Source of the DNA: a virus
Taxonomy: Duplodnaviria; Heunggongvirae; Uroviricota; Caudoviricetes
Strand: one strand, 5' to 3'
Length of the DNA stretch: 64,000 nucleotides
IMG/VR virus record: IMGVR_UViG_3300037419_002054
Location: 35,122 to 99,121 of that record
In this document: piece by piece, positions 1 to 64,000 of the stretch
How positions within the stretch are numbered: the first letter of the stretch is position 1
How the letters are laid out: the number at the start of each line of letters is the position of its first letter
Notes under the pieces: generated by a model
Databases searched by the model: none
What the model was told of the DNA's origin: nothing
What the model saw: only the letters and a program-made list of their open reading frames with translations
Program-made: the position numbers and the translations under genes

Positions 1-333
1 ACGCCACCCCGGGGTTCACCGTCACCTGCAGCACCGAGTTCATGTATACCTCGGTGTAGGCGGACGAGTCCCCGTTCGTCCAGCTCAGGTGAACGACGTA
101 ATCCGGCGTGAACCCGTCCGGCCGGCAGGAGGAGTTGTCCAGCGCGTTGGGAGTGCTCGGCGCCGCCGCCGGGGCCGCGGCTCCTCCTTGCCACGCCCCC
201 GCGACGGCGTCGTACACCCACATGCTGACGATAGGGCGCCAGACGGCGGCGGACGCGTCGTACACCCACGCCGCCACCGCCTCCCGCCACGCACCTGCCG
301 AGGCGTCGTAGACGCTGAAGGTATTGAGCGCCA
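1..333 (-). CDS. partial CDS (N-terminal 111 aa present, runs off window start); tail-fibre-region protein with three tandem WVYDA-type repeats
   Basis: Open minus-strand frame from ATG at 331-333 (TGATG overlap with stop of the 1323-aa gene) to the window edge. Translation begins MALNTFSVYDASAGAWREAVAAWVYDASAAVWRPIVSMWVYDAVAGAW. Confidence 0.45.
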
Positions 334-3300
334 TCAGCTGTGCTGGATCCAGATGGTTCCGTGTGGAGCCGTCCCGCTCGCCGCGGACGTACTCCACTTC
401 ACGCGGGCGACATCGAACCAGCTGCCCCATCCGCCGGCCCGCGTACCCGTCCTGTACTTCCACGCCCCGTTGAGGTTGCTCGTCCACGCCTGCTGGTGCG
501 AGCCGCCGCCGGAGTCACTCGTCCACTGATCGATCTGCCATGTCGCACCGTAGCCGTACCCACTGAGGCCAAGGTAGGACAGCTCACTGAACCACAGGCG
601 CTGCGCCTGCCCGCTCCCGATCGCTCCCGGGTTAGGAGCGCTGGTGCGGTAGTCTCGAAGCGCCTGCCGATCCACGTCGAGTAGGAGGCCGGCGCTACTC
701 CAGTCCAGACTGCCGACGTTTGCGCTCCCCGCGATGAAGTCCACCCGCGTGGTCAGCATCTCCATCCGGTTCGGGCTCACCGTCGTCTCGTTCTGCCCGA
801 CGATGAGCTGCGTCCCGAAGTAGCCGTAGCTGGCGATCTTCATGTTGTCCGCGTACAGCGAGAGCCCCACGCGAACGGAGTTGCTGAACTGGCTCATCGC
901 CGCGTTGGACGTGAACGCCGAAGCGGTCACGGTCCCGGAGATCGTCACGGCTCCGCCGCTCGCGACCTGGAAGTTCGGCGTGTAGATGAAGTACCCGCTC
1001 GCCGAGTCGTCAAGGTCGATGTACTTCGCCAGTCCCCCCAGCGAGTACGCGCTGGAGAGTCGCAGCCCGGCCGTGAGGCCCGGGTTCCGAATCAGGCCGG
1101 CTGTCAGCGTCCCCACGTTCGCGCTGATGGCCGAGAGCGTGGCAACGCTGATCCGGTCCGCGGTGACGGCGCCGGCAAGGATCTTCGGGGTGGTGATGGC
1201 CCCGTCAGTGATGGAGGTCGTCACCACCTTCCCGGCCTGCACGAGCCCGGTGAGGTCCAGCCCCTGGATTGCCCGTACGGCCCCGGTGTTCAGGGACCGG
1301 AGGTCAACGAGGGGGATCAGCGTGCTGTGCATCGCAGCGACCTCTTCGTCAGCCAGTACCCGCGGCGCAACGAACACGTCCTCCAGAAGCCCGTTGAACT
1401 CGTATCCCTGCCCCGGCCCGAGGTTGCCGAGAGTCAGCTGCGTCGCGGTCGAGTCCCAGTTGGCAGAGAAGGTCCCAAGCAGCTGGCCGTTGTAGTAGAC
1501 CCTGCCCGCCTGCGTGCTACGCTTGTAGCTAATCGCGAAGGCGTGCTGATCGTAGCAGGTCCCTCCGTTCGGGCGCGTGAAAACCGCACCGTTCTGCACT
1601 CCCCCGGTCGTCCACTGAACCGTGATCTGCGTGGAGGTGGTGTTGACTGCCGCCGCAAGGTAGAACTTCGGCCAGACCGCTCCGTACATGTTGTAGTTCA
1701 GCGGCACTCCGGGGTTCACCTTTGCGCGGCAGAGGAAGGTGAACTCGTCCCAGTTGTTGCTCCGGGCGTCGTCGAAGACGAGCATCCCGCGGGCGGTCCG
1801 AGACCCCTGAACGAACGCCGTCGGGAACGCCAGCGCCTCCGTCTGCACGTTCCGGTACCAGAAGACCTCGTTCACCGCCGCGCTTGCGGTATTCCCGGAG
1901 TCGTACTGCATGTAGAAGCCGATGTTGCGCGTAGCCCCGGAGGTGTTGTTCCACGTCAGGGACCACCATCGCGGAGAGATCTCCGCTGCGACCCCCACCC
2001 CGTAATCCCCGGTGAGCAGAGGCTTCCACTTGCCGCTCGGGCTGAACAGCTCCATCGAATAGGTCCGCAGGTTCCCGCTCGGATGGGCCAGCTGCGCGCC
2101 CAGCGCCGCAACGAGTCCGGCGGCCCCAACCTGGGAGACGACGACCTTGTACCAGCCTGCGAACTCCCCGTCGGTCTCCAGCGTCCGGGTCATGATGGCT
2201 CCCGGATAGACGGCGATGTTCGTCGGGTCCGGGACGAGGTTCGTCGTAGGGACGTCAATCCCCAGCGCTCCGCCGCTGATCCCCTGCTGATCGCGCAGGG
2301 AGTAGGCCGGGTACGAGGCGTTCGGCGTGAGACGCAGCCGCGAGTCCCGGGGTAGCGCGTCGAAGTTCCAGAGGAGGGCGCCCTTGTTCACGTCCTCCGT
2401 CACGTCGTAGCCCGTCTCGGGGGACCGGGCGGGGATCGTCACGTTGTACGCCGTCGTGCGCCCCGCGGAGTCCTTCACCTCAAGGTACACCTTCGTGGGG
2501 TAGTACGCGTGCTTGAGCACGTCCTCCTGCGAAGGAAGCGCGGTCGAGGCGAACGCGGACCACGTACCCTGCGTGGAGTCGACGTCGATCCTCCGGCGCC
2601 ACTGCAGGGGACCCGTACCGCCGGCCCCGAGCGCACCCTCGTACTGCACCTTGGCCTTCGTCGCGTAGTCGTACCCCGCGGTGAAGACGAAGGAGATGTT
2701 GGCCGTCGGCGGATCGATCGTGAGCGCCGCCGGAACCAGCACGCTGTCCCGGGAGTACGCCGCGCCGGCCCCGGAGGTGGGGACGTTCCCGCCCACCAGC
2801 CCGGAGTTGTAAGGCATGACCCGGACGTTCCAGGTGATGCCGCGGGTCGGGTTCCCGAAGTCGTACGTGATCTGCTGCCCGTCCGTCAGGTTCTGCTGGG
2901 ACGTGGACGCGATCGTCGAGAAGGAGTCCGCGGAGAGCTCGATCTTGCAGCTCCCGCAGAACGCTCCTCCCACGACCGTCACGCGCAGCCGGTTGTTGGC
3001 CTCATCGAAGACGAGGTCAACAGATTCAAGCCACGGGCTCTCCTTCGCGCTCAGCGTCACCGGGGACCACGAGGACCGGATGCCGGAGAGCTGGCCCTGC
3101 ACCTGCAGGTACGCGCGCTTCACCTGATCCCGCACGAGGGGGATCTGGTTCATCATCTGCGCGTAGACCGTCGAGCCTCCGGACGTACGGCAGAACCACG
3201 TGGTGGGTCCCGCCGAGGTTCCGTCCGCGAGGTAGAGCGGCGCCGGGTTGCCGTTGCCCGTACAGCTGGCCCAGATCTCGGAGGTGGTCTCGTTCTCCTG

Positions 3301-4305
3301 ATAGAAGACGCGAGCCGACTCGCTCCCGGGGGCCTCCACCTGCCCGTACACGTCCGCCTTGTCTCGGGACGTGTTGAGGCGCACGCTCGGGTTGATCCCC
3401 GGCGCCACACCCTCGTTCTTCGCCTGGAAGAGAGCCACCGAGCCGGCCGCGCTCGCGGACGTCATCGGAAGCACCTTCACGTAGGCGATCGAACCCTTGG
3501 GGCAGACGACGGTGGTCTGCACGCTTCCGGCCCGGGAGTTGATCAGCCCGTCGTTCACGGACGTCGTCGGGTCCGCCGGAGCGGACCCGATCCCGACCTT
3601 GACGTAGTGCTTGGCGGCGTCGCTATCTCCCTGCACGCTCACCGCCACCGAGCCGTCCTGCGCGAAAGCGACCTGCACCCCGGTCACGTTGGCGGCGGTG
3701 CCCACGTTGAAGGCCACCTCCTCCTGCGCGATCCGGAGGGAGCCGACGGCGTCGTAGTAGGTGATCCGGTAGCCGATCCGGCTCGCGTGCTTGTCGACGA
3801 GGGTCACGTTCGCCGTGTAGGGAGACGTCACCGCCGTCCACACGCCCCAGTTCCCGGTCCCGCTCTTGATGCGCATCTCCACCGTGACGATGCGGCACTG
3901 CGGATCGAGGATCGTGAGCGTGAGCGTTCCGGTCGTCGCGGTCTCCGAAGTCGCCTCCTGCACGATCGGGACCACGGCATCCGGAGCCCCGTAGATAAGC
4001 CCGGAGATCTCCGCCGGCTTCGCGCTCACCCAGCAGGTCGGGGCGCTCTTCGAGTACCCGTCTCGCACGTGCCGGACGCGGTACCACCGCTTCAGCCCGT
4101 CATTCGGGAGGTCGTAGTCCGTGAAGAACTGCGAGCCCTCCGGCTGGTAGAAGAACTCGCTGAGCGCGGTGTTCGGCGCCCCGGCGTTGTCCGGGGCGCG
4201 CTCGATCTCGTAGCCGTACCCCGGGGTGTCCACGGGGAACAGCCCGATGATGATCCCGTACTTGCGAACGGTACGGATGCTCGGTGTAAGCGTCGGCCTT
4301 GCCAT
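334..4305 (-). CDS. large distal tail protein / tail fibre (host-specificity-type, 1323 aa)
   Basis: Largest ORF, last in the tail module after TMP and two tip proteins. Low Arg, Gly/Thr/Ser-rich beta-type composition typical of fibres. Position-based call. Confidence 0.55.
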   Translation of the reverse strand: MARPTLTPSIRTVRKYGIIIGLFPVDTPGYGYEIERAPDNAGAPNTALSEFFYQPEGSQFFTDYDLPNDGLKRWYRVRHVRDGYSKSAPTCWVSAKPAEISGLIYGAPDAVVPIVQEATSETATTGTLTLTILDPQCRIVTVEMRIKSGTGNWGVWTAVTSPYTANVTLVDKHASRIGYRITYYDAVGSLRIAQEEVAFNVGTAANVTGVQVAFAQDGSVAVSVQGDSDAAKHYVKVGIGSAPADPTTSVNDGLINSRAGSVQTTVVCPKGSIAYVKVLPMTSASAAGSVALFQAKNEGVAPGINPSVRLNTSRDKADVYGQVEAPGSESARVFYQENETTSEIWASCTGNGNPAPLYLADGTSAGPTTWFCRTSGGSTVYAQMMNQIPLVRDQVKRAYLQVQGQLSGIRSSWSPVTLSAKESPWLESVDLVFDEANNRLRVTVVGGAFCGSCKIELSADSFSTIASTSQQNLTDGQQITYDFGNPTRGITWNVRVMPYNSGLVGGNVPTSGAGAAYSRDSVLVPAALTIDPPTANISFVFTAGYDYATKAKVQYEGALGAGGTGPLQWRRRIDVDSTQGTWSAFASTALPSQEDVLKHAYYPTKVYLEVKDSAGRTTAYNVTIPARSPETGYDVTEDVNKGALLWNFDALPRDSRLRLTPNASYPAYSLRDQQGISGGALGIDVPTTNLVPDPTNIAVYPGAIMTRTLETDGEFAGWYKVVVSQVGAAGLVAALGAQLAHPSGNLRTYSMELFSPSGKWKPLLTGDYGVGVAAEISPRWWSLTWNNTSGATRNIGFYMQYDSGNTASAAVNEVFWYRNVQTEALAFPTAFVQGSRTARGMLVFDDARSNNWDEFTFLCRAKVNPGVPLNYNMYGAVWPKFYLAAAVNTTSTQITVQWTTGGVQNGAVFTRPNGGTCYDQHAFAISYKRSTQAGRVYYNGQLLGTFSANWDSTATQLTLGNLGPGQGYEFNGLLEDVFVAPRVLADEEVAAMHSTLIPLVDLRSLNTGAVRAIQGLDLTGLVQAGKVVTTSITDGAITTPKILAGAVTADRISVATLSAISANVGTLTAGLIRNPGLTAGLRLSSAYSLGGLAKYIDLDDSASGYFIYTPNFQVASGGAVTISGTVTASAFTSNAAMSQFSNSVRVGLSLYADNMKIASYGYFGTQLIVGQNETTVSPNRMEMLTTRVDFIAGSANVGSLDWSSAGLLLDVDRQALRDYRTSAPNPGAIGSGQAQRLWFSELSYLGLSGYGYGATWQIDQWTSDSGGGSHQQAWTSNLNGAWKYRTGTRAGGWGSWFDVARVKWSTSAASGTAPHGTIWIQHS

Positions 4306-6729
4306 CTACGTCAGGTCTCCGAAGAACAGGCAGATCCCCGCCGGCCGAGGGGCCGTGTTGAGGACGAGCGAAGTCGTGAACGTTACCTGAGCCACTGCTC
4401 CCGCGCCTCCGTACGAGTCGATGTATCGCACTGCGGCGGAGTATTGCGTACCCGAGCTCAGGCCCTCGAAGGTGTACCGGCTGCTCCCCGGAGGGAGCAC
4501 GCCGATCCCGTACGACGTCGAGTTCCACCCCTCCCCGGGCACGCCGCCCTGGTTGAACAGGATCTCCATGTAGAGCGCAGAGGACGCGTTCGTCCACGTC
4601 ACCGTGGCGGTCCCGGAGTCCGACGTGGCTACGGCCATCCCGCTCGGGGCGGGGAGGGAAGCCGTGGTCACGGTCTCCGTTGCGGACCACGCCGAGGAGA
4701 TCCGGCCATCGAGGAACTGCATCGCGCGAACGGAGTAGGTCGTGCCGGAGCGGAGACCCGTGACGATGAACTGGACGGAACCCGTCACCATCTGCGCAGT
4801 GTAATCCCACGCCCAGGTATTCCCGCCGTCGTCACTCACCTGCACCCGGGCCCACGCCGGGTTGACGTCGTCTACGAGCGCGCTCACGTCCACGACGATC
4901 CCGTACTCCGGGGACGCGGAATACTGCGAAGCCGACACGAACGGGGTGACCATCGGGTTGAGGTTTGCCCCAACGTCGATGTAGTCGAATTCGTAGTAGT
5001 CCGGATAGATCCGCTTCTGCAGGATCTGAACGATTCGCACGCCGCCGCGCCCGTTGACCGAGGGGTTGGGGAACGTCGAGAGGTTGATCAAGACAAGGTC
5101 TCCCTCCGTCACCGATCCGGTCGACAGCATCCCCTGCAGCTTGCCCTGCACCGGACCGTCTCCGTAACGAGCCAGCGTCTCCCGGATGAACGGCTCGAAC
5201 ATCTTGATCCGTCGCCGAGCCATCTTATCGTTCCAGTTGTCCCCTTCCTCCGCACCCCAGTCAACTCCCTCCGGGAACCCCGGCCACGCCTTGATGTTGA
5301 GCGTCACCTGCTGCTCGCCCATCAGCGCGACGTTGTCGTGCTTGTAGACGAACCCAGGCCAGCCGGTCTTCTCGTCCGCGGAGTCCGTGTCCAGCCCGTC
5401 GATCGTATCCCAGTTGAGGGAGGAGTACCACCAGACCCCTTCCGCCTTGATCACGTTGTGCATCTCGTCGCTGCCGTGGTCCCACGTCGGCTGGGCGATG
5501 AGGTTCCCCGCGTTGAACTCGAAGAGCGTGAGCGGGTCCACGTTCTGAGGCAGCGTCACGGACCGCAGCGTCACGACTCCGTACTGGTCGATGAACGGGA
5601 TCACCCCGAGCGGCGCGAAGATGTGCTGCTCCAGGAAGTCCGAGAGGACCCACGGCTCGGTAACACGCATCGCGATCAGCGGGTAGCGCGCGTCAGCAAT
5701 TAGAGCATCCAGCGCCGCGGCGTTGTACCGCACCCCGCACTCATCGTACAGCATCTTGACGAGGCGGAACGGGTGGATGCCCGCGGCGCTTCCCGGCTCC
5801 GACGGGTACGGCGGCGGATCGTTCCGCGCCGGACTCGTCGCCGTCCAGAAGTCCTGCGGGTAGCACCCGATGTGGAGCGGGTGATCCGAAGTCACGGGAG
5901 CCCCGAACGCGTGGATATACGCCGGGAGCCACTTGTTGTTGAACGGGATGCCGCCGGGAGCGTAGACCCACAGACGCAGCTTGGTGTGGTGCGGGTCCTC
6001 GTCCGCCTTGTCCAGGTTCTCGAGGTAGTCGCCCGAATCCAGCTCCTCCGTGAAGCTGACGATCGGGTAGTCCACGCCCCCGATGCAGCAGGCCATGTAG
6101 TCGAAGTTGCTCCCGTTGCGGCCGTGGTGGGCGTCGCCCTTCTTGAGCGACTCCCAAAACGTACGGCCGCGCACCTTGCCGGCGTCCTGGATCTCCACCT
6201 TGACGTGCGTCACCGGGGAGCCCTTCGTCTTCTTCTGGACGGCGACCTTCATGTTCGTCGGGACGTACCCCGCCCACTGGTAGCGGTAGTTACCCGGGTA
6301 CAGGACGGTCGTCGTCGTCTTCTCGAAGATCTTGGACCGGCGCTCCATCCAGCGCTCGTCCTCCACCTGGATGGAGTAGGAGCCGGCGCCCTCCGTCTCC
6401 GAGATGTTGGTGAGGCGCCCCGTAGCCACCGTCACCCAGGCCCCGCCGTTATCCGCTACCTGCAGCTCCACCAGCCGGGTGATCATCTGCAGCCGGCCGG
6501 TCGAGGGGCTCGAGAGCAGCGCAGAGATCCGCCCGCCGCGGTCGATTGCTTCGACCGACCACGAGCGGGTCTCCGTCTTCCCCTCAAGCAGGCGGACCTG
6601 AGAGCCCCCGGTCTGCGGGATGGCCTTCAGGTCGTTCATGCCGATGATGAGATCGGTGGTCGTATCGTCCACCGTCGTCTCCCCGAGCTTACAGATCCGG
6701 ACCCGGTAGACTCGGTTCAGTTGGGCCAT
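4306..6729 (-). CDS. tail tip/baseplate-hub-like protein (807 aa) with C-terminal fibronectin-III-like repeats
   Basis: Lies between the distal-tail-protein candidate and the fibre. C-terminal region has repeated TVTW..YSVRA and YTFEGLSSGTQYSAAVRY FN3-like motifs. Confidence 0.5.
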   Translation of the reverse strand: MAQLNRVYRVRICKLGETTVDDTTTDLIIGMNDLKAIPQTGGSQVRLLEGKTETRSWSVEAIDRGGRISALLSSPSTGRLQMITRLVELQVADNGGAWVTVATGRLTNISETEGAGSYSIQVEDERWMERRSKIFEKTTTTVLYPGNYRYQWAGYVPTNMKVAVQKKTKGSPVTHVKVEIQDAGKVRGRTFWESLKKGDAHHGRNGSNFDYMACCIGGVDYPIVSFTEELDSGDYLENLDKADEDPHHTKLRLWVYAPGGIPFNNKWLPAYIHAFGAPVTSDHPLHIGCYPQDFWTATSPARNDPPPYPSEPGSAAGIHPFRLVKMLYDECGVRYNAAALDALIADARYPLIAMRVTEPWVLSDFLEQHIFAPLGVIPFIDQYGVVTLRSVTLPQNVDPLTLFEFNAGNLIAQPTWDHGSDEMHNVIKAEGVWWYSSLNWDTIDGLDTDSADEKTGWPGFVYKHDNVALMGEQQVTLNIKAWPGFPEGVDWGAEEGDNWNDKMARRRIKMFEPFIRETLARYGDGPVQGKLQGMLSTGSVTEGDLVLINLSTFPNPSVNGRGGVRIVQILQKRIYPDYYEFDYIDVGANLNPMVTPFVSASQYSASPEYGIVVDVSALVDDVNPAWARVQVSDDGGNTWAWDYTAQMVTGSVQFIVTGLRSGTTYSVRAMQFLDGRISSAWSATETVTTASLPAPSGMAVATSDSGTATVTWTNASSALYMEILFNQGGVPGEGWNSTSYGIGVLPPGSSRYTFEGLSSGTQYSAAVRYIDSYGGAGAVAQVTFTTSLVLNTAPRPAGICLFFGDLT

Positions 6730-6732
6730 CGC

Positions 6733-7647
6733 TTACACCACCCCCGTGAAGTTCCCGGTGGACCCCGTGATCCGGAGGCGCACCGTCTGCATGTACTCCT
6801 TCAGTAGCGCACGGTCGTGATCCTGCAGCGCCTCGATCAGGTCCCCATTCGGCTCGATGAGCAGAGAGGAGAAGGTGTTGACGTACGCGCTGTTTACGCT
6901 GCCCTTCTCCACCTGCGGGTTGCGGAACCACACGGAACCGGAGCCCCCCGAGGTCGTCGTGCGGAGGGTGAGGTACACCTTTAGCGACGTAGCCCCTGCC
7001 GGTGCCGTGACGTTGGCCACCGCGTACCGTGTGTACCCCGTCGCGGTCCCGGTGTAGTTCGTCCCGTTCGCCCCGAGCTGGTTACCGTTGGCGTCCCTCC
7101 ACTGCCAGACGAACCCGGCGGCGATCGACGCCCCGGAGATGCGGTAGTCCACGGAGAGGCTCACCACGTCCCCTCCCGCCACGCCGTAGAGAACCTGCGA
7201 GAGGTAGAGGTTGGCCGCGGCGGTCGACCCGCCGATTGTCATCTTCTGTGCCGTGTCCTCCTGCGTGTAGGTCGTCGCGAGGAGTCCGGCCCCGGACGTC
7301 GACCCCACCCACCCCTGCGCGACCTCCAGAACCGGGTTCAGCGTCATGTTGCTGTACCGGAGGAGGTTCTTCGGGTGGTAGTACAGGGTGTTCCCGTCCG
7401 CCCCCGCCGTCAGCATCGTGAGCAAGGCGTACGGGTCATCGGCGTACCGGATCTCGCCGAGCAGCTCCTGAACCCCCGTTCCCAGCGTTACGACGTCCCG
7501 CCCGGAGAAGTCCAGGCTGTCGTGGATGAACCGGCGCTTGCGGAGCCCCGCCTGCGTCTCGCGCAGGGGGGCTCGCAGCGGAAGCATCGACCAGGGGCCG
7601 ACGTCCGGCCCCCAGGCGATCATTGCGTTACCGAAAAGTGCCGCCAT
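6733..7647 (-). CDS. distal tail protein candidate (304 aa)
   Basis: Gene immediately downstream of the tape measure protein in a siphovirus-type tail module. Synteny only. Confidence 0.4.
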   Translation of the reverse strand: MAALFGNAMIAWGPDVGPWSMLPLRAPLRETQAGLRKRRFIHDSLDFSGRDVVTLGTGVQELLGEIRYADDPYALLTMLTAGADGNTLYYHPKNLLRYSNMTLNPVLEVAQGWVGSTSGAGLLATTYTQEDTAQKMTIGGSTAAANLYLSQVLYGVAGGDVVSLSVDYRISGASIAAGFVWQWRDANGNQLGANGTNYTGTATGYTRYAVANVTAPAGATSLKVYLTLRTTTSGGSGSVWFRNPQVEKGSVNSAYVNTFSSLLIEPNGDLIEALQDHDRALLKEYMQTVRLRITGSTGNFTGVV

Positions 7648-7655
7648 CTCTCAGC

Positions 7656-10600
7656 TCACACCTTGAATCCCTGGGACTTGGCAACCCGCAGCGTCTCGCG
7701 AATATAGTCCTGCCACTCCGCGTCGCGCGCAGCCTGCCGCATATCCTTCGGTCCCGGCATCCCGCTGAAGTCGAAGACGACCGCGGGCTGGGAGGACGGC
7801 TGGGCCTGCGTCAGCGCCGCCCCCGGGTCAACCACGTCCACCGGCTTAACCTGTCCGCTCACCCCGGGGAAGAAGAGCTCGGGACCCTTCTCCCCGACGA
7901 TCCACGCCTCGCCGGCGGTCATGTTGGCTCCCTTTGCCGCAAAGCCGTCAATCGCACCGCCGATGGCGCCGCCGGCCGCAGCCCCTCCGGGACCCCCGAT
8001 CGCAAGACCGACGACCGTGCCGAGCGCCCCGAAGATCCCTCCGCCTCCACCGCCGCCTCCCTGCTGGTCCATCTTGAGGGCCTTCATAATCGCCTTCATC
8101 ACCAGAAGCTTGATGATCATCTTGGCGATGTCGGCGAGCATCTGCTTCGCCCAGTCCCCCCAGTTCTTCCGTCCCTCGATCAGTCCGTCAACGATCCCGC
8201 CGATGACCTGCTCGGCGACGCTCTGGAACGCCTGATGGAGCTGGTTCGCAGACTGCTGACCCTTCGTCCGGACCTGATCCATCGCGTCCGTAATCTGCTG
8301 ACGGAAGATCTCGATGCCGGGGGCGATGGCCTGCATCTCCGCCATCAGCTGGTTCAGCATCTGGAGGGCGAGCGCCTTGTTCTCGCCCGCGGCCCGGTTG
8401 ATCTCCTGCGTCCGCCGGCTCAGGTACTCCGAAAGGACGTTGAACCGCTCCTGCTCCAGCTGCAGCTGCTCCTGCGAGCCGGCGCGGACGTGCTGCAGCT
8501 CGGAGTCGATCTGAGCGACCCGGGCCTTGTACGTGAGCTGCCCCGTCTGGAGGCGGAACTGAGCCCACGACCGCTCCTCGTCCCGGATCTGCCGCAGGGC
8601 CGTCATCTCCTGCTGCTTCAGCTGCAGGTAGAAGTCCGTGTTCGTCCGCTGCGCCTGCTCCTCCTGCGCAATCGCCTGCTGGATCAGAGCGAGGCGATCC
8701 TGAGCCCCCTTCTGCCCGGCGGAGACTTCCAGCTCCATGCGCTGCATGTTCCGCTGGAACGTCTGGTCACGGATCTGCTGTTCCGTCTGCGCCTGCTCCT
8801 GGAGCATGGAGACGTAGAAGTCCGTGTTCGTGCGGTGTGCCGCCTGCTCCTGCCCAATGATCTGGTTCAGGAAGTTGAGGCGGTCCTGCAGGGTCTTCCG
8901 CCCCTGCTGAACCTCGACGTCCATGAGGTCCAGCTGACGCTTGATCCCCTGCTCCCGCGCGTGCTCCGCCTTCTTTGCCTCGTCCTCCGTCTGCGTCGGG
9001 GTGAACCCCGCCCCGTTGGCGAGAGCGGCGGCTGCATCCTCTGCCGCCTTCTGCGCATCGCGGCGCTGACGGTCGAGGATGTTGTACTGCGTCGTCATGT
9101 CGCGGATTTCCCGCTCAGTCGTCGCGTACTGCTCGTTCAGCGCCGTCTGCTGGGCCTCGAGTCGAGCCACCTCTGCGGCGGCCTCTCGCGTGGCCCGGCT
9201 CTCGTAAGGCATGTCGCGCATCTGCGCAGGACGGGAGTTGGCCGCCTGCGTATCACTATCCTGCGACGTCTTCAGCTTGTTCCGCGCGGCCGTCAGCTGC
9301 TGCTGGAGAACCTGCTTGGCGAGGTTGATATCGTCCTCCAGCGCCATCCTCCCCGTCACGCCGGCCATCAGCTGCTCGGCGTTCATCCCGGCCAGCGATG
9401 CCCGGAAGGACGCGATGGCCGCCGCGGTGGCCGCTGCCGCCTGCTGCGCCTTGTAGGACACGTACATGAAGGCGCCCGCCAGTAGCGCCAGCCCGCCGAT
9501 GATCAGGCCGGCCGGAGTCAGGAGGCTCGCAAGTCCCGCCAGAGCCGCCTCGCCCTTCAGTACCGTGATCACCGCCGTGAGGGCGGCCACGGTCTGGATC
9601 ACCTGCCCGAGCATGAAGAGCAGCGGCCCGAGCGTTGCAAGGAACGCCGCGAAGCCGATGATCAGCAGCTGCAGGATCGGATGGAGGTTTGCGAACGTCT
9701 CCACCCACGCGCTGAACATCCCGAGGATCGGACGGATCTCCGTGAACAGCTTGCGAAGCGCCGGGATCAGCGTCTCGCCGAGCTGGCTGGCGACGTTCGT
9801 GATCTCGTTCCACAGCATCTTCAGCTGGTTCTCGGTCGTGCCGTAGAACCGCTCGGCCTCCTTGTTGAGCGCCGTGTTCTCCTCCCACGCCCGGGAGGAG
9901 GTTTCGAGCGCCCGGGTCATCAGGTCCCCGGCGCCCGCGGAGCGCAGCAGCGCGTCGCGGACTCGAGCGTCCTGGAACTCGACCGACTTCAGCACCGCGA
10001 AGACGTTTACGCCCGACTTGTTCAGGCGGTCCAGCCCGCCGACGAACGCCAGCAGCGCCTTCTCCGGGTGCTCCTTCGCCAGCTTGGCGAACTCCGCCCG
10101 CGGCATCCCCGCGACCTGCGCGAAGTTTGTCAGGGACCCCTTGCCCTCCGCAACCGCGTTGGCGATCTCCATCATCACGCGGGAGAACGCCGTACCACCG
10201 GCCTCCGCCTCGACGCCCACCGAGGAGAGGGCCGCCGAGAGGCCCATGATCTGGCTCTCGTTCAGCCCGACCACGTGACCGGCGCCGGCAAGGCGCATAC
10301 CCATCGCGACGATATCCGACTCCGTCGTCGCGAAGTTGTTACCCAGCGCCACGATCGACGACCCCAGCCGGCCGAAGTCGTTCTGCGACATTTGGGTGAT
10401 GTTCGCGAACCGGGCCAGCTCCGTTGCCGCGTCCTGCGCGTTCAGGTTCGTCGCCACCCCCATGTCGGCCATGGCCCGGGTGAAGGCAACGAGGTTCTCC
10501 TTCTTCACGCCGAGCTGGCTGGCCAGCGCCGCGATCTGCCCGAGGTCGGCGGCCGACGTCGGGATCTCCGTCGACATCGTCTTGAAGGTGTCCTTCAGCG

Positions 10601-11417
10601 TCGCCGAGAACGCTGCCACCTCCTCGTCGCTGCCGCGGAGCGTCTTGGAGACCATCGCCATCGAGGTCTCCAGATCCATCGCCGCCTTGAGCGAGAAGCC
10701 GCCCAGCGCCGTCAGAGGGGCCGTGATTCCCATCGACAGCTGCATCCCCACGTTCGAGACCCGCTGACCAACGTGGTCGAGCCGGTCCGCGAGGGACTGC
10801 TGCACCTTCTGCCCGGTCTGCTCGCTCTTCTTCCCGAGGCGGTCCAGCCCCGCGATGACCCGGTCCAGCGCCGGGAGCATCTTCCCCAGCGCCTCCTGCG
10901 AGCCGAGCACGCCCTGCTCGATCCGGTGGAGGGACGAGTTCGTCTCGTCGACCCCCGCCTTCAGCTCCTTCGTTGCCGCGTACGTTGCCTGACTGGCAAC
11001 CGCCACGCGCGCCATCCTCCCGGCAACGGTGCCCAGGTTCCCGGAGAGGACCCCGAGGGACTTGTCCAGCTGCATCGTGGAGGCGACGCCCATCGCCGAC
11101 ATCTTCTCCAGGCTCTCCTGAACCCCGGCGAAGCCGGCGGTGAGCTTGGCCTCCGTCTGCTGCCCCGCCTCCGTCAACAGATCGAGGCCGGCAACCACGT
11201 CCCCGAAGCCAACCGCCATCTTCTCGGTTGCCTTCAGGCTCGCGGTCGCGGCCTTGTCCAGAGGCTCGGCGAGTCCCTGAGTGATCCTTTCCCCCACCGC
11301 GGCAAGAAGGGTGGCGAGATCCGCGCCACCCTTCTCCGCTGCAGCAAAGGTCTTCTCCAGCCCGGTAGCGTCGCCGTCCAGGAGGACGGAAATCGTTCCC
11401 GCCGAGACCTCACTCAC
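7656..11417 (-). CDS. tail tape measure protein (about 1253 aa from GTG 11417; ORF-track TTG/M start at 11465 is the alternative)
   Basis: Very long Ala/Gln/Leu/Glu-rich ORF with periodic coiled-coil character and a Gly-rich C-terminal segment (GGGGGGGIFGALG), directly after the G/G-T chaperones. GTG at 11417 has an AAGGAG SD and overlaps the T stop as GTGA. Confidence 0.85.
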   Translation of the reverse strand: MSEVSAGTISVLLDGDATGLEKTFAAAEKGGADLATLLAAVGERITQGLAEPLDKAATASLKATEKMAVGFGDVVAGLDLLTEAGQQTEAKLTAGFAGVQESLEKMSAMGVASTMQLDKSLGVLSGNLGTVAGRMARVAVASQATYAATKELKAGVDETNSSLHRIEQGVLGSQEALGKMLPALDRVIAGLDRLGKKSEQTGQKVQQSLADRLDHVGQRVSNVGMQLSMGITAPLTALGGFSLKAAMDLETSMAMVSKTLRGSDEEVAAFSATLKDTFKTMSTEIPTSAADLGQIAALASQLGVKKENLVAFTRAMADMGVATNLNAQDAATELARFANITQMSQNDFGRLGSSIVALGNNFATTESDIVAMGMRLAGAGHVVGLNESQIMGLSAALSSVGVEAEAGGTAFSRVMMEIANAVAEGKGSLTNFAQVAGMPRAEFAKLAKEHPEKALLAFVGGLDRLNKSGVNVFAVLKSVEFQDARVRDALLRSAGAGDLMTRALETSSRAWEENTALNKEAERFYGTTENQLKMLWNEITNVASQLGETLIPALRKLFTEIRPILGMFSAWVETFANLHPILQLLIIGFAAFLATLGPLLFMLGQVIQTVAALTAVITVLKGEAALAGLASLLTPAGLIIGGLALLAGAFMYVSYKAQQAAAATAAAIASFRASLAGMNAEQLMAGVTGRMALEDDINLAKQVLQQQLTAARNKLKTSQDSDTQAANSRPAQMRDMPYESRATREAAAEVARLEAQQTALNEQYATTEREIRDMTTQYNILDRQRRDAQKAAEDAAAALANGAGFTPTQTEDEAKKAEHAREQGIKRQLDLMDVEVQQGRKTLQDRLNFLNQIIGQEQAAHRTNTDFYVSMLQEQAQTEQQIRDQTFQRNMQRMELEVSAGQKGAQDRLALIQQAIAQEEQAQRTNTDFYLQLKQQEMTALRQIRDEERSWAQFRLQTGQLTYKARVAQIDSELQHVRAGSQEQLQLEQERFNVLSEYLSRRTQEINRAAGENKALALQMLNQLMAEMQAIAPGIEIFRQQITDAMDQVRTKGQQSANQLHQAFQSVAEQVIGGIVDGLIEGRKNWGDWAKQMLADIAKMIIKLLVMKAIMKALKMDQQGGGGGGGGIFGALGTVVGLAIGGPGGAAAGGAIGGAIDGFAAKGANMTAGEAWIVGEKGPELFFPGVSGQVKPVDVVDPGAALTQAQPSSQPAVVFDFSGMPGPKDMRQAARDAEWQDYIRETLRVAKSQGFKV

Positions 11418-11809
11418 GTTGCGTTCTCCTTGCTCCGCTGACGCTGTCGCTGCACCTTCTCCCAAAGGGAGGCGAACTTGCCGCCGCTCTTCTCGCTCTT
11501 CTTCCCCTCGAGGGCTTCCTCAGCCTCCTCCAGCGAGGTGAACTTCTGCACCCGGCCGAGCAGCTCGTTGACCGAGACCCGCTTGCGGACGTGGGGCTGG
11601 ATGACGTGGGCAACGACCCAGGCCAGATCCTCCCGCTGCCTCTCACGCCGCCACTGGTAGCCCTTCAGGAGCTCGACGTACTCGGCGGGGGTAAGCGCGT
11701 AGAACTCGTGCGGCTTCAGACTGAGCGCACCGTAGGCGAATTCCTGCGTGCGCTCGATCCACCCCTTGAAGCGGGAGTCCTGATCTAGGCTCCCGCCTCC
11801 CCGTTTCCC
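11414..11809 (-). CDS. T extension of tail assembly chaperone, expressed only as a G-T fusion via -1 programmed frameshift
   Basis: -1 frame is open from slippery heptamer GGGAAAC (minus-strand, plus coordinates 11803-11809) to TGA at 11414-11416. It contains no Met. Translation ...QDSRFKGWIERTQEFAYGALSLKPHEFYALTPAEYVELLKGYQW... Canonical position between chaperone G and TMP. Confidence 0.6.
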   Translation of the reverse strand, partial: GKRGGGSLDQDSRFKGWIERTQEFAYGALSLKPHEFYALTPAEYVELLKGYQWRRERQREDLAWVVAHVIQPHVRKRVSVNELLGRVQKFTSLEEAEEALEGKKSEKSGGKFASLWEKVQRQRQRSKENAT

Positions 11810-12150
11810 TCGGGGCCGTCCGTCTCCTCGGCCGCCGGCTTGGCCGGGCCCAGGATGCCGGAGAGCTGCAGCGCCTCGGTCAGCTTGTTGACCAGCGGGG
11901 GCAGCTCACCGCCCGCGTGCAGGTGCTCCGAGATCAGGTCGCCGGCGCCGGCCATCGTGAGGCTCCGCTCCTCCCACTTGAGGGCGGCCCACAGGAGGGC
12001 GCGGATCGTGGAGAGACCCATCCGGCCGCCCACGACGAGGCTGCCGATACCCACGCCCATCACGTCCTCGAGGTCCGCCAGCGCGTTGATGTCGAGCCGC
12101 AGGCGGTAGTCCCGGCCGGTCGCGAGGGAGAGCATGGTGTAACGAGACAT
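11785..12150 (-). CDS. tail assembly chaperone (gpG-like, 121 aa)
   Basis: Small acidic ORF between major tail protein and TMP. Its 3' end carries the GGGAAAC slippery site. Confidence 0.7.
   Translation of the reverse strand: MSRYTMLSLATGRDYRLRLDINALADLEDVMGVGIGSLVVGGRMGLSTIRALLWAALKWEERSLTMAGAGDLISEHLHAGGELPPLVNKLTEALQLSGILGPAKPAAEETDGPEGNGEAGA
11803..11809 (-). other. -1 programmed ribosomal frameshift slippery heptamer G GGA AAC (G-T chaperone)
   Basis: X_XXY_YYZ heptamer in the G frame 8 codons before the G stop. The -1 frame is open for 135 codons to TGA at 11414. Confidence 0.6.
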
Positions 12151-12188
12151 TCGGTAGATCCTTGCGTTCGGAAGTTGAGGGGGCCTCT

Positions 12189-12226
12189 CAGCTGGCGAGT
12201 CCTCCGGAGTGAGGACTCGCCAGCTG
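12189..12226 (-). terminator. intrinsic terminator after major tail protein gene
   Basis: 16-bp perfect stem CAGCTGGCGAGTCCTC / GAGGACTCGCCAGCTG with a 6-nt loop. Confidence 0.6.
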
Positions 12227-12241
12227 ATCAGCAGGTACTGC

Positions 12242-12670
12242 TTACGGCTGGGTGCTGCGGGCCAGCGCGCCGCTGCCGGTGAACTCGATCGTCACCGCCA
12301 CGGCGTCGTCCATCGGGTCGCCGATCTCGTACGACATGATCATGGCGTCGCCCACCCACTGCTTCTTGCCGCTCGTGGCCGCCTGGGGACGGAAGCGCAG
12401 CTTCACCTTCGTCCCGTTCTCCAGCGCGGCATACAGCGCGTCCTGCGCCACGTCCGCGTCGACGAACAGGCCGCCGGCCGTCCCGCTCCAGCTCTTCATC
12501 CCCAGCAGGAACTCGCGCCAGCCGGCGCTGTCCTTCGAGGACGCGTCGATCTTGTCCGCCTCGACGTGGAGCGTGATGTCACGCAGCTCGCCGACGCGGG
12601 TGTAGGTCGTCCCGCCGTTGGTGCTCACCTCGAGCGAGGCGTTGTACCCGGTGATCGCCTGGGTAGCCAT
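12242..12670 (-). CDS. major tail (tube) protein, phi13/TP901-1-like small MTP (142 aa)
   Basis: About 140-aa beta-rich protein (MATQAITGYNASLEVSTNGGTTYTRVGELRDITL...) directly upstream of the chaperones and followed by a 16-bp-stem terminator. Confidence 0.65.
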   Translation of the reverse strand: MATQAITGYNASLEVSTNGGTTYTRVGELRDITLHVEADKIDASSKDSAGWREFLLGMKSWSGTAGGLFVDADVAQDALYAALENGTKVKLRFRPQAATSGKKQWVGDAMIMSYEIGDPMDDAVAVTIEFTGSGALARSTQP

Positions 12671-12685
12671 CTCGTTCCGTTCTCC

Positions 12686-13042
12686 TTACTGGGCGTGACG
12701 CAGCGCGGCCACCTTGAGCCCCGCCGCGGAGTAGTTGATCAGGACGGAGCCCGCGTCGACCCCGCTCTGCTGGTTCCACCAGGGCTGACGAAGCCGCGGC
12801 ACGTAGCCGATCCCGGTGGTCGCCGGGACGACGACCGTCAGGTCGCCGGTCCGGCCCGCCTCGTCGGCGACGCTCACGATGGTGGCCGTGATCGCGGCGC
12901 CGGTGGTGTTCTGGAAGATCAGATGCGTCTTCCCGTCGTTCGGGTACGCGTTCCCGTTCGTCTGGTCGGCGGTCGAGAACGTGATGCTGTCGATCTCGGC
13001 GTTCACCGGAACGTCGATGATCGGAAGTGCGGTGCGCGGCAT
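12686..13042 (-). CDS. hypothetical virion structural protein (118 aa)
   Basis: In the head-tail joining/tail module. Thr/Ala-rich. Confidence 0.4.
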   Translation of the reverse strand: MPRTALPIIDVPVNAEIDSITFSTADQTNGNAYPNDGKTHLIFQNTTGAAITATIVSVADEAGRTGDLTVVVPATTGIGYVPRLRQPWWNQQSGVDAGSVLINYSAAGLKVAALRHAQ

Positions 13043-13045
13043 CGC

Positions 13046-13483
13046 TTACTTGACCTCCTCCTCGGGGGCGGGTTCCGGAGCCGGCTCCTGCATCAGCACC
13101 GGCTCCACGGGGTCCTCGTCGAGCACGCCGAAGCGGCTCAGGTTGACGCCGGAGTTGGCCAGCGCGCGGGCCCAGTCGGACTTGCGCACGGTCCGCTCCA
13201 GCCGCAGTTCGAGGTCCGCCTCGGTGATCCCGATCTCGGCCCCGATCTCCTTCAGGCGCCACGTCGGCACCTTGGACAGCTTCACCGCCTCCGGCGACGG
13301 GGTCTCCGTCACGGGGGCGGGCGACGGAGGGGCGGGGGCGTCGGCATCCACCGCGATCTCCGCGGCGATCCACTCCTGCCCGACCTCGTCGTCGACCGCG
13401 TAGATGGAACCGGCAAGGTGCGTGATGGTCGCGCCCTTCTTGCCCAGCTCCTCGGTCTTCGTCTCCAGCATCAGCACCCTCAC
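13046..13483 (-). CDS. hypothetical structural-module protein (145 aa), acidic Pro/Ala-rich C-terminus
   Basis: ORF with GGAGG-type SD; synteny. Confidence 0.4.
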   Translation of the reverse strand: MRVLMLETKTEELGKKGATITHLAGSIYAVDDEVGQEWIAAEIAVDADAPAPPSPAPVTETPSPEAVKLSKVPTWRLKEIGAEIGITEADLELRLERTVRKSDWARALANSGVNLSRFGVLDEDPVEPVLMQEPAPEPAPEEEVK

Positions 13484-13875
13484 GGGCGACTCCTCATGGC
13501 TCGATAGTTCTGGACGATCTCGGGCCGGTTGTTCTGGTCGAACCCGAGAGAAAGGGGGCTGCTCAGCGCCGAGATGCCGGGGTAGTAGACCCCTCCCACC
13601 TCCCCGGTGAACCCGTGGAGTACCCCCTGCACCGCGGCCAGCAGAGCCCGCGCCTCCTCGTAGCCCCAGGCATCCCCGCGGACGCGCACCTGGAAGTGCG
13701 GGCGGTCCATGTCACTCCCGACGAGGGGAGCCATGCCCGGGTACTCGAAGAGGGAGACGACCTTGTCCGGCTCCGCCGGCATGTACGCCTTCCGGACAAC
13801 GAACCCATAGCCGGCGGCGACGTCGGTGATCAGGGTCTCGATCTCGTTGAGCAGCGAAGCCAACTGCAGGGTCAC
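13480..13875 (-). CDS. neck/tail terminator-like protein (start reassigned to GTG at 13875)
   Basis: Track ORF 13480..13938 has a Gly/Arg-rich N-terminus. GTG at 13873-13875 overlaps the upstream stop as GTGA and gives VTLQLASLLNEIETL... Confidence 0.4.
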   Translation of the reverse strand: MTLQLASLLNEIETLITDVAAGYGFVVRKAYMPAEPDKVVSLFEYPGMAPLVGSDMDRPHFQVRVRGDAWGYEEARALLAAVQGVLHGFTGEVGGVYYPGISALSSPLSLGFDQNNRPEIVQNYRAMRSRP

Positions 13876-14264
13876 AGCCCCATCTCCTTTCGGACGTGCT
13901 CCGCCATCCGTTCCGCCAGTCCGTCGGCGGCCTCCCACGCGGGGGTCTCGAGGAACTTGGCCTGCGTCTGTCCCTTGTGCTGCAGGTCCATCCGCTCGTG
14001 CACGTGGATTGCGTACGCCGTCGAGGCGTTACCGAAGCCCAGCTCCACGATGACGCGGTGCCCAGTCGTCCGGGGGTGATCCACCCAGCCGGACTCCCGG
14101 AGGTTGCCGGTGTCGAACGGCGTGATCTCCTTCGCCTTCGTCATGATCTCCTCGGCCTCAGCCGAAAGACCTGACTCCAGCGCCTTGATCGCTCGCGCGC
14201 CGTGGGCCCGGAGAAGCCTCCGGACCTGTTCCTGGCCGCGAATCAGGATCGAACGTTGACTCAC
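13872..14264 (-). CDS. HK97 gp10-family head-tail connector protein (130 aa)
   Basis: Motif ...AKEITPFDTGNLRESGW... resembles the HK97 gp10 neck family. Position between head and tail genes. Confidence 0.5.
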   Translation of the reverse strand: MSQRSILIRGQEQVRRLLRAHGARAIKALESGLSAEAEEIMTKAKEITPFDTGNLRESGWVDHPRTTGHRVIVELGFGNASTAYAIHVHERMDLQHKGQTQAKFLETPAWEAADGLAERMAEHVRKEMGL

Positions 14265-14265
14265 G

Positions 14266-14577
14266 CTACTCGCACCACAGCTTGAGGTAGAAGGGTCGGC
14301 CCTCCCCGTCCGGCATCTCCTCCACCGCGAGGATGGGGGGATTGCTGCCGTCGGTGAGGGTGAGCCGGCTCGAAGTGCTGACCACCGCGGTGGGCGGGAG
14401 CCACACCGCAGCGGTCGCGACCTTCTCCGATCCGTCCCGGGAACGGACGAGCTTCTGCTTCTTCTGCACCCGGGCCGGGTAGGTGGCGGGGGCGGCGTAG
14501 GTCGGCTTGTTGTAGCCGTCCGTGCCCGTCTTCTCCTCCACCGTCACCGTCTGGTTCAGGAGGGCGAGAAGGCTCAC
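14266..14577 (-). CDS. head-tail joining / head closure protein (103 aa)
   Basis: About 100-aa protein (MSLLALLNQTVTVEEKTG...) typical of the SPP1 gp16-type head-closure family. Synteny. Confidence 0.45.
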   Translation of the reverse strand: MSLLALLNQTVTVEEKTGTDGYNKPTYAAPATYPARVQKKQKLVRSRDGSEKVATAAVWLPPTAVVSTSSRLTLTDGSNPPILAVEEMPDGEGRPFYLKLWCE

Positions 14578-15200
14578 AGCTTCTTCCTCCGGTAGCGGTT
14601 GATGGTGCTCCTCAGCCCCGGGATGGAGTCGAGGACCGTGCTCTCGTCGAACCGCGCCCCCGCGAGCTCGTAGCGGTAGTCGCCGATCTGCTCACTGCGC
14701 AGGCCCTCCTTGCCCTTCGTCCGGAACTTGAGCGAGCATAGGTCGAGGACGACCTGCTTCAGGGACTCCGGTTCCTCCCCCACCGGGAAGCCGGCTTGAT
14801 ACGTCACCCGGATCGTGCGGGACCCGGTGCGCCAGCCGACGTACTCCACCGGGAACGGGGCGTACGCGCTCGGGGCTCCCCACGGAGAACCGTCCACGAG
14901 GAAGATCCGCCGGGGCTTGTTGGGGAGGGTCTCGTACGCCGCGGGGTCCAGCACCTTCCACGTGTCCCCGGGGAAGTCCCGCCACTCCACCTTCGTGATG
15001 CTGACGGGGTTCTCACGGAGCCAGAGAGCGTCGGACCCCTTGGGGCTCAACACCTCGACGAACTCCTTGGGCGGCCCGAAGTAGCGATCGGCCTCCCCCT
15101 CCAGGAAGGCCACCGCGCGCACCTCGAGCTTGGTCAGCACGTCGTCGAGGTCCGGGACCGTGACGCCCAGCCAGTCCTTCAGCTCCTGGAGGGGGACCAT
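14574..15200 (-). CDS. head-tail adaptor/connector candidate (208 aa)
   Basis: Synteny downstream of the capsid genes. ATGA overlap with the next gene. Confidence 0.4.
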   Translation of the reverse strand: MVPLQELKDWLGVTVPDLDDVLTKLEVRAVAFLEGEADRYFGPPKEFVEVLSPKGSDALWLRENPVSITKVEWRDFPGDTWKVLDPAAYETLPNKPRRIFLVDGSPWGAPSAYAPFPVEYVGWRTGSRTIRVTYQAGFPVGEEPESLKQVVLDLCSLKFRTKGKEGLRSEQIGDYRYELAGARFDESTVLDSIPGLRSTINRYRRKKL

Positions 15201-15604
15201 CAGGCGCCTGCCTTGTTCTTCCGGTTCTGCCGGTACTGCTTCCGCTTCTCGGCCGCGGTCAGCGGCTTCGGTTCGTCACCCTCGGCGCCGGGAGGGGTCT
15301 CCTCCTCGTCCGGGCCGGCGTCCTCCTCGGGGGCCAGCTCCTCCTCCACCGCGGTCTCCGGGTTCTCCTCCTCGGCGGCCTCGTCCTCGGCCGGCGCGGG
15401 CGGCTCCTCCTCGTCCTCCTCCTGCTCGTTCGTGGCGGGCTCCTCCGGCTCCCACCCGCCGACGATCACGTGCTCGGCGAACTCAGCGGCGAAGAAAGCC
15501 CGGGCCAGCTCCTCGGGGACGTCGTACTCGATCCCCTCCTCGTACAGGTTCACCGAGATCCCGTCGGGGGAACCCTTCTCGGTGCGCTTCATCTTGATCT
15601 GCAT
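15200..15604 (-). CDS. highly acidic hypothetical protein (134 aa, Glu/Asp-rich C-terminus)
   Basis: ORF follows a strong terminator. Sequence EEDEEEPPAPAEDEAAEEENPE... Confidence 0.45.
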   Translation of the reverse strand: MQIKMKRTEKGSPDGISVNLYEEGIEYDVPEELARAFFAAEFAEHVIVGGWEPEEPATNEQEEDEEEPPAPAEDEAAEEENPETAVEEELAPEEDAGPDEEETPPGAEGDEPKPLTAAEKRKQYRQNRKNKAGA

Positions 15605-15633
15605 CTGCAGTTCGTTATCCGGGTGAAAGAAAG

Positions 15634-15664
15634 AGGGCGGGGGCGGTCACTCCGCCCCCGCCCT
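15634..15664 (-). terminator. intrinsic terminator
   Basis: 13-bp GC stem AGGGCGGGGGCGG/CCGCCCCCGCCCT followed by CUUUCUUUC on the minus transcript. Confidence 0.65.
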
Positions 15665-15692
15665 GTCCCTACGCTGTCGGCTCAGCCGGTGA

Positions 15693-16085
15693 TCAGATCT
15701 TCACCGGGTAGTGCCGGGGGTAGCCCAGCACGACGGTGGCCGAGGTCTCGCCGCCGGTGGTGGTGCCCGCGGCCGTCACGTTCGCACGCACGTACCGCTT
15801 GTTCCCGTTGTAGTTCACCTTGACGAACTTGTTGTCGTCCGCCGCGCCGAACGCCGGGAGGGCGCCGTTGAAGTCCGAGGCCGCCACCGCGGTGAAGGTG
15901 ACGTTGTCGTCGGACTCCTCGATGGTGTAGGTGTGGGTCCCGTCCGCCACGTTGCCGGAGCGGAACAGGAACATCACGGCCTCGAAGCCGAGCACGTCCA
16001 CGCCGGTCCCGTTCACGGTGCCGTTCGTGCGGTTGGCGTACCCGACGGTGCTCACGAAGCCCAGGTTGTGCCGCAGATCCTTCAT
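15693..16085 (-). CDS. hypothetical structural protein (possible capsid decoration, 130 aa)
   Basis: Immediately downstream of the MCP, between two terminators. Gly/Thr/Asn-rich. Confidence 0.4.
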   Translation of the reverse strand: MKDLRHNLGFVSTVGYANRTNGTVNGTGVDVLGFEAVMFLFRSGNVADGTHTYTIEESDDNVTFTAVAASDFNGALPAFGAADDNKFVKVNYNGNKRYVRANVTAAGTTTGGETSATVVLGYPRHYPVKI

Positions 16086-16116
16086 CGTTCTCTCGCGTGG
16101 AGTAGTTGGGTTGAAC

Positions 16117-16138
16117 AGGTGGGGGCCGGAGCCCCCAC
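16117..16138 (-). terminator. hairpin/attenuator immediately after MCP gene
   Basis: GGTGGGGGC-CGGA-GCCCCCACC. Weak U tract. Confidence 0.45.
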
Positions 16139-16164
16139 CCCTCAGTTCAGCCGGCCGCGGCGGG

Positions 16165-17310
16165 TTACGCCGCGACGCGCAGCTTGCGGATCGCCTCGGC
16201 CATCAGCACCTGCGAGCCCACCCGCTTGCGGGCGAGGAAGCGCACGGCGTTGCTGGTCGCCTGGGTGTACGGGTCGCGCAGGATCGAGATCGCGAGGCGG
16301 TCCACGATCGTCAGCGCCTTCCGCATGTCCCCGAAGATCACCGGGGTCGAGTTGGCGGCGATGTCGGGCATGTCGATCACCTCGACGTAGGGCTTGCCGT
16401 TGATCGTCGCCGGCTCCCCGCTCGCCAGCCCCGGCTGCCAGATGTACACGCCGTTGGCGTCCTTCAGCAGGCGGATCTGCTTCAGGGTCTGGCGGTTCAG
16501 GAAGTACATCCCGTTGCGGGCGTAGAACTCCTTCACGTCGTACGCCAGCGAGATCACGCTGTCCGCGGTGATCTTGGTCGCGTCGCCGGTCTTGGTCTCG
16601 GCGATGCTCTGGTGGCCCAGCGCGCCCTGGGGCTTGCCGACGCCGTTGCCCAGCACGAAGGCCGCGCCCTCGGTCACGCCGAACTGCTCACCGAACTCCG
16701 TGCGCAGCTCCGACTCCAGGTCGAAGGCGCTGTCCTCCAGGTCCTGGTTCGAGATGTCGACCATCGCCACCATCTCGTGCGTCGGGATCTCCTCCAGCCC
16801 GTAGCGCAGGCCGTCGGTCTCCGTCCGCTGCCCGGTCTCGGTCGCCCAGCGGGCGGCGAAGGTGCCGGTCTTCCGGGGCTGCTGGATCGAACGCTGCGTG
16901 GTCGAGCGCACGCGGGCGTACTGCCGGAGGGGCGACCACTCCACCACCTCCTTCAGGATCTCCTTCACGTACTCGGTGGGGGCGAGGTAGCCGCCGGTGG
17001 TGTCGTCCGACACCGTCAGCATCTTCCGCTCCTCGGGGCTCACCTCGCCCTTGCGGGCGTACGCGAACAGCGCGTTCTTGGCCTCCGACGCCTTGGGGGC
17101 CTCGGGGGCGCCGCCCTCCCCGCCCAGCTTGTTGGCGGCGCGGGCCATCTTGGTCTCCAGCTCGCCCAGCCGCTCGTTGATCCGGTCGACGGCGGTCTTG
17201 GTCTCGCTCGAGACGCTGCCGGCCGACTTCAGCTCGCCGTCCTGGCGCTCCAGGGCCTGCCGGAACTCGGCGAAGGCGGTCTGGAACTCGGTCTTCAGCT
17301 CCTGGTCCAT
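16165..17310 (-). CDS. major capsid protein, HK97 fold, with N-terminal delta/scaffold-like coiled coil
   Basis: 381 aa with an N-terminal coiled-coil region and a C-terminal region typical of the Phage_capsid (HK97) family. Follows the prohead protease. Confidence 0.85.
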   Translation of the reverse strand: MDQELKTEFQTAFAEFRQALERQDGELKSAGSVSSETKTAVDRINERLGELETKMARAANKLGGEGGAPEAPKASEAKNALFAYARKGEVSPEERKMLTVSDDTTGGYLAPTEYVKEILKEVVEWSPLRQYARVRSTTQRSIQQPRKTGTFAARWATETGQRTETDGLRYGLEEIPTHEMVAMVDISNQDLEDSAFDLESELRTEFGEQFGVTEGAAFVLGNGVGKPQGALGHQSIAETKTGDATKITADSVISLAYDVKEFYARNGMYFLNRQTLKQIRLLKDANGVYIWQPGLASGEPATINGKPYVEVIDMPDIAANSTPVIFGDMRKALTIVDRLAISILRDPYTQATSNAVRFLARKRVGSQVLMAEAIRKLRVAA

Positions 17311-18449
17311 CAGGTCGTAGCTCCCTTGTTGTTGCGATCGGTGAGGAACTGGCGGAAGTCACGGAGCGTCGAATGGACCAGCGCCGGGTCGACGTTCTTC
17401 TGCTCCTCGGGGGCGGCTCCGCCGTTCTCACCGCCCTCGGGGTTCGGGGTGCCCTCGGGAGCCTCGGGGGGCGTGCCCCCCTTGCCGCCCTCGGGCGCGT
17501 TCGGGTCTTCGTTCTCCTCGTCCGGCTTCGCGGCCGGGCGAGCGTTGGTCAGCAGCGTGCTGAGCGCGTCGATCGCGGTCTGCACGCGGGTCAGGCTCTG
17601 CGCCGAGAGGACGCGCCCGACCTTCAGCTCGTCGGCCTCGATGTAGGCGCCGATCGTCAGCTTGCGCAGGAGGCGCTCGAACTTGTTGTCCGTGGGCTCG
17701 TTCACGTTCATCCCGGACTTGGCGAAGTAGCGGCTCAGGTGCCCGGTGAGGCGGTGCTTCACCGCCTCCGGGAGATCCGACGCCTTGAGCTCCGCGGCCG
17801 CAGCCGAGAGCGCGGCGGGGACCACCACCGGCGAGCCGTTGACGATGTCGGCGATGGCGAACTTCCGCTCCTCGCCGCTGACGTACAGGAAGCCCTTCGT
17901 CAGCTTCTCCCGGTCGTTGCCGGCCCACTCGAGGACCCGTGCCTGCGCGGCGGCGGCGTCCCACGAAACGTCCTTCGCGACCGGGAGGTCGCTGAAAGCG
18001 CTGAGGGCCTGCTTGACGGAAGTCACCTGCGCGATGGGAAGCATGGGGAAGGTGACCACGGACACCTCCCACAGGCGCACCTCGAGGAGCTGGCGGACTT
18101 CCTGCGCCCAGCTCACGGTGATCGTGTCGTAGCCGATCGAGAGGCCCTTGATGGCCCCCTGCTTGAGCAGGGAGTACGCCTCGCGTCCCTTCGTCACGTC
18201 GAGGTTGAGCTTCCCGCGGATGATCAGTCCCTGCGGGCTGTCCTCCAGCTTGCCGAGACCGATCGGGTGATACGGGTCGTGCTGCCACAGGATCACGACC
18301 TCGGGGTTCTGCTGGATGGTCCGGGTGAACGCACCCGGCATCACCATGTCACCGCCGAGATCCTCGATCCCGTAGACGGAGGCGAAGCCGACGAAGTCGC
18401 CGGTCTCCTGCAGCTCCTTGACTTCGAACTGGAATGCCTTCTTTTCCAC
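17310..18449 (-). CDS. prohead protease (HK97/U35-type) with C-terminal scaffold-like extension
   Basis: N-terminus MEKKAFQFEVKELQETGDFVGFASVYGIEDLGGDMVMPGAF matches the HK97 protease family signature. 379 aa (longer than about 200 aa) suggests a fused scaffold. TGATG overlap with the MCP gene. Confidence 0.75.
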   Translation of the reverse strand: MEKKAFQFEVKELQETGDFVGFASVYGIEDLGGDMVMPGAFTRTIQQNPEVVILWQHDPYHPIGLGKLEDSPQGLIIRGKLNLDVTKGREAYSLLKQGAIKGLSIGYDTITVSWAQEVRQLLEVRLWEVSVVTFPMLPIAQVTSVKQALSAFSDLPVAKDVSWDAAAAQARVLEWAGNDREKLTKGFLYVSGEERKFAIADIVNGSPVVVPAALSAAAAELKASDLPEAVKHRLTGHLSRYFAKSGMNVNEPTDNKFERLLRKLTIGAYIEADELKVGRVLSAQSLTRVQTAIDALSTLLTNARPAAKPDEENEDPNAPEGGKGGTPPEAPEGTPNPEGGENGGAAPEEQKNVDPALVHSTLRDFRQFLTDRNNKGATT

Positions 18450-18581
18450 GGGCTCTCCCCAGGTGGCCTATGCACGAAGCCCCGCAAGCCGACGAACGAC
18501 TAGCGGGGCTTCACGTCCACTAGGTCGTTGCTGTTGATGACCTAATGGGTACTTGAGCGACTCTCGCGCTCTCCAGCGTGC

Positions 18582-20507
18582 TCAGCGTCCGAAGGCGAGG
18601 AAGCTCGTCAGCGCTGCGAGAAACTCCTTCACGCCGAAGCCCTTCCCGTATCCGCCGAGGACGAAGGCGGTGTACTGCCCGCCGAGCGCGATGACCTCAG
18701 CCTTGCCGATGCTCCCCATCCCCGTCGCACCGAGGGAGAAGATCCGGGAAGCAGGAAGACGGAGCGTGATCAGGATCTGCCCTCCCTTCTCAGCCGGCTG
18801 ACCGAGTCCGTAGCTCACCGCGGCACCGACGTCCGTCGTGAAGCTGCTCAGCGGCTGAAACTTCAGCTTGGCCAACTCGCCTGCAGCCGGGAACGAGGAG
18901 GCGATCCGCATCCCGCGGAACAGCGTCATCTCGGTGATGTTACGCGACGAGAGCCACCCCTGCGTCTCCTCGTACTGAGCCCGCAGGAACGGGTCGAGTA
19001 TCCCCGCATGCGACTGACCGAACGCTCCCGCAGCCCGAGCCGCCAGCGGGTCGAAGTGCCCCATTGCTGCGGCGCTGATCCCGAACTCCCGCTTCGCCCG
19101 CAGCTGTAGGGCGGTCGCCAGCTCGTCAGCTCCTCCGGTCCCGAAGTTCCAGGTGTTGACGATGAGGTTGGCAACCTCCTGTGACGCGGCGGCGGAGCCG
19201 ATGAGATCCTCCCGACCCATTGCGATCAGGAAGTCGTCCATCGGGAGGGAGCGCATACGCTGCGCGATCCTCTCCACCGCCTGCGTCTTGACCGCAGCGG
19301 CCTGGGCCGGAGTCAGTTGCTGCAGCATCTCCTTTCGCACGGTCACGTTCTCCTCCTCCGAGAAGCTGACCTCGGGCTGCACCGCCGGGGGAGGAGGGGG
19401 CGGCGGGGGAGAGGGCTCCGAAGCATCGGAAGGCTGTGCCGCGGCAACCGGCTTGAGCCCGATCGCGCATCGGCACGAGGGGTGGGCCGGAGGGGTCATC
19501 ACCGAGTCGCCGATACCCGTGATGAACGGCTCCTTCATACCCTTGAGCTGTCCCTTCATCGGCGGGCAGACGTGCTTGCACTCCCGCCCGTCCCGGTGCA
19601 TGATCCAGATCCTCTTCGTGAGCGCGCCGTCGATGTAGCCCTGCTCGGCGCTGTCCTCCCACAGACGCTGCTGGCCCTCGGCGCTGGCCCGGATCGTTTC
19701 GGTACGTGCGATGTTCTCCGCGCGCCGCCGGATCATCTTCTTGCGGTACGCCTCCACCATGCTGTCCAGCCTCTTACCCCGGACTCCATCCGCCACGAGC
19801 TGTTGACGGTAGCGGTCCAGGGTCGAGGACTGACGGGACGTCAGGCCGATGTGCTGCCGGATGAGCTTCGCACTCTCCCGGGGGTGCATCGCCGTCTTCG
19901 GGTCGAAGGCGGTGTGGATGATGTCGCGGATGGCGAGCATGGACTCCTGCGAGACCTGCGTCACCAGCTCCGCCGCGTGCGCGCGAATCCAGTCCAGCGA
20001 GTGCGGGTTCGTCCGGTTGAAGAACGCCGAGACCACCATCGGCGGGTCTCCGGGGTTGTCCCCCGCGGCCTTCTTCTCACGGGCGGGAGGCAGCGACCAG
20101 CCGAGGTCCCGCCACAGAAACTCCGCCGCCTGCCACCGGGAGCGGGTGGACACGAAGCTGAGAGGACTGACGACCCGCATCAGTTCCTCTTCGAACGTCT
20201 TCCATGGGACCGCCATCTCGGCCCGGTGCCGGTCTCCGGAGAGGGCGGCCTGCGCGAGCTCCTCGGCGTCGGTGGCGTTCACCGTCGCGGCCACGGCCTC
20301 CGTGAAGATCCGGATGACCTTCTCCACGCGACTGTCGGCGATAGCCCAGTACGCCTCAATGTCGCCGTCGAACGGGGTCTCAACCCCGTCCTTCCATTCG
20401 AAGAGGCGATACGCCCCGGTCTCCCAAAACCTCCGGGCCGGGTGCCCGTACACGACGGGCGAGGGCAGTCCCGCCTTGGGACTGCCCTCGTGGACGTTGA
20501 ACTGCAT
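18582..20507 (-). CDS. minor head protein, Mu F / SPP1 gp7 family, with about 230-aa C-terminal extension
   Basis: 641 aa immediately after the portal gene (TGATG overlap). Central region is MuF-like. C-terminal extension carries LFRG...SSFTTD motifs. Confidence 0.7.
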   Translation of the reverse strand: MQFNVHEGSPKAGLPSPVVYGHPARRFWETGAYRLFEWKDGVETPFDGDIEAYWAIADSRVEKVIRIFTEAVAATVNATDAEELAQAALSGDRHRAEMAVPWKTFEEELMRVVSPLSFVSTRSRWQAAEFLWRDLGWSLPPAREKKAAGDNPGDPPMVVSAFFNRTNPHSLDWIRAHAAELVTQVSQESMLAIRDIIHTAFDPKTAMHPRESAKLIRQHIGLTSRQSSTLDRYRQQLVADGVRGKRLDSMVEAYRKKMIRRRAENIARTETIRASAEGQQRLWEDSAEQGYIDGALTKRIWIMHRDGRECKHVCPPMKGQLKGMKEPFITGIGDSVMTPPAHPSCRCAIGLKPVAAAQPSDASEPSPPPPPPPPAVQPEVSFSEEENVTVRKEMLQQLTPAQAAAVKTQAVERIAQRMRSLPMDDFLIAMGREDLIGSAAASQEVANLIVNTWNFGTGGADELATALQLRAKREFGISAAAMGHFDPLAARAAGAFGQSHAGILDPFLRAQYEETQGWLSSRNITEMTLFRGMRIASSFPAAGELAKLKFQPLSSFTTDVGAAVSYGLGQPAEKGGQILITLRLPASRIFSLGATGMGSIGKAEVIALGGQYTAFVLGGYGKGFGVKEFLAALTSFLAFGR

Positions 20508-21877
20508 CAGGCGTCCTCTGCGTCGATGCCGTCATCCGCGGCCGTGGGGTCCTCCTCCTTCGGCTTGGTCCCCTGCCCGGGCTTCTGCGCCAGCGGCTGG
20601 TTCGGGTCCACCGGCTCCACCTCCGGGTTGAGCAGCATCTCCAGCGGCTGGACGGTCGTCGGCACGAGGGACTGGTCCCACCCCTCGTACTCCTCGATGT
20701 CGAGTTCGCAGATCTCAGCGATCTGGCTGACCGGCACTCCCATGGAGAACAGCTTCGCCCCGGTGTCGACCTTCCCCTGCATGTCCTCCCGGACCGCGGA
20801 GACGTTGCTCAGGTCGTAGTTGATCCAGAGGTCATCCGGGTTCCCGAAGAACGGGAGGATGCCGAGGTTCAGCGCGTCCCGGACCTCGTCGAGGAGCGGG
20901 ATGATCGTGTCCAGCCAGAAGATCTTCCGGGCCGTCTCGATGTTGGCGAGCGTCGCGTTATCGTAGATGCCGACCATCGGGGGCGGTACGCGGTACACCG
21001 CGCAGATCTCCTCCCGGGTGAGCTTGCGGCTCTCCAGCCAGTCCATCTCGGCCGGCGTCAGGCTCATCGGCTTCCAGTCCGCCCCGCCGCCGAGGATCAG
21101 CGGAGTGCGGGCGTTGTCCCCGCCCTGGTACTGCTCCCGCAGCTGCTGACGCGCGTCGTCCCACGCCTCGTCGTCCAGCGCCTCCTTGAACGTGAACACG
21201 CCGTCGGGAACGGTGCGGTTCTGGAGAGAGGCCATGTTCCACTTCACGGCCTCGATGTCGGTATCCACGACCCGGGCAGCGGCCTGCAGGGGGCTCATCC
21301 CCCAGTAGGGCGTGCTGGGGTCTACCAGCATCATGTGGATGACCTCCTCGGCCGGGATCTTCTCCTGCTGGCCGTTCGGCTTCGTCCACTCGTAGGCGGA
21401 GATGAAACCGAGCGGATCGGGGATCGGCTTGAGCCCGGAGGGATCGATGGGCCAGATCTCGCCGAGGATCTGCCTCCCGCCACGACCGGAGACCATGATC
21501 TTGCGGAACAGTCCGTTGCCGCCGAGCATCAGGTGCGCGGCGAGCCGCTTCATCAGCTGCGCCCGGGTGATGAACGGATTCGGGCGGTCGAGCAGCCTCT
21601 GCAGCGGGGAGCCCTCCGCGGGCACCCACTCCTTCCCGTCACGCTTGTTCGCCGTCCACGGGACGGAGCCGACCGCCTGCATGATGGCGTTCACGTTGGT
21701 GTAGACCCACGTGGACGCCTTGAAGCCCTCCTTCACCGCCCGGTGAGTGCTCCATTCCGAGAACGCGGCCCCGGCGCTCGTCTTCTGAACGAGAGCCGAG
21801 AACGCCCCCGGAGGCGCGGACTTCGCCGCGCCGACCTCGCGCATCCGGTGCGTTGCGCGGGCAAAGGGATTGGCCAT
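20507..21877 (-). CDS. portal protein (HK97-family portal)
   Basis: 456 aa, acidic C-terminus. Precedes the MuF-like and protease genes in canonical order. Confidence 0.85.
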   Translation of the reverse strand: MANPFARATHRMREVGAAKSAPPGAFSALVQKTSAGAAFSEWSTHRAVKEGFKASTWVYTNVNAIMQAVGSVPWTANKRDGKEWVPAEGSPLQRLLDRPNPFITRAQLMKRLAAHLMLGGNGLFRKIMVSGRGGRQILGEIWPIDPSGLKPIPDPLGFISAYEWTKPNGQQEKIPAEEVIHMMLVDPSTPYWGMSPLQAAARVVDTDIEAVKWNMASLQNRTVPDGVFTFKEALDDEAWDDARQQLREQYQGGDNARTPLILGGGADWKPMSLTPAEMDWLESRKLTREEICAVYRVPPPMVGIYDNATLANIETARKIFWLDTIIPLLDEVRDALNLGILPFFGNPDDLWINYDLSNVSAVREDMQGKVDTGAKLFSMGVPVSQIAEICELDIEEYEGWDQSLVPTTVQPLEMLLNPEVEPVDPNQPLAQKPGQGTKPKEEDPTAADDGIDAEDA

Positions 21878-21960
21878 GCCGGTTCCTTTGGTAGTTGAGG
21901 CCCTATGATGCGAACCTAACTAACTGCGGCGACTTCAAACGGAGCAACGGCAAGAAACTG

Positions 21961-21989
21961 TTGACCAGTAGGGGAGGGGGATGTATATT
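21961..21989 (+). promoter_or_regulatory. sigma70-type promoter, plus-oriented copy of the repeated promoter family
   Basis: GAAACTG-TTGACC-17nt-TATATT-tctccacggttaagcgc. Drives 22032..23275. Confidence 0.6.
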
Positions 21990-22031
21990 TCTCCACGGTT
22001 AAGCGCAGGCCCTTCACCCAAGAGGAACCCC

Positions 22032-22619
22032 ATGCAGCTCCCCGACCTCTCCAGCTTCCGCGATCGGATGCACGCCGCGGCCGACAACGTCTCGCGCGCC
22101 GAGGTAGTGGAGGAGTACGAGGCGGTACTGGATGCGGACGAGACGGTGGAGCTACCGGCGGAGTGCTACGAGTTCCTCGATGAACTCTGGTTCCTCTCCG
22201 CGGCGCTGGACCCCGCGGTGCAGGAGGCCGTGCGCCTCGCGTACGCCCGGCAGGTCGCACTCGGTCACGCCCCGGTGAGTGAGCTGGACTTCCGCCGCGG
22301 ATACGTGAACCGGCGCGGGAGCCAGAACCCGCCGGACGCCGACCGCATCGGGGGCGGGACGGACGCGGAGCGCTCGGAGGCCCACGGGTATTTTGTCGCT
22401 CTCGCTGAGCAGGAGACCGACCCCATGCAGCGCGCCGCGACGGAGTGGTACGGGGCGGCGGGCTGGAGGAACGAGGACGCTCGTAGCGCCTTCATTACCG
22501 GATGGAAGAACTTCCTCGCGGGCAAGAAGCAGCCGAAGGCGGCCAATCGCCTGAGCCGCGCCCGGTTCTACGGACACGCCGCTGCCCAGCAGCACTTCAC
22601 CCAGGAGACCGAGAGATGA
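22032..22619 (+). CDS. hypothetical protein (195 aa), first gene of plus-strand island 1
   Basis: ATG at 22032 preceded by AAGAGGAA, 45 nt downstream of the plus-oriented promoter. The track ORF starts upstream inside the promoter. Confidence 0.6.
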   Translation: MQLPDLSSFRDRMHAAADNVSRAEVVEEYEAVLDADETVELPAECYEFLDELWFLSAALDPAVQEAVRLAYARQVALGHAPVSELDFRRGYVNRRGSQNPPDADRIGGGTDAERSEAHGYFVALAEQETDPMQRAATEWYGAAGWRNEDARSAFITGWKNFLAGKKQPKAANRLSRARFYGHAAAQQHFTQETER

Positions 22620-23023
22620 CCGAGATCAGCCACGAAGAGGCGCAGGAGCTGTTCCGCCGCGCGCGGGAGACGCGACCCGAGGATATGACCCCGGAGTTCA
22701 TCGCCCAGCTCGACGAGGCACAGGCCGCTGAGGTCCGGCGCGCCCCCAAGCGTGAGCCCCTCGCCGACGGCTACGGGATCAGCGGTCGGGAAGCCGCGGA
22801 CCTGTTCGTTCAGGGCGCGTGGCGGCGTAGCCGCGACAACGGGGAGAAGATGAAGGAGATGGTCACCGCGCTGCGCCGGTACTTCTTCACCACCGGCGGG
22901 GCGTTCGGCGTGACCGGAGACGAATGCCACCCCAACGTGCCGGGAGTGAACTGGTACATGGCCCAGTGGCAGGACGACTTCCTGCGTGCGCTGGAGGAGC
23001 ACATCGCGCAGATCCGCGTCTGA
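22616..23023 (+). CDS. hypothetical protein (135 aa)
   Basis: ATGA overlap with the upstream gene. Sequence MTEISHEEAQELFRRARETRPEDMTPEF... Confidence 0.55.
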   Translation: MTEISHEEAQELFRRARETRPEDMTPEFIAQLDEAQAAEVRRAPKREPLADGYGISGREAADLFVQGAWRRSRDNGEKMKEMVTALRRYFFTTGGAFGVTGDECHPNVPGVNWYMAQWQDDFLRALEEHIAQIRV

Positions 23024-23071
23024 GGCCGGCCGAGGGGCCGTCTCTGTTTCACCTACACCCGGGAGGGACCA

Positions 23072-23275
23072 ATGCCGGAGCCGTACAGGGAGGGCGACCG
23101 CGTCGTCTTCGAGAATGCGGAGGACGAAAACCAGACGTACGAGGGAACGGTCCGGGAGGCGAACGAGAGGCTGATCCGGGTCCACCCGGACGGGGTAGCG
23201 TCCCCGGACACGCTGATGACGTTCTACGCGTCAAACGGGTGGCGCGACGCGCTGGAGAAGCACCGCCTGCGGTGA
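23072..23275 (+). CDS. hypothetical protein (67 aa)
   Basis: ORF with GGGAGG SD, followed by a bidirectional terminator. Confidence 0.5.
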   Translation: MPEPYREGDRVVFENAEDENQTYEGTVREANERLIRVHPDGVASPDTLMTFYASNGWRDALEKHRLR

Positions 23276-23280
23276 ACGGA

Positions 23281-23309
23281 AGAAGGGGGAGCCCGGGAGG
23301 CTCCCCCTT
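23281..23309. terminator. bidirectional terminator between convergent genes
   Basis: GAAGGGGGAGCC-CGGGA-GGCTCCCCCTTC, 12-bp stem. Confidence 0.6.
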
Positions 23310-23314
23310 CTGCG

Positions 23315-23650
23315 TCAGCGGTTCTTCCGGCGCGCCTTCTTCGCGGCCTTCCGAGCTCGCGCCCGCTTCCCCTTCTCCACCGGCGTCAGCATCTTCTGCA
23401 CGTACTTCTCGCCGCCGTCCGTCCGGGACTTGCGGCGCTGCTTCCGCTCGTCCTGCAGCAGCTGGGCCGTGCCGGCGGAAGCGAGGAAGTCCCGGACGGC
23501 CTCGGGGGACGGATCTCCTCCGGTCTGCCGCGAGAGGAAGCCGTCCAGCTCCGCCTGCGCGGCGTGGATCGTGCGGAACCGTCCTTCGACGACCGCCTCC
23601 TTCAGCTCGGGGATGAAGAAGTGGGCGGCCGGCGGGGTCTCGATCATCAT
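23315..23650 (-). CDS. hypothetical protein with Lys/Arg-rich C-terminus (111 aa)
   Basis: Start overlaps the upstream stop. Ends at a bidirectional terminator. Confidence 0.45.
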   Translation of the reverse strand: MMIETPPAAHFFIPELKEAVVEGRFRTIHAAQAELDGFLSRQTGGDPSPEAVRDFLASAGTAQLLQDERKQRRKSRTDGGEKYVQKMLTPVEKGKRARARKAAKKARRKNR

Positions 23651-23943
23651 TTCGAGTTGCTGTCCTTCGAGAGGGTATACAGGCCGTCACGGAAGACGGT
23701 CCAGAGGAACCTCCAGCCGACGAAGCTCAGCAGGAGGATGCCGTAGCTGATTTGCCAGACGAACGGCGTCGTGAGGCCGGCGATCCCCCAGGTGAGGAGG
23801 GTCCAGCCGGACAGGAGGGCGCATACGAGGAAGATCTCGCTCAGGTGCGATCCCACCCACGCAGGGGTAGCACGTACCCGAGCGAGGATGAGATCGCACC
23901 GCTTACGCAGACGGGCGCGGCGGGTGAGGGCGACCTCCATCAA
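23647..23943 (-). CDS. small membrane protein (98 aa, 2-3 predicted TM helices)
   Basis: Hydrophobic stretches LSEIFLVCALLSGWTLLTWGIAGL and ISYGILLLSFVGWRFLW. TGATG overlap with the TerL stop. Confidence 0.5.
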   Translation of the reverse strand: MMEVALTRRARLRKRCDLILARVRATPAWVGSHLSEIFLVCALLSGWTLLTWGIAGLTTPFVWQISYGILLLSFVGWRFLWTVFRDGLYTLSKDSNSK

Positions 23944-25472
23944 ACCCTCCCGATCCGGATGCGGGTCTCCGGGATATCGGCGAACGCCAGCATGATGGAC
24001 TCCGCCCGGTCCGGGCTCTTGACGCCGCGCTTCTTCATAGTATCCTTGTCCTCAATCACGATCTGCCCGCGGGAGTTGTGCTCGTACTTGATGGCCGCGA
24101 GCTGCGCCTTCGCGACGTCCGCCCCCTTGAAGTTGAGCCCAATCAGGTCTCCCTGTTCGAACCTCTCCCGGAGGCCCCAAAACAGCTCGGCCTTCAGGTT
24201 CTTGTACTTCTCCTTGTTCTTCGGGCTCTTCTTGGTGACCCCCGCGCCGACGTTCACCGGGATGATCCTGTAACCCTCGTCTTTCAGGTGCATCGCCATG
24301 TAGTGGCCGATGCCGACGGAGTCCACCATCCCCTTCTCGACGTTGTCCCGGAACGGAGCGAGCGCCGCGACGACCTTGCCGCGGGGGTCCGGGTCCTGCC
24401 ACGCGTGCTGCTCGAGGATGAGCGGACCCTTCCGGATCGTGAGCACGGTCTCGTCCTCTCCCGGGCCGGCCACGTCCAGCCCGAAGCGGATGCCGTCCGC
24501 AAGGTAGTCGGTCTTGCGCTTGGCCGAGGCGTTCTTCCCGTCGCCGGCCTCGTCGGCGTCGATCTCGAACTCGTCTTCGTTCCGGAGGATCCAGTCATCC
24601 AGCGTAGTGCGGGCGGCGTCCTCCAGCCATGCGAGCGAGATCAGCGAGTCCTCGGACTGGTCCGGGAACTGCCCGAGCACCTTCGAGCGGAACAGCGGGC
24701 TGTCCCAGCCCCACTCCAGGTAGCGTTCCTTCACCCACCGGCGGGTCACGAGGTACGGCCGGATGTTGTCGTCCAGCTCGTCCTCGCTCATCGAGAGGAG
24801 GTCATCCAGCGAGACGCCGGCGAGGTTCGGGGTGTCGAACGCGCTGATCGTCATCGGGTTGTACCCGATACGCTTGCCGGTATAGATCTCGTAGAACGGA
24901 CCCGTGGGCTCGATCGGGTTGCCGATCGCGAGGATGCGCACGTCACCGCCGGCTCGGATACCGTCGATGGCGTCCCACACCTCCGGACGCACGCCGGGGG
25001 CCTCGTCGAGGATGATCAGGATGCGGCCGTGCCAACCCTGGAACCGTACGCCCTTGTCCGTGGAGAGCCCCTGGGCGTAGTTCTTTGGCCCCATCTTGAG
25101 CTCGGTCAGGTTAGGCAGCGGATACAGCCCAGGGATGCGGCACTGCTGGAGGGACGCGTGGATCTCCCCCCAAAGCAGCTTCTCCACCTGCGTCCAGGTG
25201 GGGGCCGTCGTCACCACGACTCCGTCCGGGAAGCGGCTCACCCACCAGAGGGCGGCCATGGAGGCGGTCTTGGTCTTGCCGGAGGCGTGGCACGCCTTTA
25301 CTGCCGTGCTCTTGTTCGTTGCGACGGACCGCAGGATCTGCTGCTGGAGGCCGTACAGGTCTTCGCCGAAGAAGACCTTGGCGAAGTGCGCGGGGTCGCG
25401 GAGAGCCACGGCCATCCCGTACTGCATGGCCTCGGCTTCCGTCTTGAAGGTCTTGCCGTCGATCTCGTACAT
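23940..25472 (-). CDS. terminase large subunit
   Basis: 510 aa with Walker A-like ACHASGKT, ILDEA (Walker B) and a C-terminal nuclease region. Terminase_6-like. Confidence 0.9.
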   Translation of the reverse strand: MYEIDGKTFKTEAEAMQYGMAVALRDPAHFAKVFFGEDLYGLQQQILRSVATNKSTAVKACHASGKTKTASMAALWWVSRFPDGVVVTTAPTWTQVEKLLWGEIHASLQQCRIPGLYPLPNLTELKMGPKNYAQGLSTDKGVRFQGWHGRILIILDEAPGVRPEVWDAIDGIRAGGDVRILAIGNPIEPTGPFYEIYTGKRIGYNPMTISAFDTPNLAGVSLDDLLSMSEDELDDNIRPYLVTRRWVKERYLEWGWDSPLFRSKVLGQFPDQSEDSLISLAWLEDAARTTLDDWILRNEDEFEIDADEAGDGKNASAKRKTDYLADGIRFGLDVAGPGEDETVLTIRKGPLILEQHAWQDPDPRGKVVAALAPFRDNVEKGMVDSVGIGHYMAMHLKDEGYRIIPVNVGAGVTKKSPKNKEKYKNLKAELFWGLRERFEQGDLIGLNFKGADVAKAQLAAIKYEHNSRGQIVIEDKDTMKKRGVKSPDRAESIMLAFADIPETRIRIGRV

Positions 25473-25500
25473 CCGCCACCTAATACGGGGAACGCTAAAA

Positions 25501-25531
25501 CGCCTCAGTAGCCTGGGACGCTACTGAGGCG
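25501..25531 (-). terminator. terminator-like hairpin upstream of TerL
   Basis: CGCCTCAGTAGC-ctggga-GCTACTGAGGCG followed by UUUUAGCGUU on the minus transcript. Confidence 0.5.
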
Positions 25532-25563
25532 AGTTAGTACGAGACAACGGTAGGGGTGAGGAT

Positions 25564-26118
25564 CTAGGCGGCCATCTTCCCCTGCAGGCCGCAGTGCTCA
25601 CAGCAGTTCAGACAGCGGTCGCACTCAAGGCATCCGTGGATCGCCGAGCAGTCGCAGCGGTGGAGCTGAGGATGCCCTCCGTGTCCGCCGCAGCACCTGC
25701 AGATCACCCGGAGAAGGGAGCAAAGCTTAGCGTTCTTCTGCTGAACGTAAGACTCCACCCGCCAGACCCGGGAGTCCGTGTCGAAGATGAGGCCGCGGTA
25801 CAGGACCGCGTAATGCCACCACTTCACCTGCGGGTTCACCGAGCGGATGCTCAGGATGCCTTCGTCCTCCTCCGTGTTGAACTTGGGTCGGCGTACGAGC
25901 CGGGAGCCGAGGTGTACGGCGGCCCGCTGCAGGTCTACGATCTTGGTGCCGTACCGCTTGCCCGCTCCTCCGATCGCGTTGGGGTTCACGTGACGGATGG
26001 CCTGGAACGCCATCTCGTAGGGTACACCGAGCGCCATTGAGAGGGAGGCGGCGCCGCAGTCGTCTTTCTTCTTCTGCGGGTTCACCTGCATGACCTCTCC
26101 GTACATTCCCCGGATCAT
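25564..26118 (-). CDS. C39-like papain-fold cysteine peptidase domain fused to Cys/His-rich C-terminal cluster (184 aa)
   Basis: N-terminal QKKKDDCGAASLSMALGV (Cys motif) and WHYAVLYRG (His motif) match C39-family catalytic signatures. C-terminal CRCCGGHGGHPQLHRCDCSAIHGCLECDRCLNCCEHC. Confidence 0.45.
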   Translation of the reverse strand: MIRGMYGEVMQVNPQKKKDDCGAASLSMALGVPYEMAFQAIRHVNPNAIGGAGKRYGTKIVDLQRAAVHLGSRLVRRPKFNTEEDEGILSIRSVNPQVKWWHYAVLYRGLIFDTDSRVWRVESYVQQKNAKLCSLLRVICRCCGGHGGHPQLHRCDCSAIHGCLECDRCLNCCEHCGLQGKMAA

Positions 26119-26121
26119 CGG

Positions 26122-26460
26122 CTACCTCAGCTGCTTGCCGAGGGTGAGGGGACTCAGGGCGACATAGATCTGCACCTGCGCGTCACCGATGATCCGCAAC
26201 TGCTCCTCTACCCGGGCGCGGATGGCGCGCGGAAGGGCGGAGAGGGCTGGGGAGTCCTCGAGCTCCGCGAGGAGCCGGCGCGGCTCGTCCACTAAATGTT
26301 GATGGACGGTTCCGGCCGCCTCCTTAGCCGCGGGTAGATCCACGGGGGCAGGAGGCTCTTGGACTACGGGTGTACGGACTTCCTCCTTCGGCGTCGGGCG
26401 TGGGGGCTCCGGGGGAGCGGTGGGCTCTACCGCCGGAGCGATGATGTCGAAGATGCCCAC
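26122..26460 (-). CDS. hypothetical protein (112 aa), Pro-rich N-terminus
   Basis: ORF in an operon with neighbours. Confidence 0.4.
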   Translation of the reverse strand: MGIFDIIAPAVEPTAPPEPPRPTPKEEVRTPVVQEPPAPVDLPAAKEAAGTVHQHLVDEPRRLLAELEDSPALSALPRAIRARVEEQLRIIGDAQVQIYVALSPLTLGKQLR

Positions 26461-26470
26461 GGACGGAGGA

Positions 26471-26863
26471 TTAGTTGAGCTCCCCCCGCATCATCCGGAG
26501 CGCCTTCGCTCGGGCGCGATCCCCCAGCTGCCGGCGCTCGTCCGTGTCTTCCTTCAGCTTCGTGCGCTGACCCTTCTCGCTGCGCTCGTACACCGTCCCG
26601 TCGTGCACCACGTCGAAGCGCCTCTCGTCCCTGCCCCCGGGGACGCTGGGGAGCGTGAGCTGGATGGGCTTGTACCCCATCCGGCGCTCCTTGCTGCGCT
26701 TCGGCTTCGTGCGGGTCTCCGTCCCCGCGGTGGGTTCGTCCGTCGTCATCTTTCTGATGGGTAGGGGTTGGGTCCCGGGGACGTAGCGCCCGCGGTTCTT
26801 CGGGCGCCGTGGTCTCCGGTGGGGCTTGGTGATCGGGAGTGAACGGGGAGAAAGGTAATGCAT
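26471..26863 (-). CDS. basic hypothetical protein (130 aa; possible later start MTTDEP)
   Basis: Follows a strong terminator (GAAGGAAA then ATG). Very basic N-terminus (KPHRRPRRPKNRGR) suggests nucleic-acid binding. Confidence 0.4.
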   Translation of the reverse strand: MHYLSPRSLPITKPHRRPRRPKNRGRYVPGTQPLPIRKMTTDEPTAGTETRTKPKRSKERRMGYKPIQLTLPSVPGGRDERRFDVVHDGTVYERSEKGQRTKLKEDTDERRQLGDRARAKALRMMRGELN

Positions 26864-26912
26864 TTTCCTTCAAAACTCAACGTGACCCTTTTGGGGCGGA
26901 CGGGTAGCAAAA

Positions 26913-26943
26913 GGGGGAGGGGGCCGCCCTAGCCCCCTCCCCC
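26913..26943 (-). terminator. intrinsic terminator
   Basis: GGGGGAGGGGGC-CGCCCTA-GCCCCCTCCCCC then UUUU (minus). Confidence 0.65.
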
Positions 26944-26966
26944 GCTCACTCCGGGTCCCGGGGCTT

Positions 26967-27395
26967 CTACCGCCCCAGGACGTACGTCAACACCTTCTGC
27001 CGCAGGACGTCGCGCCGGGTGTCTTCCGTCTCCTCTCCGTGAATCCCCAGGGTCAGATCCCACGCCCTCCGCAGCGCATCTACCAGACCCTCCGGGAAGG
27101 CCGGGCATACTCCGATCAGTTGGTAGATCTGCGGGAACGTACCGTAGAAGTCCCCGTCGAACTCCTCCAGCTGCCGCGCTCCCTTCCCCATCCGGACGGA
27201 CAGCTGACCGATCACGCAGCAGGGCTGACCGCCTTCTTCGAACCGGCAGTTGCCGGGGTTCCGGGCCGCCGCGATCGAATCCTCCAGCAGCTGCAGCTTC
27301 TCGTCCGTGAGCCAGTCGGGCCGGCGGTCCTGCGGGAAGGCGTCGGGGGAGAGCCGCATCTGCTTGGTCCTTTCGGGGGAGGGTGGGTTGTGCAT
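26967..27395 (-). CDS. hypothetical protein (142 aa)
   Basis: ORF followed by a 12-bp-stem terminator plus U tract. Confidence 0.5.
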   Translation of the reverse strand: MHNPPSPERTKQMRLSPDAFPQDRRPDWLTDEKLQLLEDSIAAARNPGNCRFEEGGQPCCVIGQLSVRMGKGARQLEEFDGDFYGTFPQIYQLIGVCPAFPEGLVDALRRAWDLTLGIHGEETEDTRRDVLRQKVLTYVLGR

Positions 27396-27430
27396 TTCGA
27401 CGTCAGCGTACCCGGAGGCGGGGACGGTGT

Positions 27431-27637
27431 TCAGAGCACCCGCTGCGCGGCCGCGATGAGCCGCGTCAACGTCCTGTCCGGCAGATCGTATACGGACGAG
27501 AGGCTCCCGTACAGGGAGAGGAACAACGGGTGGGCCCTGAACTCCTCCAGCGCCCCGGGAGTCACCGCGGCGGCTCCGCTTTCGCGGACGCGCGCCGCGA
27601 TCGTCTCGGCCAGCTCCTCGTATTTGGTTTGTCCCAC
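27431..27637 (-). CDS. hypothetical protein (68 aa)
   Basis: ORF, compact spacing. Confidence 0.4.
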   Translation of the reverse strand: MGQTKYEELAETIAARVRESGAAAVTPGALEEFRAHPLFLSLYGSLSSVYDLPDRTLTRLIAAAQRVL

Positions 27638-27646
27638 GAGAGCCCC

Positions 27647-27844
27647 CTAGCTACCTGACACGGCGGTCAACGTAACGTAGGAGGCCGGGAGGGTCATCGT
27701 GTCGGTCCGGAGCTCTCCGCAGCGCACCTCGACGGACTTCCCCACGCGACGGGCGTAGTCGAACGCCTCGCCACGGTGGTAGATCTTGTGGTCCCGCTTG
27801 AGCACCGCCGTGAACGGGTGCGTCTCCCGCAGAGAAAGTTCCAT
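27647..27844 (-). CDS. hypothetical protein (65 aa)
   Basis: ORF preceded by a terminator hairpin. Confidence 0.4.
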   Translation of the reverse strand: MELSLRETHPFTAVLKRDHKIYHRGEAFDYARRVGKSVEVRCGELRTDTMTLPASYVTLTAVSGS

Positions 27845-27865
27845 TGCGTCAACAGGTAGAAGAAA

Positions 27866-27891
27866 GGAGGGGGCGGTCTTCCGCCCCCTCC
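27866..27891 (-). terminator. intrinsic terminator
   Basis: GGAGGGGGCGG-TCTT-CCGCCCCCTCC then UUUCUUCU (minus). Confidence 0.65.
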
Positions 27892-27930
27892 GTTACGCCT
27901 CCGTCACTTCCTTGTTCGCCCGCGCCGGGG

Positions 27931-28587
27931 TCAGTCGATGACGGTCTCGGTGGGGTTCTTCACCAGCTCCTCCAGCCGCTCGATGTCGCGGCGGGTGAGG
28001 GAGGTCAGGTTCAGCGCGTCGCAGTCCCGCTTGATGTCGATCCGCTCGCCGGTGAGGGCGCCCTTCACCGGCTTCGCCGTGAGGCTGGCGAACTTCATCT
28101 CCTGCGCGGTGGAGCCCACCAGCGCCTTCAGCGCCGGCAGGAGGGACTGCGCGAAGCTGACCGTGGTCGAGCCCACCGTGAGGCGGACGTAGCCCGACCG
28201 CACCACGGCCTCGGTGCAGGTGCTCACGGTGATCTTCCGCTCCTTGGTCTCCGAGACCGGGTAGCGGCTGCGCAGCTCGCCGGGGATCGACGAGTTCGCG
28301 CGGTAGTCCAGGCTCAGCACCGCGCGCGACCGGCGACCGGCGTCGTATGCCTCCCGCTCCATCCGCGCGACCTCGTCGGCGGTCAGCTGCTTGTTCCCGT
28401 CGAACTTCTCCGCGGGCTTGGCCGGCGGCTCGGCCATCTTGCGCAGCTCGCCGAGGAAGGACTCCTCGATCTTGCCCATGTCGATCTTCAGCGTGAACGG
28501 CTTCGCCGGGAGGGGGTACAGGCCGGCGTAGGGGTCGAGCCCGTAGCCGCCCCCGTACGGGTAGCCGCCGTAGTATTTGTTGCTCAT
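27931..28587 (-). CDS. paralog family member 3 (218 aa), unknown function
   Basis: Shares EAYDAGRRS, RYPVSETKERK and C-terminal LEELVKNPTETVID blocks with the two upstream genes. Confidence 0.6.
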   Translation of the reverse strand: MSNKYYGGYPYGGGYGLDPYAGLYPLPAKPFTLKIDMGKIEESFLGELRKMAEPPAKPAEKFDGNKQLTADEVARMEREAYDAGRRSRAVLSLDYRANSSIPGELRSRYPVSETKERKITVSTCTEAVVRSGYVRLTVGSTTVSFAQSLLPALKALVGSTAQEMKFASLTAKPVKGALTGERIDIKRDCDALNLTSLTRRDIERLEELVKNPTETVID

Positions 28588-28607
28588 CTCTCTTGGTGCG
28601 GGGGTGG

Positions 28608-28628
28608 AGGAGCGCCCTTCGGCGCTCC
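28608..28628 (-). terminator. hairpin between paralog genes
   Basis: GGAGCGCC-CTTC-GGCGCTCC. No clear U tract. Confidence 0.35.
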
Positions 28629-28637
28629 CGTAGTCGT

Positions 28638-29102
28638 TCAGACGGAGACCGTCTCGAAGGGCTGCTTCGCCAGCTGCTCCATCTTCTCCAGCTGCGAGCG
28701 GTTCAGGGTGAGGCCGCTCTCCCGGGCGCCCACGGCCTTGATGGCCACGCCGCCGTAGGTCTTCTCGGCGCTGAACCCGTTCCAGCTCATCGCCGTACCG
28801 CTCGGCGCGTCGAAGAGCCCGCGGATCACCGGCAGGATCTCCGCCTGGAAGCGGTAGGTGTTGACCACCGTCAGGACCACCACCTTGCCGGCGTCCTCGG
28901 TGGTGAAGGTCACGGCGCCCTCGTTCAGCGTCCGCACGCGGCGCTCGGTGATGGGGTACAGGCGCTGCACGCGGGTCAGCACGGAGCCGGGGCTCACGTA
29001 CGCCAGCGAGCTGCGGTCCGCCTCGGCGCGTCCCATCTCGTACGCCTTGCGGCAGCGGCGGTGCGCGTCGTTCAGGGAGATCGTCTGCTGCTTCTCGTCC
29101 AC
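28638..29102 (-). CDS. paralog family member 2 (154 aa), unknown function
   Basis: Shares KAYEMGRAE, RLYPITERRVRT and C-terminal LEKMEQLAKQPFETVSV blocks with neighbours. Confidence 0.6.
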   Translation of the reverse strand: MDEKQQTISLNDAHRRCRKAYEMGRAEADRSSLAYVSPGSVLTRVQRLYPITERRVRTLNEGAVTFTTEDAGKVVVLTVVNTYRFQAEILPVIRGLFDAPSGTAMSWNGFSAEKTYGGVAIKAVGARESGLTLNRSQLEKMEQLAKQPFETVSV

Positions 29103-29133
29103 GCTTCTGTCTCGTTCGGGGTGGTTGGTGGCC

Positions 29134-29757
29134 CTACCGGCTCACGGTCTCGGTCGGGTTCTTCAGCAGGTCGGCCAGCTTCTCCAGGTCCGCCTGCGTC
29201 AGGTGGTACGTCACGATGTGCGGGCGGCGACTGGCCGTCTTGGGCGCCGAGTACCGGAGGATGCCGATCTTGCCGCCGTTCAGCACCTTCACGTCGTAGT
29301 GCGCGTCGACGCCGTTCTGGTAGCTCAGCTCGCCGTAGCCGGCCGCGCGGATCGGCTCGAGGATGGGGAGGATGTTCCCCGGGATCAGGACCGGCGGGCT
29401 GTTCCCGTACGTCACCTGCACCGTGCCGAACCCGCCGCTGACGAACGAGGCCACGCAGCCGTCGTGCATGACCGCGGTGCGGCTCTTCGTCTCGGTGATC
29501 GGGTACAGCTTCTTCAGGTGGGCCTCCACCTGCTCCTCGTGCACCGCGGTCGTGTACCGGCGGGTGCCGTGGCTGGTGTAGGGGTTCTCGCTCCGGCCGC
29601 GACGGTACGCCGCGCGGGCGATCTCCATCTCGCGCTCGCTCAGGGGCTGCACTTGCTTCTCCGTGGGGAGGGGGAATGGGAGGCACCGGCAGTTCGGATG
29701 CGCCCCGTAGACACCCGCATAGTAGCGGGCCTTTGCATTCGTGTTCGTGACCGGCAT
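29134..29757 (-). CDS. paralog family member 1 (207 aa), unknown function
   Basis: Shares AAYRRGRSE, KLYPITETKSRT and C-terminal LEKLADLLKNPTETVSR blocks with the two downstream genes. Confidence 0.6.
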   Translation of the reverse strand: MPVTNTNAKARYYAGVYGAHPNCRCLPFPLPTEKQVQPLSEREMEIARAAYRRGRSENPYTSHGTRRYTTAVHEEQVEAHLKKLYPITETKSRTAVMHDGCVASFVSGGFGTVQVTYGNSPPVLIPGNILPILEPIRAAGYGELSYQNGVDAHYDVKVLNGGKIGILRYSAPKTASRRPHIVTYHLTQADLEKLADLLKNPTETVSR

Positions 29758-29834
29758 CTTCGCTCCGGAAGGGATGACCGACCCCGGCAGTGTTCCCCGC
29801 CTCCGGCAGCATGTTCGGGCTTTAACAGAAAGTG

Positions 29835-29863
29835 TTGACTACCCCGTGGAGGACGTTTATATT
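29835..29863 (+). promoter_or_regulatory. sigma70-type promoter, plus-oriented family copy
   Basis: GAAAGTG-TTGACT-17nt-TATATT-tctccacggttgagc. Drives 29906..32589. Confidence 0.6.
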
Positions 29864-29905
29864 TCTCCACGGTTGAGCAAGCTACCCCGGACCCACGGAG
29901 ATCCG

Positions 29906-31900
29906 ATGACCGCCACCGCCGCCCCCGAGACCATCACCGCGACCTACCGGCTCCCGGAGGAGAACCAGCCGGAGCTGGAGCGCCGCCTCGCCAAGATCAA
30001 CCGCGCCGCCCGCAAGATCGGGGTTGCCGAGGTCACGTACCGCGTCCTCAGCACCACGGTGGAGAAGATCCGGAAGCCCGACTGCACGGGGTTCCTGGAG
30101 GATACCGGGCGCGTCCGTCGGGTCCATACCATCGAGGTCACGGGGGAGCGGCCGCAGATCTCCGGCTGGACCTTCATCGCCGCCCTCCGGCACTTCGGCG
30201 AGGACGGGACGATCGTGGCCGGCCTCCCCGGGTACGAGATCCCGGAGCGCTACCGGAACGCCGGGAGCGACTGTGACCACTGCGGTCACCGGCGCCAGCG
30301 GAACGACACCTACCTCCTGCAGAACGAGGCGGGGGAGATCAAGCAGGTCGGCTCCACCTGCCTCGTGGACTTCCTCGGCCACCCGGACCCGCATACGGTA
30401 GCCCGCATGTGTGAGTGGCTCCGCGAGATCGAGGTAGCCTGCGGAGACGAGGAGAGCTGGGGGATGCGCGGCGGGGACAACCTCTTCGACCTGCGCTGGT
30501 ACCTCGGGTGGGTGGCGCTGGCGACCCGGTGCTACGGCTGGGTTTCCCGGAAGCGCGCCCGGGAGCTCTCGGACGAGCGCGGCTACAGCGTCTCCTCCAC
30601 TTCCCAGTCCGCGTGGTTCCTGGAGGGGCTCACCAGCCGCGGCGGCGGGATGAGCGAGAGCGAGCGCCGGAAGGAGCTGGACAAGTTCGTCCGGCAGTTC
30701 GGGTTCCAGCCGGTGCCCTCGGAGGAGGACCGGGCGCTGGCCGAGGACGCGGTGGAGTGGGCGCTCGCGCTGGAGGAGCGGGAGGCGAGCCTCAACGAGT
30801 ACGAGCACAACCTCCTGGTGGTGGCCCGGATGGGGATCACGAACTGGAAGGTGATGGGGCTTGCGGCCTCGCTCATCGCCGCGTATAAGAAGGCGATGGA
30901 CCTGATCGAGGAGCGGACGCGTACCGCCCGCCCGGTCTCCCAGCACGTCGGGACCGTCGGCAAGCGCGAGGTCTTCACCGTAACCGTCCGGAAGGTGATC
31001 CCGCTCTCCAGCGACTTCGGCCCGTCCATCGGCCTCCACATCATGGAGACCCCGGAGGGGAACCGCCTGAAGTGGTTCGCCACCTCGGCCAAGGATCTGG
31101 AGGAGGGGAAGACCTACGTGGTGAAGGCCACGGTAAAGGAGCACGGGGAGTACAAGGGGAACTTGGAGACCGTGGTCAACCGCGTGGCGGTGGTCCGCGA
31201 GGTGGAGGAGGAACCCGCCGCACCCGCGGCGGAGACGGAGACCCCGGCGCCTGTGGAGGCGCCCCAGCCCGCTACCCAGGAGACGGAAGCGACGGAGCCC
31301 ATGAAGCGTTCCAGCACGGTGGAGAGCCCGGTCAAGCGGGTCCGCGAGATCGCCGCGGAGATGTACGCCGCGAACCCGCAGGTGTCCCGGAAGGAGGTCA
31401 TCGCCCGCTGCGTCTCGGAGGGGATCTCGCCGGCCACCGCGGCCACGCAGTACGGCCACTGGAAGCGGGCGCTGCCCGCGGCGGCGGAGACGCCGGGGGA
31501 GGGGAACGCTCCGGCGGCGCCGGAGGACGTTGTGGGGAAGATCAAGCTGTCCGGACCCCAGCGCGCCGCCCTTCTCGCCGTAGCGGCCGGCCGCGGCCCC
31601 TTCCCGGGGAAGCCCCGCACCCTCGGCATCCTGAAGGAGAACGGGCTGGTGGAGTACGACGGCGTCCCGCAGGAGGGGGTCGTACGGGGGTGGTACCTGA
31701 CCGAACAGGGCGCGGAGTGGGTGCGGCGGTGGCAGGCCACCCGGCCGCCGCTGGACGAAGGCGGAGAGGAGGAGACCACCGGGCAGGAGGAGGACGGCCC
31801 GGTGGTGGAGATCGACGGGTCGGCCCTCATCCAGGTCCCCGCCGGCCGCCGCCGGAAGAAGATGCCCGAGGAGCCGCCCACGCGGCGCCGGATTGCGTGA
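29906..31900 (+). CDS. large hypothetical protein (664 aa), first gene of plus-strand island 2
   Basis: ATG at 29906 with GGAG SD, 43 nt downstream of the plus-oriented promoter. Contains CDHCGH and Ala/Pro/Glu-rich linker segments. No recognisable domain. Confidence 0.6.
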   Translation: MTATAAPETITATYRLPEENQPELERRLAKINRAARKIGVAEVTYRVLSTTVEKIRKPDCTGFLEDTGRVRRVHTIEVTGERPQISGWTFIAALRHFGEDGTIVAGLPGYEIPERYRNAGSDCDHCGHRRQRNDTYLLQNEAGEIKQVGSTCLVDFLGHPDPHTVARMCEWLREIEVACGDEESWGMRGGDNLFDLRWYLGWVALATRCYGWVSRKRARELSDERGYSVSSTSQSAWFLEGLTSRGGGMSESERRKELDKFVRQFGFQPVPSEEDRALAEDAVEWALALEEREASLNEYEHNLLVVARMGITNWKVMGLAASLIAAYKKAMDLIEERTRTARPVSQHVGTVGKREVFTVTVRKVIPLSSDFGPSIGLHIMETPEGNRLKWFATSAKDLEEGKTYVVKATVKEHGEYKGNLETVVNRVAVVREVEEEPAAPAAETETPAPVEAPQPATQETEATEPMKRSSTVESPVKRVREIAAEMYAANPQVSRKEVIARCVSEGISPATAATQYGHWKRALPAAAETPGEGNAPAAPEDVVGKIKLSGPQRAALLAVAAGRGPFPGKPRTLGILKENGLVEYDGVPQEGVVRGWYLTEQGAEWVRRWQATRPPLDEGGEEETTGQEEDGPVVEIDGSALIQVPAGRRRKKMPEEPPTRRRIA

Positions 31901-31923
31901 ACCCTTCACCTACGGAGAGCCCG

Positions 31924-32268
31924 ATGGAGTACAACGTGGAGAACGCCGCGCGCTACGCGCTGGCGCGGATGGTCCTGCTCGCGGTGGAGCAGGAGGAACT
32001 TCCCCCGGAGGAGAACGAGAACCCGTCCGCCGCTGGCTACCTCTTCGCCGAAGGGGAGTACGACGGGGACGAGATGCGGGAGAAGTGCCGGGAGGCCCTC
32101 ATGCGGCAGGAGCACCCGGAGCAGTTCGAGCAGATCCACTCCGGGCTGGTTTTCTACGACGTCCCCGAGGACGTTCTGGAGGCCACGCAGAAGAGGGCGT
32201 GCGAGCTGGCGGTGGGCCTCGCACTCCTCTTCAACCCGGACGTACGCGAGGACCCGTACGTCTACTGA
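31924..32268 (+). CDS. hypothetical acidic protein (114 aa)
   Basis: ATG 31924 with GGAGAG SD. The upstream track ORF is an Arg-rich artefact frame. Confidence 0.5.
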   Translation: MEYNVENAARYALARMVLLAVEQEELPPEENENPSAAGYLFAEGEYDGDEMREKCREALMRQEHPEQFEQIHSGLVFYDVPEDVLEATQKRACELAVGLALLFNPDVREDPYVY

Positions 32269-32328
32269 CCCACCCCGGGGCCGGGGACGCACCTCCGGCC
32301 CCATCCTTCTCACGCGGGAGACAACGCG

Positions 32329-32589
32329 ATGAACCGGGACAGGATTACGCTCGTCCGGAGCGAGCGGCTGGACACACTCGAGGCCGACTGGGAGAAGCCG
32401 CGGGACGTCAACGACTACGTGGAGGCGGTGGGAACCGCCAAGCAGCTCGCGGCAGGGGACGGCCACACCTGGGAGATCCGGATCGGGGAGCCCACGGACC
32501 TCGAGAACTACTACCAGCTGGCCGAGGTAGACCCGGACGGGGAGATGCGGTTCACGCGGGCGGGCTACGACTGGCTCGAGCGCCAGTAA
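32329..32589 (+). CDS. hypothetical protein (86 aa)
   Basis: ORF followed by a 13-bp-stem bidirectional terminator. Confidence 0.5.
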   Translation: MNRDRITLVRSERLDTLEADWEKPRDVNDYVEAVGTAKQLAAGDGHTWEIRIGEPTDLENYYQLAEVDPDGEMRFTRAGYDWLERQ

Positions 32590-32602
32590 GGAGAGCAAGG
32601 GA

Positions 32603-32635
32603 GAAGGCCCCGGGGTTCTATCCCCCGGAGCCTTC
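32603..32635. terminator. bidirectional terminator between plus island 2 and convergent minus operon
   Basis: GAAGGCCCCGGGG-TTCTATC-CCCCGGAGCCTTC then TTCTATTTGTT. Confidence 0.65.
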
Positions 32636-32659
32636 TTCTATTTGTTGACGCTTCCCGTC

Positions 32660-33376
32660 CTACTGGACGATGGAGAGGAGAGACGAGGAGACCGCCTGCA
32701 GGGTCGAATCGGAGAGAGCGGCCCGGTACGCAGCGATCACCATGTAGTCCGATACGTTGACGCTCCGCATGATCTGGAGCGCGGCCGTACCCGAGGGGAG
32801 GGCCGTAGACGTGGCGCTCGCGACGAGGTCCCCATCCACGAAGATCTCCTCCGTGTTCCCGTCCCGGTGCCGGGCCGCGTAGACGTGCCACGCGTTGCTG
32901 GGGGCGTTTACCGAGATTGCCGAACCAGGGTCACGAAAGTACAGGTCCCCGCCGTAGATGAAGAACGAGGTCTGCCCGCCCGCTCCCTGCCAGATCGTGA
33001 AGCCGGTGTCGTTGACGGCCTTCACGTTGGCCAGGACGAAGATGGTGATATCCGCGTCCGGCTCCACGAGAGCCTCCGAGCTCACGCCCGGCCGCTGAAG
33101 CCCGGTATACACCCCGTCGACCCCGCGGAAGACCGGGAGGCCCTTCACCACGTTCTTCGCGAACTTCATCGGGGTCGCGTCGGTCGGCTGCGTGAGGTCC
33201 AGACCGTTCCCGCTCCAGTCCTTGACCGAGGTGACGTTCGCCCCGTCGGCAAACGCCTCCTGCCGGGCGTCGTACCAGTAGGCCATCGGCCCGGCCTGCG
33301 TCAGGTCGAAGATCGCCGGACCGGAGGGGGCCGCGGAGCACCCGATCCCGAGGTGGAGCCCGATGCAGCGCGCCAT
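32660..33376 (-). CDS. hypothetical protein (238 aa), possible lectin/LamG-like beta-sandwich
   Basis: Start ATG 33374-33376 (TGATG overlap). Sequence MARCIGLHLGIG...WSGNGLDLTQ... The track ORF extends into an Arg-rich frame. Confidence 0.45.
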   Translation of the reverse strand: MARCIGLHLGIGCSAAPSGPAIFDLTQAGPMAYWYDARQEAFADGANVTSVKDWSGNGLDLTQPTDATPMKFAKNVVKGLPVFRGVDGVYTGLQRPGVSSEALVEPDADITIFVLANVKAVNDTGFTIWQGAGGQTSFFIYGGDLYFRDPGSAISVNAPSNAWHVYAARHRDGNTEEIFVDGDLVASATSTALPSGTAALQIMRSVNVSDYMVIAAYRAALSDSTLQAVSSSLLSIVQ

Positions 33377-33639
33377 CAGGCCAGCCCGATGAGGTTCGTC
33401 GCCGTGGTACCCGTGGCGGCGATGATCTGGACCCGCACCGAGAGCACAGTCCCGGTCGGCACGGACTTGAAGGTGACGGTGTCCCCGTCCTCCGTGGTGA
33501 CGGTCAGATCCCCCGAGCCGCCGACGTAGATGGCGCGCGTGAGGTAGGGGAGCTGCGTCCCGTCCGCGGGAGCCACGGCGAACGCACGAGTGGCGGGGCT
33601 CGTCACCCCGCGGCTGAAGCTGCTGAACGGATCGAGCAC
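33376..33639 (-). CDS. hypothetical protein (87 aa)
   Basis: GTG/ATG start with an AGGAG SD embedded in the downstream arm of a nested hairpin. Confidence 0.45.
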   Translation of the reverse strand: MLDPFSSFSRGVTSPATRAFAVAPADGTQLPYLTRAIYVGGSGDLTVTTEDGDTVTFKSVPTGTVLSVRVQIIAATGTTATNLIGLA

Positions 33640-33690
33640 TAGAACGCTCCTGAAGCCGTGAGTTGTTGATCGTCAACCCACAAGCTACAG
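33630..33690 (-). promoter_or_regulatory. nested inverted repeats (outer GAACGCTCCTG/CAGGAGCGTCC; inner TTGATCGTCAA) overlapping the SD of gene 33376..33639
   Basis: Outer 11-bp arms 35 nt apart. The downstream arm contains the AGGAG 7 nt before the start codon. Confidence 0.4.
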
Positions 33691-33708
33691 GAGCGTCCCG
33701 GCCGGAGG

Positions 33709-33849
33709 TCAATCCCCGTGGGGGATATGCAGGACGTGCAGGAGGAGGTGGAGGAGGGCGGCACCCATCCCGAGAAGCGCCGCGATCCACGGGCTGCGAT
33801 ACCGGAGACCGGCCACCCACAGCCACGCCCGGGCAAGCGAGGCGGTCAT
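33709..33849 (-). CDS. small hydrophobic membrane peptide (46 aa)
   Basis: Not in the ORF track (<60 aa). ATGA overlap with the upstream stop, AAGGAGG SD. Translation MTASLARAWLWVAGLRYRSPWIAALLGMGAALLHLLLHVLHIPHGD. Confidence 0.35.
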   Translation of the reverse strand: MTASLARAWLWVAGLRYRSPWIAALLGMGAALLHLLLHVLHIPHGD

Positions 33850-34043
33850 CCCTCCTCCTTCTTCCCGATCCGGGAGAGGATCATCCGCACCTGCTCGCTC
33901 TGGAAGTCCCGTGTCAGCGCGAGCGCCTCGACCGGGTTGAAGCCCTCCTCGGTGAGGGCGACGAAGTACCGGCGGACCATCCCCGCCAGCGTGCGGAGCG
34001 CGGCAAACGCCTGCTCCATCTCGTGGATCTCTCTCGCGTCCAT
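33846..34043 (-). CDS. hypothetical protein (65 aa)
   Basis: Start MDAREIHEMEQ one nt after the upstream stop. The track ORF N-terminus is Arg/Ser-rich. Confidence 0.4.
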   Translation of the reverse strand: MDAREIHEMEQAFAALRTLAGMVRRYFVALTEEGFNPVEALALTRDFQSEQVRMILSRIGKKEEG

Positions 34044-34044
34044 C

Positions 34045-34344
34045 CTACAGCTCCGGGTTGACGTGGCTCCTGGGGTTCCCCGGTCCTTCGTGCTCGCGCA
34101 CCCAGCAGGTGACGGCGTTGCGCTGCATCCCCTCCTCGTACTGCTCCGCGGGTCCGGGTCCACCGCGGCGGATGAAGGGGACGAGGGTGTTGTTATCGAT
34201 CGCGAGGCTTAGCCCCTCCCCGTTCACCTCGGCGGTGTGCCCGTCCGGGAGGTAGCGCCCCCGGACGAGTCCACAGCTACAGGAGCGGACCGGGAAGTCC
34301 AGCTTGAACAGATCGAAGCACCTCGAACAGAAGAGTAGCTTCAC
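34045..34344 (-). CDS. Cys-rich zinc-ribbon protein (99 aa)
   Basis: Contains CSRC...CSCG. GTG start overlaps the upstream stop as GTGA. Confidence 0.45.
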   Translation of the reverse strand: MKLLFCSRCFDLFKLDFPVRSCSCGLVRGRYLPDGHTAEVNGEGLSLAIDNNTLVPFIRRGGPGPAEQYEEGMQRNAVTCWVREHEGPGNPRSHVNPEL

Positions 34345-34574
34345 TCGCCGGCCGGCCGCAACAGGTACACGCCGTGCTCCGGGTCTCCGCCCTCCACCTG
34401 CTGGGCGCCGGCCTCCACCGCGAGCTCCTCCAGCGTGATGCCGTAGTAGTTCAGGCGGTCGTCCGTGACCCGGACCGGGTAGCCGAGGCCGAAGAGGGCC
34501 TTGATGTTGTTGACGTACGCCTCCCGCCGCGGGGAGGGGTCCAGTACGGGGATCTCCGTCTCGCTCGTTGCCAT
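34341..34574 (-). CDS. hypothetical protein (77 aa)
   Basis: ATG 34572-34574 (MATSETEIPVL). The track ORF N-terminus is a low-complexity Arg/Gly frame. Confidence 0.4.
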   Translation of the reverse strand: MATSETEIPVLDPSPRREAYVNNIKALFGLGYPVRVTDDRLNYYGITLEELAVEAGAQQVEGGDPEHGVYLLRPAGE

Positions 34575-34585
34575 CGTTCCGTTGA

Positions 34586-35128
34586 TCAGAAGTTGCGCTT
34601 GGCGTTCTGCCCGGGGGTGTCGCCGTACATCCGGAACTGCCGGGCCGGGACGAGGTCGGTCAGGAAGACCCGCAGCACCTGCAGGCCCCAGCCGTCCATC
34701 GCCTCGTTCAGCTCCGCGACGAGCGCTGTCTCCAGCGCCTTCCGGTCCCGCTTCAGCTCCTGCCACGTCCGGGAGGCCACCGCGGTGGCGAGCGCCCCGA
34801 AGGCCATGTTCACGACCGAGTCGTCGAAGCGATAGATCTTGACCCAGCCGGCCCGGATGCTCGTGACCTTGTAGCAGACGTTCGCCGAGTAGACCACGGA
34901 CACCCCGTCCTCGGTGACGACCGAGCCGGTGGGGAGATCCACGGTCATGTCGGACCGCGTCGTCTTGTTGATCTCGTCGATGAAGGGGACGCGGAGATGC
35001 AGGCCCGGTTCCAGCTCCTCCCGTACCTTGCCGCAGCGCACCCGGAGACCCTGCTGCCACGTGTAGACGCGGGCCACCGGCCAGAACGCCATGAGGTTCT
35101 TGATGATGAACTCGATCAGGGCCTGCAC
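34586..35128 (-). CDS. SPFH/band-7 (stomatin/prohibitin-like) domain protein (180 aa)
   Basis: Hydrophobic N-terminus, then VPFIDEI..TRSDMTVDL...VSVVYSANVCYKV...ALATAVASRTWQELKRDRKALE...GLQVLRVFLTDL, matching the SPFH domain pattern. Confidence 0.55.
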   Translation of the reverse strand: MQALIEFIIKNLMAFWPVARVYTWQQGLRVRCGKVREELEPGLHLRVPFIDEINKTTRSDMTVDLPTGSVVTEDGVSVVYSANVCYKVTSIRAGWVKIYRFDDSVVNMAFGALATAVASRTWQELKRDRKALETALVAELNEAMDGWGLQVLRVFLTDLVPARQFRMYGDTPGQNAKRNF

Positions 35129-35144
35129 CAGCTACTCCTTCTCG

Positions 35145-35315
35145 TCAGGTTGGGCGGGGCCGGTAATCCTCCCCGCGTTGGTAGAGCCGCTGCCTCCAGC
35201 GGTACTCGGTCGCGCACTCCGCCTCTCCGCACAGCTGCGTGGATGCGTCGTATCGGATCAAGCCGGGCTTCCCGCAGCAGACGCAGAAGCCCGGCTGACG
35301 CCGCGGTACGCTCAC
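35145..35315 (-). CDS. small zinc-ribbon protein (56 aa)
   Basis: GTG start overlaps the upstream stop as GTGA. Sequence VSVPRRQPGFCVCCGKPGLIRYDASTQLCGEAECATEYRW... Confidence 0.35.
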   Translation of the reverse strand: MSVPRRQPGFCVCCGKPGLIRYDASTQLCGEAECATEYRWRQRLYQRGEDYRPRPT

Positions 35316-35641
35316 CGCGCCTTGACCGCCTCGGTGTCCCGCACGATCTCCTGCATCTCCACCGTGATGGAGATCTCCACCTCGCACTTCATCACCGCGG
35401 TGAACGGGGCGATGGCGATGCGGGCGCCGGTGATCAGGTCCACGGCCGTGCGGTAGCCGCGGGTGGTGTAGGTCTCCCCGGGCAGCTTGTCCTCGGGGGC
35501 GTCGGTCATGATGTAGGCGCGGTCGGTACGCAGCCCGGCGGTGCCGGGGCTCCCCGCGTACGACACCATGAAGTAGTCGCCGGCGGCCAACTTCTCGGCG
35601 TCGGCGCTCGCGGCCTGCAGGTTGGTGATCCTGAGCTTCAC
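35312..35641 (-). CDS. hypothetical protein (109 aa)
   Basis: ORF. Confidence 0.45.
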   Translation of the reverse strand: MKLRITNLQAASADAEKLAAGDYFMVSYAGSPGTAGLRTDRAYIMTDAPEDKLPGETYTTRGYRTAVDLITGARIAIAPFTAVMKCEVEISITVEMQEIVRDTEAVKAR

Positions 35642-35719
35642 TACGTCTCTCCGATCGGGTTTGAACTTGAGGTGATCCCCCGAAGCGTTAGATCGGCTCC
35701 GGGAGCGTGTTCGTCGACC

Positions 35720-35739
35720 GAGGGGCTACTCAGCCCCTC
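35720..35739 (-). terminator. hairpin downstream of the nuclease gene
   Basis: GAGGGGCT-ACTC-AGCCCCTC. Confidence 0.35.
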
Positions 35740-35778
35740 GCGACGAGATCCTGCGCAGGGAGACGCGCAGGGCGGGGC

Positions 35779-36546
35779 TCAGACGAGCCCCGTGGTCAGG
35801 TAGCGGTACAGCAGGTGGGTGTAGTCGTGCGCCATCTTGATCTCCGCCTCCTTCCCCTTCGGCAGGTGGACGATGACCGCCCCCTCCGTCGGGATGCCGA
35901 CCTCGGCCAGCATCAGGCGGTAGAGACCGACCTGCATACTGTACTTGTTGAGCTCGTTCCCCTCGAGGAAGTGGAACGGAGGCCGGAACCGCTCGAAGGA
36001 GAAGTCCTGGTTCGTCCGGATGCGCTTGTTGGTCTTCCAGTCGGCGATCCAGAAACGGCCATCCTTCTCCAGCAGGGCATCCAGCGTCCCGGAGAGCCCC
36101 CAGCGCAGGCTGAAGATCTTCCTCTCGCACGCGACCACGCGGAAGCCGGCGAAGTGTACCCCCCAGCCCCTCCACCACGCCGTAAGGCGGGCCTGGGCCT
36201 CCGGGAGGTGGGCGAGGCTCCGGATGACCTCTCCGGGGTCCTCTCCCGTGAACACCCGCTCGATACCGTCGTGTACCGCGTGCCCCAGCACCGTGGACTC
36301 CCGGGCGGTGGCCTCCCACTCCGCCAACACGTCGGCCGGGGAGCACTTCCGCTCCTCGGCCTTCCGTGCCGCCCAGTATTCCGCGTCGAACTCGTGCGTC
36401 CTTGCCTTGATCCAGCTGCTGACCGCGGTCAGCTCATGTTCCCCGTAGAAGTAGCGATGTTCCTCGGGGTTGATCCGGAACAGGGGGTCGTCGAACACCG
36501 TGAGCCGGTGCCGGACGTAATCAAACCATTGATCAGCTACCTTCAC
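35779..36546 (-). CDS. PD-(D/E)xK nuclease superfamily protein (RecB/Cas4-like exonuclease, 255 aa)
   Basis: Motifs ...FRVVACERKI... and IADWKTNK (D-x-K) are typical of PDDEXK_1 phage exonucleases. Confidence 0.55.
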   Translation of the reverse strand: MKVADQWFDYVRHRLTVFDDPLFRINPEEHRYFYGEHELTAVSSWIKARTHEFDAEYWAARKAEERKCSPADVLAEWEATARESTVLGHAVHDGIERVFTGEDPGEVIRSLAHLPEAQARLTAWWRGWGVHFAGFRVVACERKIFSLRWGLSGTLDALLEKDGRFWIADWKTNKRIRTNQDFSFERFRPPFHFLEGNELNKYSMQVGLYRLMLAEVGIPTEGAVIVHLPKGKEAEIKMAHDYTHLLYRYLTTGLV

Positions 36547-36787
36547 GTTTCCCCTTCACGGCATCCCAGCTTTCGAAGACGGAGGGCACCTCACTCCAGT
36601 GCCGGCGCTTCCCGCGGTACGGGCCGGCGAGCTTCGCTGCTCGGGCGTAGGAGAGCGTTGCGTTCGTCTTGCGAGCGAGCTGGTCGAGCCGGAGGGCGGT
36701 CTCGAGATCCCCGGCCTCGCGCGCTGCCCAGGCCCCGTTGAACAGCGCTTCGAAGTCCTTCTCGGACACGTCAACCGTCTTCGCCAT
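36533..36787 (-). CDS. hypothetical protein (84 aa)
   Basis: ATG 36785-36787 (MAKTVDVSEKDF), TGATG overlap. The track ORF N-terminus is low-complexity. Confidence 0.4.
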   Translation of the reverse strand: MAKTVDVSEKDFEALFNGAWAAREAGDLETALRLDQLARKTNATLSYARAAKLAGPYRGKRRHWSEVPSVFESWDAVKGKREGS

Positions 36788-37293
36788 CAGTCGTCGAAGC
36801 TCGGGATCGGGGGCTCCGCCGGCTCCCAGCCCTCCGGCTCGTTGCGCGGCCGGAACAGGAGGACGTTCGGCTCGACGCCGTGGAGGGCGCGGTGGTAGCA
36901 GAGCAGCTCGCGCTTCGGGTCCGATCCCAGCAGCGCCTGCATCAGGATGCGCTCCAGCAGGGGCACGTCCTGCGTCAGGTGTACCCGGGCGTGGCGGCTC
37001 CCCTTGATCTGGCTGTTCCGCGAGCGGCGGATCTCCGCGGCGCCGATCGGGAGGCCCTTGGCCCGGGCGAGGGGCAGCTGCTCCATGAAGAACTTGACCG
37101 CGTCCCACGAGTCGAGGTCCAGCTGCAGGACGTTCGGGCCGGCCACCTCCACGTCGCAGTCAAACCCGTCGGCCAGCGCGCCCACCTCCCGCTCGCGGTC
37201 GTAGTCGGCGACCGGCTCAAGCGGGGGCAGCTTCGGCGCGGGGGAGTCGTCCAGCTCGGTCAGGAAGGCATCGAAATCGTCGTCGGGAATCAC
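36787..37293 (-). CDS. hypothetical acidic protein (about 168 aa)
   Basis: GTG 37291-37293 overlaps the upstream stop (GTGA). Sequence VIPDDDFDAFLTELDD... Confidence 0.4.
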   Translation of the reverse strand: MIPDDDFDAFLTELDDSPAPKLPPLEPVADYDREREVGALADGFDCDVEVAGPNVLQLDLDSWDAVKFFMEQLPLARAKGLPIGAAEIRRSRNSQIKGSRHARVHLTQDVPLLERILMQALLGSDPKRELLCYHRALHGVEPNVLLFRPRNEPEGWEPAEPPIPSFDD

Positions 37294-37460
37294 CGCGGTC
37301 TCCGGAGGAAGAAGTCCGTTGCGACGAACCCCACCGTCGTCGCAACCACCATGAATGCCCCCGGGACGGTGGGAGGGGAGGGGATCGGAAGCTTCAGGAG
37401 CCGGATGATCACGCCGATGAGGAGGCAGACGGCGAGGCCGGTCCATTCGGTACGGGTCAC
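37290..37460 (-). CDS. small membrane protein (56 aa)
   Basis: GTG start in a GTGA overlap. Hydrophobic GLAVCLLIGVIIRLL and FMVVATTVGFVATDFFL. Confidence 0.3.
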   Translation of the reverse strand: MTRTEWTGLAVCLLIGVIIRLLKLPIPSPPTVPGAFMVVATTVGFVATDFFLRRPR

Positions 37461-37843
37461 GGGGCAGAGATCTCCATGTAGTCGAGTAGCTTGATCGGGG
37501 CCACGGCCTCGGGCCTCCACTGGACCGCTCCCAGGTCGTACCCCGCCCGGAGGACGACCCGGAACCTGCTGACGCCGGAGGGGACGTGGTAGACCTTCAG
37601 CCCCGGCGCCTCCCCACGGGGAAGCCCCTCCCGCTGGTGCAGGATCTCCGCTTCGTAGAAGGCGGTCCGGTTGCACGAGACGACGCGGGTGTGGTGCGCC
37701 GGCTTCTCCTCGATCCGGTACTTCGCCGGCTCCCCCGGGTACGCGTCCTCGAAGACGGCCACGATGACCCGCGGCGGCCGGTACGAGAACAGGAAGGGGA
37801 GGAGGTGGCGCTGCTTGGCGCTCTGCAGCTCGAGCCCGTTCAC
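37457..37843 (-). CDS. hypothetical protein (128 aa)
   Basis: ORF, GTG start in a GTGA overlap. Confidence 0.45.
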   Translation of the reverse strand: MNGLELQSAKQRHLLPFLFSYRPPRVIVAVFEDAYPGEPAKYRIEEKPAHHTRVVSCNRTAFYEAEILHQREGLPRGEAPGLKVYHVPSGVSRFRVVLRAGYDLGAVQWRPEAVAPIKLLDYMEISAP

Positions 37844-38004
37844 GGGTCCCTCCGGTAGACGAGGCGGTACAGGTCGTCACGGTCCCGGACGAAGGTGGTG
37901 GCGGAGCAGTTACGCACTCCGCCCTTCCCCTCGTCCTTGATCCGGATCTCCACGGCGTCCCCCGGGAGCTCGGTCCCGTCGGGCAGGCGTACGGTGACGG
38001 TCAC
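37840..38004 (-). CDS. hypothetical small protein (54 aa)
   Basis: GTG 38002-38004 with a GGAGGA SD (VTVTVRLPDGTELPG...). Confidence 0.3.
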   Translation of the reverse strand: MTVTVRLPDGTELPGDAVEIRIKDEGKGGVRNCSATTFVRDRDDLYRLVYRRDP

Positions 38005-38009
38005 GTTGA

Positions 38010-38249
38010 TCAGTCCTCCGGATCGCAGTCCTGGTAGAGCGCCCCGCAGGCGGGACACCTCCACTCGTCGACCGTCTCCGGCATCGTCTTCCCCTCGTGG
38101 AAGCAGAGGCCGCACACGTCCTCCGGCTCGTACTCGGGGCAGGTGTCGTGCACGCAGAAGACGCACTCGCCTCCCGGCACGATGTGAACGTCGAAGGGGT
38201 GCCCGCAGACGCAGTCGGTGTTCACGAAGAGGTTGGCGAGGGTCGTCAC
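38010..38249 (-). CDS. Cys-rich zinc-binding small protein (about 79 aa)
   Basis: Contains CVCGH...CVFCVHDTC...CGLCFHEG...CPACG. GTG start in a GTGA overlap. Confidence 0.4.
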   Translation of the reverse strand: MTTLANLFVNTDCVCGHPFDVHIVPGGECVFCVHDTCPEYEPEDVCGLCFHEGKTMPETVDEWRCPACGALYQDCDPED

Positions 38250-38407
38250 GCGCCCTCGGTCCGGTAGACGTACTCGTCGAGGCACCGCTTGTCGCAGAAG
38301 TGCACCTTGCGGATGCGGCAGAAGTTGAGCGCCCACTTCCCGCAGATCACGCAGAAGAACCCGCTGTCCCCCTTCACTGCCCCCACCAGCTCACGGATCA
38401 GCTGCAT
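38246..38407 (-). CDS. treble-clef zinc-finger microprotein (53 aa)
   Basis: Not in the ORF track. Verified translation MQLIRELVGAVKGDSGFFCVICGKWALNFCRIRKVHFCDKRCLDEYVYRTEGA. GGAGGG SD. Confidence 0.4.
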   Translation of the reverse strand: MQLIRELVGAVKGDSGFFCVICGKWALNFCRIRKVHFCDKRCLDEYVYRTEGA

Positions 38408-38826
38408 CCCTCCTCCACGGTGAGGTCGTCGGCGAGGACCATGAACGGCTCCTTGCAGTCCAGGTCCGTGGCGACGAGGTAGACGTAGTGCCGGCGCTCC
38501 TGCTTGAACCCGGGGACCAGCTTCCCGCCGAAGTAGGTCTCGTACTCCGTCGCGTCGTAGATCGTCCCGGAGAGCATCACCTTGCGGCCAACGATCATCC
38601 CGTGGCCGCGGAACTCGAAGCCTTCGTCCTCCGGGTCGAAGCGGCGGCTGAGCTGGGAGGGGACCTTGCCGCGGGGCAGAAGCTGACCCCGCTCGCGGTA
38701 CAGGTAGTTCGAGAAGACGACCCGGGTGCCGAGCTGGAGCTCGGGCCGCCAGCTTCCCGCCGGAGCGCGGGGACCGAACTCCTCGTGGTCCCCGCCGCTC
38801 AGGTTGTTCAGGTCGAACCGGCTCAC
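38398..38826 (-). CDS. hypothetical protein (about 142 aa)
   Basis: GTG 38824-38826 in a GTGA overlap. The track ORF N-terminus is an Arg-rich artefact. Confidence 0.4.
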   Translation of the reverse strand: MSRFDLNNLSGGDHEEFGPRAPAGSWRPELQLGTRVVFSNYLYRERGQLLPRGKVPSQLSRRFDPEDEGFEFRGHGMIVGRKVMLSGTIYDATEYETYFGGKLVPGFKQERRHYVYLVATDLDCKEPFMVLADDLTVEEGCS

Positions 38827-39320
38827 GCCCGGGCCTTCTTGGTGGGCAGCTTCGGCATCTTCACGCCGATCAGGTCGCACAGGCGCTGGATCTCCGCCGG
38901 GGAGAAGTAGTGGCACCCCGCCTTGACGCCGAGGGGCTGGTAGCCGTTCTCGTCGGTGCCGATCGGGCACGTGACGTGCCACGCGTCGAACATCCCCGTG
39001 CTGACGCGCACCTGCTCGCCATCCTCCGTGTACCGGCCGCGCAGCTTCGGGAGCAGCTTGAGGACGCGCTTCACCTCCTCCACCGAGGCGTTGTAGCCCA
39101 GGTTGGTCTGCACGTACAGCTCGCCCTTCTCCACGTGATGCGGGCCGCTGTAGCGGTCCTTCTCCTCGCCCTTGCGGAGGACGCGGACCACGTTGCCGTC
39201 GCGAATGCTCAGCGCCAGCTCGGCACGGCAGTGGATGGTGTCGCTGCGGCCGGAGCGCCACGGCTCCAGCAGCTTCTCGGCGTGGGCGCCCAGCGGGGTG
39301 TCGCAATTGACCTTGGCCAT
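38823..39320 (-). CDS. hypothetical protein (165 aa)
   Basis: ATG 39318-39320 (MAKVNCDTPLG). Confidence 0.45.
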   Translation of the reverse strand: MAKVNCDTPLGAHAEKLLEPWRSGRSDTIHCRAELALSIRDGNVVRVLRKGEEKDRYSGPHHVEKGELYVQTNLGYNASVEEVKRVLKLLPKLRGRYTEDGEQVRVSTGMFDAWHVTCPIGTDENGYQPLGVKAGCHYFSPAEIQRLCDLIGVKMPKLPTKKARA

Positions 39321-39398
39321 CGTTCCCTCGAGTAGGGGGTGATCTTGGAAAAAGAATCGAGCCGACACCCCGCGGTGGAGGTGACGGCTCGTCGGTGT

Positions 39399-39971
39399 TC
39401 AGCAGGAGATGAGGCGTGCGGTCTGCAGCGACTCCAGCCGTTCGGCTGTGTCCTCGAGGGACGTGTGGAGGATGGCCGTCCCGCCGGCCGCCTCCCACTC
39501 CTTGCAGTTGCTGGCCCGGTCATCGATCAGCACCTGGATGCGGTCCCGGTTGTACCGCCCCACGTAGGCGCCCTTGCTCTCCCGCTCCCCGGTGGGGTCG
39601 AACCAGAGATCCGAGTGCACCGGGAGGTGGGCCGAGAGCCAGTCCCTCTTGCCCCGGCGCGCCTCCTCCCTGCCCCGCACCGAGAGCCGGCCCGGGGTGG
39701 CCGTCAGGATGCTGAACCGTCCGTGCGTCTCCGCGGTGCGGTTTACGAGGCGGAGCATCTCGTTGAACGGCAGGAGGCTCCGAAAGAAGGTGTAGGGGTC
39801 CTCCTCGATGATCCCCGCCACCTTCCGCTTCTGCGCCCGGCCCTCGGGGGTGAGGGCGTGGGCGTTGTCGTTCGTGTGGTGGATCTCCTCCCCGGCCAGC
39901 ACCCGGCGCTTCGCCGAGTCGAAGTCCGCGAGTACCCCGTCCATATCCCAGTAGATCTGCAGCTTGCGCAT
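39399..39971 (-). CDS. HAD-superfamily 5'(3')-deoxyribonucleotidase-like protein (about 190 aa)
   Basis: N-terminal MRKLQIYWDMDGVLADF carries the HAD motif I (DxDGV), typical of the NT5C family. AAGGAG SD. Confidence 0.6.
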   Translation of the reverse strand: MRKLQIYWDMDGVLADFDSAKRRVLAGEEIHHTNDNAHALTPEGRAQKRKVAGIIEEDPYTFFRSLLPFNEMLRLVNRTAETHGRFSILTATPGRLSVRGREEARRGKRDWLSAHLPVHSDLWFDPTGERESKGAYVGRYNRDRIQVLIDDRASNCKEWEAAGGTAILHTSLEDTAERLESLQTARLISC

Positions 39972-40131
39972 GAACTCCTTCAGTGAAAGGCGTAGGCGAT
40001 CAGCCCGATCCCTGCGATCACGAGGAGCGTCAACAGATCCAGCCAGCCGAGCGGCTCCGGGGTCACGCAGGGGTCCTCCTCGCGGTGGTAGCCGCGGCAG
40101 CACGGGCATCGCCCGTCGTAGTAGTGCGAGA

Positions 40132-40278
40132 TCAGCGCCCCACCTCCACGTTCTCGTCGTAGTTGTGGGCCGCGTGATCGTGCTCGGCCTTCCCCGAGAC
40201 CTTCCCGCAGCTGACGAGCAGCGCGAGGACGAGGAGGGCCGCGCAGACGGTCCACGGATGACCCTTGACCCAGGTCAT
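40132..40278 (-). CDS. small putative lipoprotein (48 aa)
   Basis: MTWVKGHPWTVCAALLVLALLVSCGK: signal peptide with a lipobox-like LVSC. Confidence 0.35.
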   Translation of the reverse strand: MTWVKGHPWTVCAALLVLALLVSCGKVSGKAEHDHAAHNYDENVEVGR

Positions 40279-40514
40279 CCGCCGTACCCGGCCGGGAGGG
40301 TGATGTAGTAGCGCTCCTCGCGGCCCCCGTCCTCCTCCCACACGGCGTCGTTGTGGAGGAGTACCCCGGAGGCGTCCCGCGCCTCGAGCTCCTCGGGGGC
40401 CGGCGTCCGGAGGAAGCAGTGGGAGAAGGTCCGCTTCATCTCCCGCACCGTGGTGAGCCCGTGCCGGACCTCGTAGGGGTACGGGTTCCCGTTCGCGATG
40501 ACCTCAACGATCAT
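40275..40514 (-). CDS. hypothetical protein (79 aa)
   Basis: ATG 40512-40514 (MIVEVIANG). Confidence 0.4.
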   Translation of the reverse strand: MIVEVIANGNPYPYEVRHGLTTVREMKRTFSHCFLRTPAPEELEARDASGVLLHNDAVWEEDGGREERYYITLPAGYGG

Positions 40515-40990
40515 ACCTCGTCCCTCCGGTCCGAGATGCACGGCTCGCACCACCACTCGTACTTGTTGGGGTCCCCGCTGATCCCCTCGGCGGCGAAGGG
40601 GTCCACGTCGAAGATGCTGGCCCGCTCCTTACCGCAGCGGTTGCACTTCCGCTCCACGCCGGTGCCGAAGCAGGCGTCGCACCCGATGGGGTTCTCCCCT
40701 TCGCACCGCGGGCAGACCCCTCCCACGTCGGTGAACGTGAAGCTCACCCCGGGGATCTCGATGCCCCGGCTCTTCATCGCCGAGAGGAGGTCGCCCAGCT
40801 CACGGGTGTCGAGGACGACCCGCTGCTTGCCCCGCTCCATCTCCATGTCGAGGGCGATGATGGGAACCTCCTCCGTCCCGCCCCGCACGAACCCCTTCGA
40901 GAACCCCGCGGTCACGCCGTACGGGGTGTCGTCGATGGACCTGAGCCCCACCCGGTCCGCGACCTCCGGCCACTCCATCTGCTGAGTCAC
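40511..40990 (-). CDS. hypothetical protein with zinc-ribbon (159 aa)
   Basis: Contains CPRCEGENPIGCDACFGTG...CNRCGK. Confidence 0.5.
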   Translation of the reverse strand: MTQQMEWPEVADRVGLRSIDDTPYGVTAGFSKGFVRGGTEEVPIIALDMEMERGKQRVVLDTRELGDLLSAMKSRGIEIPGVSFTFTDVGGVCPRCEGENPIGCDACFGTGVERKCNRCGKERASIFDVDPFAAEGISGDPNKYEWWCEPCISDRRDEV

Positions 40991-41013
40991 TAACCTTCCC
41001 TCCAGAAAGTGTT

Positions 41014-41042
41014 GACCACTCCCTACGTTTGTGTGATATTCC
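41014..41042 (+). promoter_or_regulatory. sigma70-type promoter, plus-oriented family copy
   Basis: GAAAGTG-TTGACC-17nt-GATATT-ccgctaaggttgagagagcgcaccc. Drives 41084..41693. Confidence 0.55.
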
Positions 41043-41083
41043 GCTAAGGTTGAGAGAGCGCACCCCTAACGGAGACTACCCCG

Positions 41084-41332
41084 ATGGCCACCATCCGCTT
41101 CTACGGCCTGACCGCAAGCCTCGCCCAGTGGCGCACCGTCGTCGCCACCCGGGTCGGCGCCGAGGGGACCGCGGTGCAGGTGGAGTCAAAGCGCCGCAAG
41201 AACCCCGCCGGCAACTTCTATCTGGACGAGCGGCACTACTTCGACGTAGAGCTCACGGACGGTCAGCGTTCGGACCTCATGACGGAGTGGCGCGCCGGCT
41301 GGAACGAGCGGATCACCTACAAGGAGGTATGA
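41084..41332 (+). CDS. hypothetical protein (82 aa), plus-strand island 3
   Basis: 44 nt downstream of the plus-oriented promoter; GGAG SD. Confidence 0.5.
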   Translation: MATIRFYGLTASLAQWRTVVATRVGAEGTAVQVESKRRKNPAGNFYLDERHYFDVELTDGQRSDLMTEWRAGWNERITYKEV

Positions 41333-41333
41333 G

Positions 41334-41693
41334 ATGGACGGCGTGCGCTTCTACACCGAGATCTCCCCAACCGAGGGGAACCCCCGGGCCGCCCGCCCCT
41401 CCCTCGACGCGCCGTTCCGTCGGTACTCCCGGACGGACGCCGAAGTGGAGCGTGACGGCTATGAGACCGGGCTCCGCTGGACCGACACCTACCGCCCCGG
41501 TGGTCCGTGGTCCTCCGGGTACGACCCCCAGCGGGATCACCCGGACTGGGTGGCCTACGCCAAGACCCTCGAGCGACACCGCGAGCTGTGGCTGCAGGCG
41601 TTCGACCGCGGGCTTGCCCGTCAGCGCGAGGCCCGGGCGTGGACTCCGCTCCCTCGGCCCTCCTTCTCCGCCCTCAGCTCGGCCACCTCCTGA
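41334..41693 (+). CDS. hypothetical protein (119 aa)
   Basis: AAGGAGG SD. 3' end overlaps a convergent minus-strand ORF by about 70 nt. Confidence 0.45.
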   Translation: MDGVRFYTEISPTEGNPRAARPSLDAPFRRYSRTDAEVERDGYETGLRWTDTYRPGGPWSSGYDPQRDHPDWVAYAKTLERHRELWLQAFDRGLARQREARAWTPLPRPSFSALSSATS

Positions 41694-41830
41694 GCGAGGG
41701 CCAGCACCAGCTTGTCCCCCGTGAGCGTCCGCCATGGCTCCCCGTACCGGAGGGCCACGGCGGCTCCGTTCTCGAACTGCACGACCGTGTACTTCCCTTC
41801 CTCCAGCTCCACCCGCAGCACTTCCTTCAC
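41621..41830 (-). CDS. hypothetical protein (69 aa)
   Basis: GTG start in a GTGA overlap with a GGAGGTG SD. Confidence 0.35.
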   Translation of the reverse strand: MKEVLRVELEEGKYTVVQFENGAAVALRYGEPWRTLTGDKLVLALAQEVAELRAEKEGRGSGVHARASR

Positions 41831-42147
41831 CGCCGCACCTCCTTCATCCACGGGGGAGGGGTACAGTTGACCGGGTCGCTCTCGTACTTCGCCTTCAGCC
41901 GGCCCAGCTGCTCTGCCTTCCCCGGGTAGCAGTCGTGCAACCCCTCGAAGATCTCGATCAGGTTGCGCATCCCCGCGGCCCACCGGGACAGGGGCCTCCC
42001 GTCCTCGAGGTAGCGGGCCAGATCCGCGGTGGCGTGCTTCCCGATGTGGGCGACGAGGTCATCCGGGCAGGTGCCGTCCCGGAAGTCCTGCACGATCGCT
42101 GCGATCCACGCGTCCAGCCGCTCCCCGTCGCTCTCGCACGCCGCCAT
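41827..42147 (-). CDS. hypothetical protein (106 aa)
   Basis: ATG 42145-42147 (MAACESDGERL). Confidence 0.4.
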   Translation of the reverse strand: MAACESDGERLDAWIAAIVQDFRDGTCPDDLVAHIGKHATADLARYLEDGRPLSRWAAGMRNLIEIFEGLHDCYPGKAEQLGRLKAKYESDPVNCTPPPWMKEVRR

Positions 42148-42317
42148 CAGTTGTACCCGACGAGGAAGGGGCCGGTGATGTGGCACTCCCCGTCGCAGCC
42201 TCCGGCGTGGCTGCAGTCGTCCCGGACCGCGGCGCAGGGGACCGGGCCGCAGTCCTCGCACTCCCAGCGGGGGCAGTCCCCCGGGTCGCATGAGCAGTAG
42301 CTGCGCTCAGTAGCCAT
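42147..42317 (-). CDS. Cys-rich microprotein (56 aa)
   Basis: MATERSYCSCDPGDCPRWECEDCGPVPCAAVRDDCSHAGGCDGECH. Confidence 0.35.
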   Translation of the reverse strand: MATERSYCSCDPGDCPRWECEDCGPVPCAAVRDDCSHAGGCDGECHITGPFLVGYN

Positions 42318-42582
42318 GGCACTCCTCGCAGCACTCGTCCCCACAGCACCGCCCTCCGCAACAGGCGGGGGTCTCCTCCTTCACGAAGACGAGCGGGGGA
42401 GGGATCACCGGGTAGGGAGGGAAGGTGAGGCCCACCTCCTCCTGTTGACGCCGGATCAGCTCCTTCACGTCGTCGGGGGTCACGGGGGTACGCTCCCCGA
42501 AGATCCGGGCGAAGTTGCGGTCGTACGTCTCCTTCGGGACGCTGAGCGGCCGGGGTGCGTCTCCCTTGCCGTTGTCGCTCAT
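42307..42582 (-). CDS. hypothetical protein with Cys-rich C-terminus (91 aa)
   Basis: MSDNGKGDAPRPL...CCGGRCCGDECCEECHGY. Confidence 0.4.
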   Translation of the reverse strand: MSDNGKGDAPRPLSVPKETYDRNFARIFGERTPVTPDDVKELIRRQQEEVGLTFPPYPVIPPPLVFVKEETPACCGGRCCGDECCEECHGY

Positions 42583-42826
42583 CGGAAGGCCCACCCGATC
42601 AGCCGCAGCATCACCCCCACGAACGCGGTCGCGGTCAGGGCGAAGAAGGCGGACAGGAGGAGGCAGAAGAAGAGGCACCCCCACTCCACGGGGTTCCGGG
42701 GCAGGGGGATACGACGCCTCGGCTTCCTCAGCTTCGGCGGCTGCGCCCCTTCTACGACCTTGCGGTTCTCCGGACCCAACGGCCGGGCTCGGTAGCCTCC
42801 CAGCGGGGGAGGCGTCCATCCGTCTC

Positions 42827-42958
42827 TCAAGGGATCTCCTTTTGTGGATCGTACCTGCGGCAGAATAGGCCGCAGAACCAGCAGCGTACCCGGGTCATCT
42901 TCTCCGGGGAACGCCCTCCGCAGCCACAGCGTGTGCAGAGGTAGGTGTAGAGGTTCAT
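42827..42958 (-). CDS. zinc-ribbon microprotein (43 aa)
   Basis: Not in the ORF track. Verified translation MNLYTYLCTRCGCGGRSPEKMTRVRCWFCGLFCRRYDPQKEIP. ATGA overlap. Confidence 0.35.
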   Translation of the reverse strand: MNLYTYLCTRCGCGGRSPEKMTRVRCWFCGLFCRRYDPQKEIP

Positions 42959-43125
42959 CCGGCCCGGAGCTCGTCGACGTAGGCGAGCGTGGAGCCGAGG
43001 TGGGACGAGAGGTCATCCAGCACCTCGGCCTCCTCCTGGGTCACGTCCTCCTTCGGCCCGAGGATCACCGCGATCGCGCTCACGACCGCCCGGGCCTGCT
43101 CCTCCGTCAGCTCGAAGGGGTTCAT
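42955..43125 (-). CDS. hypothetical small acidic protein (56 aa)
   Basis: Not in the ORF track. Verified translation MNPFELTEEQARAVVSAIAVILGPKEDVTQEEAEVLDDLSSHLGSTLAYVDELRAG. ATGA overlap. Confidence 0.35.
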   Translation of the reverse strand: MNPFELTEEQARAVVSAIAVILGPKEDVTQEEAEVLDDLSSHLGSTLAYVDELRAG

Positions 43126-43268
43126 CGTGCGCCCAGGTACTGGAAGAGCAGGAAGCCCCCGCCGAGGAGGGCTGCGATCAACAAGACGAGGCAGGAGAGG
43201 CGGGTATCCCGCGCCGCCTTCTCCCTACGCTTGCGCTGGGCCTCACAGAAGGGGCACCCGTCGCTCAC
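43122..43268 (-). CDS. small membrane protein (48 aa)
   Basis: GTG start (GTGA overlap). C-terminal TM LSCLVLLIAALLGGGFLLF. Confidence 0.3.
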   Translation of the reverse strand: MSDGCPFCEAQRKRREKAARDTRLSCLVLLIAALLGGGFLLFQYLGAR

Positions 43269-43651
43269 CTCCACACCTCCTCCTGCTGGGGGTGATCCCA
43301 GTCGTGCAGGAGCCACTGGAAGTGGGAACGCATCTCGCTGGGGTCCCAGGCTAGCCGCTCGACCTCGGGCCGCCACGCCTTCCGCTGGTCCTGGATGAAC
43401 TTGCGAGGGCTCGGCCGGGAGCGGATATGGAAGTCCGCGGGGTTCACCTCCCAGCTCATCCCGTAGGCGAAGTCAGCGAAGATCCTCTCCCCGCGGATTG
43501 TCACCCCCACGAGGAGATCCGACTCGTTGACACGGTAGTGGAGGGGAGCCACCGGGGCGGTCTCGAGGACGACGTACTGCCCGACGTAGCGGGAGAGGAG
43601 CCAGCGAAGGTCTTCGAGCGGCAGGTATCGCGTCGAGTATTCGTTGTCCAC
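43265..43651 (-). CDS. hypothetical protein (128 aa)
   Basis: ORF. Confidence 0.5.
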   Translation of the reverse strand: MDNEYSTRYLPLEDLRWLLSRYVGQYVVLETAPVAPLHYRVNESDLLVGVTIRGERIFADFAYGMSWEVNPADFHIRSRPSPRKFIQDQRKAWRPEVERLAWDPSEMRSHFQWLLHDWDHPQQEEVWR

Positions 43652-43754
43652 GTCTAAGCCGTTTCAGGGGTCGCCTCCAGAGGCCGGCCCCAGTCGAGGT
43701 GGATTTTGAGCCGGGGGCGGAAGCAGAACCTGCCCCCGGATCTCCCCGAGGATC

Positions 43755-44096
43755 TCAGGAGCGCCGACCGGGCGCTATGAGCCTGGGGCGCGTCGGGAGG
43801 GCGGAGCGGTAGGACTTCCGCAGGTACGCGGTCGCCTCCCGGGCCTCCTCCTCCGTGGCCCCCTTGCAGTGGATGAGGTACGCCTCGGTGATCGGGATGT
43901 ACAGCTGGGCCCGGGGAGTACGGTAGCCCATCAGGATCGCGGTCCAGTGCCGCTCGTTGATCCCGCAGAGCTCGGCGGCGGGGAGGCGACCGAGGACGTT
44001 GGCCAGGGCCTGCAGCTTCCGCGGGAGGGTCGCGAGCTGCGAGTTCTCAAGACGGCCCATAGGCCACTTGTTGTCGGTGAGTCGGGGCGTGGGCAA
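43755..44096 (-). CDS. hypothetical protein (113 aa)
   Basis: ORF downstream of a 300-bp intergenic region. Confidence 0.45.
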   Translation of the reverse strand: MPTPRLTDNKWPMGRLENSQLATLPRKLQALANVLGRLPAAELCGINERHWTAILMGYRTPRAQLYIPITEAYLIHCKGATEEEAREATAYLRKSYRSALPTRPRLIAPGRRS

Positions 44097-44208
44097 GGCT
44101 CTCGTGAGATCGCAGGGGAGAGGGGCGTACGCTGCGCAGGGGACCTCGATCTGATGACCGGGTCGGGCGCGCGCGTATAGGGCAGGTGCGAATTAGGACC
44201 CGTGAGGG

Positions 44209-44232
44209 CATCTCGCATATAAATGCGGGATG
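44209..44232. promoter_or_regulatory. AT-rich near-palindrome CATCTCGCAT-ATAA-ATGCGGGATG in a 300-bp intergenic region
   Basis: 10-bp arms with 1 mismatch centred on TATAAA, in an otherwise about 70% GC genome. The surrounding 44097-44396 region has no ORF. Confidence 0.4.
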
Positions 44233-44396
44233 GATCCACGGGAGACCTGGCACCCGTCAACAGCTTGTATCCGACGTGGAGGGAGGGGGTTATCAGCGAT
44301 CGGGGAGGAGCGATCCAGCGGGGTACAACAGGAGAGGGTGCAGACGAGTCATCGCCTACACCCTCACTACCGTCTCCCAAGGGTGGGAGGGGGTTC

Positions 44397-44747
44397 CTAC
44401 CCGATCCCGATAACCGTCACGTCCAGGGGTTCACCCGAGGCGTCGAGGACGGCTTCGAAGCAGAGGGGCTTGAGCCGGGGGAGACCGAGGTTGATGAGGT
44501 GAGCGCAGTGTCGGCAGTAGTAGCGGTACGTCCCGCGGTTGTAGAAGGTGGCCGGGGTCTCCTTGCACACGGTACGGTTGCACTCTCCTCCCCAGTCCCC
44601 CTTCTTCGGCTGGAGGGCGAGGATTCGTTCCTCGATGGCCGAGTAGTCGACCGCGGGGCTCGGCGCGACTTCGGGGAGGAAGCTGCGACGCTCCCCAAGC
44701 CTCACCGGGATGTTCTGGAGGGGAGGGTGTCGGCGCGAGCGGCTCAC
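44397..44747 (-). CDS. hypothetical protein with CxxC..CRHC motif (116 aa)
   Basis: ORF. Confidence 0.45.
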   Translation of the reverse strand: MSRSRRHPPLQNIPVRLGERRSFLPEVAPSPAVDYSAIEERILALQPKKGDWGGECNRTVCKETPATFYNRGTYRYYCRHCAHLINLGLPRLKPLCFEAVLDASGEPLDVTVIGIG

Positions 44748-44911
44748 CGTCCCTCCTCGTCGTTCATTGCTTCGAGGTACGCGGCCACCTCGCGCTCCAC
44801 GCTCTCCAGGGCTTCGCGTACGTTCTCCCGGTTGTCGGCGCGAAGGTCGAAGATCCTGCCCACGGCCACGCAGGCGTCGATGCGGGCCTCCTCGATCTTC
44901 CCCTTGCTCAT
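44744..44911 (-). CDS. hypothetical small protein (55 aa)
   Basis: ATG 44909-44911 (MSKGKIEEARIDA), GGAGAT SD. Confidence 0.4.
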   Translation of the reverse strand: MSKGKIEEARIDACVAVGRIFDLRADNRENVREALESVEREVAAYLEAMNDEEGR

Positions 44912-45171
44912 CGGCCGATCTCCATCACCGTGCGCTCCACGTTCTCCAGCGCGTCCACCAGCTCCTTCGGCGCGACCCGGCTGAAGTCCACGTAGAAAGC
45001 ATCGAAGAGCGCGATCCCCACGATCAACAGCTTCACGCTCCAGTGGAGGCCGGTGAGGTGGAGGTAGGTGAAGACCGCCAGCCCCACGTTGAAGAGGATG
45101 GAGAGCGGCCAGCGGATGACGGGCGGGACGTTCCTCCACCAGCGGCGGGCGTTGCGAAGGGTGTCTCGCAT
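44908..45171 (-). CDS. small membrane protein (87 aa; alternative GTG start at 45333)
   Basis: ATG 45169-45171 with a perfect AAGGAGGTG SD. Two TM helices. The upstream 160 nt in-frame are low-complexity Arg/Gly. Confidence 0.45.
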   Translation of the reverse strand: MRDTLRNARRWWRNVPPVIRWPLSILFNVGLAVFTYLHLTGLHWSVKLLIVGIALFDAFYVDFSRVAPKELVDALENVERTVMEIGR

Positions 45172-45329
45172 CACACCACCTCCTTCCGCGGCACGCGCTT
45201 GGGGACGGCGTAGGAGACCACCGCGGTGATCTTGTCCTCGGGCACGTACGTCGAGTGATACGTGTGGCCGACGCAGCGGTACCAGACCCCCTCGGGCTCC
45301 CCGCGCGTCGTCGTGCTGTATCGTCTCTC

Positions 45330-45686
45330 TCACTTTAGCAGGAGGTTACGGAGCCGTCCCATGATCAGCTCCTCCACGTTGTTGGCCACGCGCTCGATCG
45401 TCTCCAGCCGCTGCCCCTTCGCGATGAGGAGCATCGTCCCCTCGGCGCAGGACCGGCAGGGGCTCCCCGGCACCTCGCTGAGCTGGTTGGCCTCCTCGTC
45501 GCACTGGTCGCACCGAATGAGGTCGTGGGGCCACGTGCTGCTGACGTGGACCCGTACGTTCGCCGCGTCCAGCGGAACCAGCTGCACCGTCTCCCTCACC
45601 GTGTTGACCTCCACGACGAAGTAGAGCCGGCCGCTCCAGCGGGCCACATTCCCGTGCGCCAGCCACTTCCAGGCTTCCTCGCTCAT
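45330..45686 (-). CDS. hypothetical protein with CDQC..CRSC motif (118 aa)
   Basis: ATG 45684-45686 with a GGAGGAGG SD. Confidence 0.45.
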   Translation of the reverse strand: MSEEAWKWLAHGNVARWSGRLYFVVEVNTVRETVQLVPLDAANVRVHVSSTWPHDLIRCDQCDEEANQLSEVPGSPCRSCAEGTMLLIAKGQRLETIERVANNVEELIMGRLRNLLLK

Positions 45687-45943
45687 CTCGCCTCCTCCGG
45701 CCGCGGGTGCATCGCGACGAGGACGGATCTCCGGTTGTAGTCCTCCATCGCGAGGCCCATCGCCATCTCGCGGATGCGCTCCTGTTCGGGAGCGCGATCC
45801 GTGCATCCGGTGTAGGCATGGAGGAGGCCGGAGAGCGCGCCGTCCCGCTGCTCCGGCGCGAGGTTCCAGAAGCTGCGGCTTCCCAGCGCCTCCATGAAGG
45901 CCCGGTGCTCCTGAAGGAAGTAGTCGTGCGTCGTCTCCAGCAT
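45683..45943 (-). CDS. hypothetical protein (86 aa)
   Basis: ATG 45941-45943, TGATG overlap. Confidence 0.4.
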   Translation of the reverse strand: MLETTHDYFLQEHRAFMEALGSRSFWNLAPEQRDGALSGLLHAYTGCTDRAPEQERIREMAMGLAMEDYNRRSVLVAMHPRPEEAR

Positions 45944-46209
45944 CAGTTCTCCTTCCCCTCGGCGCGCGCCCTCACCCCGGTCACGAGGAGGACGAGCTGC
46001 TGGAGGGCGTAGGCGTGGGCGGCGTCGAACTGCTCCTCGGTGAACGGCGGCTCCTTCCCGCGCCGGAGGTCGTGCGTCCGGGCGACCTCGAGGAAGGTCT
46101 GCTTGGCGATCTCCTCGGCGAGGTATCCGCCGACCTCTCCGCTGGCGAACGCCTCCAGAGCGTTCGCCAGCCCGATCATCGCCGCGGTGTTCAGCTCGTC
46201 CTGGGTCAT
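45943..46209 (-). CDS. hypothetical protein (88 aa)
   Basis: ATG 46207-46209 (MTQDELNTAAM), ATGA overlap. Confidence 0.4.
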   Translation of the reverse strand: MTQDELNTAAMIGLANALEAFASGEVGGYLAEEIAKQTFLEVARTHDLRRGKEPPFTEEQFDAAHAYALQQLVLLVTGVRARAEGKEN

Positions 46210-46451
46210 CCGTTCTCCACGAGTTTGACGAGGGAGGTGCAGCCGCACGGTACGCCGCACCCACAGTTGTGCTTGATCCGGATCACTCCCCGCTGGACGA
46301 GCGGCCAGAACGACCGCCCGTCGTAAAGGTCGTCCGCCTCCACCAGCGTCATCGTCCCCCGCTTCTTCGCGCGCGTGCGGAGGTCGTTGACGATCGCGCG
46401 CTGGTTGGCGGTTAGGTGCACTTTTAGTCCTCCTCGGGCAACTCGGCGCAC
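46206..46451 (-). CDS. hypothetical protein with CGCGVPCGC motif (81 aa or shorter)
   Basis: ORF. Confidence 0.4.
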   Translation of the reverse strand: MRRVARGGLKVHLTANQRAIVNDLRTRAKKRGTMTLVEADDLYDGRSFWPLVQRGVIRIKHNCGCGVPCGCTSLVKLVENG

Positions 46452-47029
46452 TCGGGGCAGAAGATCTCCTCGACCGGCGGAGCATCCTCATCGGCGCAGT
46501 CCAGCACCACCGGGGCGCCACAGCCGTGGCAGACGTAGGGGGCGAGCTCCGAGAGGATAAAGGCGTCGCTCAGCGGCTCCTCGATCTTCTCCGCGGCGCG
46601 AAGGTCGATGATGTAGACCTCATGGTCCGTCCCGGCGTACAGGCACCACCCTCCCACGGTGGAAGCGTGGGCGATCTGCTCCGCGGTCCCGGGGTCGCCG
46701 TGGCCGTGCTTCTCCAGCTGCGCGCGGAGATCCTCGTAGGTCGGCGCGTACCGGCTCTGCTGATCGGCCTCGTGGTACCAGCGGTACTGATTCCCGTTCG
46801 CGAGCAGCTCGTTGAGCGCGGCGAGCCAGAGGGGAACGCGGGCGCTGTGGCCCTCCTTCCCGTAGAGCTCGGGGTCGCTATCCGGGTGGGCGTAGTATTC
46901 CACCCACTCGATGATCCCGTCCATCCGGTCCGCGTCCGTCTCCCCGGGCTTGCACCCCTGGAGGACGCCGGCCACCAGCATCCGCTCGGCGGTGGTCAGC
47001 AGGTCGTTGTAGGTCTTCGCGTAGGGCAT
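46424..47029 (-). CDS. hypothetical protein (201 aa)
   Basis: ORF with a C-terminal CHGCG...CPEC. Confidence 0.5.
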   Translation of the reverse strand: MPYAKTYNDLLTTAERMLVAGVLQGCKPGETDADRMDGIIEWVEYYAHPDSDPELYGKEGHSARVPLWLAALNELLANGNQYRWYHEADQQSRYAPTYEDLRAQLEKHGHGDPGTAEQIAHASTVGGWCLYAGTDHEVYIIDLRAAEKIEEPLSDAFILSELAPYVCHGCGAPVVLDCADEDAPPVEEIFCPECAELPEED

Positions 47030-47041
47030 GGGTTCCTCGGT

Positions 47042-47551
47042 TCAGAAGGAGGTGAAGAAGACGCGCCAGCCGGAGACCTTCTTCGCGCGCTTCCGGCGGG
47101 GGTTCGGGTTTTTGTCCCGGGCGTAGGCGGTCACGGTTCCGTGGCGGCCGCCGATGAAGACGTGGATATGGCAGTCCGCGAGGCAGTGCTCGTGCGGGGA
47201 GTCCTTCCGGCCGATGGTGACCGACATGCTGAGGTCCCCGCGGGGCAGACGCTCCACGTAAGCGTTCTTCACGAAGTAGCGGTCCGCGTACTCGTCCCCG
47301 TAGCGCGAGCGGGCGAAGTTGGCGAGAACCCACTCCTGCGCCTTGATCTGGCTGGGAGTCACCTCCTCCGCGCGACGCTTGGGCTCCCGGCGCGGGATCT
47401 TGTGCCCGCAGTTCCGGCACTCCCACACGGGAACGAGGCCGGTACGGTCCTCGTTAAGGTCCAGCTCGCGGCCCAGGATCGCTCCGCCGTCCGGGCAGCA
47501 GCGGGGGCAGGCGGCGATCTTGTAGTCCTTGCGGTAGCCGAGGTCAGCCAT
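47042..47551 (-). CDS. hypothetical protein with zinc ribbon (169 aa)
   Basis: ATG 47549-47551, 40 nt downstream of the cassette promoter at 47598-47626. Sequence MADLGYRKDYKIAACPRCC... Confidence 0.5.
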   Translation of the reverse strand: MADLGYRKDYKIAACPRCCPDGGAILGRELDLNEDRTGLVPVWECRNCGHKIPRREPKRRAEEVTPSQIKAQEWVLANFARSRYGDEYADRYFVKNAYVERLPRGDLSMSVTIGRKDSPHEHCLADCHIHVFIGGRHGTVTAYARDKNPNPRRKRAKKVSGWRVFFTSF

Positions 47552-47597
47552 TGGAGTCTCCGGGGGGTGCGGCGTGCGCTCTCTGAACCTTGGGAGA

Positions 47598-47626
47598 ATA
47601 ATACACGAATCCCCTCCCGGCGTCAA
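47598..47626 (-). promoter_or_regulatory. cassette promoter (minus) embedded in a hairpin; terminator-promoter module 47575-47650
   Basis: Minus strand TTGACG-17-TATTAT. Arms GAATCCCCTCC/GGAGGGGATTC (47607-47646) flank the -35. Leader CTCCCAAGGTTCAGAGAGCGCAC. Confidence 0.65.
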
Positions 47627-47668
47627 CAACTTCCGAGAGGGGATTCTTTCACTGCCCGTCGGGCGGAC

Positions 47669-47995
47669 CTACTCGCCGCTCATCCGGTGGTCGATGCACC
47701 AGCGGACGGTCCGGTGCTGGGTGGGAACACGACGGGTGCACCCCCGGACGAGCTGCCCGGGCTGCAGCCGCTGGGATACCTCGGCCCGCGGCACCCAGTA
47801 GAAGACGCGACGGCGGCCCAGGGACTGCAGCTTCACTTCCGCCTGCTGGATCTCCACCACCCGGTAGTGCGCGGTCCGGGAGGGAGGCCGCTGGTGTACC
47901 TGCGCTCCCGAGGAGGTGGCGAAGGAGAGGGCGGCGAGGAGCGCGGTCACCATCGCGGCGGCACGGCTCGGGTACTTCCGGGCGAAGTTCAGCAT
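47669..47995 (-). CDS. small secreted protein (108 aa, N-terminal signal peptide)
   Basis: MVTALLAALSFATSSGAQV is signal-like. AGGAGAT SD. Confidence 0.45.
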   Translation of the reverse strand: MLNFARKYPSRAAAMVTALLAALSFATSSGAQVHQRPPSRTAHYRVVEIQQAEVKLQSLGRRRVFYWVPRAEVSQRLQPGQLVRGCTRRVPTQHRTVRWCIDHRMSGE

Positions 47996-48023
47996 CTTCC
48001 GATCTCCTGTAGATGAAGGGGGC

Positions 48024-48052
48024 GGGTGCGGCCGGCTTCTCCAGCCGCACCC
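48024..48052 (-). terminator. terminator-like hairpin
   Basis: GGGTGCGGC-11nt-GCCGCACCC. Confidence 0.4.
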
Positions 48053-48061
48053 CGGGTGGTC

Positions 48062-48418
48062 CTACTCCTCTTCGGACTGACCGCGGACCCACCCACAGTG
48101 CGGGCAGGGCTCGCCGTGCTCCACGTACTCGTAGGGGTAGGAACCGCCGCACTTCTCGCAGATGGTTTCGTCCTCCTCCGGCACGTCCGAGGTCTCCACC
48201 AGCCCCAGGCTCGCCGCCACCTCGAACCCGCGCGCCGTGGGCTTGTACTGCTCCTCCGTCTCCTCGGCGAGGCCCAGCTCGATCAGCCGGCGGAACGTCC
48301 TCGGGGCTCCGAGCGCGTGCGCCACCGTCTTCTCCACTCCGCCCTCGAACCCGCAGAGGTCGCGAAGGACCCGCTCCTGCGTCTCGGTGAGCTCCGGGAT
48401 ACCGCTCGTCTCGGTCAT
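48062..48418 (-). CDS. zinc-ribbon protein (118 aa)
   Basis: CEKCGGSYPYEYVEHGEPCPHCGW. Downstream of the cassette promoter at 48467-48495. Confidence 0.5.
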   Translation of the reverse strand: MTETSGIPELTETQERVLRDLCGFEGGVEKTVAHALGAPRTFRRLIELGLAEETEEQYKPTARGFEVAASLGLVETSDVPEEDETICEKCGGSYPYEYVEHGEPCPHCGWVRGQSEEE

Positions 48419-48466
48419 CCTGCCTCCTCATGAAAGGGGTTGGACTGCGTCCGACCTACGTGGAGA

Positions 48467-48495
48467 ATAATACACGAATCCCCTCCCGGAGTCAA
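48467..48495 (-). promoter_or_regulatory. cassette promoter (minus) with hairpin over -35
   Basis: TTGACT-17-TATTAT; arms 48477-48487 / 48505-48513. Confidence 0.6.
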
Positions 48496-48526
48496 CAACT
48501 TCCGAGAGGGGATTTCATCGATGCGG

Positions 48527-48712
48527 TCACTTCGTAGGTCCGCCCTTGTACTTGCCGAGGTTCTCCTGATGTTGACGTCCCCGCTCGTGCGATCCGCGGG
48601 CAAGGGCGTTGGTGCTGATCCGAACGTAGCAGATCCGGCACGTTTGGTGCCGCGGGCCGTTTGGGGTGTAGAGCGGCCGAGGGAGCCCCGGCCGGCGGTC
48701 TTCCTCGCCCAT
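48527..48712 (-). CDS. small basic protein (61 aa)
   Basis: AGGAGG SD; CRICYVRIS. Confidence 0.4.
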   Translation of the reverse strand: MGEEDRRPGLPRPLYTPNGPRHQTCRICYVRISTNALARGSHERGRQHQENLGKYKGGPTK

Positions 48713-48715
48713 AGG

Positions 48716-48907
48716 TCAGTCCTCCTGCAGCCACCACTCCGGGACGAGCGCCATGGTGAGCCCGAAGGCCACCTCCTTCTTCCCGTCCTTGTCCCCGATC
48801 AGCATCCCGCGGGAGCCGTTCGGGATGCGGTCGATGACGACGTCGGCGTCGTCGAGGACCGTGAGCTGGCCCCAGGGGCTGTTGAGCTTCACGTAGCGGG
48901 CCGCCAT
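48716..48907 (-). CDS. hypothetical protein (63 aa)
   Basis: ORF. Confidence 0.4.
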   Translation of the reverse strand: MAARYVKLNSPWGQLTVLDDADVVIDRIPNGSRGMLIGDKDGKKEVAFGLTMALVPEWWLQED

Positions 48908-48908
48908 C

Positions 48909-49049
48909 TCAGCCTCCGGTGAGAACGTACGTGAGGAACCAGACGCCCATCACGAGCCCCGCGAAGCGGTAGCTGCCGGTCTTGCCGAGCACGGCCACCG
49001 CGGCGTAGATCGCGAAGAGCAGGGGGAGCCAGAAGCGGAGCGCGTTCAT
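48909..49049 (-). CDS. small membrane protein (46 aa)
   Basis: MNALRFWLPLLFAIYAAVAVLGKTGSYRFAGLVMGVWFLTYVLTGG. GGAGGT SD. Confidence 0.35.
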   Translation of the reverse strand: MNALRFWLPLLFAIYAAVAVLGKTGSYRFAGLVMGVWFLTYVLTGG

Positions 49050-49561
49050 TCTACCTCCGGAGCCGAGGGTAAGGACTGTCGCAGCCCGGCGTTGAGCCGG
49101 AGCAGCACGTAGTGGAAGAGCGTAACCGAGAACAGGGCGAAGAGGTTCGCCTCGTCCTCCTGCCGCTGGAACGCCCGCACCTCGTCCGGCGCAAGGCGCG
49201 CGGGATTGAGCGCGTATGCGGAGTTCGGGGTGTGCGGGAGCAGGTGATGCCCGAGCTCGTGGAGGATCGCGTGGGCCTGCTCTACGAGGTCCAGGTCCGT
49301 GTCCAGCCAGATCACGGACAGCGTGGCCGTCTTGATGAGGCAGGCCGGTAGACTCGGCGCGGGCCGCCGCCGGATCTCCAGCCCGTGGGCCGAGGCGGCC
49401 AGCTCCGCCCAAAGGAGGAGGGCGGAGTCCACGGAGACGCAGCGGGCCATGTCCGGGATGCCGTTCCAGACCACCACGCTGGCGGTGTCAACGGCACGGA
49501 GGAGGATCGCGCCCGTGCGATCCTCCTCTACCGGGAGGCTACTCCTCGTCATCGTCTTCAA
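49046..49561 (-). CDS. ImmA/IrrE-family (COG2856) HExxH zinc metallopeptidase domain protein (171 aa)
   Basis: Motif AHAILHELGHHLLPH is the diagnostic HExxH block of the ImmA/IrrE family. Confidence 0.55.
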   Translation of the reverse strand: MKTMTRSSLPVEEDRTGAILLRAVDTASVVVWNGIPDMARCVSVDSALLLWAELAASAHGLEIRRRPAPSLPACLIKTATLSVIWLDTDLDLVEQAHAILHELGHHLLPHTPNSAYALNPARLAPDEVRAFQRQEDEANLFALFSVTLFHYVLLRLNAGLRQSLPSAPEVE

Positions 49562-49682
49562 CGGAGTCGATGTTGAGCACTCCGTCCCGGACGTACGCCT
49601 CAGCCTCCGGGTAGCCGTCCACGATCACCTCCATCTCGTCCGGGAGGCCGGCGAGGGCCTCCCGCAGCTGACGCACGTTCAT
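49539..49682 (-). CDS. small acidic protein (47 aa)
   Basis: Not in the ORF track. Verified translation MNVRQLREALAGLPDEMEVIVDGYPEAEAYVRDGVLNIDSVEDDDEE. Confidence 0.35.
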   Translation of the reverse strand: MNVRQLREALAGLPDEMEVIVDGYPEAEAYVRDGVLNIDSVEDDDEE

Positions 49683-49694
49683 AGTTCGCCCCTT

Positions 49695-49844
49695 TCAGGC
49701 GTAGTAGGTGTCGCGTGGATCCAGCCCGGGCTCCGGCCGGTATTCGGGGATGGCGACGACCTCGCCGCGAAGGATCTCGGGGCACTGCTCGCAGGAGCCG
49801 GCCGCGTCCAGCCGCAGGGAGCAGAGGGGGCAATGCGTCGGCAT
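49695..49844 (-). CDS. zinc-ribbon microprotein (49 aa)
   Basis: MPTHCPLCSLRLDAAGSCEQCPE... GGGAGG SD. Confidence 0.4.
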   Translation of the reverse strand: MPTHCPLCSLRLDAAGSCEQCPEILRGEVVAIPEYRPEPGLDPRDTYYA

Positions 49845-49848
49845 CTCT

Positions 49849-50088
49849 TTACGCCTCCCTCTCGACGCCCAGCGTCTCCAGGGTCGGGAGCCCGCAGTCC
49901 GGGTGCTCCGCGAGGTACTGCTCATACGCGTCCGTGGGGCAGTAGCCCCAGCCGAGGTTGCCGGCCGTGGCGTTCCACGCCTGCAGGTTCAACGCATTCA
50001 CCTCGTCCTGGGTGGTGAGCGCGCGTGCCTCGTAGAGGTTGCCGCCGTCTCCGTCCGAGAGGACGTACAGCTTGGGCTTCTGTTCCAT
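49849..50088 (-). CDS. hypothetical protein (79 aa)
   Basis: ATG 50086-50088, downstream of the cassette promoter at 50135-50163. Confidence 0.45.
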   Translation of the reverse strand: MEQKPKLYVLSDGDGGNLYEARALTTQDEVNALNLQAWNATAGNLGWGYCPTDAYEQYLAEHPDCGLPTLETLGVEREA

Positions 50089-50134
50089 CGGGATCTCCCG
50101 CGGTAGGGGGTAAAGGGCCACTCAACCTGTGAGG

Positions 50135-50163
50135 ATAATACACGGAGCCTCCTCCGGAGTCAA
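50135..50163 (-). promoter_or_regulatory. cassette promoter (minus) with covarying hairpin
   Basis: TTGACT-17-TATTAT. Arms GAGCCTCCTCCGG / CCGGAGGAGGC (50145-50181) have different sequence but the same structure. Confidence 0.6.
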
Positions 50164-50195
50164 CATCTTCCGGAGGAGGCCGGGCCTTATGGATC

Positions 50196-50687
50196 TCAGC
50201 TGACGTAGGGCTTCAGCTCCGGGTGCTGCCGGAGGCAGTCCGGGCCAATCGGAAGACCGCCGACGTATCCGGCGTCATTCACGTCCGCGCTTCCCGGAAC
50301 CGCGGCGTAGGCGCCACCGTCCACCACCTCCAGGTAGTGGCGGGGGTTCTTCACCTCCCGGCCGCAGACCACGCAGGGGTCCTTCTCGCAGGGCTCCCGG
50401 TAGGGCTTTGTCGACTCCGGGATGCGCACGCGGGGCTCGGGGATGAGGAGAGCCGCCGGGACGGCGCAGGTGAACTTCTTGAACCGGACCAGCGCCAGCT
50501 GCACGCCGTCCCCGCAGATGGCGCGGAGCCCGGCCGCGCGCTCCTGCTCAGACGGCGTGGAGTCCCGGAGGCCGAGAACGACGCCGGCCGTTCCCACCAC
50601 GGGCGCGTCCTGGATCTCGCGCGCCTGCAGGTCCGCGTACGCCGCGGGGGTCATGAAGATCTTGGCGCCCTTGGTAATCTCCGTCAT
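50196..50687 (-). CDS. hypothetical protein (163 aa)
   Basis: Downstream of the cassette promoter at 50732-50760. Confidence 0.5.
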   Translation of the reverse strand: MTEITKGAKIFMTPAAYADLQAREIQDAPVVGTAGVVLGLRDSTPSEQERAAGLRAICGDGVQLALVRFKKFTCAVPAALLIPEPRVRIPESTKPYREPCEKDPCVVCGREVKNPRHYLEVVDGGAYAAVPGSADVNDAGYVGGLPIGPDCLRQHPELKPYVS

Positions 50688-50731
50688 CTCTCCGCTCTCC
50701 GTTTGGGGGTGGACCGCTCAACCATGGGAGA

Positions 50732-50760
50732 ATAATACACGAATCCTCTCCGATGGTCAA
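50732..50760 (-). promoter_or_regulatory. cassette promoter (minus) with covarying hairpin
   Basis: TTGACC-17-TATTAT. Arms GAATCCTCTCCG / CGGAGAGGATTTC (50741-50782). Confidence 0.6.
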
Positions 50761-50803
50761 CACTTTCTGCGGAGAGGATTTCGTTGACGGGTGACGGAGC
50801 AGG

Positions 50804-51370
50804 TCAGGCCGGGTAGACTAGCACCACGCCGTCGCTCCAGTTCTCGAGGTGGAAGCCTTCCGGGGTGGCCCACGGGTGAACGAGCCAGGGCGTGCCGTCG
50901 TCCCAGCAGTAGTCGATCTGCGTGCCGAAGGGGAGGAAGGTGAGGCCGCCTACATCGATGCCGATACCCCACAGCGCGCGGCGGCCGGCGCGCTCGTTCA
51001 CCTCCGGGGTCAGCACCTTCACGTTCTCCGGACCCGCGCCCACGGTCCCGAGGATCACCCGCGCGGCCTCGGCCAGCTTCTCCGCCACGCGCTCCGCGGT
51101 CTCCGGCTCCTTCGCCATCTGCCGGGCGTGCTCCCGGAGGGCGGAGATGATCCAGTCCCGGGAGACGTCGGTGCCGTCCGGGTTCTCGATGAGGGGGACC
51201 TTCCGGAGGGCTTCCGGGTTAGCGGTCCCGTAGTGCCACGCGATCCAGCCCTTCGGGAGCCCGTGCTTGGTGAGCCCGGCGAACTCCTCGTCGGTCATCC
51301 CGCCGTTGGCGAAGCGGCCGACCGTCCCGTTGATCCGGCGGCCCAGGTGGTGCGCGATGAGTCCCTGCAT
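50804..51370 (-). CDS. hypothetical protein (188 aa)
   Basis: ORF. Confidence 0.5.
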   Translation of the reverse strand: MQGLIAHHLGRRINGTVGRFANGGMTDEEFAGLTKHGLPKGWIAWHYGTANPEALRKVPLIENPDGTDVSRDWIISALREHARQMAKEPETAERVAEKLAEAARVILGTVGAGPENVKVLTPEVNERAGRRALWGIGIDVGGLTFLPFGTQIDYCWDDGTPWLVHPWATPEGFHLENWSDGVVLVYPA

Positions 51371-51401
51371 CGTTCGGTCTCCAGTTCGGGGGTTTTAGAT
51401 C

Positions 51402-51653
51402 TCAGCGGCCGGCGGCGGTCCCGCGACGGTCCTCGGCGTCCGCGAGGATCTCCACGAGTTCCTTCATCCACTCCTCGAGGGTGAGGTCCGCGAGGAGGTA
51501 GACGTTCACGCTGGTGGTGAAGGCGCCTTCTACGGCGGCGCCGGTGAAGTAGAAGTACCCGGAGCCCTTCACCAGCTGGGCGTCGATTCCGGCGGCGCGG
51601 ATCACCTTGTTGACGTCGGCCACGGCGCGGGGATAGCGCTGCATGTTAGGCAT
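51402..51653 (-). CDS. hypothetical protein (83 aa)
   Basis: ATG 51651-51653, 41 nt downstream of the cassette promoter at 51695-51723. Confidence 0.45.
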   Translation of the reverse strand: MPNMQRYPRAVADVNKVIRAAGIDAQLVKGSGYFYFTGAAVEGAFTTSVNVYLLADLTLEEWMKELVEILADAEDRRGTAAGR

Positions 51654-51694
51654 CGGGGTCTCTCCGTTTGGGTGCGCTCTCTCAACCTTGGGAG

Positions 51695-51723
51695 AATAAT
51701 ACACGAATCCCCTCCCGGCGTCA
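51695..51723 (-). promoter_or_regulatory. cassette promoter (minus) with hairpin
   Basis: TTGACG-17-TATTAT. Arms 51704-51714 / 51734-51743. Conserved leader CTCCCAAGGTTGAGAGAGCGCACCC. Confidence 0.65.
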
Positions 51724-51862
51724 ACACTTTCCGAGAGGGGATTTCACTGACCGCTATCGCTTCCGTTCCGGCGGCCCCCACGTGAACCCGATGAACCACC
51801 GCCAGAGGACGAAGCCGACCCCCGGCCGGCCCTCCACGTCGTGTATCCCGAACCGGGGCATT

Positions 51863-52114
51863 CTACGCCTCCTGCGGAAGGTCGATGATGACGGCCACGC
51901 GGCGGGGGTCGTCCGCCGCCTCGCCGAGCTTCTTCATCAGCTCCGCGAGGATCGCCTTCACCGCGGCGCTGGCGTCGTCCAGCGCGACCGTGGACAGCTC
52001 GCCCTCGTCGGCCATATCCTCCAGGTTCTCCTCCAGATCGCGCTCGAAGTCCCGATCCCCGAGGGCGGTGGCGATCACGTTCAGCGCGGCGCGCGTAGCA
52101 GCAGAGGTTGGCAT
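51863..52114 (-). CDS. hypothetical acidic protein (83 aa)
   Basis: ORF. Confidence 0.45.
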   Translation of the reverse strand: MPTSAATRAALNVIATALGDRDFERDLEENLEDMADEGELSTVALDDASAAVKAILAELMKKLGEAADDPRRVAVIIDLPQEA

Positions 52115-52118
52115 CGGT

Positions 52119-52298
52119 TCAGCTCTCCAGTAGGGCGTCGACCTTGGGGTTGTGGCTGATGATCCCGAGGATCTTCCAGCCCTCTCCGTATAGCGTCGTG
52201 AAGTCCACGTCGTATTCGAAGCCGGCGTCCTCCAGCTCCTGGGACACGCGGATCACGTCGTCTTCCTCGAGGTGGTATTCGGCGCGGTGCTGCGGCAT
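52119..52298 (-). CDS. hypothetical small protein (59 aa)
   Basis: Not in the ORF track. Verified translation MPQHRAEYHLEEDDVIRVSQELEDAGFEYDVDFTTLYGEGWKILGIISHNPKVDALLES. Downstream of the cassette promoter at 52349-52378. Confidence 0.4.
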   Translation of the reverse strand: MPQHRAEYHLEEDDVIRVSQELEDAGFEYDVDFTTLYGEGWKILGIISHNPKVDALLES

Positions 52299-52348
52299 GA
52301 CGGGGGCTCCCGTTGGGGTAGTGGGTGCGCTCTCTCAACCTGTGGAGA

Positions 52349-52378
52349 AAGATACACGCACCCACCTCCCGTGGTCAA
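52349..52378 (-). promoter_or_regulatory. cassette promoter (minus), degenerate copy
   Basis: TTGACC-18-TATCTT; leader CTCCACAGGTTGAGAGAGCGCACCC. Only a weak 7-bp inverted repeat. Confidence 0.45.
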
Positions 52379-52620
52379 CAGTTTCCGTTCTCTCCCTCCT
52401 CCGGGAGGATGGGTTCGCGGCACCGCTTGCAGGTGGAGTCGTACTGCTCCGGGTAGGTCTCCAGTAGGTAGTCCAGCTCACCGGAGTCCAGCGGGTACGC
52501 CTGGGTACGCTCGGTGCGATCCTTCTTCGCCTCCCCCTCCCGAATGCTCTCGCCGCAGGAGGGGCAGAGGATCATGCTCGCGTCCCCGATCCCGTAGATG
52601 TAGGCGACGGTCTTGCTCAC
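52375..52620 (-). CDS. zinc-ribbon protein (about 81 aa)
   Basis: GTG start in a GTGA overlap. CPSCGES...CKRCREP. Confidence 0.4.
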   Translation of the reverse strand: MSKTVAYIYGIGDASMILCPSCGESIREGEAKKDRTERTQAYPLDSGELDYLLETYPEQYDSTCKRCREPILPEEGENGNC

Positions 52621-53036
52621 GCGTCCACCCCCTGGAAGAGGAGGCCCAGGGCCGTAAGGCGTCGCACGTCGTCCGCGGTGATACCGCTCTCGGCCGGGAG
52701 CGTACGGAGCCGGCCGACGAGCTCCGCGAGGTACTCGGCCGTGGTCCCCGGCTCCTCCTCCGGGGCCTGATCCCCGCGCGGGCGCTCGCACGAGTTGCAA
52801 ACGTCATCGGGATAGAGCCGCACGCAGAGGTTGCGGTAGCCGCAGGCGCTGCACTCCCACTCCGCGCCCCCTCCCGCGGGGCGCTGCCGGATATCGACCA
52901 CGTGGGCCGCGTCCGCCCCGATCTCGTCCCGGACCCACCCGAGGACCCGGGCGATGGCGTGGTAGGGGTCGTTCGCGGACTCCTGACGGGCGAACGGGAC
53001 GATAGCGATCCCCGATACTACGCGTTCGAGCGACAA
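52617..53036 (-). CDS. hypothetical protein with CSACGY..CNSCERP zinc-ribbon (139 aa, TTG start)
   Basis: Downstream of the cassette promoter at 53083-53111. Confidence 0.45.
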   Translation of the reverse strand: MSLERVVSGIAIVPFARQESANDPYHAIARVLGWVRDEIGADAAHVVDIRQRPAGGGAEWECSACGYRNLCVRLYPDDVCNSCERPRGDQAPEEEPGTTAEYLAELVGRLRTLPAESGITADDVRRLTALGLLFQGVDA

Positions 53037-53082
53037 GGTGCACCTCCTGCGGGTAAGGGGTAGGACTGCTCAACCTGTGAGG

Positions 53083-53111
53083 ATAATACACGGCACCCAA
53101 CCCCGCGTCAA
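53083..53111 (-). promoter_or_regulatory. cassette promoter (minus) preceded by a separate terminator hairpin
   Basis: TTGACG-17-TATTAT. Upstream (minus) GGGGAGGGGCC...GGCTCCTCCCC hairpin at 53117-53143, then UUUCUG. Confidence 0.6.
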
Positions 53112-53171
53112 CAGAAAGGGGAGGAGCCTCTCGGCCCCTCCCCCTCCCTTCGGTTCAGCCTCGCTCCGCGC

Positions 53172-53864
53172 TCAGCGGTGCGTGGTATCCCTCGAGGCCG
53201 CCACGGTGCCGTCGGCCGGCGCGCCGAAGTCGATGGCCTCCTCCTTCCCCGTCTCGAAGGAGTGCAGCGTTCGGTCGTCGAGCACCTGCGTACGGATCAT
53301 CTGCAGCGCGGCCTCGCCGGTGACGAACCCGTCGCCCTTGCGCACCCGGAGGACGTTGCTGGGGAAGTACATCTTCACGAAGAACGGGCGGATCACGCCG
53401 TCGTTCGTCCACGCGTCGTACACGGCCACCCGCTGCGCCAGCTCGTCCTGCTTGTTCTTGAACTCGGTACGGCCGGCGCTGATCGCGTCGAAGAGCCGGT
53501 CCTGGGCCTTGGCGAGCTGCGACAGGTCCGGGTACGCCTCGCGCATCGCGGAGATCAGCTGGCCGTTGCTCTGGAAGCCGCCGGTGCCGTACCGCCCCTG
53601 CACCGCGTCGCGCAACACGGTGTCGAGCTGGGCGCTCTGGACCCGGACGATGCCGGCCTGCTCCTTCACCGTCTTCACGTAGGTCGAGAGCGCGTTCTGG
53701 TTGGCCGTGTACTGCGCCGCCAGCTGCGTCTCCTGCCGGATTCCCTCCCGCTTGACGCTTCCGACGTAGCCGAAGGCGCCCACCAGGAGGACGACGACCG
53801 CCGCGAGGGCGATCCCGCCGATCGCGAGGCAGCCGAGGCCCGCGGCCTTGCCCGTGTTGCTCAT
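53172..53864 (-). CDS. LemA-family-like membrane protein (about 230 aa)
   Basis: ATG 53862-53864 (MSNTGKAAGLGCLAIGGIALAAVVVLLVGAF): single N-terminal TM followed by a Gln/Ala-rich soluble domain, typical of LemA. Confidence 0.45.
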   Translation of the reverse strand: MSNTGKAAGLGCLAIGGIALAAVVVLLVGAFGYVGSVKREGIRQETQLAAQYTANQNALSTYVKTVKEQAGIVRVQSAQLDTVLRDAVQGRYGTGGFQSNGQLISAMREAYPDLSQLAKAQDRLFDAISAGRTEFKNKQDELAQRVAVYDAWTNDGVIRPFFVKMYFPSNVLRVRKGDGFVTGEAALQMIRTQVLDDRTLHSFETGKEEAIDFGAPADGTVAASRDTTHR

Positions 53865-53895
53865 TCTGTTGATCCCCGAGGGATGGAGGGTTTGC

Positions 53896-55323
53896 CTACC
53901 GCAGCCCGCGGTAGGGACGGAACGCCGGGACGGAGGAGTACCGCCGCCGGTTGGGCTCACCGAAGAACGCCGCGCCGCCCCAGGCGACGAGCGAGCCCGC
54001 GAGAGCAATGAGGAAGATCCAGACCTTCGCCTTCGTGGACGGCTGGATCTCTCCCTTCAGGTACAGGTAGCCCCCGCCGTGGGAGTCTCCGTTCATACTG
54101 ACCCGGGCGAACCGCGTGGCGGGGTTCTCGAGGCCGAAGACGACGGACTCGATCACGCCGTTCCCGTGGAGGGAGGTCACGGCCTGCCCGCGGATCTGTC
54201 CGCGTACGGAACCCACCACGGCCTCCGGGGTGAGCGGAGTACCCGCAAGCCGGCGGTTGAGCACCGTCGTCATCAACTCGTTGCCGGAGGGCATCCCGGT
54301 CACGGCTCGGCCCCACGCGGCGGTCTTCCCGTCCAGCGTACCCACGGCCACGATGATGGTGTTCTTCGCCGCCGTGTTCCGGTCGAACGCGGTCACGTCC
54401 TGCCAGCGGGCCTTCAGTGCCATGATGTAGGCGTCCGCGTTCGGGACCTTCTTCGCGTCCACGAGGACGAGGAGGAGATCCCCGCGGAGCTCGTTGCCGA
54501 GTGCTGCGTTCAGCTTGCCCACCGCGTCCTGCCACGCCCGCGCGTTGGGCGGCACGAACCCGGCGAACACCACCTTGTCCGAGAGGTAGTGCGAGTAGAT
54601 GTTGCTCGGGACCGCGGGCAGCAGCTGCCGGGAGAGGAACGAGTTCACGTCCGAACTGCGCTCCTGTAGGATCGTGCCGTCCGAGGCGAGGATGTAGTTC
54701 TTGTAAGTCGCTCGCTTCACGACGGGTCCGGGGTTCCCGGAGAGGACCCGCTCGCGCGCCTGGGACCAGAACGCGGGGTAGCCCGTACCGGCGTTCGAGA
54801 TCACGCTGGAGGGGAGATCCTCGCCGCGCTCCGGCTCCCACCTCTCGCTGTGCGGGTTGGCCGGGAAGCGGCCGGAGTCGATCAGGTACTCGCCCAGGGT
54901 CGTCTGCACGTAGTACGCCCACTCGGTCCGGACGTACGGGCAGTGATGGTACTCGGTCGTGTAGTACGTCGTGCACGAGCGGGTCTTCCCGCTCCCCGAG
55001 CAGGAGGTGTGCGAAACGAGGTACGGATCGCAGTTGTAGCAGTGCTGACAGCTGCCGTCCCGGGTGCAGTTCGTCGGCACCGCCCGGACGCCGGACTCCC
55101 ACCCGTTGTGGAACTCGTTGAACGTCAGCTTGGCGTCCACCGCCGTCTTCCAGCCCAGGCCCACGCTCAACGGGACGATGAGGAGGGAGATGGCAAGGCC
55201 GTAGCCGAGCAGCTCCGCGCGGGAGATCTGCAGGCCGTGCTCGGGGTGCGTGTCGAGGTACCACTTGAGCGCGGCGCCGGCCCCGAAGGCGGCGACGAGG
55301 GACCAGAATCCGATGACCCACAT
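53896..55323 (-). CDS. large membrane protein (about 475 aa) with N- and C-terminal TM helices and a Cys-rich ectodomain segment; possible TPM-like partner of LemA
   Basis: ATG 55321-55323 (MWVIGFWSLVAAFGAGAAL). Cys cluster NCTRDGSCQHCYNCDPY...CSGSGKTRSCTTYYTTEYHHCPY. C-terminal TM VWIFLIALAGSLVAWGGAAFFG. Confidence 0.45.
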   Translation of the reverse strand: MWVIGFWSLVAAFGAGAALKWYLDTHPEHGLQISRAELLGYGLAISLLIVPLSVGLGWKTAVDAKLTFNEFHNGWESGVRAVPTNCTRDGSCQHCYNCDPYLVSHTSCSGSGKTRSCTTYYTTEYHHCPYVRTEWAYYVQTTLGEYLIDSGRFPANPHSERWEPERGEDLPSSVISNAGTGYPAFWSQARERVLSGNPGPVVKRATYKNYILASDGTILQERSSDVNSFLSRQLLPAVPSNIYSHYLSDKVVFAGFVPPNARAWQDAVGKLNAALGNELRGDLLLVLVDAKKVPNADAYIMALKARWQDVTAFDRNTAAKNTIIVAVGTLDGKTAAWGRAVTGMPSGNELMTTVLNRRLAGTPLTPEAVVGSVRGQIRGQAVTSLHGNGVIESVVFGLENPATRFARVSMNGDSHGGGYLYLKGEIQPSTKAKVWIFLIALAGSLVAWGGAAFFGEPNRRRYSSVPAFRPYRGLR

Positions 55324-55384
55324 AAGGCTGTGTCCGGGGGAAAGGGATGGAGGGAACCGGCGGCTAAGTGCTCCGCCGGTCCCG

Positions 55385-55795
55385 TCACTGTTCGTCCTTC
55401 GCGGCCGCGATCCGCTCAACGGTGAGGAGGAGGTCAAGGAGGGCCTGCAGCTCCGGTTGCCACGCCCAGTCCTCCAGCGCCGGCTCCATCGCCTCCAGGA
55501 GCTCGTTTAGCGCCTCGCGGACCTTCTCCTGCATGATCTCTCCGGCCTGCTCCAGCGCGTAGCGGATGAGCGCGGCGCACGCCTCGTCCCGCATCCTCTC
55601 GCAGAACTCGAAGGCGTCGCCGCCCGGCGCGAAGCCCGAGGGCCGGTAGGTGAGGACCGCCCACTGCTTCTCCACCACACGGTCCGCCATCCGCCGCGCC
55701 CGGCCGCTGAGCGTGGAGGCGTGCCGGGTGAGGAACGGCCGGTACTCCCGCGGGAGCCGGGCGCGGAGTACCGGGGAGCAGAACGGGTCCAGCAT
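55385..55795 (-). CDS. hypothetical protein (136 aa)
   Basis: ATG 55793-55795 (MLDPFCSPVL). Confidence 0.4.
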   Translation of the reverse strand: MLDPFCSPVLRARLPREYRPFLTRHASTLSGRARRMADRVVEKQWAVLTYRPSGFAPGGDAFEFCERMRDEACAALIRYALEQAGEIMQEKVREALNELLEAMEPALEDWAWQPELQALLDLLLTVERIAAAKDEQ

Positions 55796-55796
55796 C

Positions 55797-55961
55797 TCAG
55801 TAGTCCTGACGCTCGCGGACCTTCCGGTCCTCCTCAAGCCGGTGCTCGACGGCGTCGTTGAACGCGTCCTCGAGGGCCACGCGTTGCTCGACCGTGAGGC
55901 CGCCGACGGCGTCCGCCAGCAGCTTCACGAACTTCTCGGTGGGGGTCAGTTCCACCAGCAT
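55797..55961 (-). CDS. hypothetical small protein (54 aa)
   Basis: Not in the ORF track. Verified translation MLVELTPTEKFVKLLADAVGGLTVEQRVALEDAFNDAVEHRLEEDRKVRERQDY. Downstream of the cassette promoter at 56006-56034. Confidence 0.4.
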   Translation of the reverse strand: MLVELTPTEKFVKLLADAVGGLTVEQRVALEDAFNDAVEHRLEEDRKVRERQDY

Positions 55962-56005
55962 CTTGTCCTCCCGGGTGCGGGGGTGCGCTCTCTCAACCGT
56001 GGAGA

Positions 56006-56034
56006 ATAGTACACGAATCCCCCGGACTGGTCAA
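56006..56034 (-). promoter_or_regulatory. cassette promoter (minus) with covarying hairpin
   Basis: TTGACC-17-TACTAT. Arms GAATCCCCCGG / CGGGGGATTC (56016-56055). Leader CTCCACGGTTGAGAGAGCGCACCC. Confidence 0.6.
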
Positions 56035-56075
56035 CACTTTCAGCTCGGGGGATTCGTCGTAGGGGTCGGTAGCGT

Positions 56076-56900
56076 CTACACCCTGATGGTGGGCGGTCCT
56101 CCCGCGGTGAGCCGCTCGATCCGGTTGGCGACCTCCTTCAGGTGCAGGGACAGCTCGGTGATCCGTCCGCCGCGGATGAAGGTGAACTTCCGCTCCCGGC
56201 AGAACGCCTCCACCTTGCTCACCGTCTCGCCACCCAGCCCCACCAGCGCCTCCAGCAGCTCGACGTTCGCCCGTACCTCGGACTCGCCGACGGTGGGCGG
56301 GAAGGTCTGCCCGTGTAGCTTCTCCATCGCCTCCACCTTCCGCTTGGAGACGTTGCCGCCCTCGCCGGCCTCGGCCAGCTTGGAGAGCCCGACGATCGAG
56401 ACGTCGACCTCGTAGCCCAGTTCCTGGGCGAGCGCGCGCTTGGCTTCCTTGGAGCCGCCGCGCTTCTTCCACACGTCGGTGAACTGCTGGATGAACGTAC
56501 GCAGCTGCTCGTTGCTGATTCCGGCGCGGGTACGCACGGAGGCGGTCGCGGTCACGGTCGGTTCCTCCTCGAGGGGAAGGGTCTGCTGGGGGACGGCGGG
56601 CTCGCCCACGATCAGGCGGCCGCAGTGGTAGTGCTCCCCGCGCTCGCGGATGCTCAGGAGGAGCTGGTAGAGCGACGGGTTCATCCGGCCACCGTTGTAC
56701 CCGGTCAGCCAGTTGCCGATGGCGCTGACGGAGACGCCCATACGCTTCGCGAGGCGCTCCTTGGCGACCGCTGGGCTGCGCTCGCCGCCGAACCGCTTGA
56801 GGACCACGATCAGCGTGCGAACGCGCTCCTCGAACGCAGCGCGGCCCTCCGGCGAGAGCGTCTGCAGGTCCTTGCTGCTTCCGTACTTGATCTCGGGCAT
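56076..56900 (-). CDS. helix-turn-helix DNA-binding protein (274 aa, two HTH-like segments); candidate transcriptional regulator
   Basis: LAKRMGVSVSAIGNWLTG and LAQELGYEVDVSIVGLSK resemble XRE-type HTH segments. Confidence 0.45.
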   Translation of the reverse strand: MPEIKYGSSKDLQTLSPEGRAAFEERVRTLIVVLKRFGGERSPAVAKERLAKRMGVSVSAIGNWLTGYNGGRMNPSLYQLLLSIRERGEHYHCGRLIVGEPAVPQQTLPLEEEPTVTATASVRTRAGISNEQLRTFIQQFTDVWKKRGGSKEAKRALAQELGYEVDVSIVGLSKLAEAGEGGNVSKRKVEAMEKLHGQTFPPTVGESEVRANVELLEALVGLGGETVSKVEAFCRERKFTFIRGGRITELSLHLKEVANRIERLTAGGPPTIRV

Positions 56901-56901
56901 C

Positions 56902-57462
56902 TCAGCCCCTCGTCTTGTGGATGCGGTAGCCCGCGGTGATATCGCTCGCCCGCAGGAAGCCGGCGGGCTCCGGGGCGTAGGGGTTGCCGTAGATGACCCG
57001 CTCCTCCTCCGAACGGAGCCAGGACTCGAGGCCGCTGGTGCCGTACATGATGGAGAGCCAGAGCGGGTGCTGCTTGGCGGCGCGGCGCTGGGGCGCGCTC
57101 ACCAGCTCCCAGCTCTCCAGTCCGTAGATCCTCTGCGCCGCCCGGTCCAGCCGGCGGTTGTTCTCCCGGTGGAGCATCAGCTCGGCGTAGGCGAACGGGT
57201 CCGTGCGGTATCGCAGCGCTTCCTCCACGGTGATCTCCCGTCCGATCGCGCGCATCCGGGCCATCTGCTCCTCGGCCTTGATGGCCGCCTCGAGCGTCGC
57301 CTGCAGCGCCCTCCCGAAGGAGGTCAGCGAGACCCCGAGGGCCTTCATCGCGTTCACCGCAGCCAGCGTCTTGCCGCACTGGTGCGCCGCCGAGATCACC
57401 GTCTCCCGGGAGGCGAATCGCCCGGTGGTGACGCCCACGAGGTTGAGTCCGTCTCTGTTCAT
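56902..57462 (-). CDS. hypothetical protein (186 aa)
   Basis: ORF. Confidence 0.45.
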   Translation of the reverse strand: MNRDGLNLVGVTTGRFASRETVISAAHQCGKTLAAVNAMKALGVSLTSFGRALQATLEAAIKAEEQMARMRAIGREITVEEALRYRTDPFAYAELMLHRENNRRLDRAAQRIYGLESWELVSAPQRRAAKQHPLWLSIMYGTSGLESWLRSEEERVIYGNPYAPEPAGFLRASDITAGYRIHKTRG

Positions 57463-57987
57463 TTACGCGTTGCGTGAGGGAACGAAGCGGGTCCCCTCGT
57501 TGGCGATGATGTTCAGCATGATCGCGCGCAGCCGGTCCCGCGCGTCCGGGTAGCGACGGAAGAAGCGCCGTGCGCGACTCTCCGGCCCCCGGTCGTTGTA
57601 GCCCTCGAAGGCGCGCTCGATCTTCTCGAGCTCGGCGGCCGGGAAGAAGCCCTGGGTGACGTCCTCGAAGTTGTAGAGCGCGTCCCCGTACGTGACGATG
57701 CCGAACCTCTCCGCGAGGTGCCCGCGCGCCAGCGTGAACGCGGCGACGAAGATGGCTCCCCAGGCGCACGCCTGCACCCGGCGCGTCCGCAGCAGCGAGG
57801 ACAGGTTGACGTAGGTCTGGCGGTCCCCGGGGAATTCGAGGTACACCCCCGTGCTCGCGTCGACCAGCCCGCGGTCGAGCTGGCGGACGACTTCCTGCGC
57901 GATCGCGACGCGGCGGAGATCTTCGTCGAGGGAGAGGAACTCGCTCTCGGCGAGCGGGAACAGCGGGGAGGACGAGCGGGTCTTCAT
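57463..57987 (-). CDS. hypothetical protein (174 aa)
   Basis: ORF. Confidence 0.45.
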   Translation of the reverse strand: MKTRSSSPLFPLAESEFLSLDEDLRRVAIAQEVVRQLDRGLVDASTGVYLEFPGDRQTYVNLSSLLRTRRVQACAWGAIFVAAFTLARGHLAERFGIVTYGDALYNFEDVTQGFFPAAELEKIERAFEGYNDRGPESRARRFFRRYPDARDRLRAIMLNIIANEGTRFVPSRNA

Positions 57988-58070
57988 CGGTGGCCTCCTG
58001 CGAGGGGGTCGGTCGGTGCTGAACCTCTGGACCCCCTCACCGTCGGCCGAGTCGTTCTCGGTGTTCGGCG

Positions 58071-58454
58071 TCAGATGCTGATGCCGAAGACCTGGAGCAC
58101 GCGGCGGAGCCAGCCCGGGGCCAGCGCCTTGTGCATGCCGGTCACGTTCACCACCTCGGGGTGGGCCGCCCGCAGCATCTCGTACGCCTCCAGCGCGCTC
58201 CCCGCGAGGCCGCGGTAGAACTGGAAGCGGGCGACGAAGCCCTGCCGCCGGGCCTCGGCCTCCTTCACCGCGCTGACGCGCTGCTCGATGGCGGCGCGGA
58301 TCGGGGCCGTGTCCTCGGGGCTGAAGCCGAAGCCCTCGGCGGTCTCGATCAGCGGCAGGCCCTTCTTCGCGGCCTGGAAGTTGATGTGCGCCTGCACCTC
58401 GTCCGCGGTCAGGTCCAGCACCTGCGCGTCCGTCAGCTTCTCGAACTGGATCAA
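58071..58454 (-). CDS. hypothetical protein (127 aa, TTG start)
   Basis: ORF with an AAGGAG SD. Confidence 0.45.
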   Translation of the reverse strand: MIQFEKLTDAQVLDLTADEVQAHINFQAAKKGLPLIETAEGFGFSPEDTAPIRAAIEQRVSAVKEAEARRQGFVARFQFYRGLAGSALEAYEMLRAAHPEVVNVTGMHKALAPGWLRRVLQVFGISI

Positions 58455-58489
58455 CTGCGCTCCTTGGGAAGAGGGAGAAAGAGAAAGGG

Positions 58490-58513
58490 GAGCGACCTCT
58501 GCTGGTCGCTCCC
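58490..58513 (-). terminator. intrinsic terminator after gene 58546..58830
   Basis: GGAGCGACC-TCTGCT-GGTCGCTCC followed by a pyrimidine/U-rich tract on the minus transcript. Confidence 0.5.
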
Positions 58514-58524
58514 CTGAAGTGTCA

Positions 58525-58538
58525 CCCCCCCCCCCCCC
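58525..58538. repeat. C14/G14 homopolymer tract
   Basis: 14 consecutive C on the plus strand (poly-G in the minus transcript 3'UTR), between the stop at 58546 and the terminator hairpin. Confidence 0.9.
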
Positions 58539-58545
58539 TCCGTGT

Positions 58546-58830
58546 TCATGCCTCCGGGGCGAGGGAGGTGGGCGCCGACTTGACCCGCGTCCCCATCCGC
58601 ACCCGCACGATGTTCACCCCGTGCCCCTCCTTCGCGCGGTACGCCTTCCAGTCCGGGCGGTCGTTGATCCACCCGCGGGCGCCGGCGATGGTCCCCCAGG
58701 TCTTCGCGTCCTCCACATAGGTGGACAGCTCCCCCTCCATGTGCATCCCGACCTGACGGGAGACGTAGCGCGGGGCGTTCGGGACCTGCGGGAAGACGAC
58801 CTGGATGGCGTAGCGGAAGGTCTCGGTCAT
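58546..58830 (-). CDS. hypothetical protein (94 aa)
   Basis: Downstream of the cassette promoter at 58875-58903. Its 3'UTR contains a G14 tract and a terminator. Confidence 0.5.
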   Translation of the reverse strand: MTETFRYAIQVVFPQVPNAPRYVSRQVGMHMEGELSTYVEDAKTWGTIAGARGWINDRPDWKAYRAKEGHGVNIVRVRMGTRVKSAPTSLAPEA

Positions 58831-58874
58831 CGTTGGATTCTCCGTTGGGGGTGCGCTCTCTCAACCTGGGGAGA

Positions 58875-58903
58875 ATAATACACGCATCCCCTCCATTGGT
58901 CAA
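58875..58903 (-). promoter_or_regulatory. cassette promoter (minus) with covarying hairpin
   Basis: TTGACC-17-TATTAT. Perfect 11-bp arms GCATCCCCTCC / GGAGGGGATGC (58884-58926). Confidence 0.65.
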
Positions 58904-58947
58904 CACTTTCTGACGGAGGGGATGCGCTATCCGACCGGGCAGGGAGC

Positions 58948-59265
58948 TCAGCGCTTCAGGCGGACCATGCCGAGCTTCTCCGCGGTGCAGTACGCGTCCT
59001 TATCGGGGACCGAATCCCAGCCTCCCTCCGGCGGGAAGTAGGTGATGGATCCCATCTCGTTGACCTGGGTTCCCTCCGGCACGCGCATGAAGAAGACCTT
59101 GTCGCCTTCCCCGGCGCCCTCCCGCCGGCACGCCTTGAGCGCGTCGACCCCGGTCTTCCCGCGGCCCCACACGTAGGGACCCACCGCGAGGATGATCTTC
59201 CCCTCGCCGCCCTCCAGCGCGCGGGCGGCCTGCAGCGTGATGCTCTTGAAGTCCTTGGCTTCCAT
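58948..59265 (-). CDS. hypothetical protein (105 aa)
   Basis: ATG 59263-59265 (MEAKDFKSITL), GGGAG SD. Follows the terminator at 59296-59316. Confidence 0.45.
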   Translation of the reverse strand: MEAKDFKSITLQAARALEGGEGKIILAVGPYVWGRGKTGVDALKACRREGAGEGDKVFFMRVPEGTQVNEMGSITYFPPEGGWDSVPDKDAYCTAEKLGMVRLKR

Positions 59266-59295
59266 CGGGTCGTCTCCCTTGGGAAAGGAAGTGAA

Positions 59296-59316
59296 GGCCC
59301 CCGCCGGAGCGGGGGC
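59296..59316. terminator. hairpin terminator
   Basis: GGCCCCCGC-CGGA-GCGGGGGCC. Confidence 0.45.
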
Positions 59317-59324
59317 CAGGGAAC

Positions 59325-59834
59325 TCAGGCCGCGAACATCTTCTTGTAGGCCGCGGCCGAGATGAACTTGCGGTCCACGTAGATCCGCGCGGGGAACTGG
59401 TGGAAGAGCGTCCCCTGCCCGGAGACGTTCAGGATCATCTGCTGCTCGATCTCCACGTTGCGGCCGGCGCGGGTGCCCGTGATCCGGAAGCTCACCCCGT
59501 CCATCCGGTGCACGGTGCCGGTCTCCAGCTCGCCGATCTTCTCCTCGATCTTGCCCACCCACGCCTCCACCACCTGCTGCGCGTACTCCTCCGAGACCCG
59601 CGTGAGCTTCGCCTCGTTCAGGCTCTTGGTCTGGTCGGTGGAGGAGGCCGAGACGAGGAACTGGCTGACGGTGTTCCGCAGGGGCTTGGCGAACCGGAAG
59701 CTGTTGTAGATGCCCTTCAGCTCGGGGCCGTGCGCGGCGACCATATCGGCGAAGAGACCGCGGACGATCGCGACGTAGCGGGCGGCGATCTGCGGCTTGT
59801 ACTCGTTCATCGCGGCGGCGAGGGAGGCGTGCAT
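59325..59834 (-). CDS. hypothetical protein (169 aa)
   Basis: ATG 59832-59834, downstream of the cassette promoter at 59880-59908. Confidence 0.45.
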   Translation of the reverse strand: MHASLAAAMNEYKPQIAARYVAIVRGLFADMVAAHGPELKGIYNSFRFAKPLRNTVSQFLVSASSTDQTKSLNEAKLTRVSEEYAQQVVEAWVGKIEEKIGELETGTVHRMDGVSFRITGTRAGRNVEIEQQMILNVSGQGTLFHQFPARIYVDRKFISAAAYKKMFAA

Positions 59835-59879
59835 CTTCGGTTCTCCGTGGGCTTGGGTGTGTCCGCTCAACCTGTATCT

Positions 59880-59908
59880 AATATACAACGATCCCCCGCC
59901 GTGGTCAA
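59880..59908 (-). promoter_or_regulatory. cassette promoter (minus) with covarying hairpin
   Basis: TTGACC-17-TATATT. Arms GATCCCCCGCCG / CGACGGGGGATC (59891-59928). Confidence 0.6.
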
Positions 59909-59948
59909 CACCTTTCGACGGGGGATCTTTTTGATCGGTCCAGCGGGG

Positions 59949-60414
59949 TCAGTGACCGAGGCGCCTGACGTTCTCCTTCCGCGGCACCCACACCACCTCC
60001 ACCTCCACTCCCTGCTCCTCGAGGTGGTCCCCGATCTTCCGGGCCTTCTCCCACAGCGCGTCCAGCGCCTTGTCCTTCACCTGCCAGCGCAGGTTGAACT
60101 GGTTGACGATGAGCTGGCTGTCGGAGTGGACACGGACCTTCGTGTACTCCTTCCCGGCCAGCTCCTCGATCTCGCTGAGCCGGGTGAGCGGCGCGGTTGC
60201 CGGGTTGATGAAGAGCGCGGCCTGGGTGAGGCCGTCGATCAGGGCCATGTACTCGGCCGGATTGTTGGTCTTGTACCGCGGGTTCTGCGCGTAGACGACG
60301 ACCCGGGAGTCGTCCTTCGCGATGTCAACACCTACCGACCAGTAGATGGCGGAGCCGGGGTTGCCACCCACGACCCCGCCGTCGACGTAGAGGTACAGCG
60401 TGCTCGGGTCCATC
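59949..60414 (-). CDS. RNase H (RNase HI-like, about 154 aa)
   Basis: MDPSTLYLYVDGG...AEYMALIDGL...VHSDSQLIVNQ are canonical RNase H motifs (DGG, E, D). Confidence 0.65.
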
Positions 60415-60511
60415 ACGGCCTCGGGCTGAGGAGGAGTGTGCTTGCGTCGGCGACGGGTCTTCGCCGAGTGATGTGGGGAGAAGTGCCCGCCCCGCGCGTC
60501 CCTCCGGGAGG

Positions 60512-60760
60512 TCACGAGCCCTCGACGGGGTCGAGCTCGATGAGGACGCAGGGGAACTCGGGGTCGCTTTCGTCGACCCGGGCCCACCCGACCCGAGAGC
60601 CCTCCCACGTCACGGGTACAGGCTCGGCCTCCTTGAACGCCGAGACGTACACCGCGCGGGGGAGGACGGAGCCGCCGAGGGGCAGCTCCTCCGGGATCAG
60701 GGACGTCAGCGTGCGGGGCAGCTGACTCGGTTGTTCCTGCAGCCGGACTTCGTTGTTCAT
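60512..60760 (-). CDS. hypothetical protein (82 aa)
   Basis: ORF. Confidence 0.4.
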   Translation of the reverse strand: MNNEVRLQEQPSQLPRTLTSLIPEELPLGGSVLPRAVYVSAFKEAEPVPVTWEGSRVGWARVDESDPEFPCVLIELDPVEGS

Positions 60761-61305
60761 CCGCCCTCGATGGTCTCCCGCAGGTTCTGCAGCGTGATCG
60801 GGCCGCCGTCCTTGCCCGTGACCTCCGTCTTGTCGATGAAGATCCCGAGGTGCCGGCCCAGCTCGGTCAGGGCGCCCTTCTTGTCATGCAGCTTGAACTT
60901 CAGCGTCGTCTTCTCCATCTCGCCGACGACGATCGTGGTCTGCTCCAGGCCGGCGACGCACGCGGCGTCCTCCTCCGAAAGCTGCTCGCTGTCCCGGAGG
61001 ATGATCCCGTCCGGACCCCAGCGGGCGAAGCTCGTCATCTTGGAGAAGCCCAGCTTCGCCAGCTCCTGCACCACCCGGTCCGCCGTAACCTGCGTACGGG
61101 CGCTGCGGGCCTCCATCGCGGCGGCCACGGCCGCCTTGACCTTCGGGTTCTTCAGCAGCTTGTGTGCCTCGACCCCGGCCACGTTGTTCGTCTTCGCCTT
61201 GTATCCCGCCCGGAGGTACGCCTGAGTGGCGTTCAGGTCGACGAGGTACTCCTCGACGAACCTCCGCTGCTTGGGTGTCAGGTCGTACTGCTCCAAGTCC
61301 AGCAT
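60757..61305 (-). CDS. terminase small subunit-like protein (Terminase_2 family, 182 aa)
   Basis: N-terminus LTPKQRRFVEEYLVDLNATQAYLRAGYKAKTNNVAGVEAHKLL is the hallmark Terminase_2 HTH signature. Confidence 0.65.
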   Translation of the reverse strand: MLDLEQYDLTPKQRRFVEEYLVDLNATQAYLRAGYKAKTNNVAGVEAHKLLKNPKVKAAVAAAMEARSARTQVTADRVVQELAKLGFSKMTSFARWGPDGIILRDSEQLSEEDAACVAGLEQTTIVVGEMEKTTLKFKLHDKKGALTELGRHLGIFIDKTEVTGKDGGPITLQNLRETIEGG

Positions 61306-61411
61306 TGCCAGTCGCTTCGGGGTTGCAAGAGAAGGGGTGGACCGCCCGGCCCACCCCCAAGCTGCACTAACGTACTACCCCGACTGAATCCCGATCAACG
61401 GGTAGTGGCGC

Positions 61412-63787
61412 TCACCCGCACTGGCTGTAGCCGGAGCACATCGGGCACTTCACGCAGCCCTCCTTGTACGTCAGCTCCGAGCTGCACTCCGGGCACGTAC
61501 CGAAGAAGCTCTTCCCCAGCTCCTCCAGGACCGTCCGGGTGATCTCGCCCACGTCCACCTGCACCGAGATCGAGAGCCCGGAAGGGCTCCACGCCTCCAG
61601 CGCCTGGGCGATCGCGTCCGGGAGGCTCGAGACCTTGTTCTCCCCGAAGCCCACGGCGCGGTCCGAGCTGATCCCGCGCAGCTGCATGATGATCTCCCGG
61701 TGCGAGACACCGGAGCGCATCGCGAGGGAGATCAGCCGGCCGAGCGCCTCGCACTCCGCGGCGACGATGCTGCCGGCCTTGCCGACGACGATGAAGACCT
61801 CGAAGGGCTTCCCCTCGTGCTCCGAGATGGTGATGAACGCGTCCCCGACCGGGGTCGTCATCTCCCGCGTGGAGCTCGAGAGGACAGCCGGGCGCGCCCG
61901 CGGCACGGCCGGAGCCGGCTTCTCGTCGGCCTTCTTGTCCTTGTCCGTCTTGCCGGTGCTCAGCACCTGCCCGGAGCGGGAGCCGTCCCGGTACACGGTC
62001 ACGCCCTTGCACTTCGCACGGTACGCCTGCAGGTACACCTCCCGCACGTCCGCCTCGGTGGCCTCCGTGGGGAAATTCGTCGTCTTGCTGATCGCCGAGT
62101 CCGTGTACTTCTGCCACGCGGCCTGCACGGCGACGTGCTCCGCCGGGGTCACGTCGTGGGCGGTACGGAACAGCCGCTGGATCTGCTCCGGCACCTCGTC
62201 GAAGTGGATGTGCCCCTCCTCCTTGATCCTCTCCATCAGCTCGTCGGAGAAGAAGCCCCACGCCTTCGCGATCCGCACGAAGTCCTCGTTCACGTCCGTC
62301 ATGTACGCGCCGGCCTGATTGCGCATGAACGTGACCGCGAAGAGGGGCTCGATCCCGCCGCTGCAGTTGGCGAAGAGGCTGATCGTGCCGGTCGGCGCCA
62401 CCGTGTTCACGTTGCAGTTGCGCAGGCGGCGCTCGGGGCGGATGCGGTTCCCGTCGGCGTCCCGGGCGCACGTGGCGTCCGGACCCCAGATCGAGCGCTC
62501 CCACTCCGGGAAGGTGCCGCGCTTCTCGGCCAGCTCCTCCGAGGCGGCCTTCTCCACCGAGTCGATGTAGGCGGCCAGCTCCTCCGTCACGCGGATCGCC
62601 TCGGCCGAGCCGTACGGGATGCCCAGCCGCACGAGCAGATCCGCGTAGCCCATCACGCCGTTGCCGATCCGGCGGATGCGCTGTGCGAGGTCGGTGATCT
62701 CCGGGAGCGGGTAGCAGTTCGCGTCGATCACGTTGTCGAGGAAGTGCGTGCTCAGACGCAGCACCTGCCGCAGGCGTCCCCACTTGATCCGCGCGTTCCA
62801 GTCCTCGAGGTCATCCGCCTCCAGGTCGACGAAGGCGCCGAGGTTGGCGGAGCCGAGGTTGCAGACGTCGAAGGCGAGGAGCGGTTGCTCGCCGCAGGGG
62901 TTCGTCGCCTCGTAGCTGCCCAGGTGGGGCACGGGGTTGTAGCGGTTGGCCTCGTCGATGAAGAACAGGCCCGGCTCGCCGGTCGCCCAGGCGTTCTTGA
63001 TGATGAGGTCCAGCACCTCGTTCGCGTCCAGCTCGCCGGCCTTCTCGCCGGTGCGGGGGTCGCGCAGCGGGTAGGTGGTCCCCGCCTCCACGGCGCGCAT
63101 GAACTCGTCCGTGACGGCGACGGAGATGTTGAAGTTCGTGTTCTTGCTCGTGTCCGCCTTGCAGGTGATGAAGGCGAGCACGTCGGGGTGGTCGACCCGG
63201 AGGATGCCCATGTTGGCCCCGCGGCGGGTGCCTCCCTGCTTCACCACCTCGGTCGAGGCGTCGTACAGCCCCATGAAGCTGACGGGGCCGGAGGCGACGC
63301 CCATCGTGCTCCGGACGACCGCCCCGGACGGGCGCAGGCGCGAGAAGCTGAACCCGGTGCCGCCGCCGGACTGGTGCACCAGCGCCATGGACTTCAGGGT
63401 GTCGTAGATCCCGGCCTTGTAGCCGTTCCTCCCATCCGACGACAGCGCGTCCTCCACGGGCAGCACGAAGCACGCCGAAAGCTGCCCGAGCGGGCGGCCG
63501 GCGTTCATCAGGGTGGGGGTGTTGGGCTCCCACTCCCCGCGGACCATCATCTCGTAGAAGTCCCGCGCGAGCTGCGTGACCTCCTCCTCCGTCGCGCCGT
63601 ACTTGGCGTCGACCGCGGCGATCGTGTAGGCCACCCGCCAGAACATGTCCTCGGGCTCCTCCGTCACCTTCCCGGCGTCGTCCTTCATCAGGTAACGCTT
63701 CGCGAGCACGATGCGGGCGTTATCCGACAGCAGCGCGGCCGGGAGGTCGTCCGGCCGCGCGGGGAGCGCGGTGTTCACTTCTGCCAT
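61412..63787 (-). CDS. nrdJ: class II (adenosylcobalamin-dependent) ribonucleotide reductase
   Basis: 791 aa with N-terminal ...NARIVLAKRYL..., catalytic-core motifs, and a C-terminal zinc ribbon CPECSSELTYKEGCVKCPMCSGYSQCG typical of NrdJ. Confidence 0.85.
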   Translation of the reverse strand: MAEVNTALPARPDDLPAALLSDNARIVLAKRYLMKDDAGKVTEEPEDMFWRVAYTIAAVDAKYGATEEEVTQLARDFYEMMVRGEWEPNTPTLMNAGRPLGQLSACFVLPVEDALSSDGRNGYKAGIYDTLKSMALVHQSGGGTGFSFSRLRPSGAVVRSTMGVASGPVSFMGLYDASTEVVKQGGTRRGANMGILRVDHPDVLAFITCKADTSKNTNFNISVAVTDEFMRAVEAGTTYPLRDPRTGEKAGELDANEVLDLIIKNAWATGEPGLFFIDEANRYNPVPHLGSYEATNPCGEQPLLAFDVCNLGSANLGAFVDLEADDLEDWNARIKWGRLRQVLRLSTHFLDNVIDANCYPLPEITDLAQRIRRIGNGVMGYADLLVRLGIPYGSAEAIRVTEELAAYIDSVEKAASEELAEKRGTFPEWERSIWGPDATCARDADGNRIRPERRLRNCNVNTVAPTGTISLFANCSGGIEPLFAVTFMRNQAGAYMTDVNEDFVRIAKAWGFFSDELMERIKEEGHIHFDEVPEQIQRLFRTAHDVTPAEHVAVQAAWQKYTDSAISKTTNFPTEATEADVREVYLQAYRAKCKGVTVYRDGSRSGQVLSTGKTDKDKKADEKPAPAVPRARPAVLSSSTREMTTPVGDAFITISEHEGKPFEVFIVVGKAGSIVAAECEALGRLISLAMRSGVSHREIIMQLRGISSDRAVGFGENKVSSLPDAIAQALEAWSPSGLSISVQVDVGEITRTVLEELGKSFFGTCPECSSELTYKEGCVKCPMCSGYSQCG

Positions 63788-63841
63788 GCTTCTCCTCGAA
63801 ATGTTGAACCGAAACGGCTTGCGGCAAAGTCATCCAACTTA

Positions 63842-63867
63842 GAGTAGTGACCCGGAGGCCACTACTC
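63842..63867 (-). terminator. hairpin overlapping stop codon of the partial upstream gene, ahead of nrdJ
   Basis: GAGTAGTG-10nt-CACTACTC, then UAAGUUGGAUGACUUU. Confidence 0.3.
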
Positions 63868-64000
63868 CTGCGGCAGCTCGTACATCCTGCCCTGTGCCTC
63901 ACCCCAGCCGACCTCCGGCTTCTCCCCCGCGGGGGCGTAGGTGATGTGCCAGTAGTTCTCCGGGAGGATCACGTAGTCGCGGAACTTCAGATCCTCCCGC
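63862..64000 (-). CDS. partial CDS (C-terminal 45 aa; gene begins beyond window end), hypothetical
   Basis: Open minus frame ...REDLKFRDYVILPENYWHITYAPAGEKPEVGWGEAQGRMYELPQE then TAG at 63862-63864. Confidence 0.4.
   Translation of the reverse strand, partial: REDLKFRDYVILPENYWHITYAPAGEKPEVGWGEAQGRMYELPQE

What the first reader, a model, noticed from the sequence alone, without database searches (positions are those of the whole stretch)
49046..49561. Orphan ImmA/IrrE-type HExxH metallopeptidase without an adjacent XRE repressor
The AHAILHELGHHLLPH block is the diagnostic motif of COG2856 proteases. ImmA cleaves the ImmR repressor in ICEBs1, and IrrE/PprI cleaves DdrO in Deinococcus. These normally sit next to their HTH substrate gene. 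Here the neighbours are tiny acidic, zinc-ribbon and membrane microproteins, and the only clear HTH protein is 7 kb away (56076-56900). In a probable Deinococcus-Thermus-group phage, an IrrE-like protease could target the host DdrO-type damage-response repressor.
Basis: partly seen in the sequence, partly recalled or inferred. Interest (0 to 1): 0.6.

Follow-up and report, generated by a model that had tools for sequence, protein, structure and literature searches.

The report
Stand-alone ImmA/IrrE-family protease in a phage
A small gene in an uncultivated phage really does encode a zinc protease of the family that normally destroys repressor proteins, but it has no repressor gene next to it; such small proteases are common in phages, so this is a divergent member of a known kind, and its target and the phage's host are unknown.

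The parts
49046..49552 (-). Gene for a 168-aa minimal M78/COG2856 zinc metallopeptidase. An alternative TTG start at 49561 gives 171 aa.
49232..49276 (-). The AHAILHELGHHLLPH block, residues 93-107. It holds the zinc ligands H98 and H102, the catalytic E99 and the subfamily-invariant H107. HELGH is 49247-49261.
   Evidence: Sequence. H98, E99, H102 and H107 are invariant in the 40- and 32-sequence alignments.
49145..49159 (-). The EDEAN motif, residues 132-136. E132 is the predicted third zinc ligand on the 'glutamate helix'.
   Evidence: E132 and A135 are invariant and Q131 is at least 90% conserved. The motif aligns with the IEAQAD motif of CapP 7t5t.
49539..49682 (-). Upstream 47-aa acidic protein. 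Its last 14 nt overlap the start of the protease gene, which suggests translational coupling.
   Evidence: ORF, gene call, sequence. Weak DUF6225 match at E 1.2e-4, 22.5 bits against a cut-off of 26.5. No HTH match.
48909..49049 (-). Downstream 46-aa hydrophobic (membrane) microprotein. Its ATG overlaps the protease stop codon (ATGA).
   Evidence: Gene call, sequence. No family match.
50135..50163 (-). Sigma-70-type promoter (TTGACT-17-TATTAT) at the head of the seven-gene operon that contains the protease.
   Evidence: The region 47500-51000 holds 4 such sites against 0.1 expected.
48467..48495 (-). The next copy of the same promoter unit, inside a hairpin. It marks the end of the protease operon and the start of the next.
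   Evidence: Hairpin dG is -28.5 kcal/mol, z -4.7.
48527..50088 (-). The whole operon, seven tightly packed genes of 79, 49, 47, 168 (protease), 46, 63 and 61 aa. Apart from the protease they are all orphans or small zinc-finger-like proteins.
   Evidence: Gene calls. Pfam and PHROG scans found no HTH and no known function.
56076..56900 (-). A 274-aa protein with a sub-threshold HTH motif at residues 46-68. It lies about 6.5 kb away in another operon and is only a candidate substrate.
   Evidence: Pfam HTH_3 E 0.003, 18 bits against a cut-off of 23. PHROG 4779 E 0.005. hhalign against XRE domains aligns only 20 columns, probability 12.5%. The best PDB matches are homeodomain HTHs at E 0.45.

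Best explanation
Window 49046-49552 (minus strand) encodes a catalytically intact, single-domain zinc metallopeptidase of the M78/COG2856 family, comparable in size with ImmA as I recall it. It sits in an early-type operon of tiny genes in a roughly 99-kb uncultivated tailed phage. It has no sensor domain and no cognate repressor gene beside it. It therefore most likely works as a constitutively active, site-specific protease made on infection. It would cut a DNA-binding regulator supplied in trans: a host repressor, a repressor of a resident prophage or mobile element, or a distant phage regulator. That would make it a portable anti-repressor. Shown: the gene, the family, the fold, the intact active-site residues, the operon layout and the absence of an adjacent HTH. 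Inferred: that it is active, that its substrate is a transcription regulator, and that it acts in trans.
For: Family and fold:
- Pfam PF06114 E 2.4e-4, PHROG 87 E 6e-10, PADLOC capP E 6.6e-5.
- The exhaustive HMMER search found 52 relatives at E<1e-3. Of the 39 scanned, 33 hit PF06114, as did the phage protein itself (34 of 40 members).
- H98, E99, H102, H107, E132 and A135 are invariant.
- The profile's best PDB sequence matches are CapP, then IrrE, with the IrrE orthologue PprI fourth.

No sensor domain:
- The protein is 168 aa, and only capP profile positions 27-108 of 242 are covered.

No partner:
- No HTH family appears in the ten nearest genes or in 50 further ORFs.
- The partner gene conserved next to bacterial relatives has no homologue in the window.

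Operon context:
- Promoters lie at 50135-50163 and 48467-48495.

Precedent for action in trans:
- The Listeria monocin protease MpaR cleaves the CI-like repressors of its own element and of a separate prophage (PMC6872733, read).
Against: - No substrate has been identified.
- The Pfam score is just below the curated cut-off.
- The phage's lifestyle is unknown. Only 64 kb of a roughly 99-kb contig was visible, so a cognate repressor or an integrase could lie outside the window.
- Small divergent HTH proteins can escape Pfam.
- Known ImmA/IrrE/CapP proteases need an activating signal, so a constitutive enzyme is an assumption.
- Cleaving host CapH-like repressors would switch defences on, which would hurt the phage.
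Confidence: 0.5

Rival explanations
1. Internal timing switch. The protease cleaves a regulator encoded by the phage itself, for example the weak-HTH 274-aa protein at 56076-56900, or the 118-aa zinc-ribbon protein at 48062-48418 that opens the next operon. This would move the infection from one transcription stage to the next.
For: The 56076-56900 protein has sub-threshold HTH matches. The early region is organised by at least 12 near-identical promoter units, which could share one regulator. Six of the eight hairpin-bearing units carry AATCCCC...GGGGATT-like arms.
Against: The HTH matches are all below threshold and are not XRE-like over the full domain. The two genes are in different operons about 6.5 kb apart. 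The promoter hairpin arms vary with compensating changes and are absent from the divergent plus-strand promoters. That pattern fits terminators better than operators.
Confidence: 0.15
2. Captured counter-defence enzyme. The phage holds only the protease domain of a bacterial three-gene cassette (membrane/HTH-like partner, then N-terminal domain fused to M78, then a roughly 360-aa protein). It uses that domain to cleave the cassette's partner or another host immune component.
For: The only relatives are bacterial, at most about 45% identical. In 45 of 52 of them the M78 domain sits at the C-terminal end, behind an N-terminal extension of at least about 100 aa (45 N-termini kept by the filter). 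A partner gene is conserved and overlaps the protease gene by 4 nt in three independent loci (L003, L005, L007). The three-gene order partner, M78, roughly 360 aa is seen in L007 and L008, which appear to be the same cassette in related Thermoanaerobaculia-type contigs (partners 82% identical). The phage has neither the partner nor the N-terminal domain. Orphan antitoxin-like counter-defence genes are known in phages (PMC11825919, abstract seen).
Against: Only the M78 proteins of the cassette match PADLOC (the capP model). Its partner and its roughly 360-aa third gene match no PADLOC model, and no defence function is shown. The host is unknown, so co-occurrence cannot be tested. Identity to the bacterial proteins is low.
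Confidence: 0.15
3. One reading: an IrrE-like protease of a Deinococcus-Thermus phage that cleaves the host DdrO damage-response repressor.
For: It belongs to the same peptidase family as IrrE/PprI. GC of 67% is compatible with that host group.
Against: It lacks the part of IrrE beyond the peptidase domain. It is no nearer to IrrE than to CapP or PrpR. No Thermus or Deinococcus phage is among the best matches of the MuF, portal, capsid or RNR proteins. The named carriers of the subfamily are Gemmatimonadota and Acidobacteriota MAGs. GC of 67% fits many phyla.
Confidence: 0.05
4. The HExxH is incidental, or the protein is an inactive pseudo-protease or a different gluzincin (SprT/Wss1-like or ArdC-like).
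Confidence: 0.04

Closest known systems
ImmA of ICEBs1 (Bacillus subtilis) and the ImmA-like or MpaR-type anti-repressor proteases of temperate phages
   Same: It is a single-domain M78/DUF955 peptidase of about 170 aa (the ImmA size is from my memory). It has HExxH plus a downstream Glu ligand. It is carried by a mobile element or phage. MpaR shows that such enzymes can act in trans on repressors of other elements (PMC6872733).
   Different: ImmA/MpaR genes lie immediately next to their CI/XRE-type repressor in a lysogeny switch. Here there is no adjacent HTH, no integrase in the window, and the gene lies in an operon of tiny orphan genes. Sequence similarity is only at profile level.
CapP, the protease of the CapH/CapP regulator of CBASS and other defence operons (PDB 7t5t)
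   Different: Only the N-terminal peptidase part of the capP profile (positions 27-108 of 242) is covered. The C-terminal half is missing, and no CapH-like HTH gene is adjacent.
IrrE/PprI of Deinococcus (PDB 3dte, 8slm/8sln)
   Different: IrrE/PprI proteins are longer multi-domain proteins that respond to a damage signal and cleave DdrO (abstracts of PMC12828697 and PMC10904395). The phage protein is the bare core, and there is no evidence of a Deinococcus-Thermus host.
Small stand-alone 'IrrE N-terminal-like' proteins of other phages (BFVD entries A0A8S5TZB1, A0A8S5V3K0, A0A6J5M2Q0; Corynebacterium phage Dina peptidase; Synechococcus phage S-SCSM1 'regulator of DNA damage repair')
   Same: They have the same fold and a comparable size (83-181 aa) and are encoded by phages. 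PHROG 87 groups such proteins.
   Different: Sequence identity is about 20% or less. There is no tblastn match in 50,697 phage genomes. The subfamily signature here (ACL[IV]xT...HELxHxxLxHxPN[ST]xYxLDP...RQExEA) is shared only with bacterial proteins.

Membership tests
Peptidase_M78 / COG2856 (ImmA/IrrE family) | HExxH zinc-binding and catalytic motif on the active-site helix | tested here: met
   H98-E-L-G-H102 is invariant in 40 homologues.
Peptidase_M78 / COG2856 (ImmA/IrrE family) | Third zinc ligand Glu in an ExxA[ND]xFA-type motif about 25-30 residues after HExxH | tested here: met
   E132-D-E-A-N-L-F-A, 30 residues after H102. E132 and A135 are invariant. The motif aligns with the CapP motif.
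Peptidase_M78 / COG2856 (ImmA/IrrE family) | Score at or above the Pfam PF06114 gathering threshold (22 bits) | tested here: inconclusive
   21.3 bits, E 2.4e-4, which is 0.7 bit short. At E<=0.001, 34 of the 40 alignment members hit the family (33 of 39 homologues plus the phage protein). Of the six homologues rescanned individually, four pass the cut-off (P0006, P0004, P0016, P0003) and two do not (P0002, P0020).
Peptidase_M78 / COG2856 (ImmA/IrrE family) | Fold: helix, three-stranded sheet, active-site helix, glutamate helix | tested here: met
Peptidase_M78 / COG2856 (ImmA/IrrE family) | Adjacent XRE/HTH repressor gene (or fused HTH) that is the substrate | tested here: not met
   No HTH family appears in the ten nearest genes or in 50 further ORFs. 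This is a typical feature of the family, not a defining one.
Peptidase_M78 / COG2856 (ImmA/IrrE family) | Zinc-dependent site-specific endopeptidase activity | not testable with these tools
   This needs biochemistry.
IrrE/PprI subfamily | Additional domains C-terminal to the peptidase core (damage sensing) | tested here: not met
   The protein is 168 aa in all. Only 8 residues follow the last helix of the model. Only positions 27-108 of the 242-position capP profile are covered.
IrrE/PprI subfamily | Deinococcus-Thermus setting with a DdrO substrate | tested here: inconclusive
   The host is unknown. No Deinococcus or Thermus signal appears. A DdrO homologue could not be searched for without a host genome.
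CapP/CapH regulator | CapP-length protease paired with a CapH HTH repressor upstream of a defence operon | tested here: not met
   The capP model match is partial. There is no HTH neighbour, and the setting is a phage early operon.
ImmA/ImmR-type lysogeny or ICE switch | Protease gene co-transcribed with, or next to, its repressor, with an integrase in the element | tested here: not met
   No repressor or integrase family was found in the ORFs scanned with Pfam or PHROGs. The structural-gene block at 334-18449 was not scanned, and about 35 kb of the contig was not visible.

The most novel reading that the evidence does not exclude
The phage has captured just the protease domain of an undescribed bacterial three-gene cassette. 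That cassette consists of a membrane-anchored HTH-like partner, an N-terminal-domain/M78 fusion, and a roughly 360-aa protein, and was seen in Thermoanaerobaculia-type contigs and related metagenome contigs. The phage would express the domain early, as an orphan enzyme, to cleave the cassette's partner and so disarm or pre-empt a host conflict system.
Probability: 0.12. Interest if true: 0.65.

Novelty: new member of a known kind. Interest (0 to 1): 0.3.

Why it matters
M78 proteases are the switch component of many repressor-controlled systems: ICE and prophage induction, the Deinococcus radiation response, and CapH/CapP control of immune operons. A phage enzyme of this family that travels without its repressor and without a sensor domain would be a ready-made tool for cutting someone else's repressor. 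Finding its substrate would show which host or prophage circuit this phage manipulates. As it stands, the gene is a well-supported annotation, not a new mechanism. Small stand-alone M78 proteins are frequent in phages, and their targets are mostly unknown. The value here lies in the subfamily definition and in the link to a conserved bacterial cassette.

Tried and rejected
- Close relatives: none found. There was no tblastn match in 50,697 phage genomes, and no megablast match for the 5-kb region. Nothing turned up in IMG/VR or in GTDB genomes. The word-index protein search found only the protein itself.
- Single-sequence AlphaFold gave an unusable model (pLDDT 40). It was replaced by the alignment-based model.
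I used a degenerate DNA pattern instead.
- Host assignment failed. The best phage matches of MuF, portal, capsid and RNR are scattered over unrelated hosts. There are no tRNAs.
- I tested whether the partner protein of the bacterial relatives is an XRE HTH. The best PDB match was the sigma-E region 4 HTH at E 0.93. There were no Pfam domains. The result is inconclusive.
- By eye, the 118-aa protein at 48062-48418 looked like a winged helix plus zinc ribbon. Neither Pfam nor the PDB search confirmed the winged helix.
- A column-wise covariation count on the promoter hairpins was weak because the register shifts between copies. Folding each copy separately was informative.
- The two other contigs that carry the gene are 100% identical to the window, so they give no information on selection.

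Full report
**1. The observation**

The minus strand carries an ORF at 49046-49561 (171 aa from a TTG). The probable start is the ATG at 49552. It gives the 168-aa product that an independent JGI gene call also has (P0001). Numbering below is for the 168-aa protein.

- The quoted block AHAILHELGHHLLPH is residues 93-107 (window 49232-49276); HELGH is 49247-49261.
- GC at codon positions 1/2/3 is 0.71/0.45/0.89, the signature of the other genes of this 67%-GC sequence.
- HExxH occurs only twice in all 543 six-frame ORFs of at least 30 aa.
- The longer signature HE[LIVM][GAS]H...E.EA[ND] occurs only here.

**2. Family**

- Pfam Peptidase_M78 (PF06114) matches at E 2.4e-4 and 21.3 bits, just under the curated 22 bits.
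- PHROG 87 'metallo-protease' matches at E 6.2e-10.
- PADLOC capP matches at E 6.6e-5.
- NCBIfam gives nothing.

There are no close relatives in 50,697 phage genomes, IMG/VR, GTDB species genomes or the word-indexed protein search. The exhaustive HMMER search of 1.84 billion cluster representatives found 52 relatives at E<1e-3. The best are 41-45% identical over residues 42-150.

Of the 40 aligned sequences, 34 match PF06114: 33 of the 39 homologues, plus the phage protein itself (best E 1e-8). H98, E99, H102, H107, E132 and A135 are invariant, and L87, L100, L105, Q131 and A139 are nearly so. E132 lies in EDEANLFA (49145-49159), 30 residues after H102. It aligns with the glutamate motif of CapP. 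This is the family's HExxH...E arrangement.

A profile of the subfamily finds CapP (7t5t, E 0.025) and IrrE (3dte, 0.19) as its two best PDB sequences. An IrrE orthologue (8slm, 0.5) comes fourth, after a snake venom metalloproteinase.

**3. Fold**

A single-sequence model was useless (pLDDT 40). With the 32-sequence alignment the model has mean pLDDT 83 and pTM 0.74, with residues 41-160 mostly above 90.

- Its order of elements is helix 41-55, three strands, active-site helix 89-104, and a long helix 122-160.
- ArdC (5.6), M32 carboxypeptidases, Wss1 and minigluzincins come lower.
- Foldseek gives the same mix with weak E-values.
- In BFVD the best matches are phage proteins named 'IrrE protein' or 'IrrE N-terminal-like domain-containing protein', mostly 83-181 aa.

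That test fails, so this is a genuine M78 peptidase.

**4. What it lacks**

The capP model is matched only over positions 27-108 of 242. The protein ends a few residues after the last helix. It is therefore the bare peptidase core. That is the size I recall for ImmA, and it lacks the further domains of IrrE/PprI and CapP. According to the abstracts of PMC10904395 and bioRxiv 10.64898/2026.05.16.725639, those proteases are stimulated by single-stranded DNA.

**5. Genomic setting**

The window is part of a tailed phage:

- MuF-like protein
- portal and large terminase
- major capsid
- small terminase
- class II ribonucleotide reductase, exonuclease and RNase H

The collection records a longest contig of 99,121 bases for the protease. 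No integrase or repressor family was found in the ORFs scanned. The structural-gene block at 334-18449 was not scanned.

The protease lies in a run of minus-strand operons. Each operon is headed by a near-identical promoter unit, TTGAC-17/18-TATTAT. Its own operon runs from promoter 50135-50163 to the next unit at 48467-48495. It holds seven genes of 79, 49, 47, 168, 46, 63 and 61 aa.

The protease start overlaps the end of the 47-aa acidic gene by 14 nt. Its stop overlaps the ATG of the 46-aa membrane microprotein. This suggests translational coupling on both sides.

None of the ten nearest small genes matches an HTH family. There is only a weak DUF6225 match and a weak U1-type zinc finger. 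A Pfam scan of 50 further ORFs also shows no HTH.

- HTH_3 at 18 bits against a cut-off of 23
- PHROG 4779 at E 0.005
- 20 aligned columns to XRE domains, probability 12.5%
- homeodomain HTHs at E 0.45

So 'orphan' is supported within the visible 64 kb, at Pfam sensitivity.

**6. Relatives and their context**

In 45 of the 52 relatives the M78 domain is at the C-terminal end, behind an N-terminal extension of at least about 100 aa. These extensions fall into several unrelated groups. Only two proteins have more than 90 residues after the domain. A degenerate DNA pattern for the signature found two GTDB genomes, a Longimicrobium MAG and a Thermoanaerobaculia MAG.

In three independent loci (L003, L005, L007) the protease gene is preceded by a homologous gene of about 200-230 aa, with a 4-nt overlap.

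- That partner has a hydrophobic N-terminal part.
- Its C-terminal part looks like an HTH, but this is not proven. The best PDB match is sigma-E region 4 at E 0.93. No Pfam domains were found.

In L007 and L008 (partners 82% identical, so probably one cassette in related genomes) the order is partner, M78 protein, then a 358-365-aa protein. In PADLOC only the M78 proteins match (capP). The partner and the third gene match nothing. Neither the partner nor any other neighbour has a homologue in the phage window.

**7. Host**

Nothing points to Deinococcus-Thermus. The best phage matches of the structural and replication proteins are scattered: Microbacterium and Arthrobacter, Marinomonas and Parageobacillus, Rhizobium, Microcystis and Haloarcula. 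No tRNA gene is present. GC of 67% fits many phyla. The host remains unknown.

**8. Mechanism**

Shown: an intact M78 active site, no sensor domain, no adjacent substrate gene, and expression from a strong consensus promoter together with tiny orphan genes typical of early host-takeover regions.

Inferred: it is a constitutively active site-specific protease whose substrate is supplied in trans. By analogy with every characterised family member (ImmA-ImmR, IrrE-DdrO, CapP-CapH, MpaR-CI), that substrate is most probably a DNA-binding regulator. MpaR of Listeria shows that such a protease can serve repressors of other elements (PMC6872733).

I put about 0.9 on the family and fold assignment and about 0.5 on the trans-acting anti-repressor mechanism. 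The rivals are:

- an internal timing switch acting on the phage's own weak-HTH protein (0.15)
- a captured counter-defence enzyme aimed at the bacterial cassette's partner (0.15)
- an incidental or non-M78 protein (0.04)

**9. Novelty and score**

M78 proteins are among the commonest phage accessory proteins (PHROG 87). Small stand-alone versions exist in many phages. This is therefore a new, sequence-divergent member of a known kind. The link to an undescribed bacterial cassette and the absence of any partner give it some follow-up value. Interest 0.3.

Noticed in passing
window minus strand 59880-59908, 58875-58903, 56006-56034, 53083-53111, 51696-51724, 50732-50760, 50135-50163, 48467-48495, 47598-47626; plus strand 21961-21989, 29835-29863, 41012-41039: There are twelve near-identical promoter units (GAAAGTG-TTGAC-N17/18-TATTAT-TCTCC...GGTTGAG). 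In eight of the nine minus-strand copies a strong hairpin (dG -20 to -30 kcal/mol, z -3.9 to -6.9) encloses the -35 hexamer and ends about 4 nt before the T-rich -10 region. The three plus-strand copies, which head divergent operons, have no hairpin. The units look like combined terminator-promoter cassettes. A palindromic operator (AATCCCC...GGGGATT in six of the eight) is the alternative.
   Followed up: partly
L007 1059-3570 (minus strand), L008 6001-8524; also L003 2523-4678 and L005 341-1971: Bacterial relatives of the protease sit in a conserved cassette. A partner of about 211 aa (hydrophobic N-terminus, HTH-like C-terminus) overlaps an M78-domain protein by 4 nt. In L007 and L008 a 358-365-aa protein follows. 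In PADLOC only the M78 proteins match (capP); the partner and the third gene match nothing. No Pfam family other than Peptidase_M78 matches. It may be an undescribed regulatory or conflict module.
   Followed up: partly
P0004, P0016 and other homologues: Many bacterial homologues carry long, varied N-terminal regions before the M78 domain. Some have a GGTGA-type motif, one hits Pfam Tubulin_2, one carries TPR repeats, and one appears to sit in a polyketide-synthase-like protein.
   Followed up: no
window 60757-61305 (minus strand) versus 23940-25472 (minus strand): A clear small-terminase gene (PHROG 51 E 9e-39; SF6-type TerS in the PDB at E 3e-9) lies next to the ribonucleotide reductase. That is about 35 kb from the large-terminase gene, an unusual separation.
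   Followed up: no
L001 ends, which correspond to window 47599 and 51713: An independent assembly (SRR35145553) of the same phage is 100% identical to the window. It breaks exactly at two copies of the promoter repeat, which shows that these repeats fragment short-read assemblies.
   Followed up: yes
window 48062-48418 (minus strand): The first gene of the next operon encodes a 118-aa protein with a C-terminal CxxC...CxxC zinc ribbon. Its N-terminal half looks by eye like a winged helix (LTETQERVLRDL...FRRLIELGLAEE). Neither Pfam nor the PDB sequence search confirmed the winged helix.
   Followed up: partly
window 53172-55437 (minus strand): Two larger membrane-associated proteins sit in the middle of the early-type region. 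One matches PHROG 1383 'virion structural protein' at E 5e-26, with a weak Rz-like spanin match. The other is a 513-aa protein matching PHROG 2087. One of the 50 ORFs scanned also has an SPFH/Band_7 domain (E 2e-23), but which ORF was not determined.
   Followed up: no

Follow-up and report, generated by a model that had tools for sequence, protein, structure and literature searches.

PeSLs of T4-like phages are repeated intergenic elements of ~100 bp in which a sigma70-consensus early promoter is joined to a stable stem-loop terminator (PMC2839356, PMC4122927). The stem-loop is mostly found between the -35 and -10 boxes or overlaps the -10 box, the 3' end of the element supplies the Shine-Dalgarno sequence and the start codon, and the mosaic copies preferentially flank small ORFans (PMC2839356, PMC4122927). 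Recombination and the formation of mini-circles between PeSLs were demonstrated experimentally in T4-like phages (PMC2839356). Initial transcribed sequences provide a second point of reference. At the escape-limited promoter T5 N25 and at T7 A1, a purine-rich non-template initial transcribed sequence makes for easy escape, and conversion to a pyrimidine-rich sequence was reported to lower productive synthesis by a factor of about 10 (PMC12464699). Promoter output can change by as much as three orders of magnitude with the first ~10 transcribed bases, and a T-G step at about +5 to +7 results in an initial-transcription pause and slower escape on E. coli promoters (PMC5961368). Conserved elements at gene starts are also found in Cluster K mycobacteriophages, whose 13-bp SAS includes the Shine-Dalgarno sequence, is located 3-7 bp from the start codon and is promoter-independent (PMC3203893).

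These systems were compared with a repeated leader sequence found downstream of putative early promoters in a tailed phage of 67% GC. The whole stretch of DNA that was analyzed, 64 kb in length, is referred to as the window.

The phage and its promoter cassettes

The window encodes the following phage proteins.

0.3-22 kb, minus strand: portal, MuF-like protein, prohead protease, HK97-type capsid and tape-measure protein
23.9-25.5 kb: large terminase
61.4-63.8 kb: class II ribonucleotide reductase

A fragmented DNA polymerase at 42-46.5 kb was considered and is not claimed, as a single sub-threshold Pfam match was obtained. The nearest named homologues of the reductase (62-64%) come from Gemmatimonadota and Longimicrobiales, and the host is, judging from these homologues, probably a member of the Gemmatimonadota. 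We know of essentially no experimental promoter data for this phylum. Megablast against 50,697 GenBank phage records returned no relatives at the DNA level, and no related loci were found via the phage proteins. The closest capsid homologue in a set of 5.8 billion proteins shares 57% identity, and homologues of a 513-aa protein of the window are located in bacterial chromosomes.

The initial annotation had counted 13 promoter modules, a number that was confirmed by a scan for TTGAC-N16-19-TANNNT. A profile built from these modules and rerun on the window with all filters off recovered the same 13 at 42-68 bits, with no other match exceeding 8 bits. In a simple sigma70 scan, the region from 44 to 64 kb yielded 12 sites versus 1.4 expected, the rest of the window contained essentially no sigma70-like sites beyond the cassette family, and every high scorer was a family member, which supports the promoters as real and as a single class. 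The modules follow the layout GAAAGTG-TTGAC-N18-TATTAT-TCTCC-N2-3-GGTTGAG-N5-11-YACCC-N2-12-(AC)GGAG-N6-9-ATG, with the 5' hairpin arm ahead of GAAAGTG and the 3' hairpin arm and CGTG within the -35/-10 spacer. Alignment on the -35 box and on GGTTGAG for information content revealed that conservation is unbroken from -42 to about +9 (GAAAGTGTTGAC ... TATTAT TCTCC ... GGTTGAG) and then drops. As this conservation is continuous, the leader extends the promoter and is not a separate island. The leader flagged in the initial annotation is the downstream third of a composite regulatory cassette of ~100 bp that is present in 13 copies in the window. Six of these cassettes form a subclass, class A, which is set by the extension AGAGCGCACCC after GGTTGAG; in the list below, "block" denotes the 18 nt from GGTTGAG to the end of this extension, and all hairpins are predicted.

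51651..51748, minus strand: focal cassette, class A, profile 67.7 bits; hairpin GAAATCCCCTCTCGG / CCGGGAGGGGATTC encloses the -35 box TTGAC (51724-51720); -10 box TATTAT (51701-51696), then discriminator TCTCCCAA; block GGTTGAGAGAGCGCACCC (51687-51670), then AAAC-GGAGAG-ACCCCG-ATG, start codon 51653
51402-51653, minus strand: gene behind the focal cassette, an 83-aa ORFan
41004..41086, plus strand: class-A cassette without upstream hairpin; -35 box 41012-41016, -10 box TGATAT 41034-41039, block 41048-41065, ATG at 41084
47549..47650, minus strand: class-A cassette; hairpin encloses the -35 box (47626); block GGTTCAGAGAGCGCACGC at 47589-47572 with 2 mismatches
52296..52420, minus strand: class-A cassette; small separate hairpin 5' of the -35 box (52378), 19-nt gap, -10 box TATCTT, block 52340-52323
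55959..56058, minus strand: class-A cassette; hairpin around the -35 box (56034), z = -5.5; -10 box TACTAT, 7-nt discriminator, block 55998-55981
58828..58927, minus strand: class-A cassette; hairpin around the -35 box (58903), z = -6.6; -10 box TATTAT, block 58866-58849
50685..50784, minus strand: cassette with another extension, GGTTGAGCGGTCCACCCC; hairpin encloses the -35 box (50760)
59832..59932, minus strand: cassette with extension GGTTGAGCGGACACACCC; discriminator AGATACA replaces TCTCC; hairpin encloses the -35 box (59908)
50086..50187, minus strand: cassette with leader CCTCACA-GGTTGAGTGGCCC...; hairpin encloses the -35 box (50163)
53034..53150, minus strand: cassette with leader CCTCACA-GGTTGAGCAGTCC... 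and start codon TTG; canonical terminator hairpin with T-run just 5' of the -35 box (53111)
48416..48519, minus strand: mosaic cassette 48495, with leader CGTAGGTCGGACGCAGTCC unrelated in sequence to the others
29827..29908, plus strand: cassette TATATT-TCTCCAC-GGTTGAGCAAGC... without hairpin, drives a 664-aa protein
21953..22034, plus strand: cassette TATATT-TCTCCAC-GGTTAAGCGCAGG... without hairpin, divergent from the portal/structural operon

GGTTGAG starts 7-8 nt after the -10 box in 12 of the 13 copies (8 nt in six, 7 nt in six), and this slack of 1 nt matches a flexible choice of start site and not a rigid protein site. Transcription usually starts 6-8 nt 3' of the -10 box; judged from this distance, the transcript would begin with A(N)GGUUGAG, and the class-A block would cover about +3 to +20. 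A variable spacer followed by a GGAG-type Shine-Dalgarno sequence, as described in the initial annotation, was found in all 13 copies, 6-10 nt before ATG or TTG. The distance from the -10 box to the start codon is 42-50 nt, for most copies measured from TGTATT, 2 nt upstream of TATTAT, and the 5' leaders are 35-43 nt long. The class-A block ends 16-25 nt before the start codon, so that the Shine-Dalgarno site lies outside the block. Class-A promoters differ in their -10 hexamers (TGATAT, TATTAT, TATCTT, TACTAT) and are interleaved with the other promoters without positional logic.

Hairpins around the -35 box are predicted for eight of the ten co-directional (minus-strand) copies, with energies of -20 to -32 kcal/mol and z-scores of -2.9 to -6.6 versus dinucleotide shuffles. 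Their G+C-rich stems of 10-14 bp pair sequence 5' of GAAAGTGTTGAC with the -35/-10 spacer; the -35 box is thus part of the loop, and the 3' arm is followed by the U-rich -10 region. The arm sequences vary between copies and pairing is retained. A separate hairpin 5' of the -35 box is present in the other two co-directional copies, and none is predicted for the three plus-strand copies, which are preceded by divergent genes, with no transcription from upstream that would need to be stopped. This distribution, with hairpins at co-directional copies and none at divergent copies, is as predicted for terminators and suggests terminator activity. The stem-loop of the cassette would then terminate transcription arriving from upstream, and in most copies its loop would carry the -35 box, with the 3' arm filling the -35/-10 spacer.

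Most of the genes behind the cassettes are small. Ten of the 13 encode proteins of 54-169 aa that match no functionally characterized family; the other three products are a protein of 195 aa without a match, one of 83 aa that matches only a PHROG of unknown function, and the protein of 664 aa. CxxC zinc-ribbon motifs are contained in many early ORFans. The genes at 58454-56076 lie behind a strong predicted terminator (58515-58486) and have no promoter of their own.

Conservation and mosaicism of the leader block

The leader of about 25 nt that had been noticed at six promoters is real. A scan of the 64-kb window located the 25-mer CTCCCAAGGTTGAGAGAGCGCACCC exactly at 51670-51694 (minus strand) and detected five copies with up to three mismatches, compared with 0.00 expected from 100 shuffles. 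The 18-nt core GGTTGAGAGAGCGCACCC is common to six promoters (chance expectation 0); the sixth copy, at 55983-55998 (minus strand), was recovered with the 16-nt core GGTTGAGAGAGCGCAC and has a discriminator that is shorter by 1 nt. The complete blocks lie at 41048-41065 on the plus strand and at 47572-47589, 51670-51687, 52323-52340, 55981-55998 and 58849-58866 on the minus strand. A plus-oriented copy was thus correctly recognized in the initial annotation, with its coordinates, 41041-41065 and not 41043-41067, having slipped by 2 nt. The block is perfect in five of the six class-A copies and contains two mismatches in the remaining one (47572-47589). GGTTGAG itself is exact in ten of the 13 promoters and present as a one-base variant in two more, and in leaders outside class A it is followed by CGG(T/A)C..., CAGTCC..., TGGCCC... 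and other sequences.

Comparison of the six class-A copies allowed us to separate the block from its surroundings. Averaged over all pairs of copies, identity reaches 0.95 in GGTTGAG and 0.97 in the 11-nt extension. It is lower in the -10 hexamer (0.73), in the -35/-10 spacer (0.62) and in the 2 nt directly upstream of the block (0.57), and over the 18 nt 3' of the block it is at background (0.29). Conservation no higher than in the flanking sequence would have spoken against the idea of the initial annotation; with 95-97% identity for the block versus 29-73% for its surroundings, this is not the case. In class-A copies, the leader block is the best-conserved part of the cassette, ahead of the -10 box. 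Only the last 18 nt of the 25-mer are sharply conserved, and its first 5-7 nt (CTCCCAA) probably represent the discriminator and start-site region and would be largely untranscribed. Because a discrete block is better kept than the -10 box, constraint is favoured over simple recent duplication. The heptamer GGTTGAG occurs 16 times in the window, ten times in promoters and six times elsewhere, the latter being close to the chance expectation of about 7. Pattern scans and the profile search detected no copies of the block away from promoters in the window.

The alternative idea that the leader marks recombination boundaries also gained real support. Each cassette was divided into an upstream half (hairpin, -35 box and spacer) and a downstream half (-10 box, discriminator and leader), and pairwise similarities of the two halves showed no correlation (Spearman rho 0.09, p = 0.44). 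The upstream half of copy 48495 has 93-95% identity to those of copies 47626 and 51724, and its downstream half has 46-49%. The upstream half of 47626 is 89-93% identical to those of 51724 and 48495. For copies 41012 and 52378, identity to 58903 amounts to 84-86% in the downstream half and 50-55% in the upstream half. This lack of correlation indicates that the cassettes are mosaic, as described for PeSLs of T4-like phages (PMC2839356), and is consistent with an exchange of halves. Recognition element and recombination boundaries are compatible ideas.

Exchange could also account for the block without any function, if the block was a hitch-hiker carried along by duplication or gene conversion between the promoter homology and the microhomology of the ACGGAGA Shine-Dalgarno sequence. 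The independent similarity patterns of the half-cassettes (rho 0.09), the 56-nt tracts with 93-95% identity that are common to 47626, 48495 and 51724, and the recurrence of ACGGAGA directly 3' of the block in several copies are in line with such a process, as are the recombination and mini-circles shown by experiment for PeSLs of T4-like phages (PMC2839356). However, this would require the conversion tracts of five independent copies to end at an identical pair of nucleotides, with the 2 nt upstream only 57% identical and the downstream flank at background. The purine-then-pyrimidine pattern described below is furthermore retained in a leader of divergent sequence, indicating selection. A functionless block is therefore considered rather unlikely and is one of the weaker readings.

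Possible functions of the leader

Leaders were folded from the putative start to +18 of the coding sequence and folded no better than shuffled sequences (mean z = +0.6), which bears out the earlier remark that the leader forms no obvious hairpin. Their base composition is more distinctive. All 13 leaders are purine-rich at +1..+13 (9.2 of 13 purines versus 6.7 for the sense-strand background) and pyrimidine-rich at +14..+26 (4.3 of 13 purines). The purine excess was unmatched in 20,000 resamplings, a significance that is overstated since the copies are related. Copy 48495, whose leader is unrelated in sequence, also has a purine-rich start followed by a C-rich stretch; composition is thus retained even where sequence is not, which indicates selection on the region. 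Pyrimidine-rich tracts before the Shine-Dalgarno sequence also occur at internal promoterless genes (R 0.08-0.54), so that the C-rich half resembles what generally surrounds a ribosome-binding site. Specific to the promoters is the purine-rich half of the leader, GGTTGAG...

This division bears on the question of whether the leader acts purely at the RNA level, as an enhancer of translation or stability, as a ribosome standby site or by pairing with rRNA or a small RNA. The leaders are unstructured and the Shine-Dalgarno sequence is moderately accessible in predicted folds, the 5' UTRs are of uniform length (35-43 nt), and the SAS/ESAS of Cluster K provide a precedent for conserved elements at gene starts (PMC3203893). 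Yet the pyrimidine-rich tract is not specific to these leaders, the promoter-specific GGTTGAG... part is the one furthest from the ribosome-binding site, the block never precedes a promoterless gene, and no sequence complementary to the leader was found elsewhere in the window. An exclusively RNA-level role is, like hitch-hiking, a weaker reading and appears very improbable.

Two candidate pairings were also discarded. Complementarity to the GCUCAACC region of 16S rRNA is treated as coincidence, as part of the match would lie upstream of the transcription start and this rRNA segment is helical. TCTCC might pair as an anti-Shine-Dalgarno sequence with GGAGA when transcripts read through, but the copies with CCTCA or AGATA discriminators show no covariation.

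The reading that we prefer, to which we give about even chances, is that of a PeSL-like promoter-terminator-leader cassette in which the block is the initial transcribed region, shaped by selection on initiation, escape and an open ribosome-binding site and spread by recombination. The near-consensus, host sigma70-type promoter GAAAGTG-TTGAC-N18-TATTAT would bind polymerase very tightly, and the leader would act chiefly at the level of DNA and polymerase, as discriminator and initial transcribed sequence. The C-rich discriminator TCTCC followed by the purine-rich start A(N)GGUUGAG(AGAG) may help polymerase escape, and the C-rich unstructured stretch together with the GGAG Shine-Dalgarno sequence may keep the ribosome-binding site open. 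Cassettes flanking small genes without assigned function would swap halves by homologous recombination, by which the leader would be spread and homogenized. The six-copy GGTTGAGAGAGCGCACCC would then be the dominant leader allele, kept by promoter-proximal selection and gene conversion.

Several observations are difficult to reconcile with escape as the whole explanation. A generic constraint on escape or composition needs no identity at 18 of 18 positions, and the better conservation of the class-A block than of the -10 hexamer points to sequence-specific recognition. Seven promoters lack the AGAGCGCACCC extension, so promoter activity as such does not require it. If the start is placed correctly, a T-G step of GGTTGAG falls at about +5/+6 or +6/+7, which would fit regulation better; the heptamer could then act as a checkpoint instead of just accelerating escape. 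The near-perfect identity over 18 nt, above that of the -10 box, is not fully explained by the escape model and sustains the reading as a site for a regulator.

According to this second reading, the 18-nt block is a sequence-specific site for a phage or host factor that marks an early sub-regulon of six genes. At the DNA level, the block could be an operator over +3..+20 whose bound factor shuts the promoters at the early-to-middle switch; at the RNA 5' end, it could be the loading point of a factor that acts, for instance, in processive antitermination or in the control of stability. Identity of 95-97% over exactly 18 nt with sharp edges, next to differing -10 boxes, spacers and hairpins, speaks for such a site, as do the constant orientation and distance of the block from the promoter and its single-stranded state in predicted RNA folds. 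Some control of read-through may exist, given the promoterless genes 58454-56076 behind a terminator, and early ORFans with CxxC zinc ribbons could bind nucleic acid.

The initial annotation had suggested a protein- or RNA-recognition element. Its sequence conservation stands, and the attributes by which known elements of this kind are recognized were not found: there is no structure, no dyad or direct-repeat symmetry across copies, no Rfam match and no orphan copy, and no binding domain was detected. In the phage proteins scanned, most of whose ORFs are without annotation, no DNA- or RNA-binding domain was found, helix-turn-helix, repressor and antiterminator domains included. A comparison of the whole window with Rfam gave no match at gathering thresholds, and the stretch of 47-60 kb had no relevant match at E < 1. 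Cluster A mycobacteriophage stoperators (L5 gp71 sites) are scattered in and between genes, mostly off promoters, and have a known repressor. The block differs from repressor operators and stoperators in that its TCTC/GAGA arms have only 4 bp, vary in spacing by 1 nt and are missing in class-B copies, and in that off-promoter copies, as expected for stoperator-type sites, are absent. Antitermination RNAs of the nut or put type (boxA with a boxB hairpin, or a two-stem put) do not correspond to the leader either, as neither a boxB- nor a put-like stem-loop and no structure beyond that of shuffles is present. The interleaving of class-A with other promoters, which follows no positional logic, also argues against a sub-regulon. 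We thus regard the regulator site as possible yet doubtful. Its more specific form, in which GGTTGAGAGAGCGCACCC is recognized by a small phage protein, perhaps a zinc-ribbon ORFan, for shut-off of a six-gene subset of the early cassettes or resistance of their transcripts to termination, is unlikely. If true, the control site would be linear, unstructured and close to the promoter, in contrast to nut, put, qut and palindromic operators.

Further resemblances were examined and rejected. The boxA-like string CGCTCTCTCAAC is found on the antisense strand only. A sigma-dependent pause element of the lambda PR' type (TANNNT) is not contained in GGTTGAGAGAGCGCACCC, which has no TA step. The likeness of TTGAGCGGA to the lac operator sequence TTGTGAGCGGATAA is lost across copies, and no LacI-type protein is present. 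A second promoter with TTGAGA as -35 box has no -10 box following it, save by chance in copy 58903. The plus-strand sequence AATAATACACGAATCC resembles a T7-like promoter in the wrong orientation, and there is no phage RNA polymerase gene.

Relatives and comparison with known systems

IMG/VR, JGI metagenomes and GTDB genomes were searched for the leader pattern and for the promoter without the leader, which yielded nothing or chance matches only; the latter lay in AT-rich or unrelated DNA with no TTGAC at the right distance. Public fragments of the same phage, from JGI sample 3300037313 (Ga0395908) and a single SRA run, match parts of the window at 100% identity. As no motif-carrying relative was found, the function of the leader remains inferred. 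GGTTGAG is not a general feature after phage consensus promoters: an IMG/VR scan for TTGAC-N18-TATWWT-N7-8-GGTTGAG returned at least 119 loci versus 84 for the reversed-heptamer control, which is no meaningful enrichment.

The control scan also uncovered an unrelated AT-rich phage (IMGVR_UViG_3300033146_001127, _001182) with at least ten consensus promoters, each of which is followed by the phage's own near-identical leader of ~30 nt, TTGTGAGTTGGTGATAACCCTTTC..GGAG..ATG. Conserved leaders behind repeated early promoters thus recur among phages. This makes the present cassettes less novel and supports their reality, and the second, independent example suggests that the layout is a general phage solution.

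The window offers 13 internally controlled examples of a strong promoter, putative terminator and 5' UTR in an uncultured high-GC phage. The cassette of ~100 bp is a compact, insulated expression unit that could potentially be reused in synthetic biology for high-GC hosts, and a block that is better kept than the -10 box provides a cheap and concrete target for work on sequence-specific selection of initial transcribed sequences.

With the SAS/ESAS of Cluster K, the block has in common that short asymmetric motifs occur in one orientation before many non-structural genes of varied families and are absent from other genomes. It is not a member of that family, as it is tied to a promoter, excludes the Shine-Dalgarno sequence and lies 16-25 nt from the start codon. 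Stoperators are likewise asymmetric, orientation-specific repeated sites linked to transcription, whereas in the window all copies are tied to promoters and no candidate repressor was seen among the proteins scanned.

The resemblance to T5 N25 and T7 A1 consists of a near-consensus promoter and a purine-rich non-template strand over +1..+13-20. The initial sequence of T5 N25, ATAAATTTGAGAGAGGAG, has the 9-mer TTGAGAGAG in common with the class-A block at a similar position, and the T7 A1 transcript starts with ATCGAGAGGG. The effect on escape was demonstrated with E. coli polymerase only, as all of the mechanistic literature concerns E. coli, and the window, unlike these two promoters, repeats the same sequence at six promoters of one genome, with a pause-prone T-G step near +6.

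The cassettes of the window fit four of the five defining features of PeSLs, the stem-loop being a predicted hairpin with putative terminator activity, and the mosaic halves suggest the fifth, recombination between copies. In contrast to the T4-like phages, the phage of the window belongs to an unrelated, high-GC lineage with an HK97-type capsid and a tape-measure protein. Its cassettes lack an AT-rich UP element, their own hairpin loop carries the -35 box, and their leader block is better kept than the -10 box, a feature that is not emphasized in descriptions of PeSLs. The idea of a mobile promoter-terminator cassette that shuffles ORFans would thereby be extended beyond T4-like myoviruses. 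Repeated promoter-terminator cassettes are already known from other phages, and the cassettes of the window extend them to an unrelated lineage.

Hairpins and promoters in the cassettes

The overlap of termination and initiation signals was analyzed in the repeated cassettes, most of which combine a terminator-like hairpin with a sigma70-type promoter, a conserved leader and a Shine-Dalgarno site. Eight of these hairpins share one arrangement.

47598-59932, minus strand: eight terminator-like hairpins, each with the -35 hexamer in the loop of the stem

The -10 element lies within the U-rich tail, and the arms vary in sequence among the copies while their complementarity is kept. With the -35 hexamer in the loop and the -10 element in the tail, a single 60-nt stretch doubles as promoter and predicted terminator. 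Another assembly of this phage, built independently from short reads, breaks off at positions 51713 and 47599, each exactly within a promoter repeat. The length and mutual similarity of the cassettes are sufficient to break up an assembly.

Transcription without sigma70-like promoters

Canonical terminators were found at four sites.

58515-58486, minus strand: 12-bp terminator with T-run
15664-15634, minus strand: terminator
26943-26913, minus strand: terminator
27891-27866, minus strand: terminator

The first is directly preceded on its 5' side by 14 consecutive G residues in the sense orientation, which read as C14 at 58525-58538 of the plus strand. Downstream of it, the sigma70-like scan of the window detected no promoter for the four minus-strand genes at 58454-56076, and their expression must therefore rely on read-through or another promoter class. 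The same scan yielded zero sigma70-like promoters for the minus-strand structural and middle-region operons (window 1-41000), where the other three terminators are located, so that late transcription must use a different signal.

Gene content around the cassettes

53172-55437, minus strand: adjacent genes for 513-aa and 278-aa proteins
61412-63787, minus strand: class II ribonucleotide reductase with TSCPD domain
60757-61305, minus strand: Terminase_2 small-subunit-like gene, among early genes
23940-25472, minus strand: large terminase gene
42300-46500, minus strand: overlapping short ORFs, each at most 200 aa

A pair homologous to the 513-aa and 278-aa genes was identified in a contig of a bacterial MAG (L034, 10001-12104), the larger protein being 45% identical between the two. 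As the MAG pair adjoins an rve-family integrase, a mobile two-gene module is suggested. The nearest relatives of the reductase are enzymes of Gemmatimonadota and Longimicrobiales (62-64%), an affinity that hints at the host phylum. The two terminase genes are separated by approximately 35 kb. The only match in the short-ORF stretch was a sub-threshold DNA_pol_A hit (44397-44747), and these ORFs may be either real small genes or one gene broken by frameshifts.

Repeated leaders in an unrelated phage

An IMG/VR control scan with the consensus promoter and the reversed GGTTGAG heptamer led by chance to an unrelated phage of 30% GC.

IMGVR_UViG_3300033146_001127: loci L161, L172 and L178
IMGVR_UViG_3300033146_001182: loci L158 and L206

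These records contain at least ten sigma70-consensus promoters, and behind every one of them stands nearly the same leader, TTGTGAGTTGGTGATAACCCTTTC-T4-GGAG-N7-ATG. Both phages thus share the same design, a conserved leader behind repeated early promoters.

Follow-up and report, generated by a model that had tools for sequence, protein, structure and literature searches.

Two adjacent early-type genes of a tailed phage with a probable, very distant relationship to the bacterial LemA and TPM-domain membrane protein pair

Within a 64,000-nucleotide stretch of tailed-phage DNA, here called the window, two neighboring genes encode putative membrane proteins, which a first-pass annotation had compared with the LemA and TPM-domain proteins of bacteria. 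LemA and TPM-domain proteins are widespread and neither has an agreed function; the locus raises the question of whether the two phage genes really belong with them, and of what use such a pair may be to a phage. The analysis reported below makes it highly probable that the two genes are very distantly related to the bacterial pair. The best explanation as a whole, to which a probability of about 0.55 is assigned, is that of a LemA/TPM-like early membrane module with a scaffold or chaperone role.

The locus and its transcription unit

The window is a segment of a 67% GC tailed-phage genome, in which nearly all genes are located on the minus strand; the contig it comes from measures at least 99 kb. 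The two genes, named BIG and SMALL, are surrounded by ORFans and lie between a ribonucleotide reductase (RNR) gene (61412-63787) and the terminase gene (23940-25472), which is followed downstream by portal, head-morphogenesis, tape-measure and tail genes; about 28 kb separate the pair from the terminase gene downstream of it. BIG (53896..55323, minus strand) starts with ATG and encodes a membrane protein of 475 aa with three transmembrane (TM) segments, a Cys-rich beta domain and a predicted TPM-fold domain. SMALL (53172..53864, minus strand), also starting with ATG, encodes a single-TM, LemA-like protein of 230 aa, and is separated from BIG by a gap of 31 nt. The two co-directional reading frames of the first-pass annotation were thus both recovered, on the minus strand, together with the four peptides quoted from them. 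Their GC3, 0.91-0.92, is that usually found for real genes in this 67% GC genome, and the same pair, identical in sequence, was assembled independently in other metagenomes, where the gene calls are again of 475 and 230 aa. Megablast comparison of the locus, along with 24 kb of the window, against 50,697 phage records revealed no relative at the DNA level.

A promoter scan near the pair detected exactly two sites, against 0.3 expected. One, sigma-70-like, is placed ahead of the unit containing the pair (TTGACC-17-TACTAT; 56006..56034, minus strand), while the second promoter-like element marks its downstream boundary (TTGACG-17-TATTAT; 53083..53111, minus strand). Both belong to a family of repeated intergenic elements, 60-90 nt in size, present in nine copies in the 48-60 kb region, each of which shows, on the coding strand, a GC hairpin overlapping TTGAC, followed by 17 nt and TATTAT. 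Immediately after the SMALL stop codon, a 16-bp GC-rich hairpin, likely a terminator, is found (53113..53148, minus strand; RNA folding energy -40 kcal/mol, z -2.9), followed by UUUCUGUU. Two ORFans, also called as genes in an independent assembly, occupy the upstream part of the unit (55385..55961, minus strand): a 54-aa ORF (55797-55961) and a 136-aa ORF (55385-55795), neither of which finds a match in PHROG or Pfam. Because of the flanking promoter-like sites and of the hairpin after SMALL, BIG and SMALL are regarded as closing a four-gene unit, and the same layout suggests that the unit is expressed early. The leader of each gene contains the 11-mer CCCTCCATCCC, of which the window has no other exact copy; when one mismatch is allowed, its counts equal those expected by chance.

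Relationship of the two proteins to LemA and TPM-domain proteins

The Pfam models for LemA (PF04011) and TPM (PF04536), by which the first-pass annotation had thought its assignments could be checked, give no match at E<=1 for either protein of the window, hence none reaching the gathering threshold, and the same holds for TPM in all of the 31 BIG relatives. NCBIfam and PADLOC similarly returned nothing usable for either protein; the weak matches seen in these curated scans, Pfam included (Mce4_CUP1, YpeB, anti-sigma), were put down to helical or TM segments and set aside as noise.

SMALL carries one N-terminal TM anchor (aa 10-32; 53769..53837, minus strand), delimited by the AF2 model and by hydrophobicity, as do 58 of 58 family members examined. 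It is followed by a helical LemA-like domain (aa 36-171; 53352..53759, minus strand), defined by hhalign alignments and consensus sequences, which includes the sequence REAYPDL, corresponding to the E-x-Y-P-D-L-K motif of LemA. The AF2 model (pLDDT 83) contains helices at residues 7-70, 78-89, 96-110 and 114-154. Weak matches to Pfam LemA, the Pfam family most often matched, were found in 9 of the 58 SMALL relatives, with a best E of 1.4e-4. When a profile built on the 58 sequences was compared with PDB, the first entry was 2ETD ('lemA protein'), with an E of 0.0013 over nearly the whole domain; direct hhalign comparison of the family to the single 2ETD sequence gave a probability of 83%. Against a set of seven canonical LemA proteins, taken from plasmids, hhalign assigned a probability of 97.6% (E 4e-12, 147 columns), which was essentially maintained when the TM segment was trimmed (95.8%, E 7e-9, score 57.6), while 20 column-shuffled controls did not exceed 0.4% and a score of 14.6. 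In addition, reciprocal HMM cross-matches connect the two families. Three LemA motifs were compared (RRxDLIPNLV, ExYPDLKA and R..YN..V..YN...FP): ExYPDL is kept in SMALL, as is the Arg aligned with that of the LemA R..YN segment, and RRxDLIPNLV is absent. Fold searches with the SMALL model do not return 2ETD. On the evidence of these profile alignments, SMALL is a remote LemA-superfamily protein, and both the N-terminal TM and the likeness to LemA proposed at first sight are borne out.

Some depositors have already used 'LemA' or 'LEMA protein' for phage homologs of SMALL, and UniRef names one homolog 'LemA family protein'. Two plasmid loci were set aside along the way: a Citrobacter pair, consisting of a hypothetical protein of 355 aa and LemA, was considered as a bridge and dropped, being unrelated to BIG and SMALL, and the partner of LemA in a C. 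difficile plasmid, not being a TPM protein, was left out of the TPM alignment.

No Pfam or NCBIfam model covers BIG, which is named 'hypothetical' in the phage records listed and matches phrog_2087 (E 2.1e-18), a PHROG family with function not assigned there. Its homologs amount to 767 representatives at 50% clustering in a set of 1.84 billion proteins; among 50 that were retrieved, the most similar full-length ones are 44-47% identical, and none of the 50 contains a Pfam domain. Three hydrophobic segments are present (residues 1-19, 38-56 and 436-454), rather than the two TM helices first described. AF2 gives a confident model (pLDDT 90, pTM 0.81): the chain starts with two TM helices, continues with long beta hairpins, where the Cys cluster is located, and, past a helical linker, forms an alpha/beta domain ahead of the C-terminal TM. 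TM1 (~aa 2-25; 55249..55320, minus strand) is modeled as a helix at 2-25, and TM2 (~aa 38-58; 55150..55212, minus strand) falls within a helix at 35-66. The Cys-rich beta-hairpin domain (aa 67-153; 54865..55125, minus strand), also marked by invariant columns, is made up of strands 67-85, 100-109, 116-125, 133-141 and 144-153. After the linker, the TPM-fold domain (~aa 251-385; 54169..54573, minus strand) contains the invariant motifs SKN and TGMPxGNE; the C-terminal TM (~aa 430-453; 53965..54036, minus strand), modeled as a helix at 430-453, precedes an Arg-rich (K/R-rich) tail. The dense Cys/His cluster noticed by eye is confirmed, with 7 Cys and 4 His within residues 86-128. Of these, C86, C92, C98 and C128 do not vary among 31 relatives, and a Cys-rich cluster is found at the same place in the short forms of BIG described below. 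Invariant polar or aromatic residues are unusually many (RDG, CDPY, YHxCPY, NYILASD, SKN, TGMPxGNE, RVSM).

The suggested likeness of BIG to TPM proteins stands at the level of fold and is marginal at that of sequence. The TPM alpha/beta fold is present in the AF2 model, at ~aa 251-385. Comparison by hhalign with ten TPM sequences gives a probability of only 4-8%, with scores of 24-26, barely above those of shuffled controls (up to 18.3); the register of the alignment is nevertheless topologically sensible, as the invariant TGMPxGNE corresponds to the GYGLE loop of TPM, and SKN-IIVV to the TPM strand preceding it. BIG is therefore TPM-like by fold, as modeled, and outside PF04536 as that family is defined. 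Common ancestry with TPM proteins is likely, rather than convergence to the same fold, but is not proven, because of the low probability given by the sequence profile. All in all, the structural guess of the first-pass annotation was a good one, recoverable only by remote-homology and fold methods.

The distribution of charged residues was used to predict the orientation of both proteins. In the BIG family the K/R counts are 0.06 for the N-terminus, 2.3 for the TM1-TM2 loop and 2.7 for the short C-tail, which fits a topology with the N-terminus out, the loop in, the ectodomain out and the tail in. For SMALL, the N-terminal flank is richer in K/R than the flank following the TM in 34 members, with the opposite bias in 6, and fits a type-II protein, N-terminus in and C-terminus out; the bias in the SMALL of the window itself is ambiguous, and opposite to the family trend. 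As judged from these charges, the soluble parts of both proteins would be on the extracytoplasmic side of the membrane. The conserved Cys of BIG, given an external domain, fit disulfides, with a metal site as the alternative.

Conservation and distribution of the pair

Conservation of the gene order, which had been indicated as a check, was evaluated by a local HMM scan. In 35/35 genome loci and in 5/7 viral-contig (IMG/VR) loci, the gene directly downstream of BIG, in the same orientation, is SMALL; the two exceptions contain only a BIG fragment. Overlap of stop and start codons between the two genes is frequent. Pairing is far beyond chance, and the two genes constitute a closed, conserved module: neither all-vs-all clustering of neighbors nor Pfam comparison of 133 flanking proteins revealed a third gene recurring beside them, the commonest Pfam family, RRF, accounting for only 3/133. 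Adjacency to mreB and mur genes, seen in the first loci, proved not to be a general feature.

In GTDB, BIG is found in many Patescibacteria (CPR) lineages, in Melainabacteria/Obscuribacterales and in a few other MAGs. Chromosomal pairs are flanked by housekeeping genes, for example those for RRF, RseP, MurG, MreB and HolB, and in Melainabacteria the pairs are tandemly duplicated. The first-pass annotation regarded such membrane pairs as cellular and as atypical of phages; this proved wrong, as ~480-500 of 50,697 phage records, or about 1% of sequenced phages, carry the pair, some of them with the label 'LemA'. Carriers include Ackermannviridae, Vibrio phage ICP1, Aeromonas T4-likes, Acinetobacter phages and jumbo phages of Erwinia, Pectobacterium, Escherichia and Xanthomonas; the same pair was recognized in Aeh1, Serratia 3M, Xoo-sp13, ICP1 and Kuttervirus. 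In both Ackermannviridae genomes examined, rIIA/rIIB adjoin the pair in the same orientation.

Possible roles, and comparison with known systems

No functional study and no experimental data on any family member were found in the literature on LemA/TPM in phages, and the role of the pair is here proposed mainly by analogy. BIG and SMALL would close a four-gene early unit as a self-contained two-protein membrane module, deeply divergent from the bacterial LemA and TPM-domain pair. SMALL would cross the membrane once, as a type-II protein, and expose a helical domain of the LemA kind; BIG would be held in the membrane at both ends, by a TM hairpin at its N-terminus and one TM at its C-terminus, and would display between these anchors a Cys-rich beta stalk, stabilized by disulfides or metal, and a TPM-fold domain. 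The soluble parts may form a stoichiometric complex outside the cytoplasmic membrane, acting as a non-enzymatic scaffold or chaperone that stabilizes or remodels membrane or envelope complexes. By making the complex early, the phage could keep the host membrane functional, or condition it, until lysis. An extracytoplasmic scaffold or chaperone is favored because TPM proteins are linked to the repair or assembly of membrane complexes, (PSII, the respiratory supercomplex, YdjH with PspA), and have been proposed to be chaperone-like, and not phosphatases (PMC11237479; bioRxiv 10.1101/2025.01.14.632903). Taken by itself, the assignment of this specific role to the pair is tentative. A wider version is more speculative: the module might be an ancient, autonomous machine for membrane maintenance in CPR, Melainabacteria and large phages, used early by the latter to hold membrane potential and envelope integrity against depolarizing abortive-infection systems or premature lysis, which is held to be unlikely.

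Recurrence in large lytic phages, and the membrane nature of both proteins of an early-type unit, are also compatible with a role in phage-phage or phage-host conflict, in which the pair would guard the membrane through superinfection exclusion or as a rII-like counter to membrane-depolarizing abortive infection. The neighborhood of rIIA/rIIB in the two Ackermannviridae genomes is the only hint in this direction. The first-pass suggestion of superinfection exclusion or of manipulation of envelope stress is to be taken as speculation. PADLOC gave no match at E<=1, and relatives 35-47% identical are located among the housekeeping genes of CPR and Melainabacteria chromosomes, which argues for a basic cellular role and not for a phage-specific weapon, so that this reading is rather unlikely. 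The many invariant polar or aromatic residues of BIG could instead point to catalysis, or to the binding of a specific ligand, in place of a passive scaffold: the ectodomain would be, for example, a phosphatase or nucleotidase, or would bind an envelope lipid or a peptidoglycan precursor, with SMALL as its regulator. Reports cited in PMC11237479 describe some TPM proteins as phosphatases or ATPases, and a few CPR loci adjoin murG, murA, mreB or mltG; the phosphatase claim is, however, disputed (bioRxiv 10.1101/2025.01.14.632903), neighbors related to the cell wall are inconsistent, no Pfam family being found in more than 3/133 neighboring proteins, and no catalytic motif was recognized in BIG. 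Such an activity is accordingly held to be decidedly unlikely.

Two further readings are disfavored. A place of the pair in the lysis machinery, as holin/antiholin, spanin-like protein or lysis-timing device, had been named in advance as the rival to a LemA/TPM assignment. SMALL, a predicted type-II membrane protein whose ectodomain is helical, would suit it, and weakly matches a Rz-like spanin PHROG (E 0.0022), but the match, limited to residues 18-69, is essentially the TM helix; neither an endolysin nor a lipoprotein o-spanin is nearby, the neighbors being ORFans in a region of early-type promoters, and a lysis context is likewise absent around the chromosomal copies of CPR and Melainabacteria, which leaves a lysis function very improbable. 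Least probable of all is that SMALL is a virion structural protein, according to the label carried by PHROG 1383 (phrog_1383, matched by SMALL with an E of 2.5e-26) and by many RefSeq phage records. SMALL has an N-terminal TM anchor, its gene is in a non-structural region of the window and always accompanies that of a polytopic membrane protein, and close homologs are found in cellular chromosomes; the label seems to be a propagated annotation.

With these results a family so far unannotated is linked to the LemA and TPM superfamily, and the label 'virion structural protein', often given to its LemA-like partner and apparently propagated, may be corrected. The module is shared by CPR bacteria, with their reduced genomes, and the largest phages, and is carried by tractable ones, including ICP1, Kuttervirus and Aeromonas T4-likes, so that its function is directly testable in genetically tractable model phages; a mechanism worked out in ICP1 or Kuttervirus would give the LemA/TPM superfamily as a whole its first function founded on experiment. 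Conditioning of the host membrane by the pair would define a new class of phage auxiliary function, and would hint at how CPR bacteria, which appear to be devoid of many envelope-stress systems, maintain their membranes.

The pair may finally be compared with the systems it resembles. Like LemA (PF04011; 2ETD, Thermotoga maritima TM0961), SMALL has a single TM at its N-terminus and, after it, a helical domain of ~140-150 aa, shares the E-x-Y-P-D-L sequence and a downstream R...Y segment, and is encoded next to a membrane protein with a predicted TPM fold. Unlike LemA, it has an additional C-terminal region of ~50 aa, with a beta hairpin and invariant P and G; moreover, in the canonical operon lemA comes first, followed by one or two co-directional TPM genes, whereas the SMALL gene is downstream of its partner in 40/40 loci containing both. 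With respect to TPM-domain proteins (PF04536: AtTLP18.3 3PW9, Psb32 8C7I, Rhom172 7TBR, BA41/BA42, YgcG, B. subtilis YdjH), BIG has no significant sequence similarity, adds an N-terminal two-TM hairpin, contains an insertion of ~185 aa ahead of the TPM core, corresponding to the Cys-rich beta domain and the helical linker, and extends ~45 aa beyond the core, with no Gly/Ser-rich tail.

The pairs formed by PHROG 1383 and PHROG 2087 members in cultured phages (Serratia 3M gp005/gp006, Aeh1 p306/p307, ICP1, Kuttervirus Guerrero gp209/gp210) are identical to that of the window in families, order and orientation, and TM layout, Cys cluster and C-terminal motifs are kept. Their BIG is a short form, of 351-385 aa and 23-28% identity, devoid of the CTRDG segment and of part of the linker; the pair of the window is of the long type of CPR bacteria, to which it is 35-47% identical, and long-form BIG was found in no cultured phage of the database searched. 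The closest sequence relatives are the chromosomal pairs of Patescibacteria and Melainabacteria, collinear over their full length and with the same gene order; unlike these cellular pairs, set among housekeeping genes, the copy in the window is located in a putative phage early region, behind promoters of the phage type.

Repeated elements and leader motifs of the minus strand

The window contains nine copies of an intergenic element of 60-90 nt, located at 48446-48517, 50114-50185, 50678-50782, 51642-51746, 52318-52387, 53053-53126, 55952-56056, 58821-58925 and 59859-59930, which form a repeat family and are all read on the minus strand. Each copy, on this coding strand, features a GC-rich hairpin, with the motif TTGAC falling within the loop or the 3' arm; TTGAC is followed, after about 17 nt, by TATTAT and then by a conserved box similar to GGTTGAGAGAGCGCACCC. 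Their layout suggests a set of related early promoters placed in stem-loops, as terminator/promoter or operator units.

A smaller motif is the 11-mer CCCTCCATCCC, of which the whole window has just two exact copies, both on the minus strand: at 53880-53890, 15 nt upstream of the start codon of SMALL, the single-TM LemA-like protein, and at 55344-55354, 20 nt upstream of that of BIG, the membrane protein with a TPM-fold domain. The 11-mer is complementary to the Shine-Dalgarno-like sequence GGAGGG, and no obvious Shine-Dalgarno sequence is found at the BIG start. It may be a translational control element common to the two genes, or else its double occurrence may be a coincidence.

Other genes of the window

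A 180 aa SPFH/Band 7 (prohibitin/flotillin-like) protein is encoded at 34586-35128 on the minus strand (Pfam Band_7, E = 2.3e-23), and is a second 'cellular' membrane-scaffold gene of this phage genome. Close to it, in the middle region of the window, lies a PD-(D/E)XK nuclease-family gene (35779-36546, minus strand; Pfam E = 3.4e-9). A 719 aa ORF at 29741-31900, matching PHROG 2319 (unknown function) with E = 1e-74, is located on the plus strand, opposite to nearly all other genes of the window, and has a high GC3 (0.92).

The BIG-SMALL pair in other genomes

Members of the SMALL family carry conflicting labels among phage records, including Salmonella phage Guerrero (L065) and RefSeq records, where they are reported as 'virion structural protein', 'LemA', 'LEMA protein', 'putative structural protein' or 'hypothetical protein'. 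The description as structural appears to be a propagated annotation, and both the TM anchor and the cellular homologs of SMALL argue against it.

Within Melainabacteria/Obscuribacterales MAGs (L050-L058, L062) the pair is duplicated in tandem, in the order BIG-SMALL-BIG-SMALL; L062 has a pair of SMALL genes after one of its BIG genes. Cross-matches to the canonical LemA HMM are most frequent for the SMALL copies of these same loci.

The pair is also found on high-GC cellular contigs, namely a GCA_002838085.1 contig (L013, 67% GC), where it adjoins genes for an RskA-like anti-sigma factor, Lgt and Band_7, and an Anaerolineales MAG (L060, 68% GC). The module is therefore not limited to CPR bacteria and Melainabacteria, and the phage copy may derive from a high-GC lineage.
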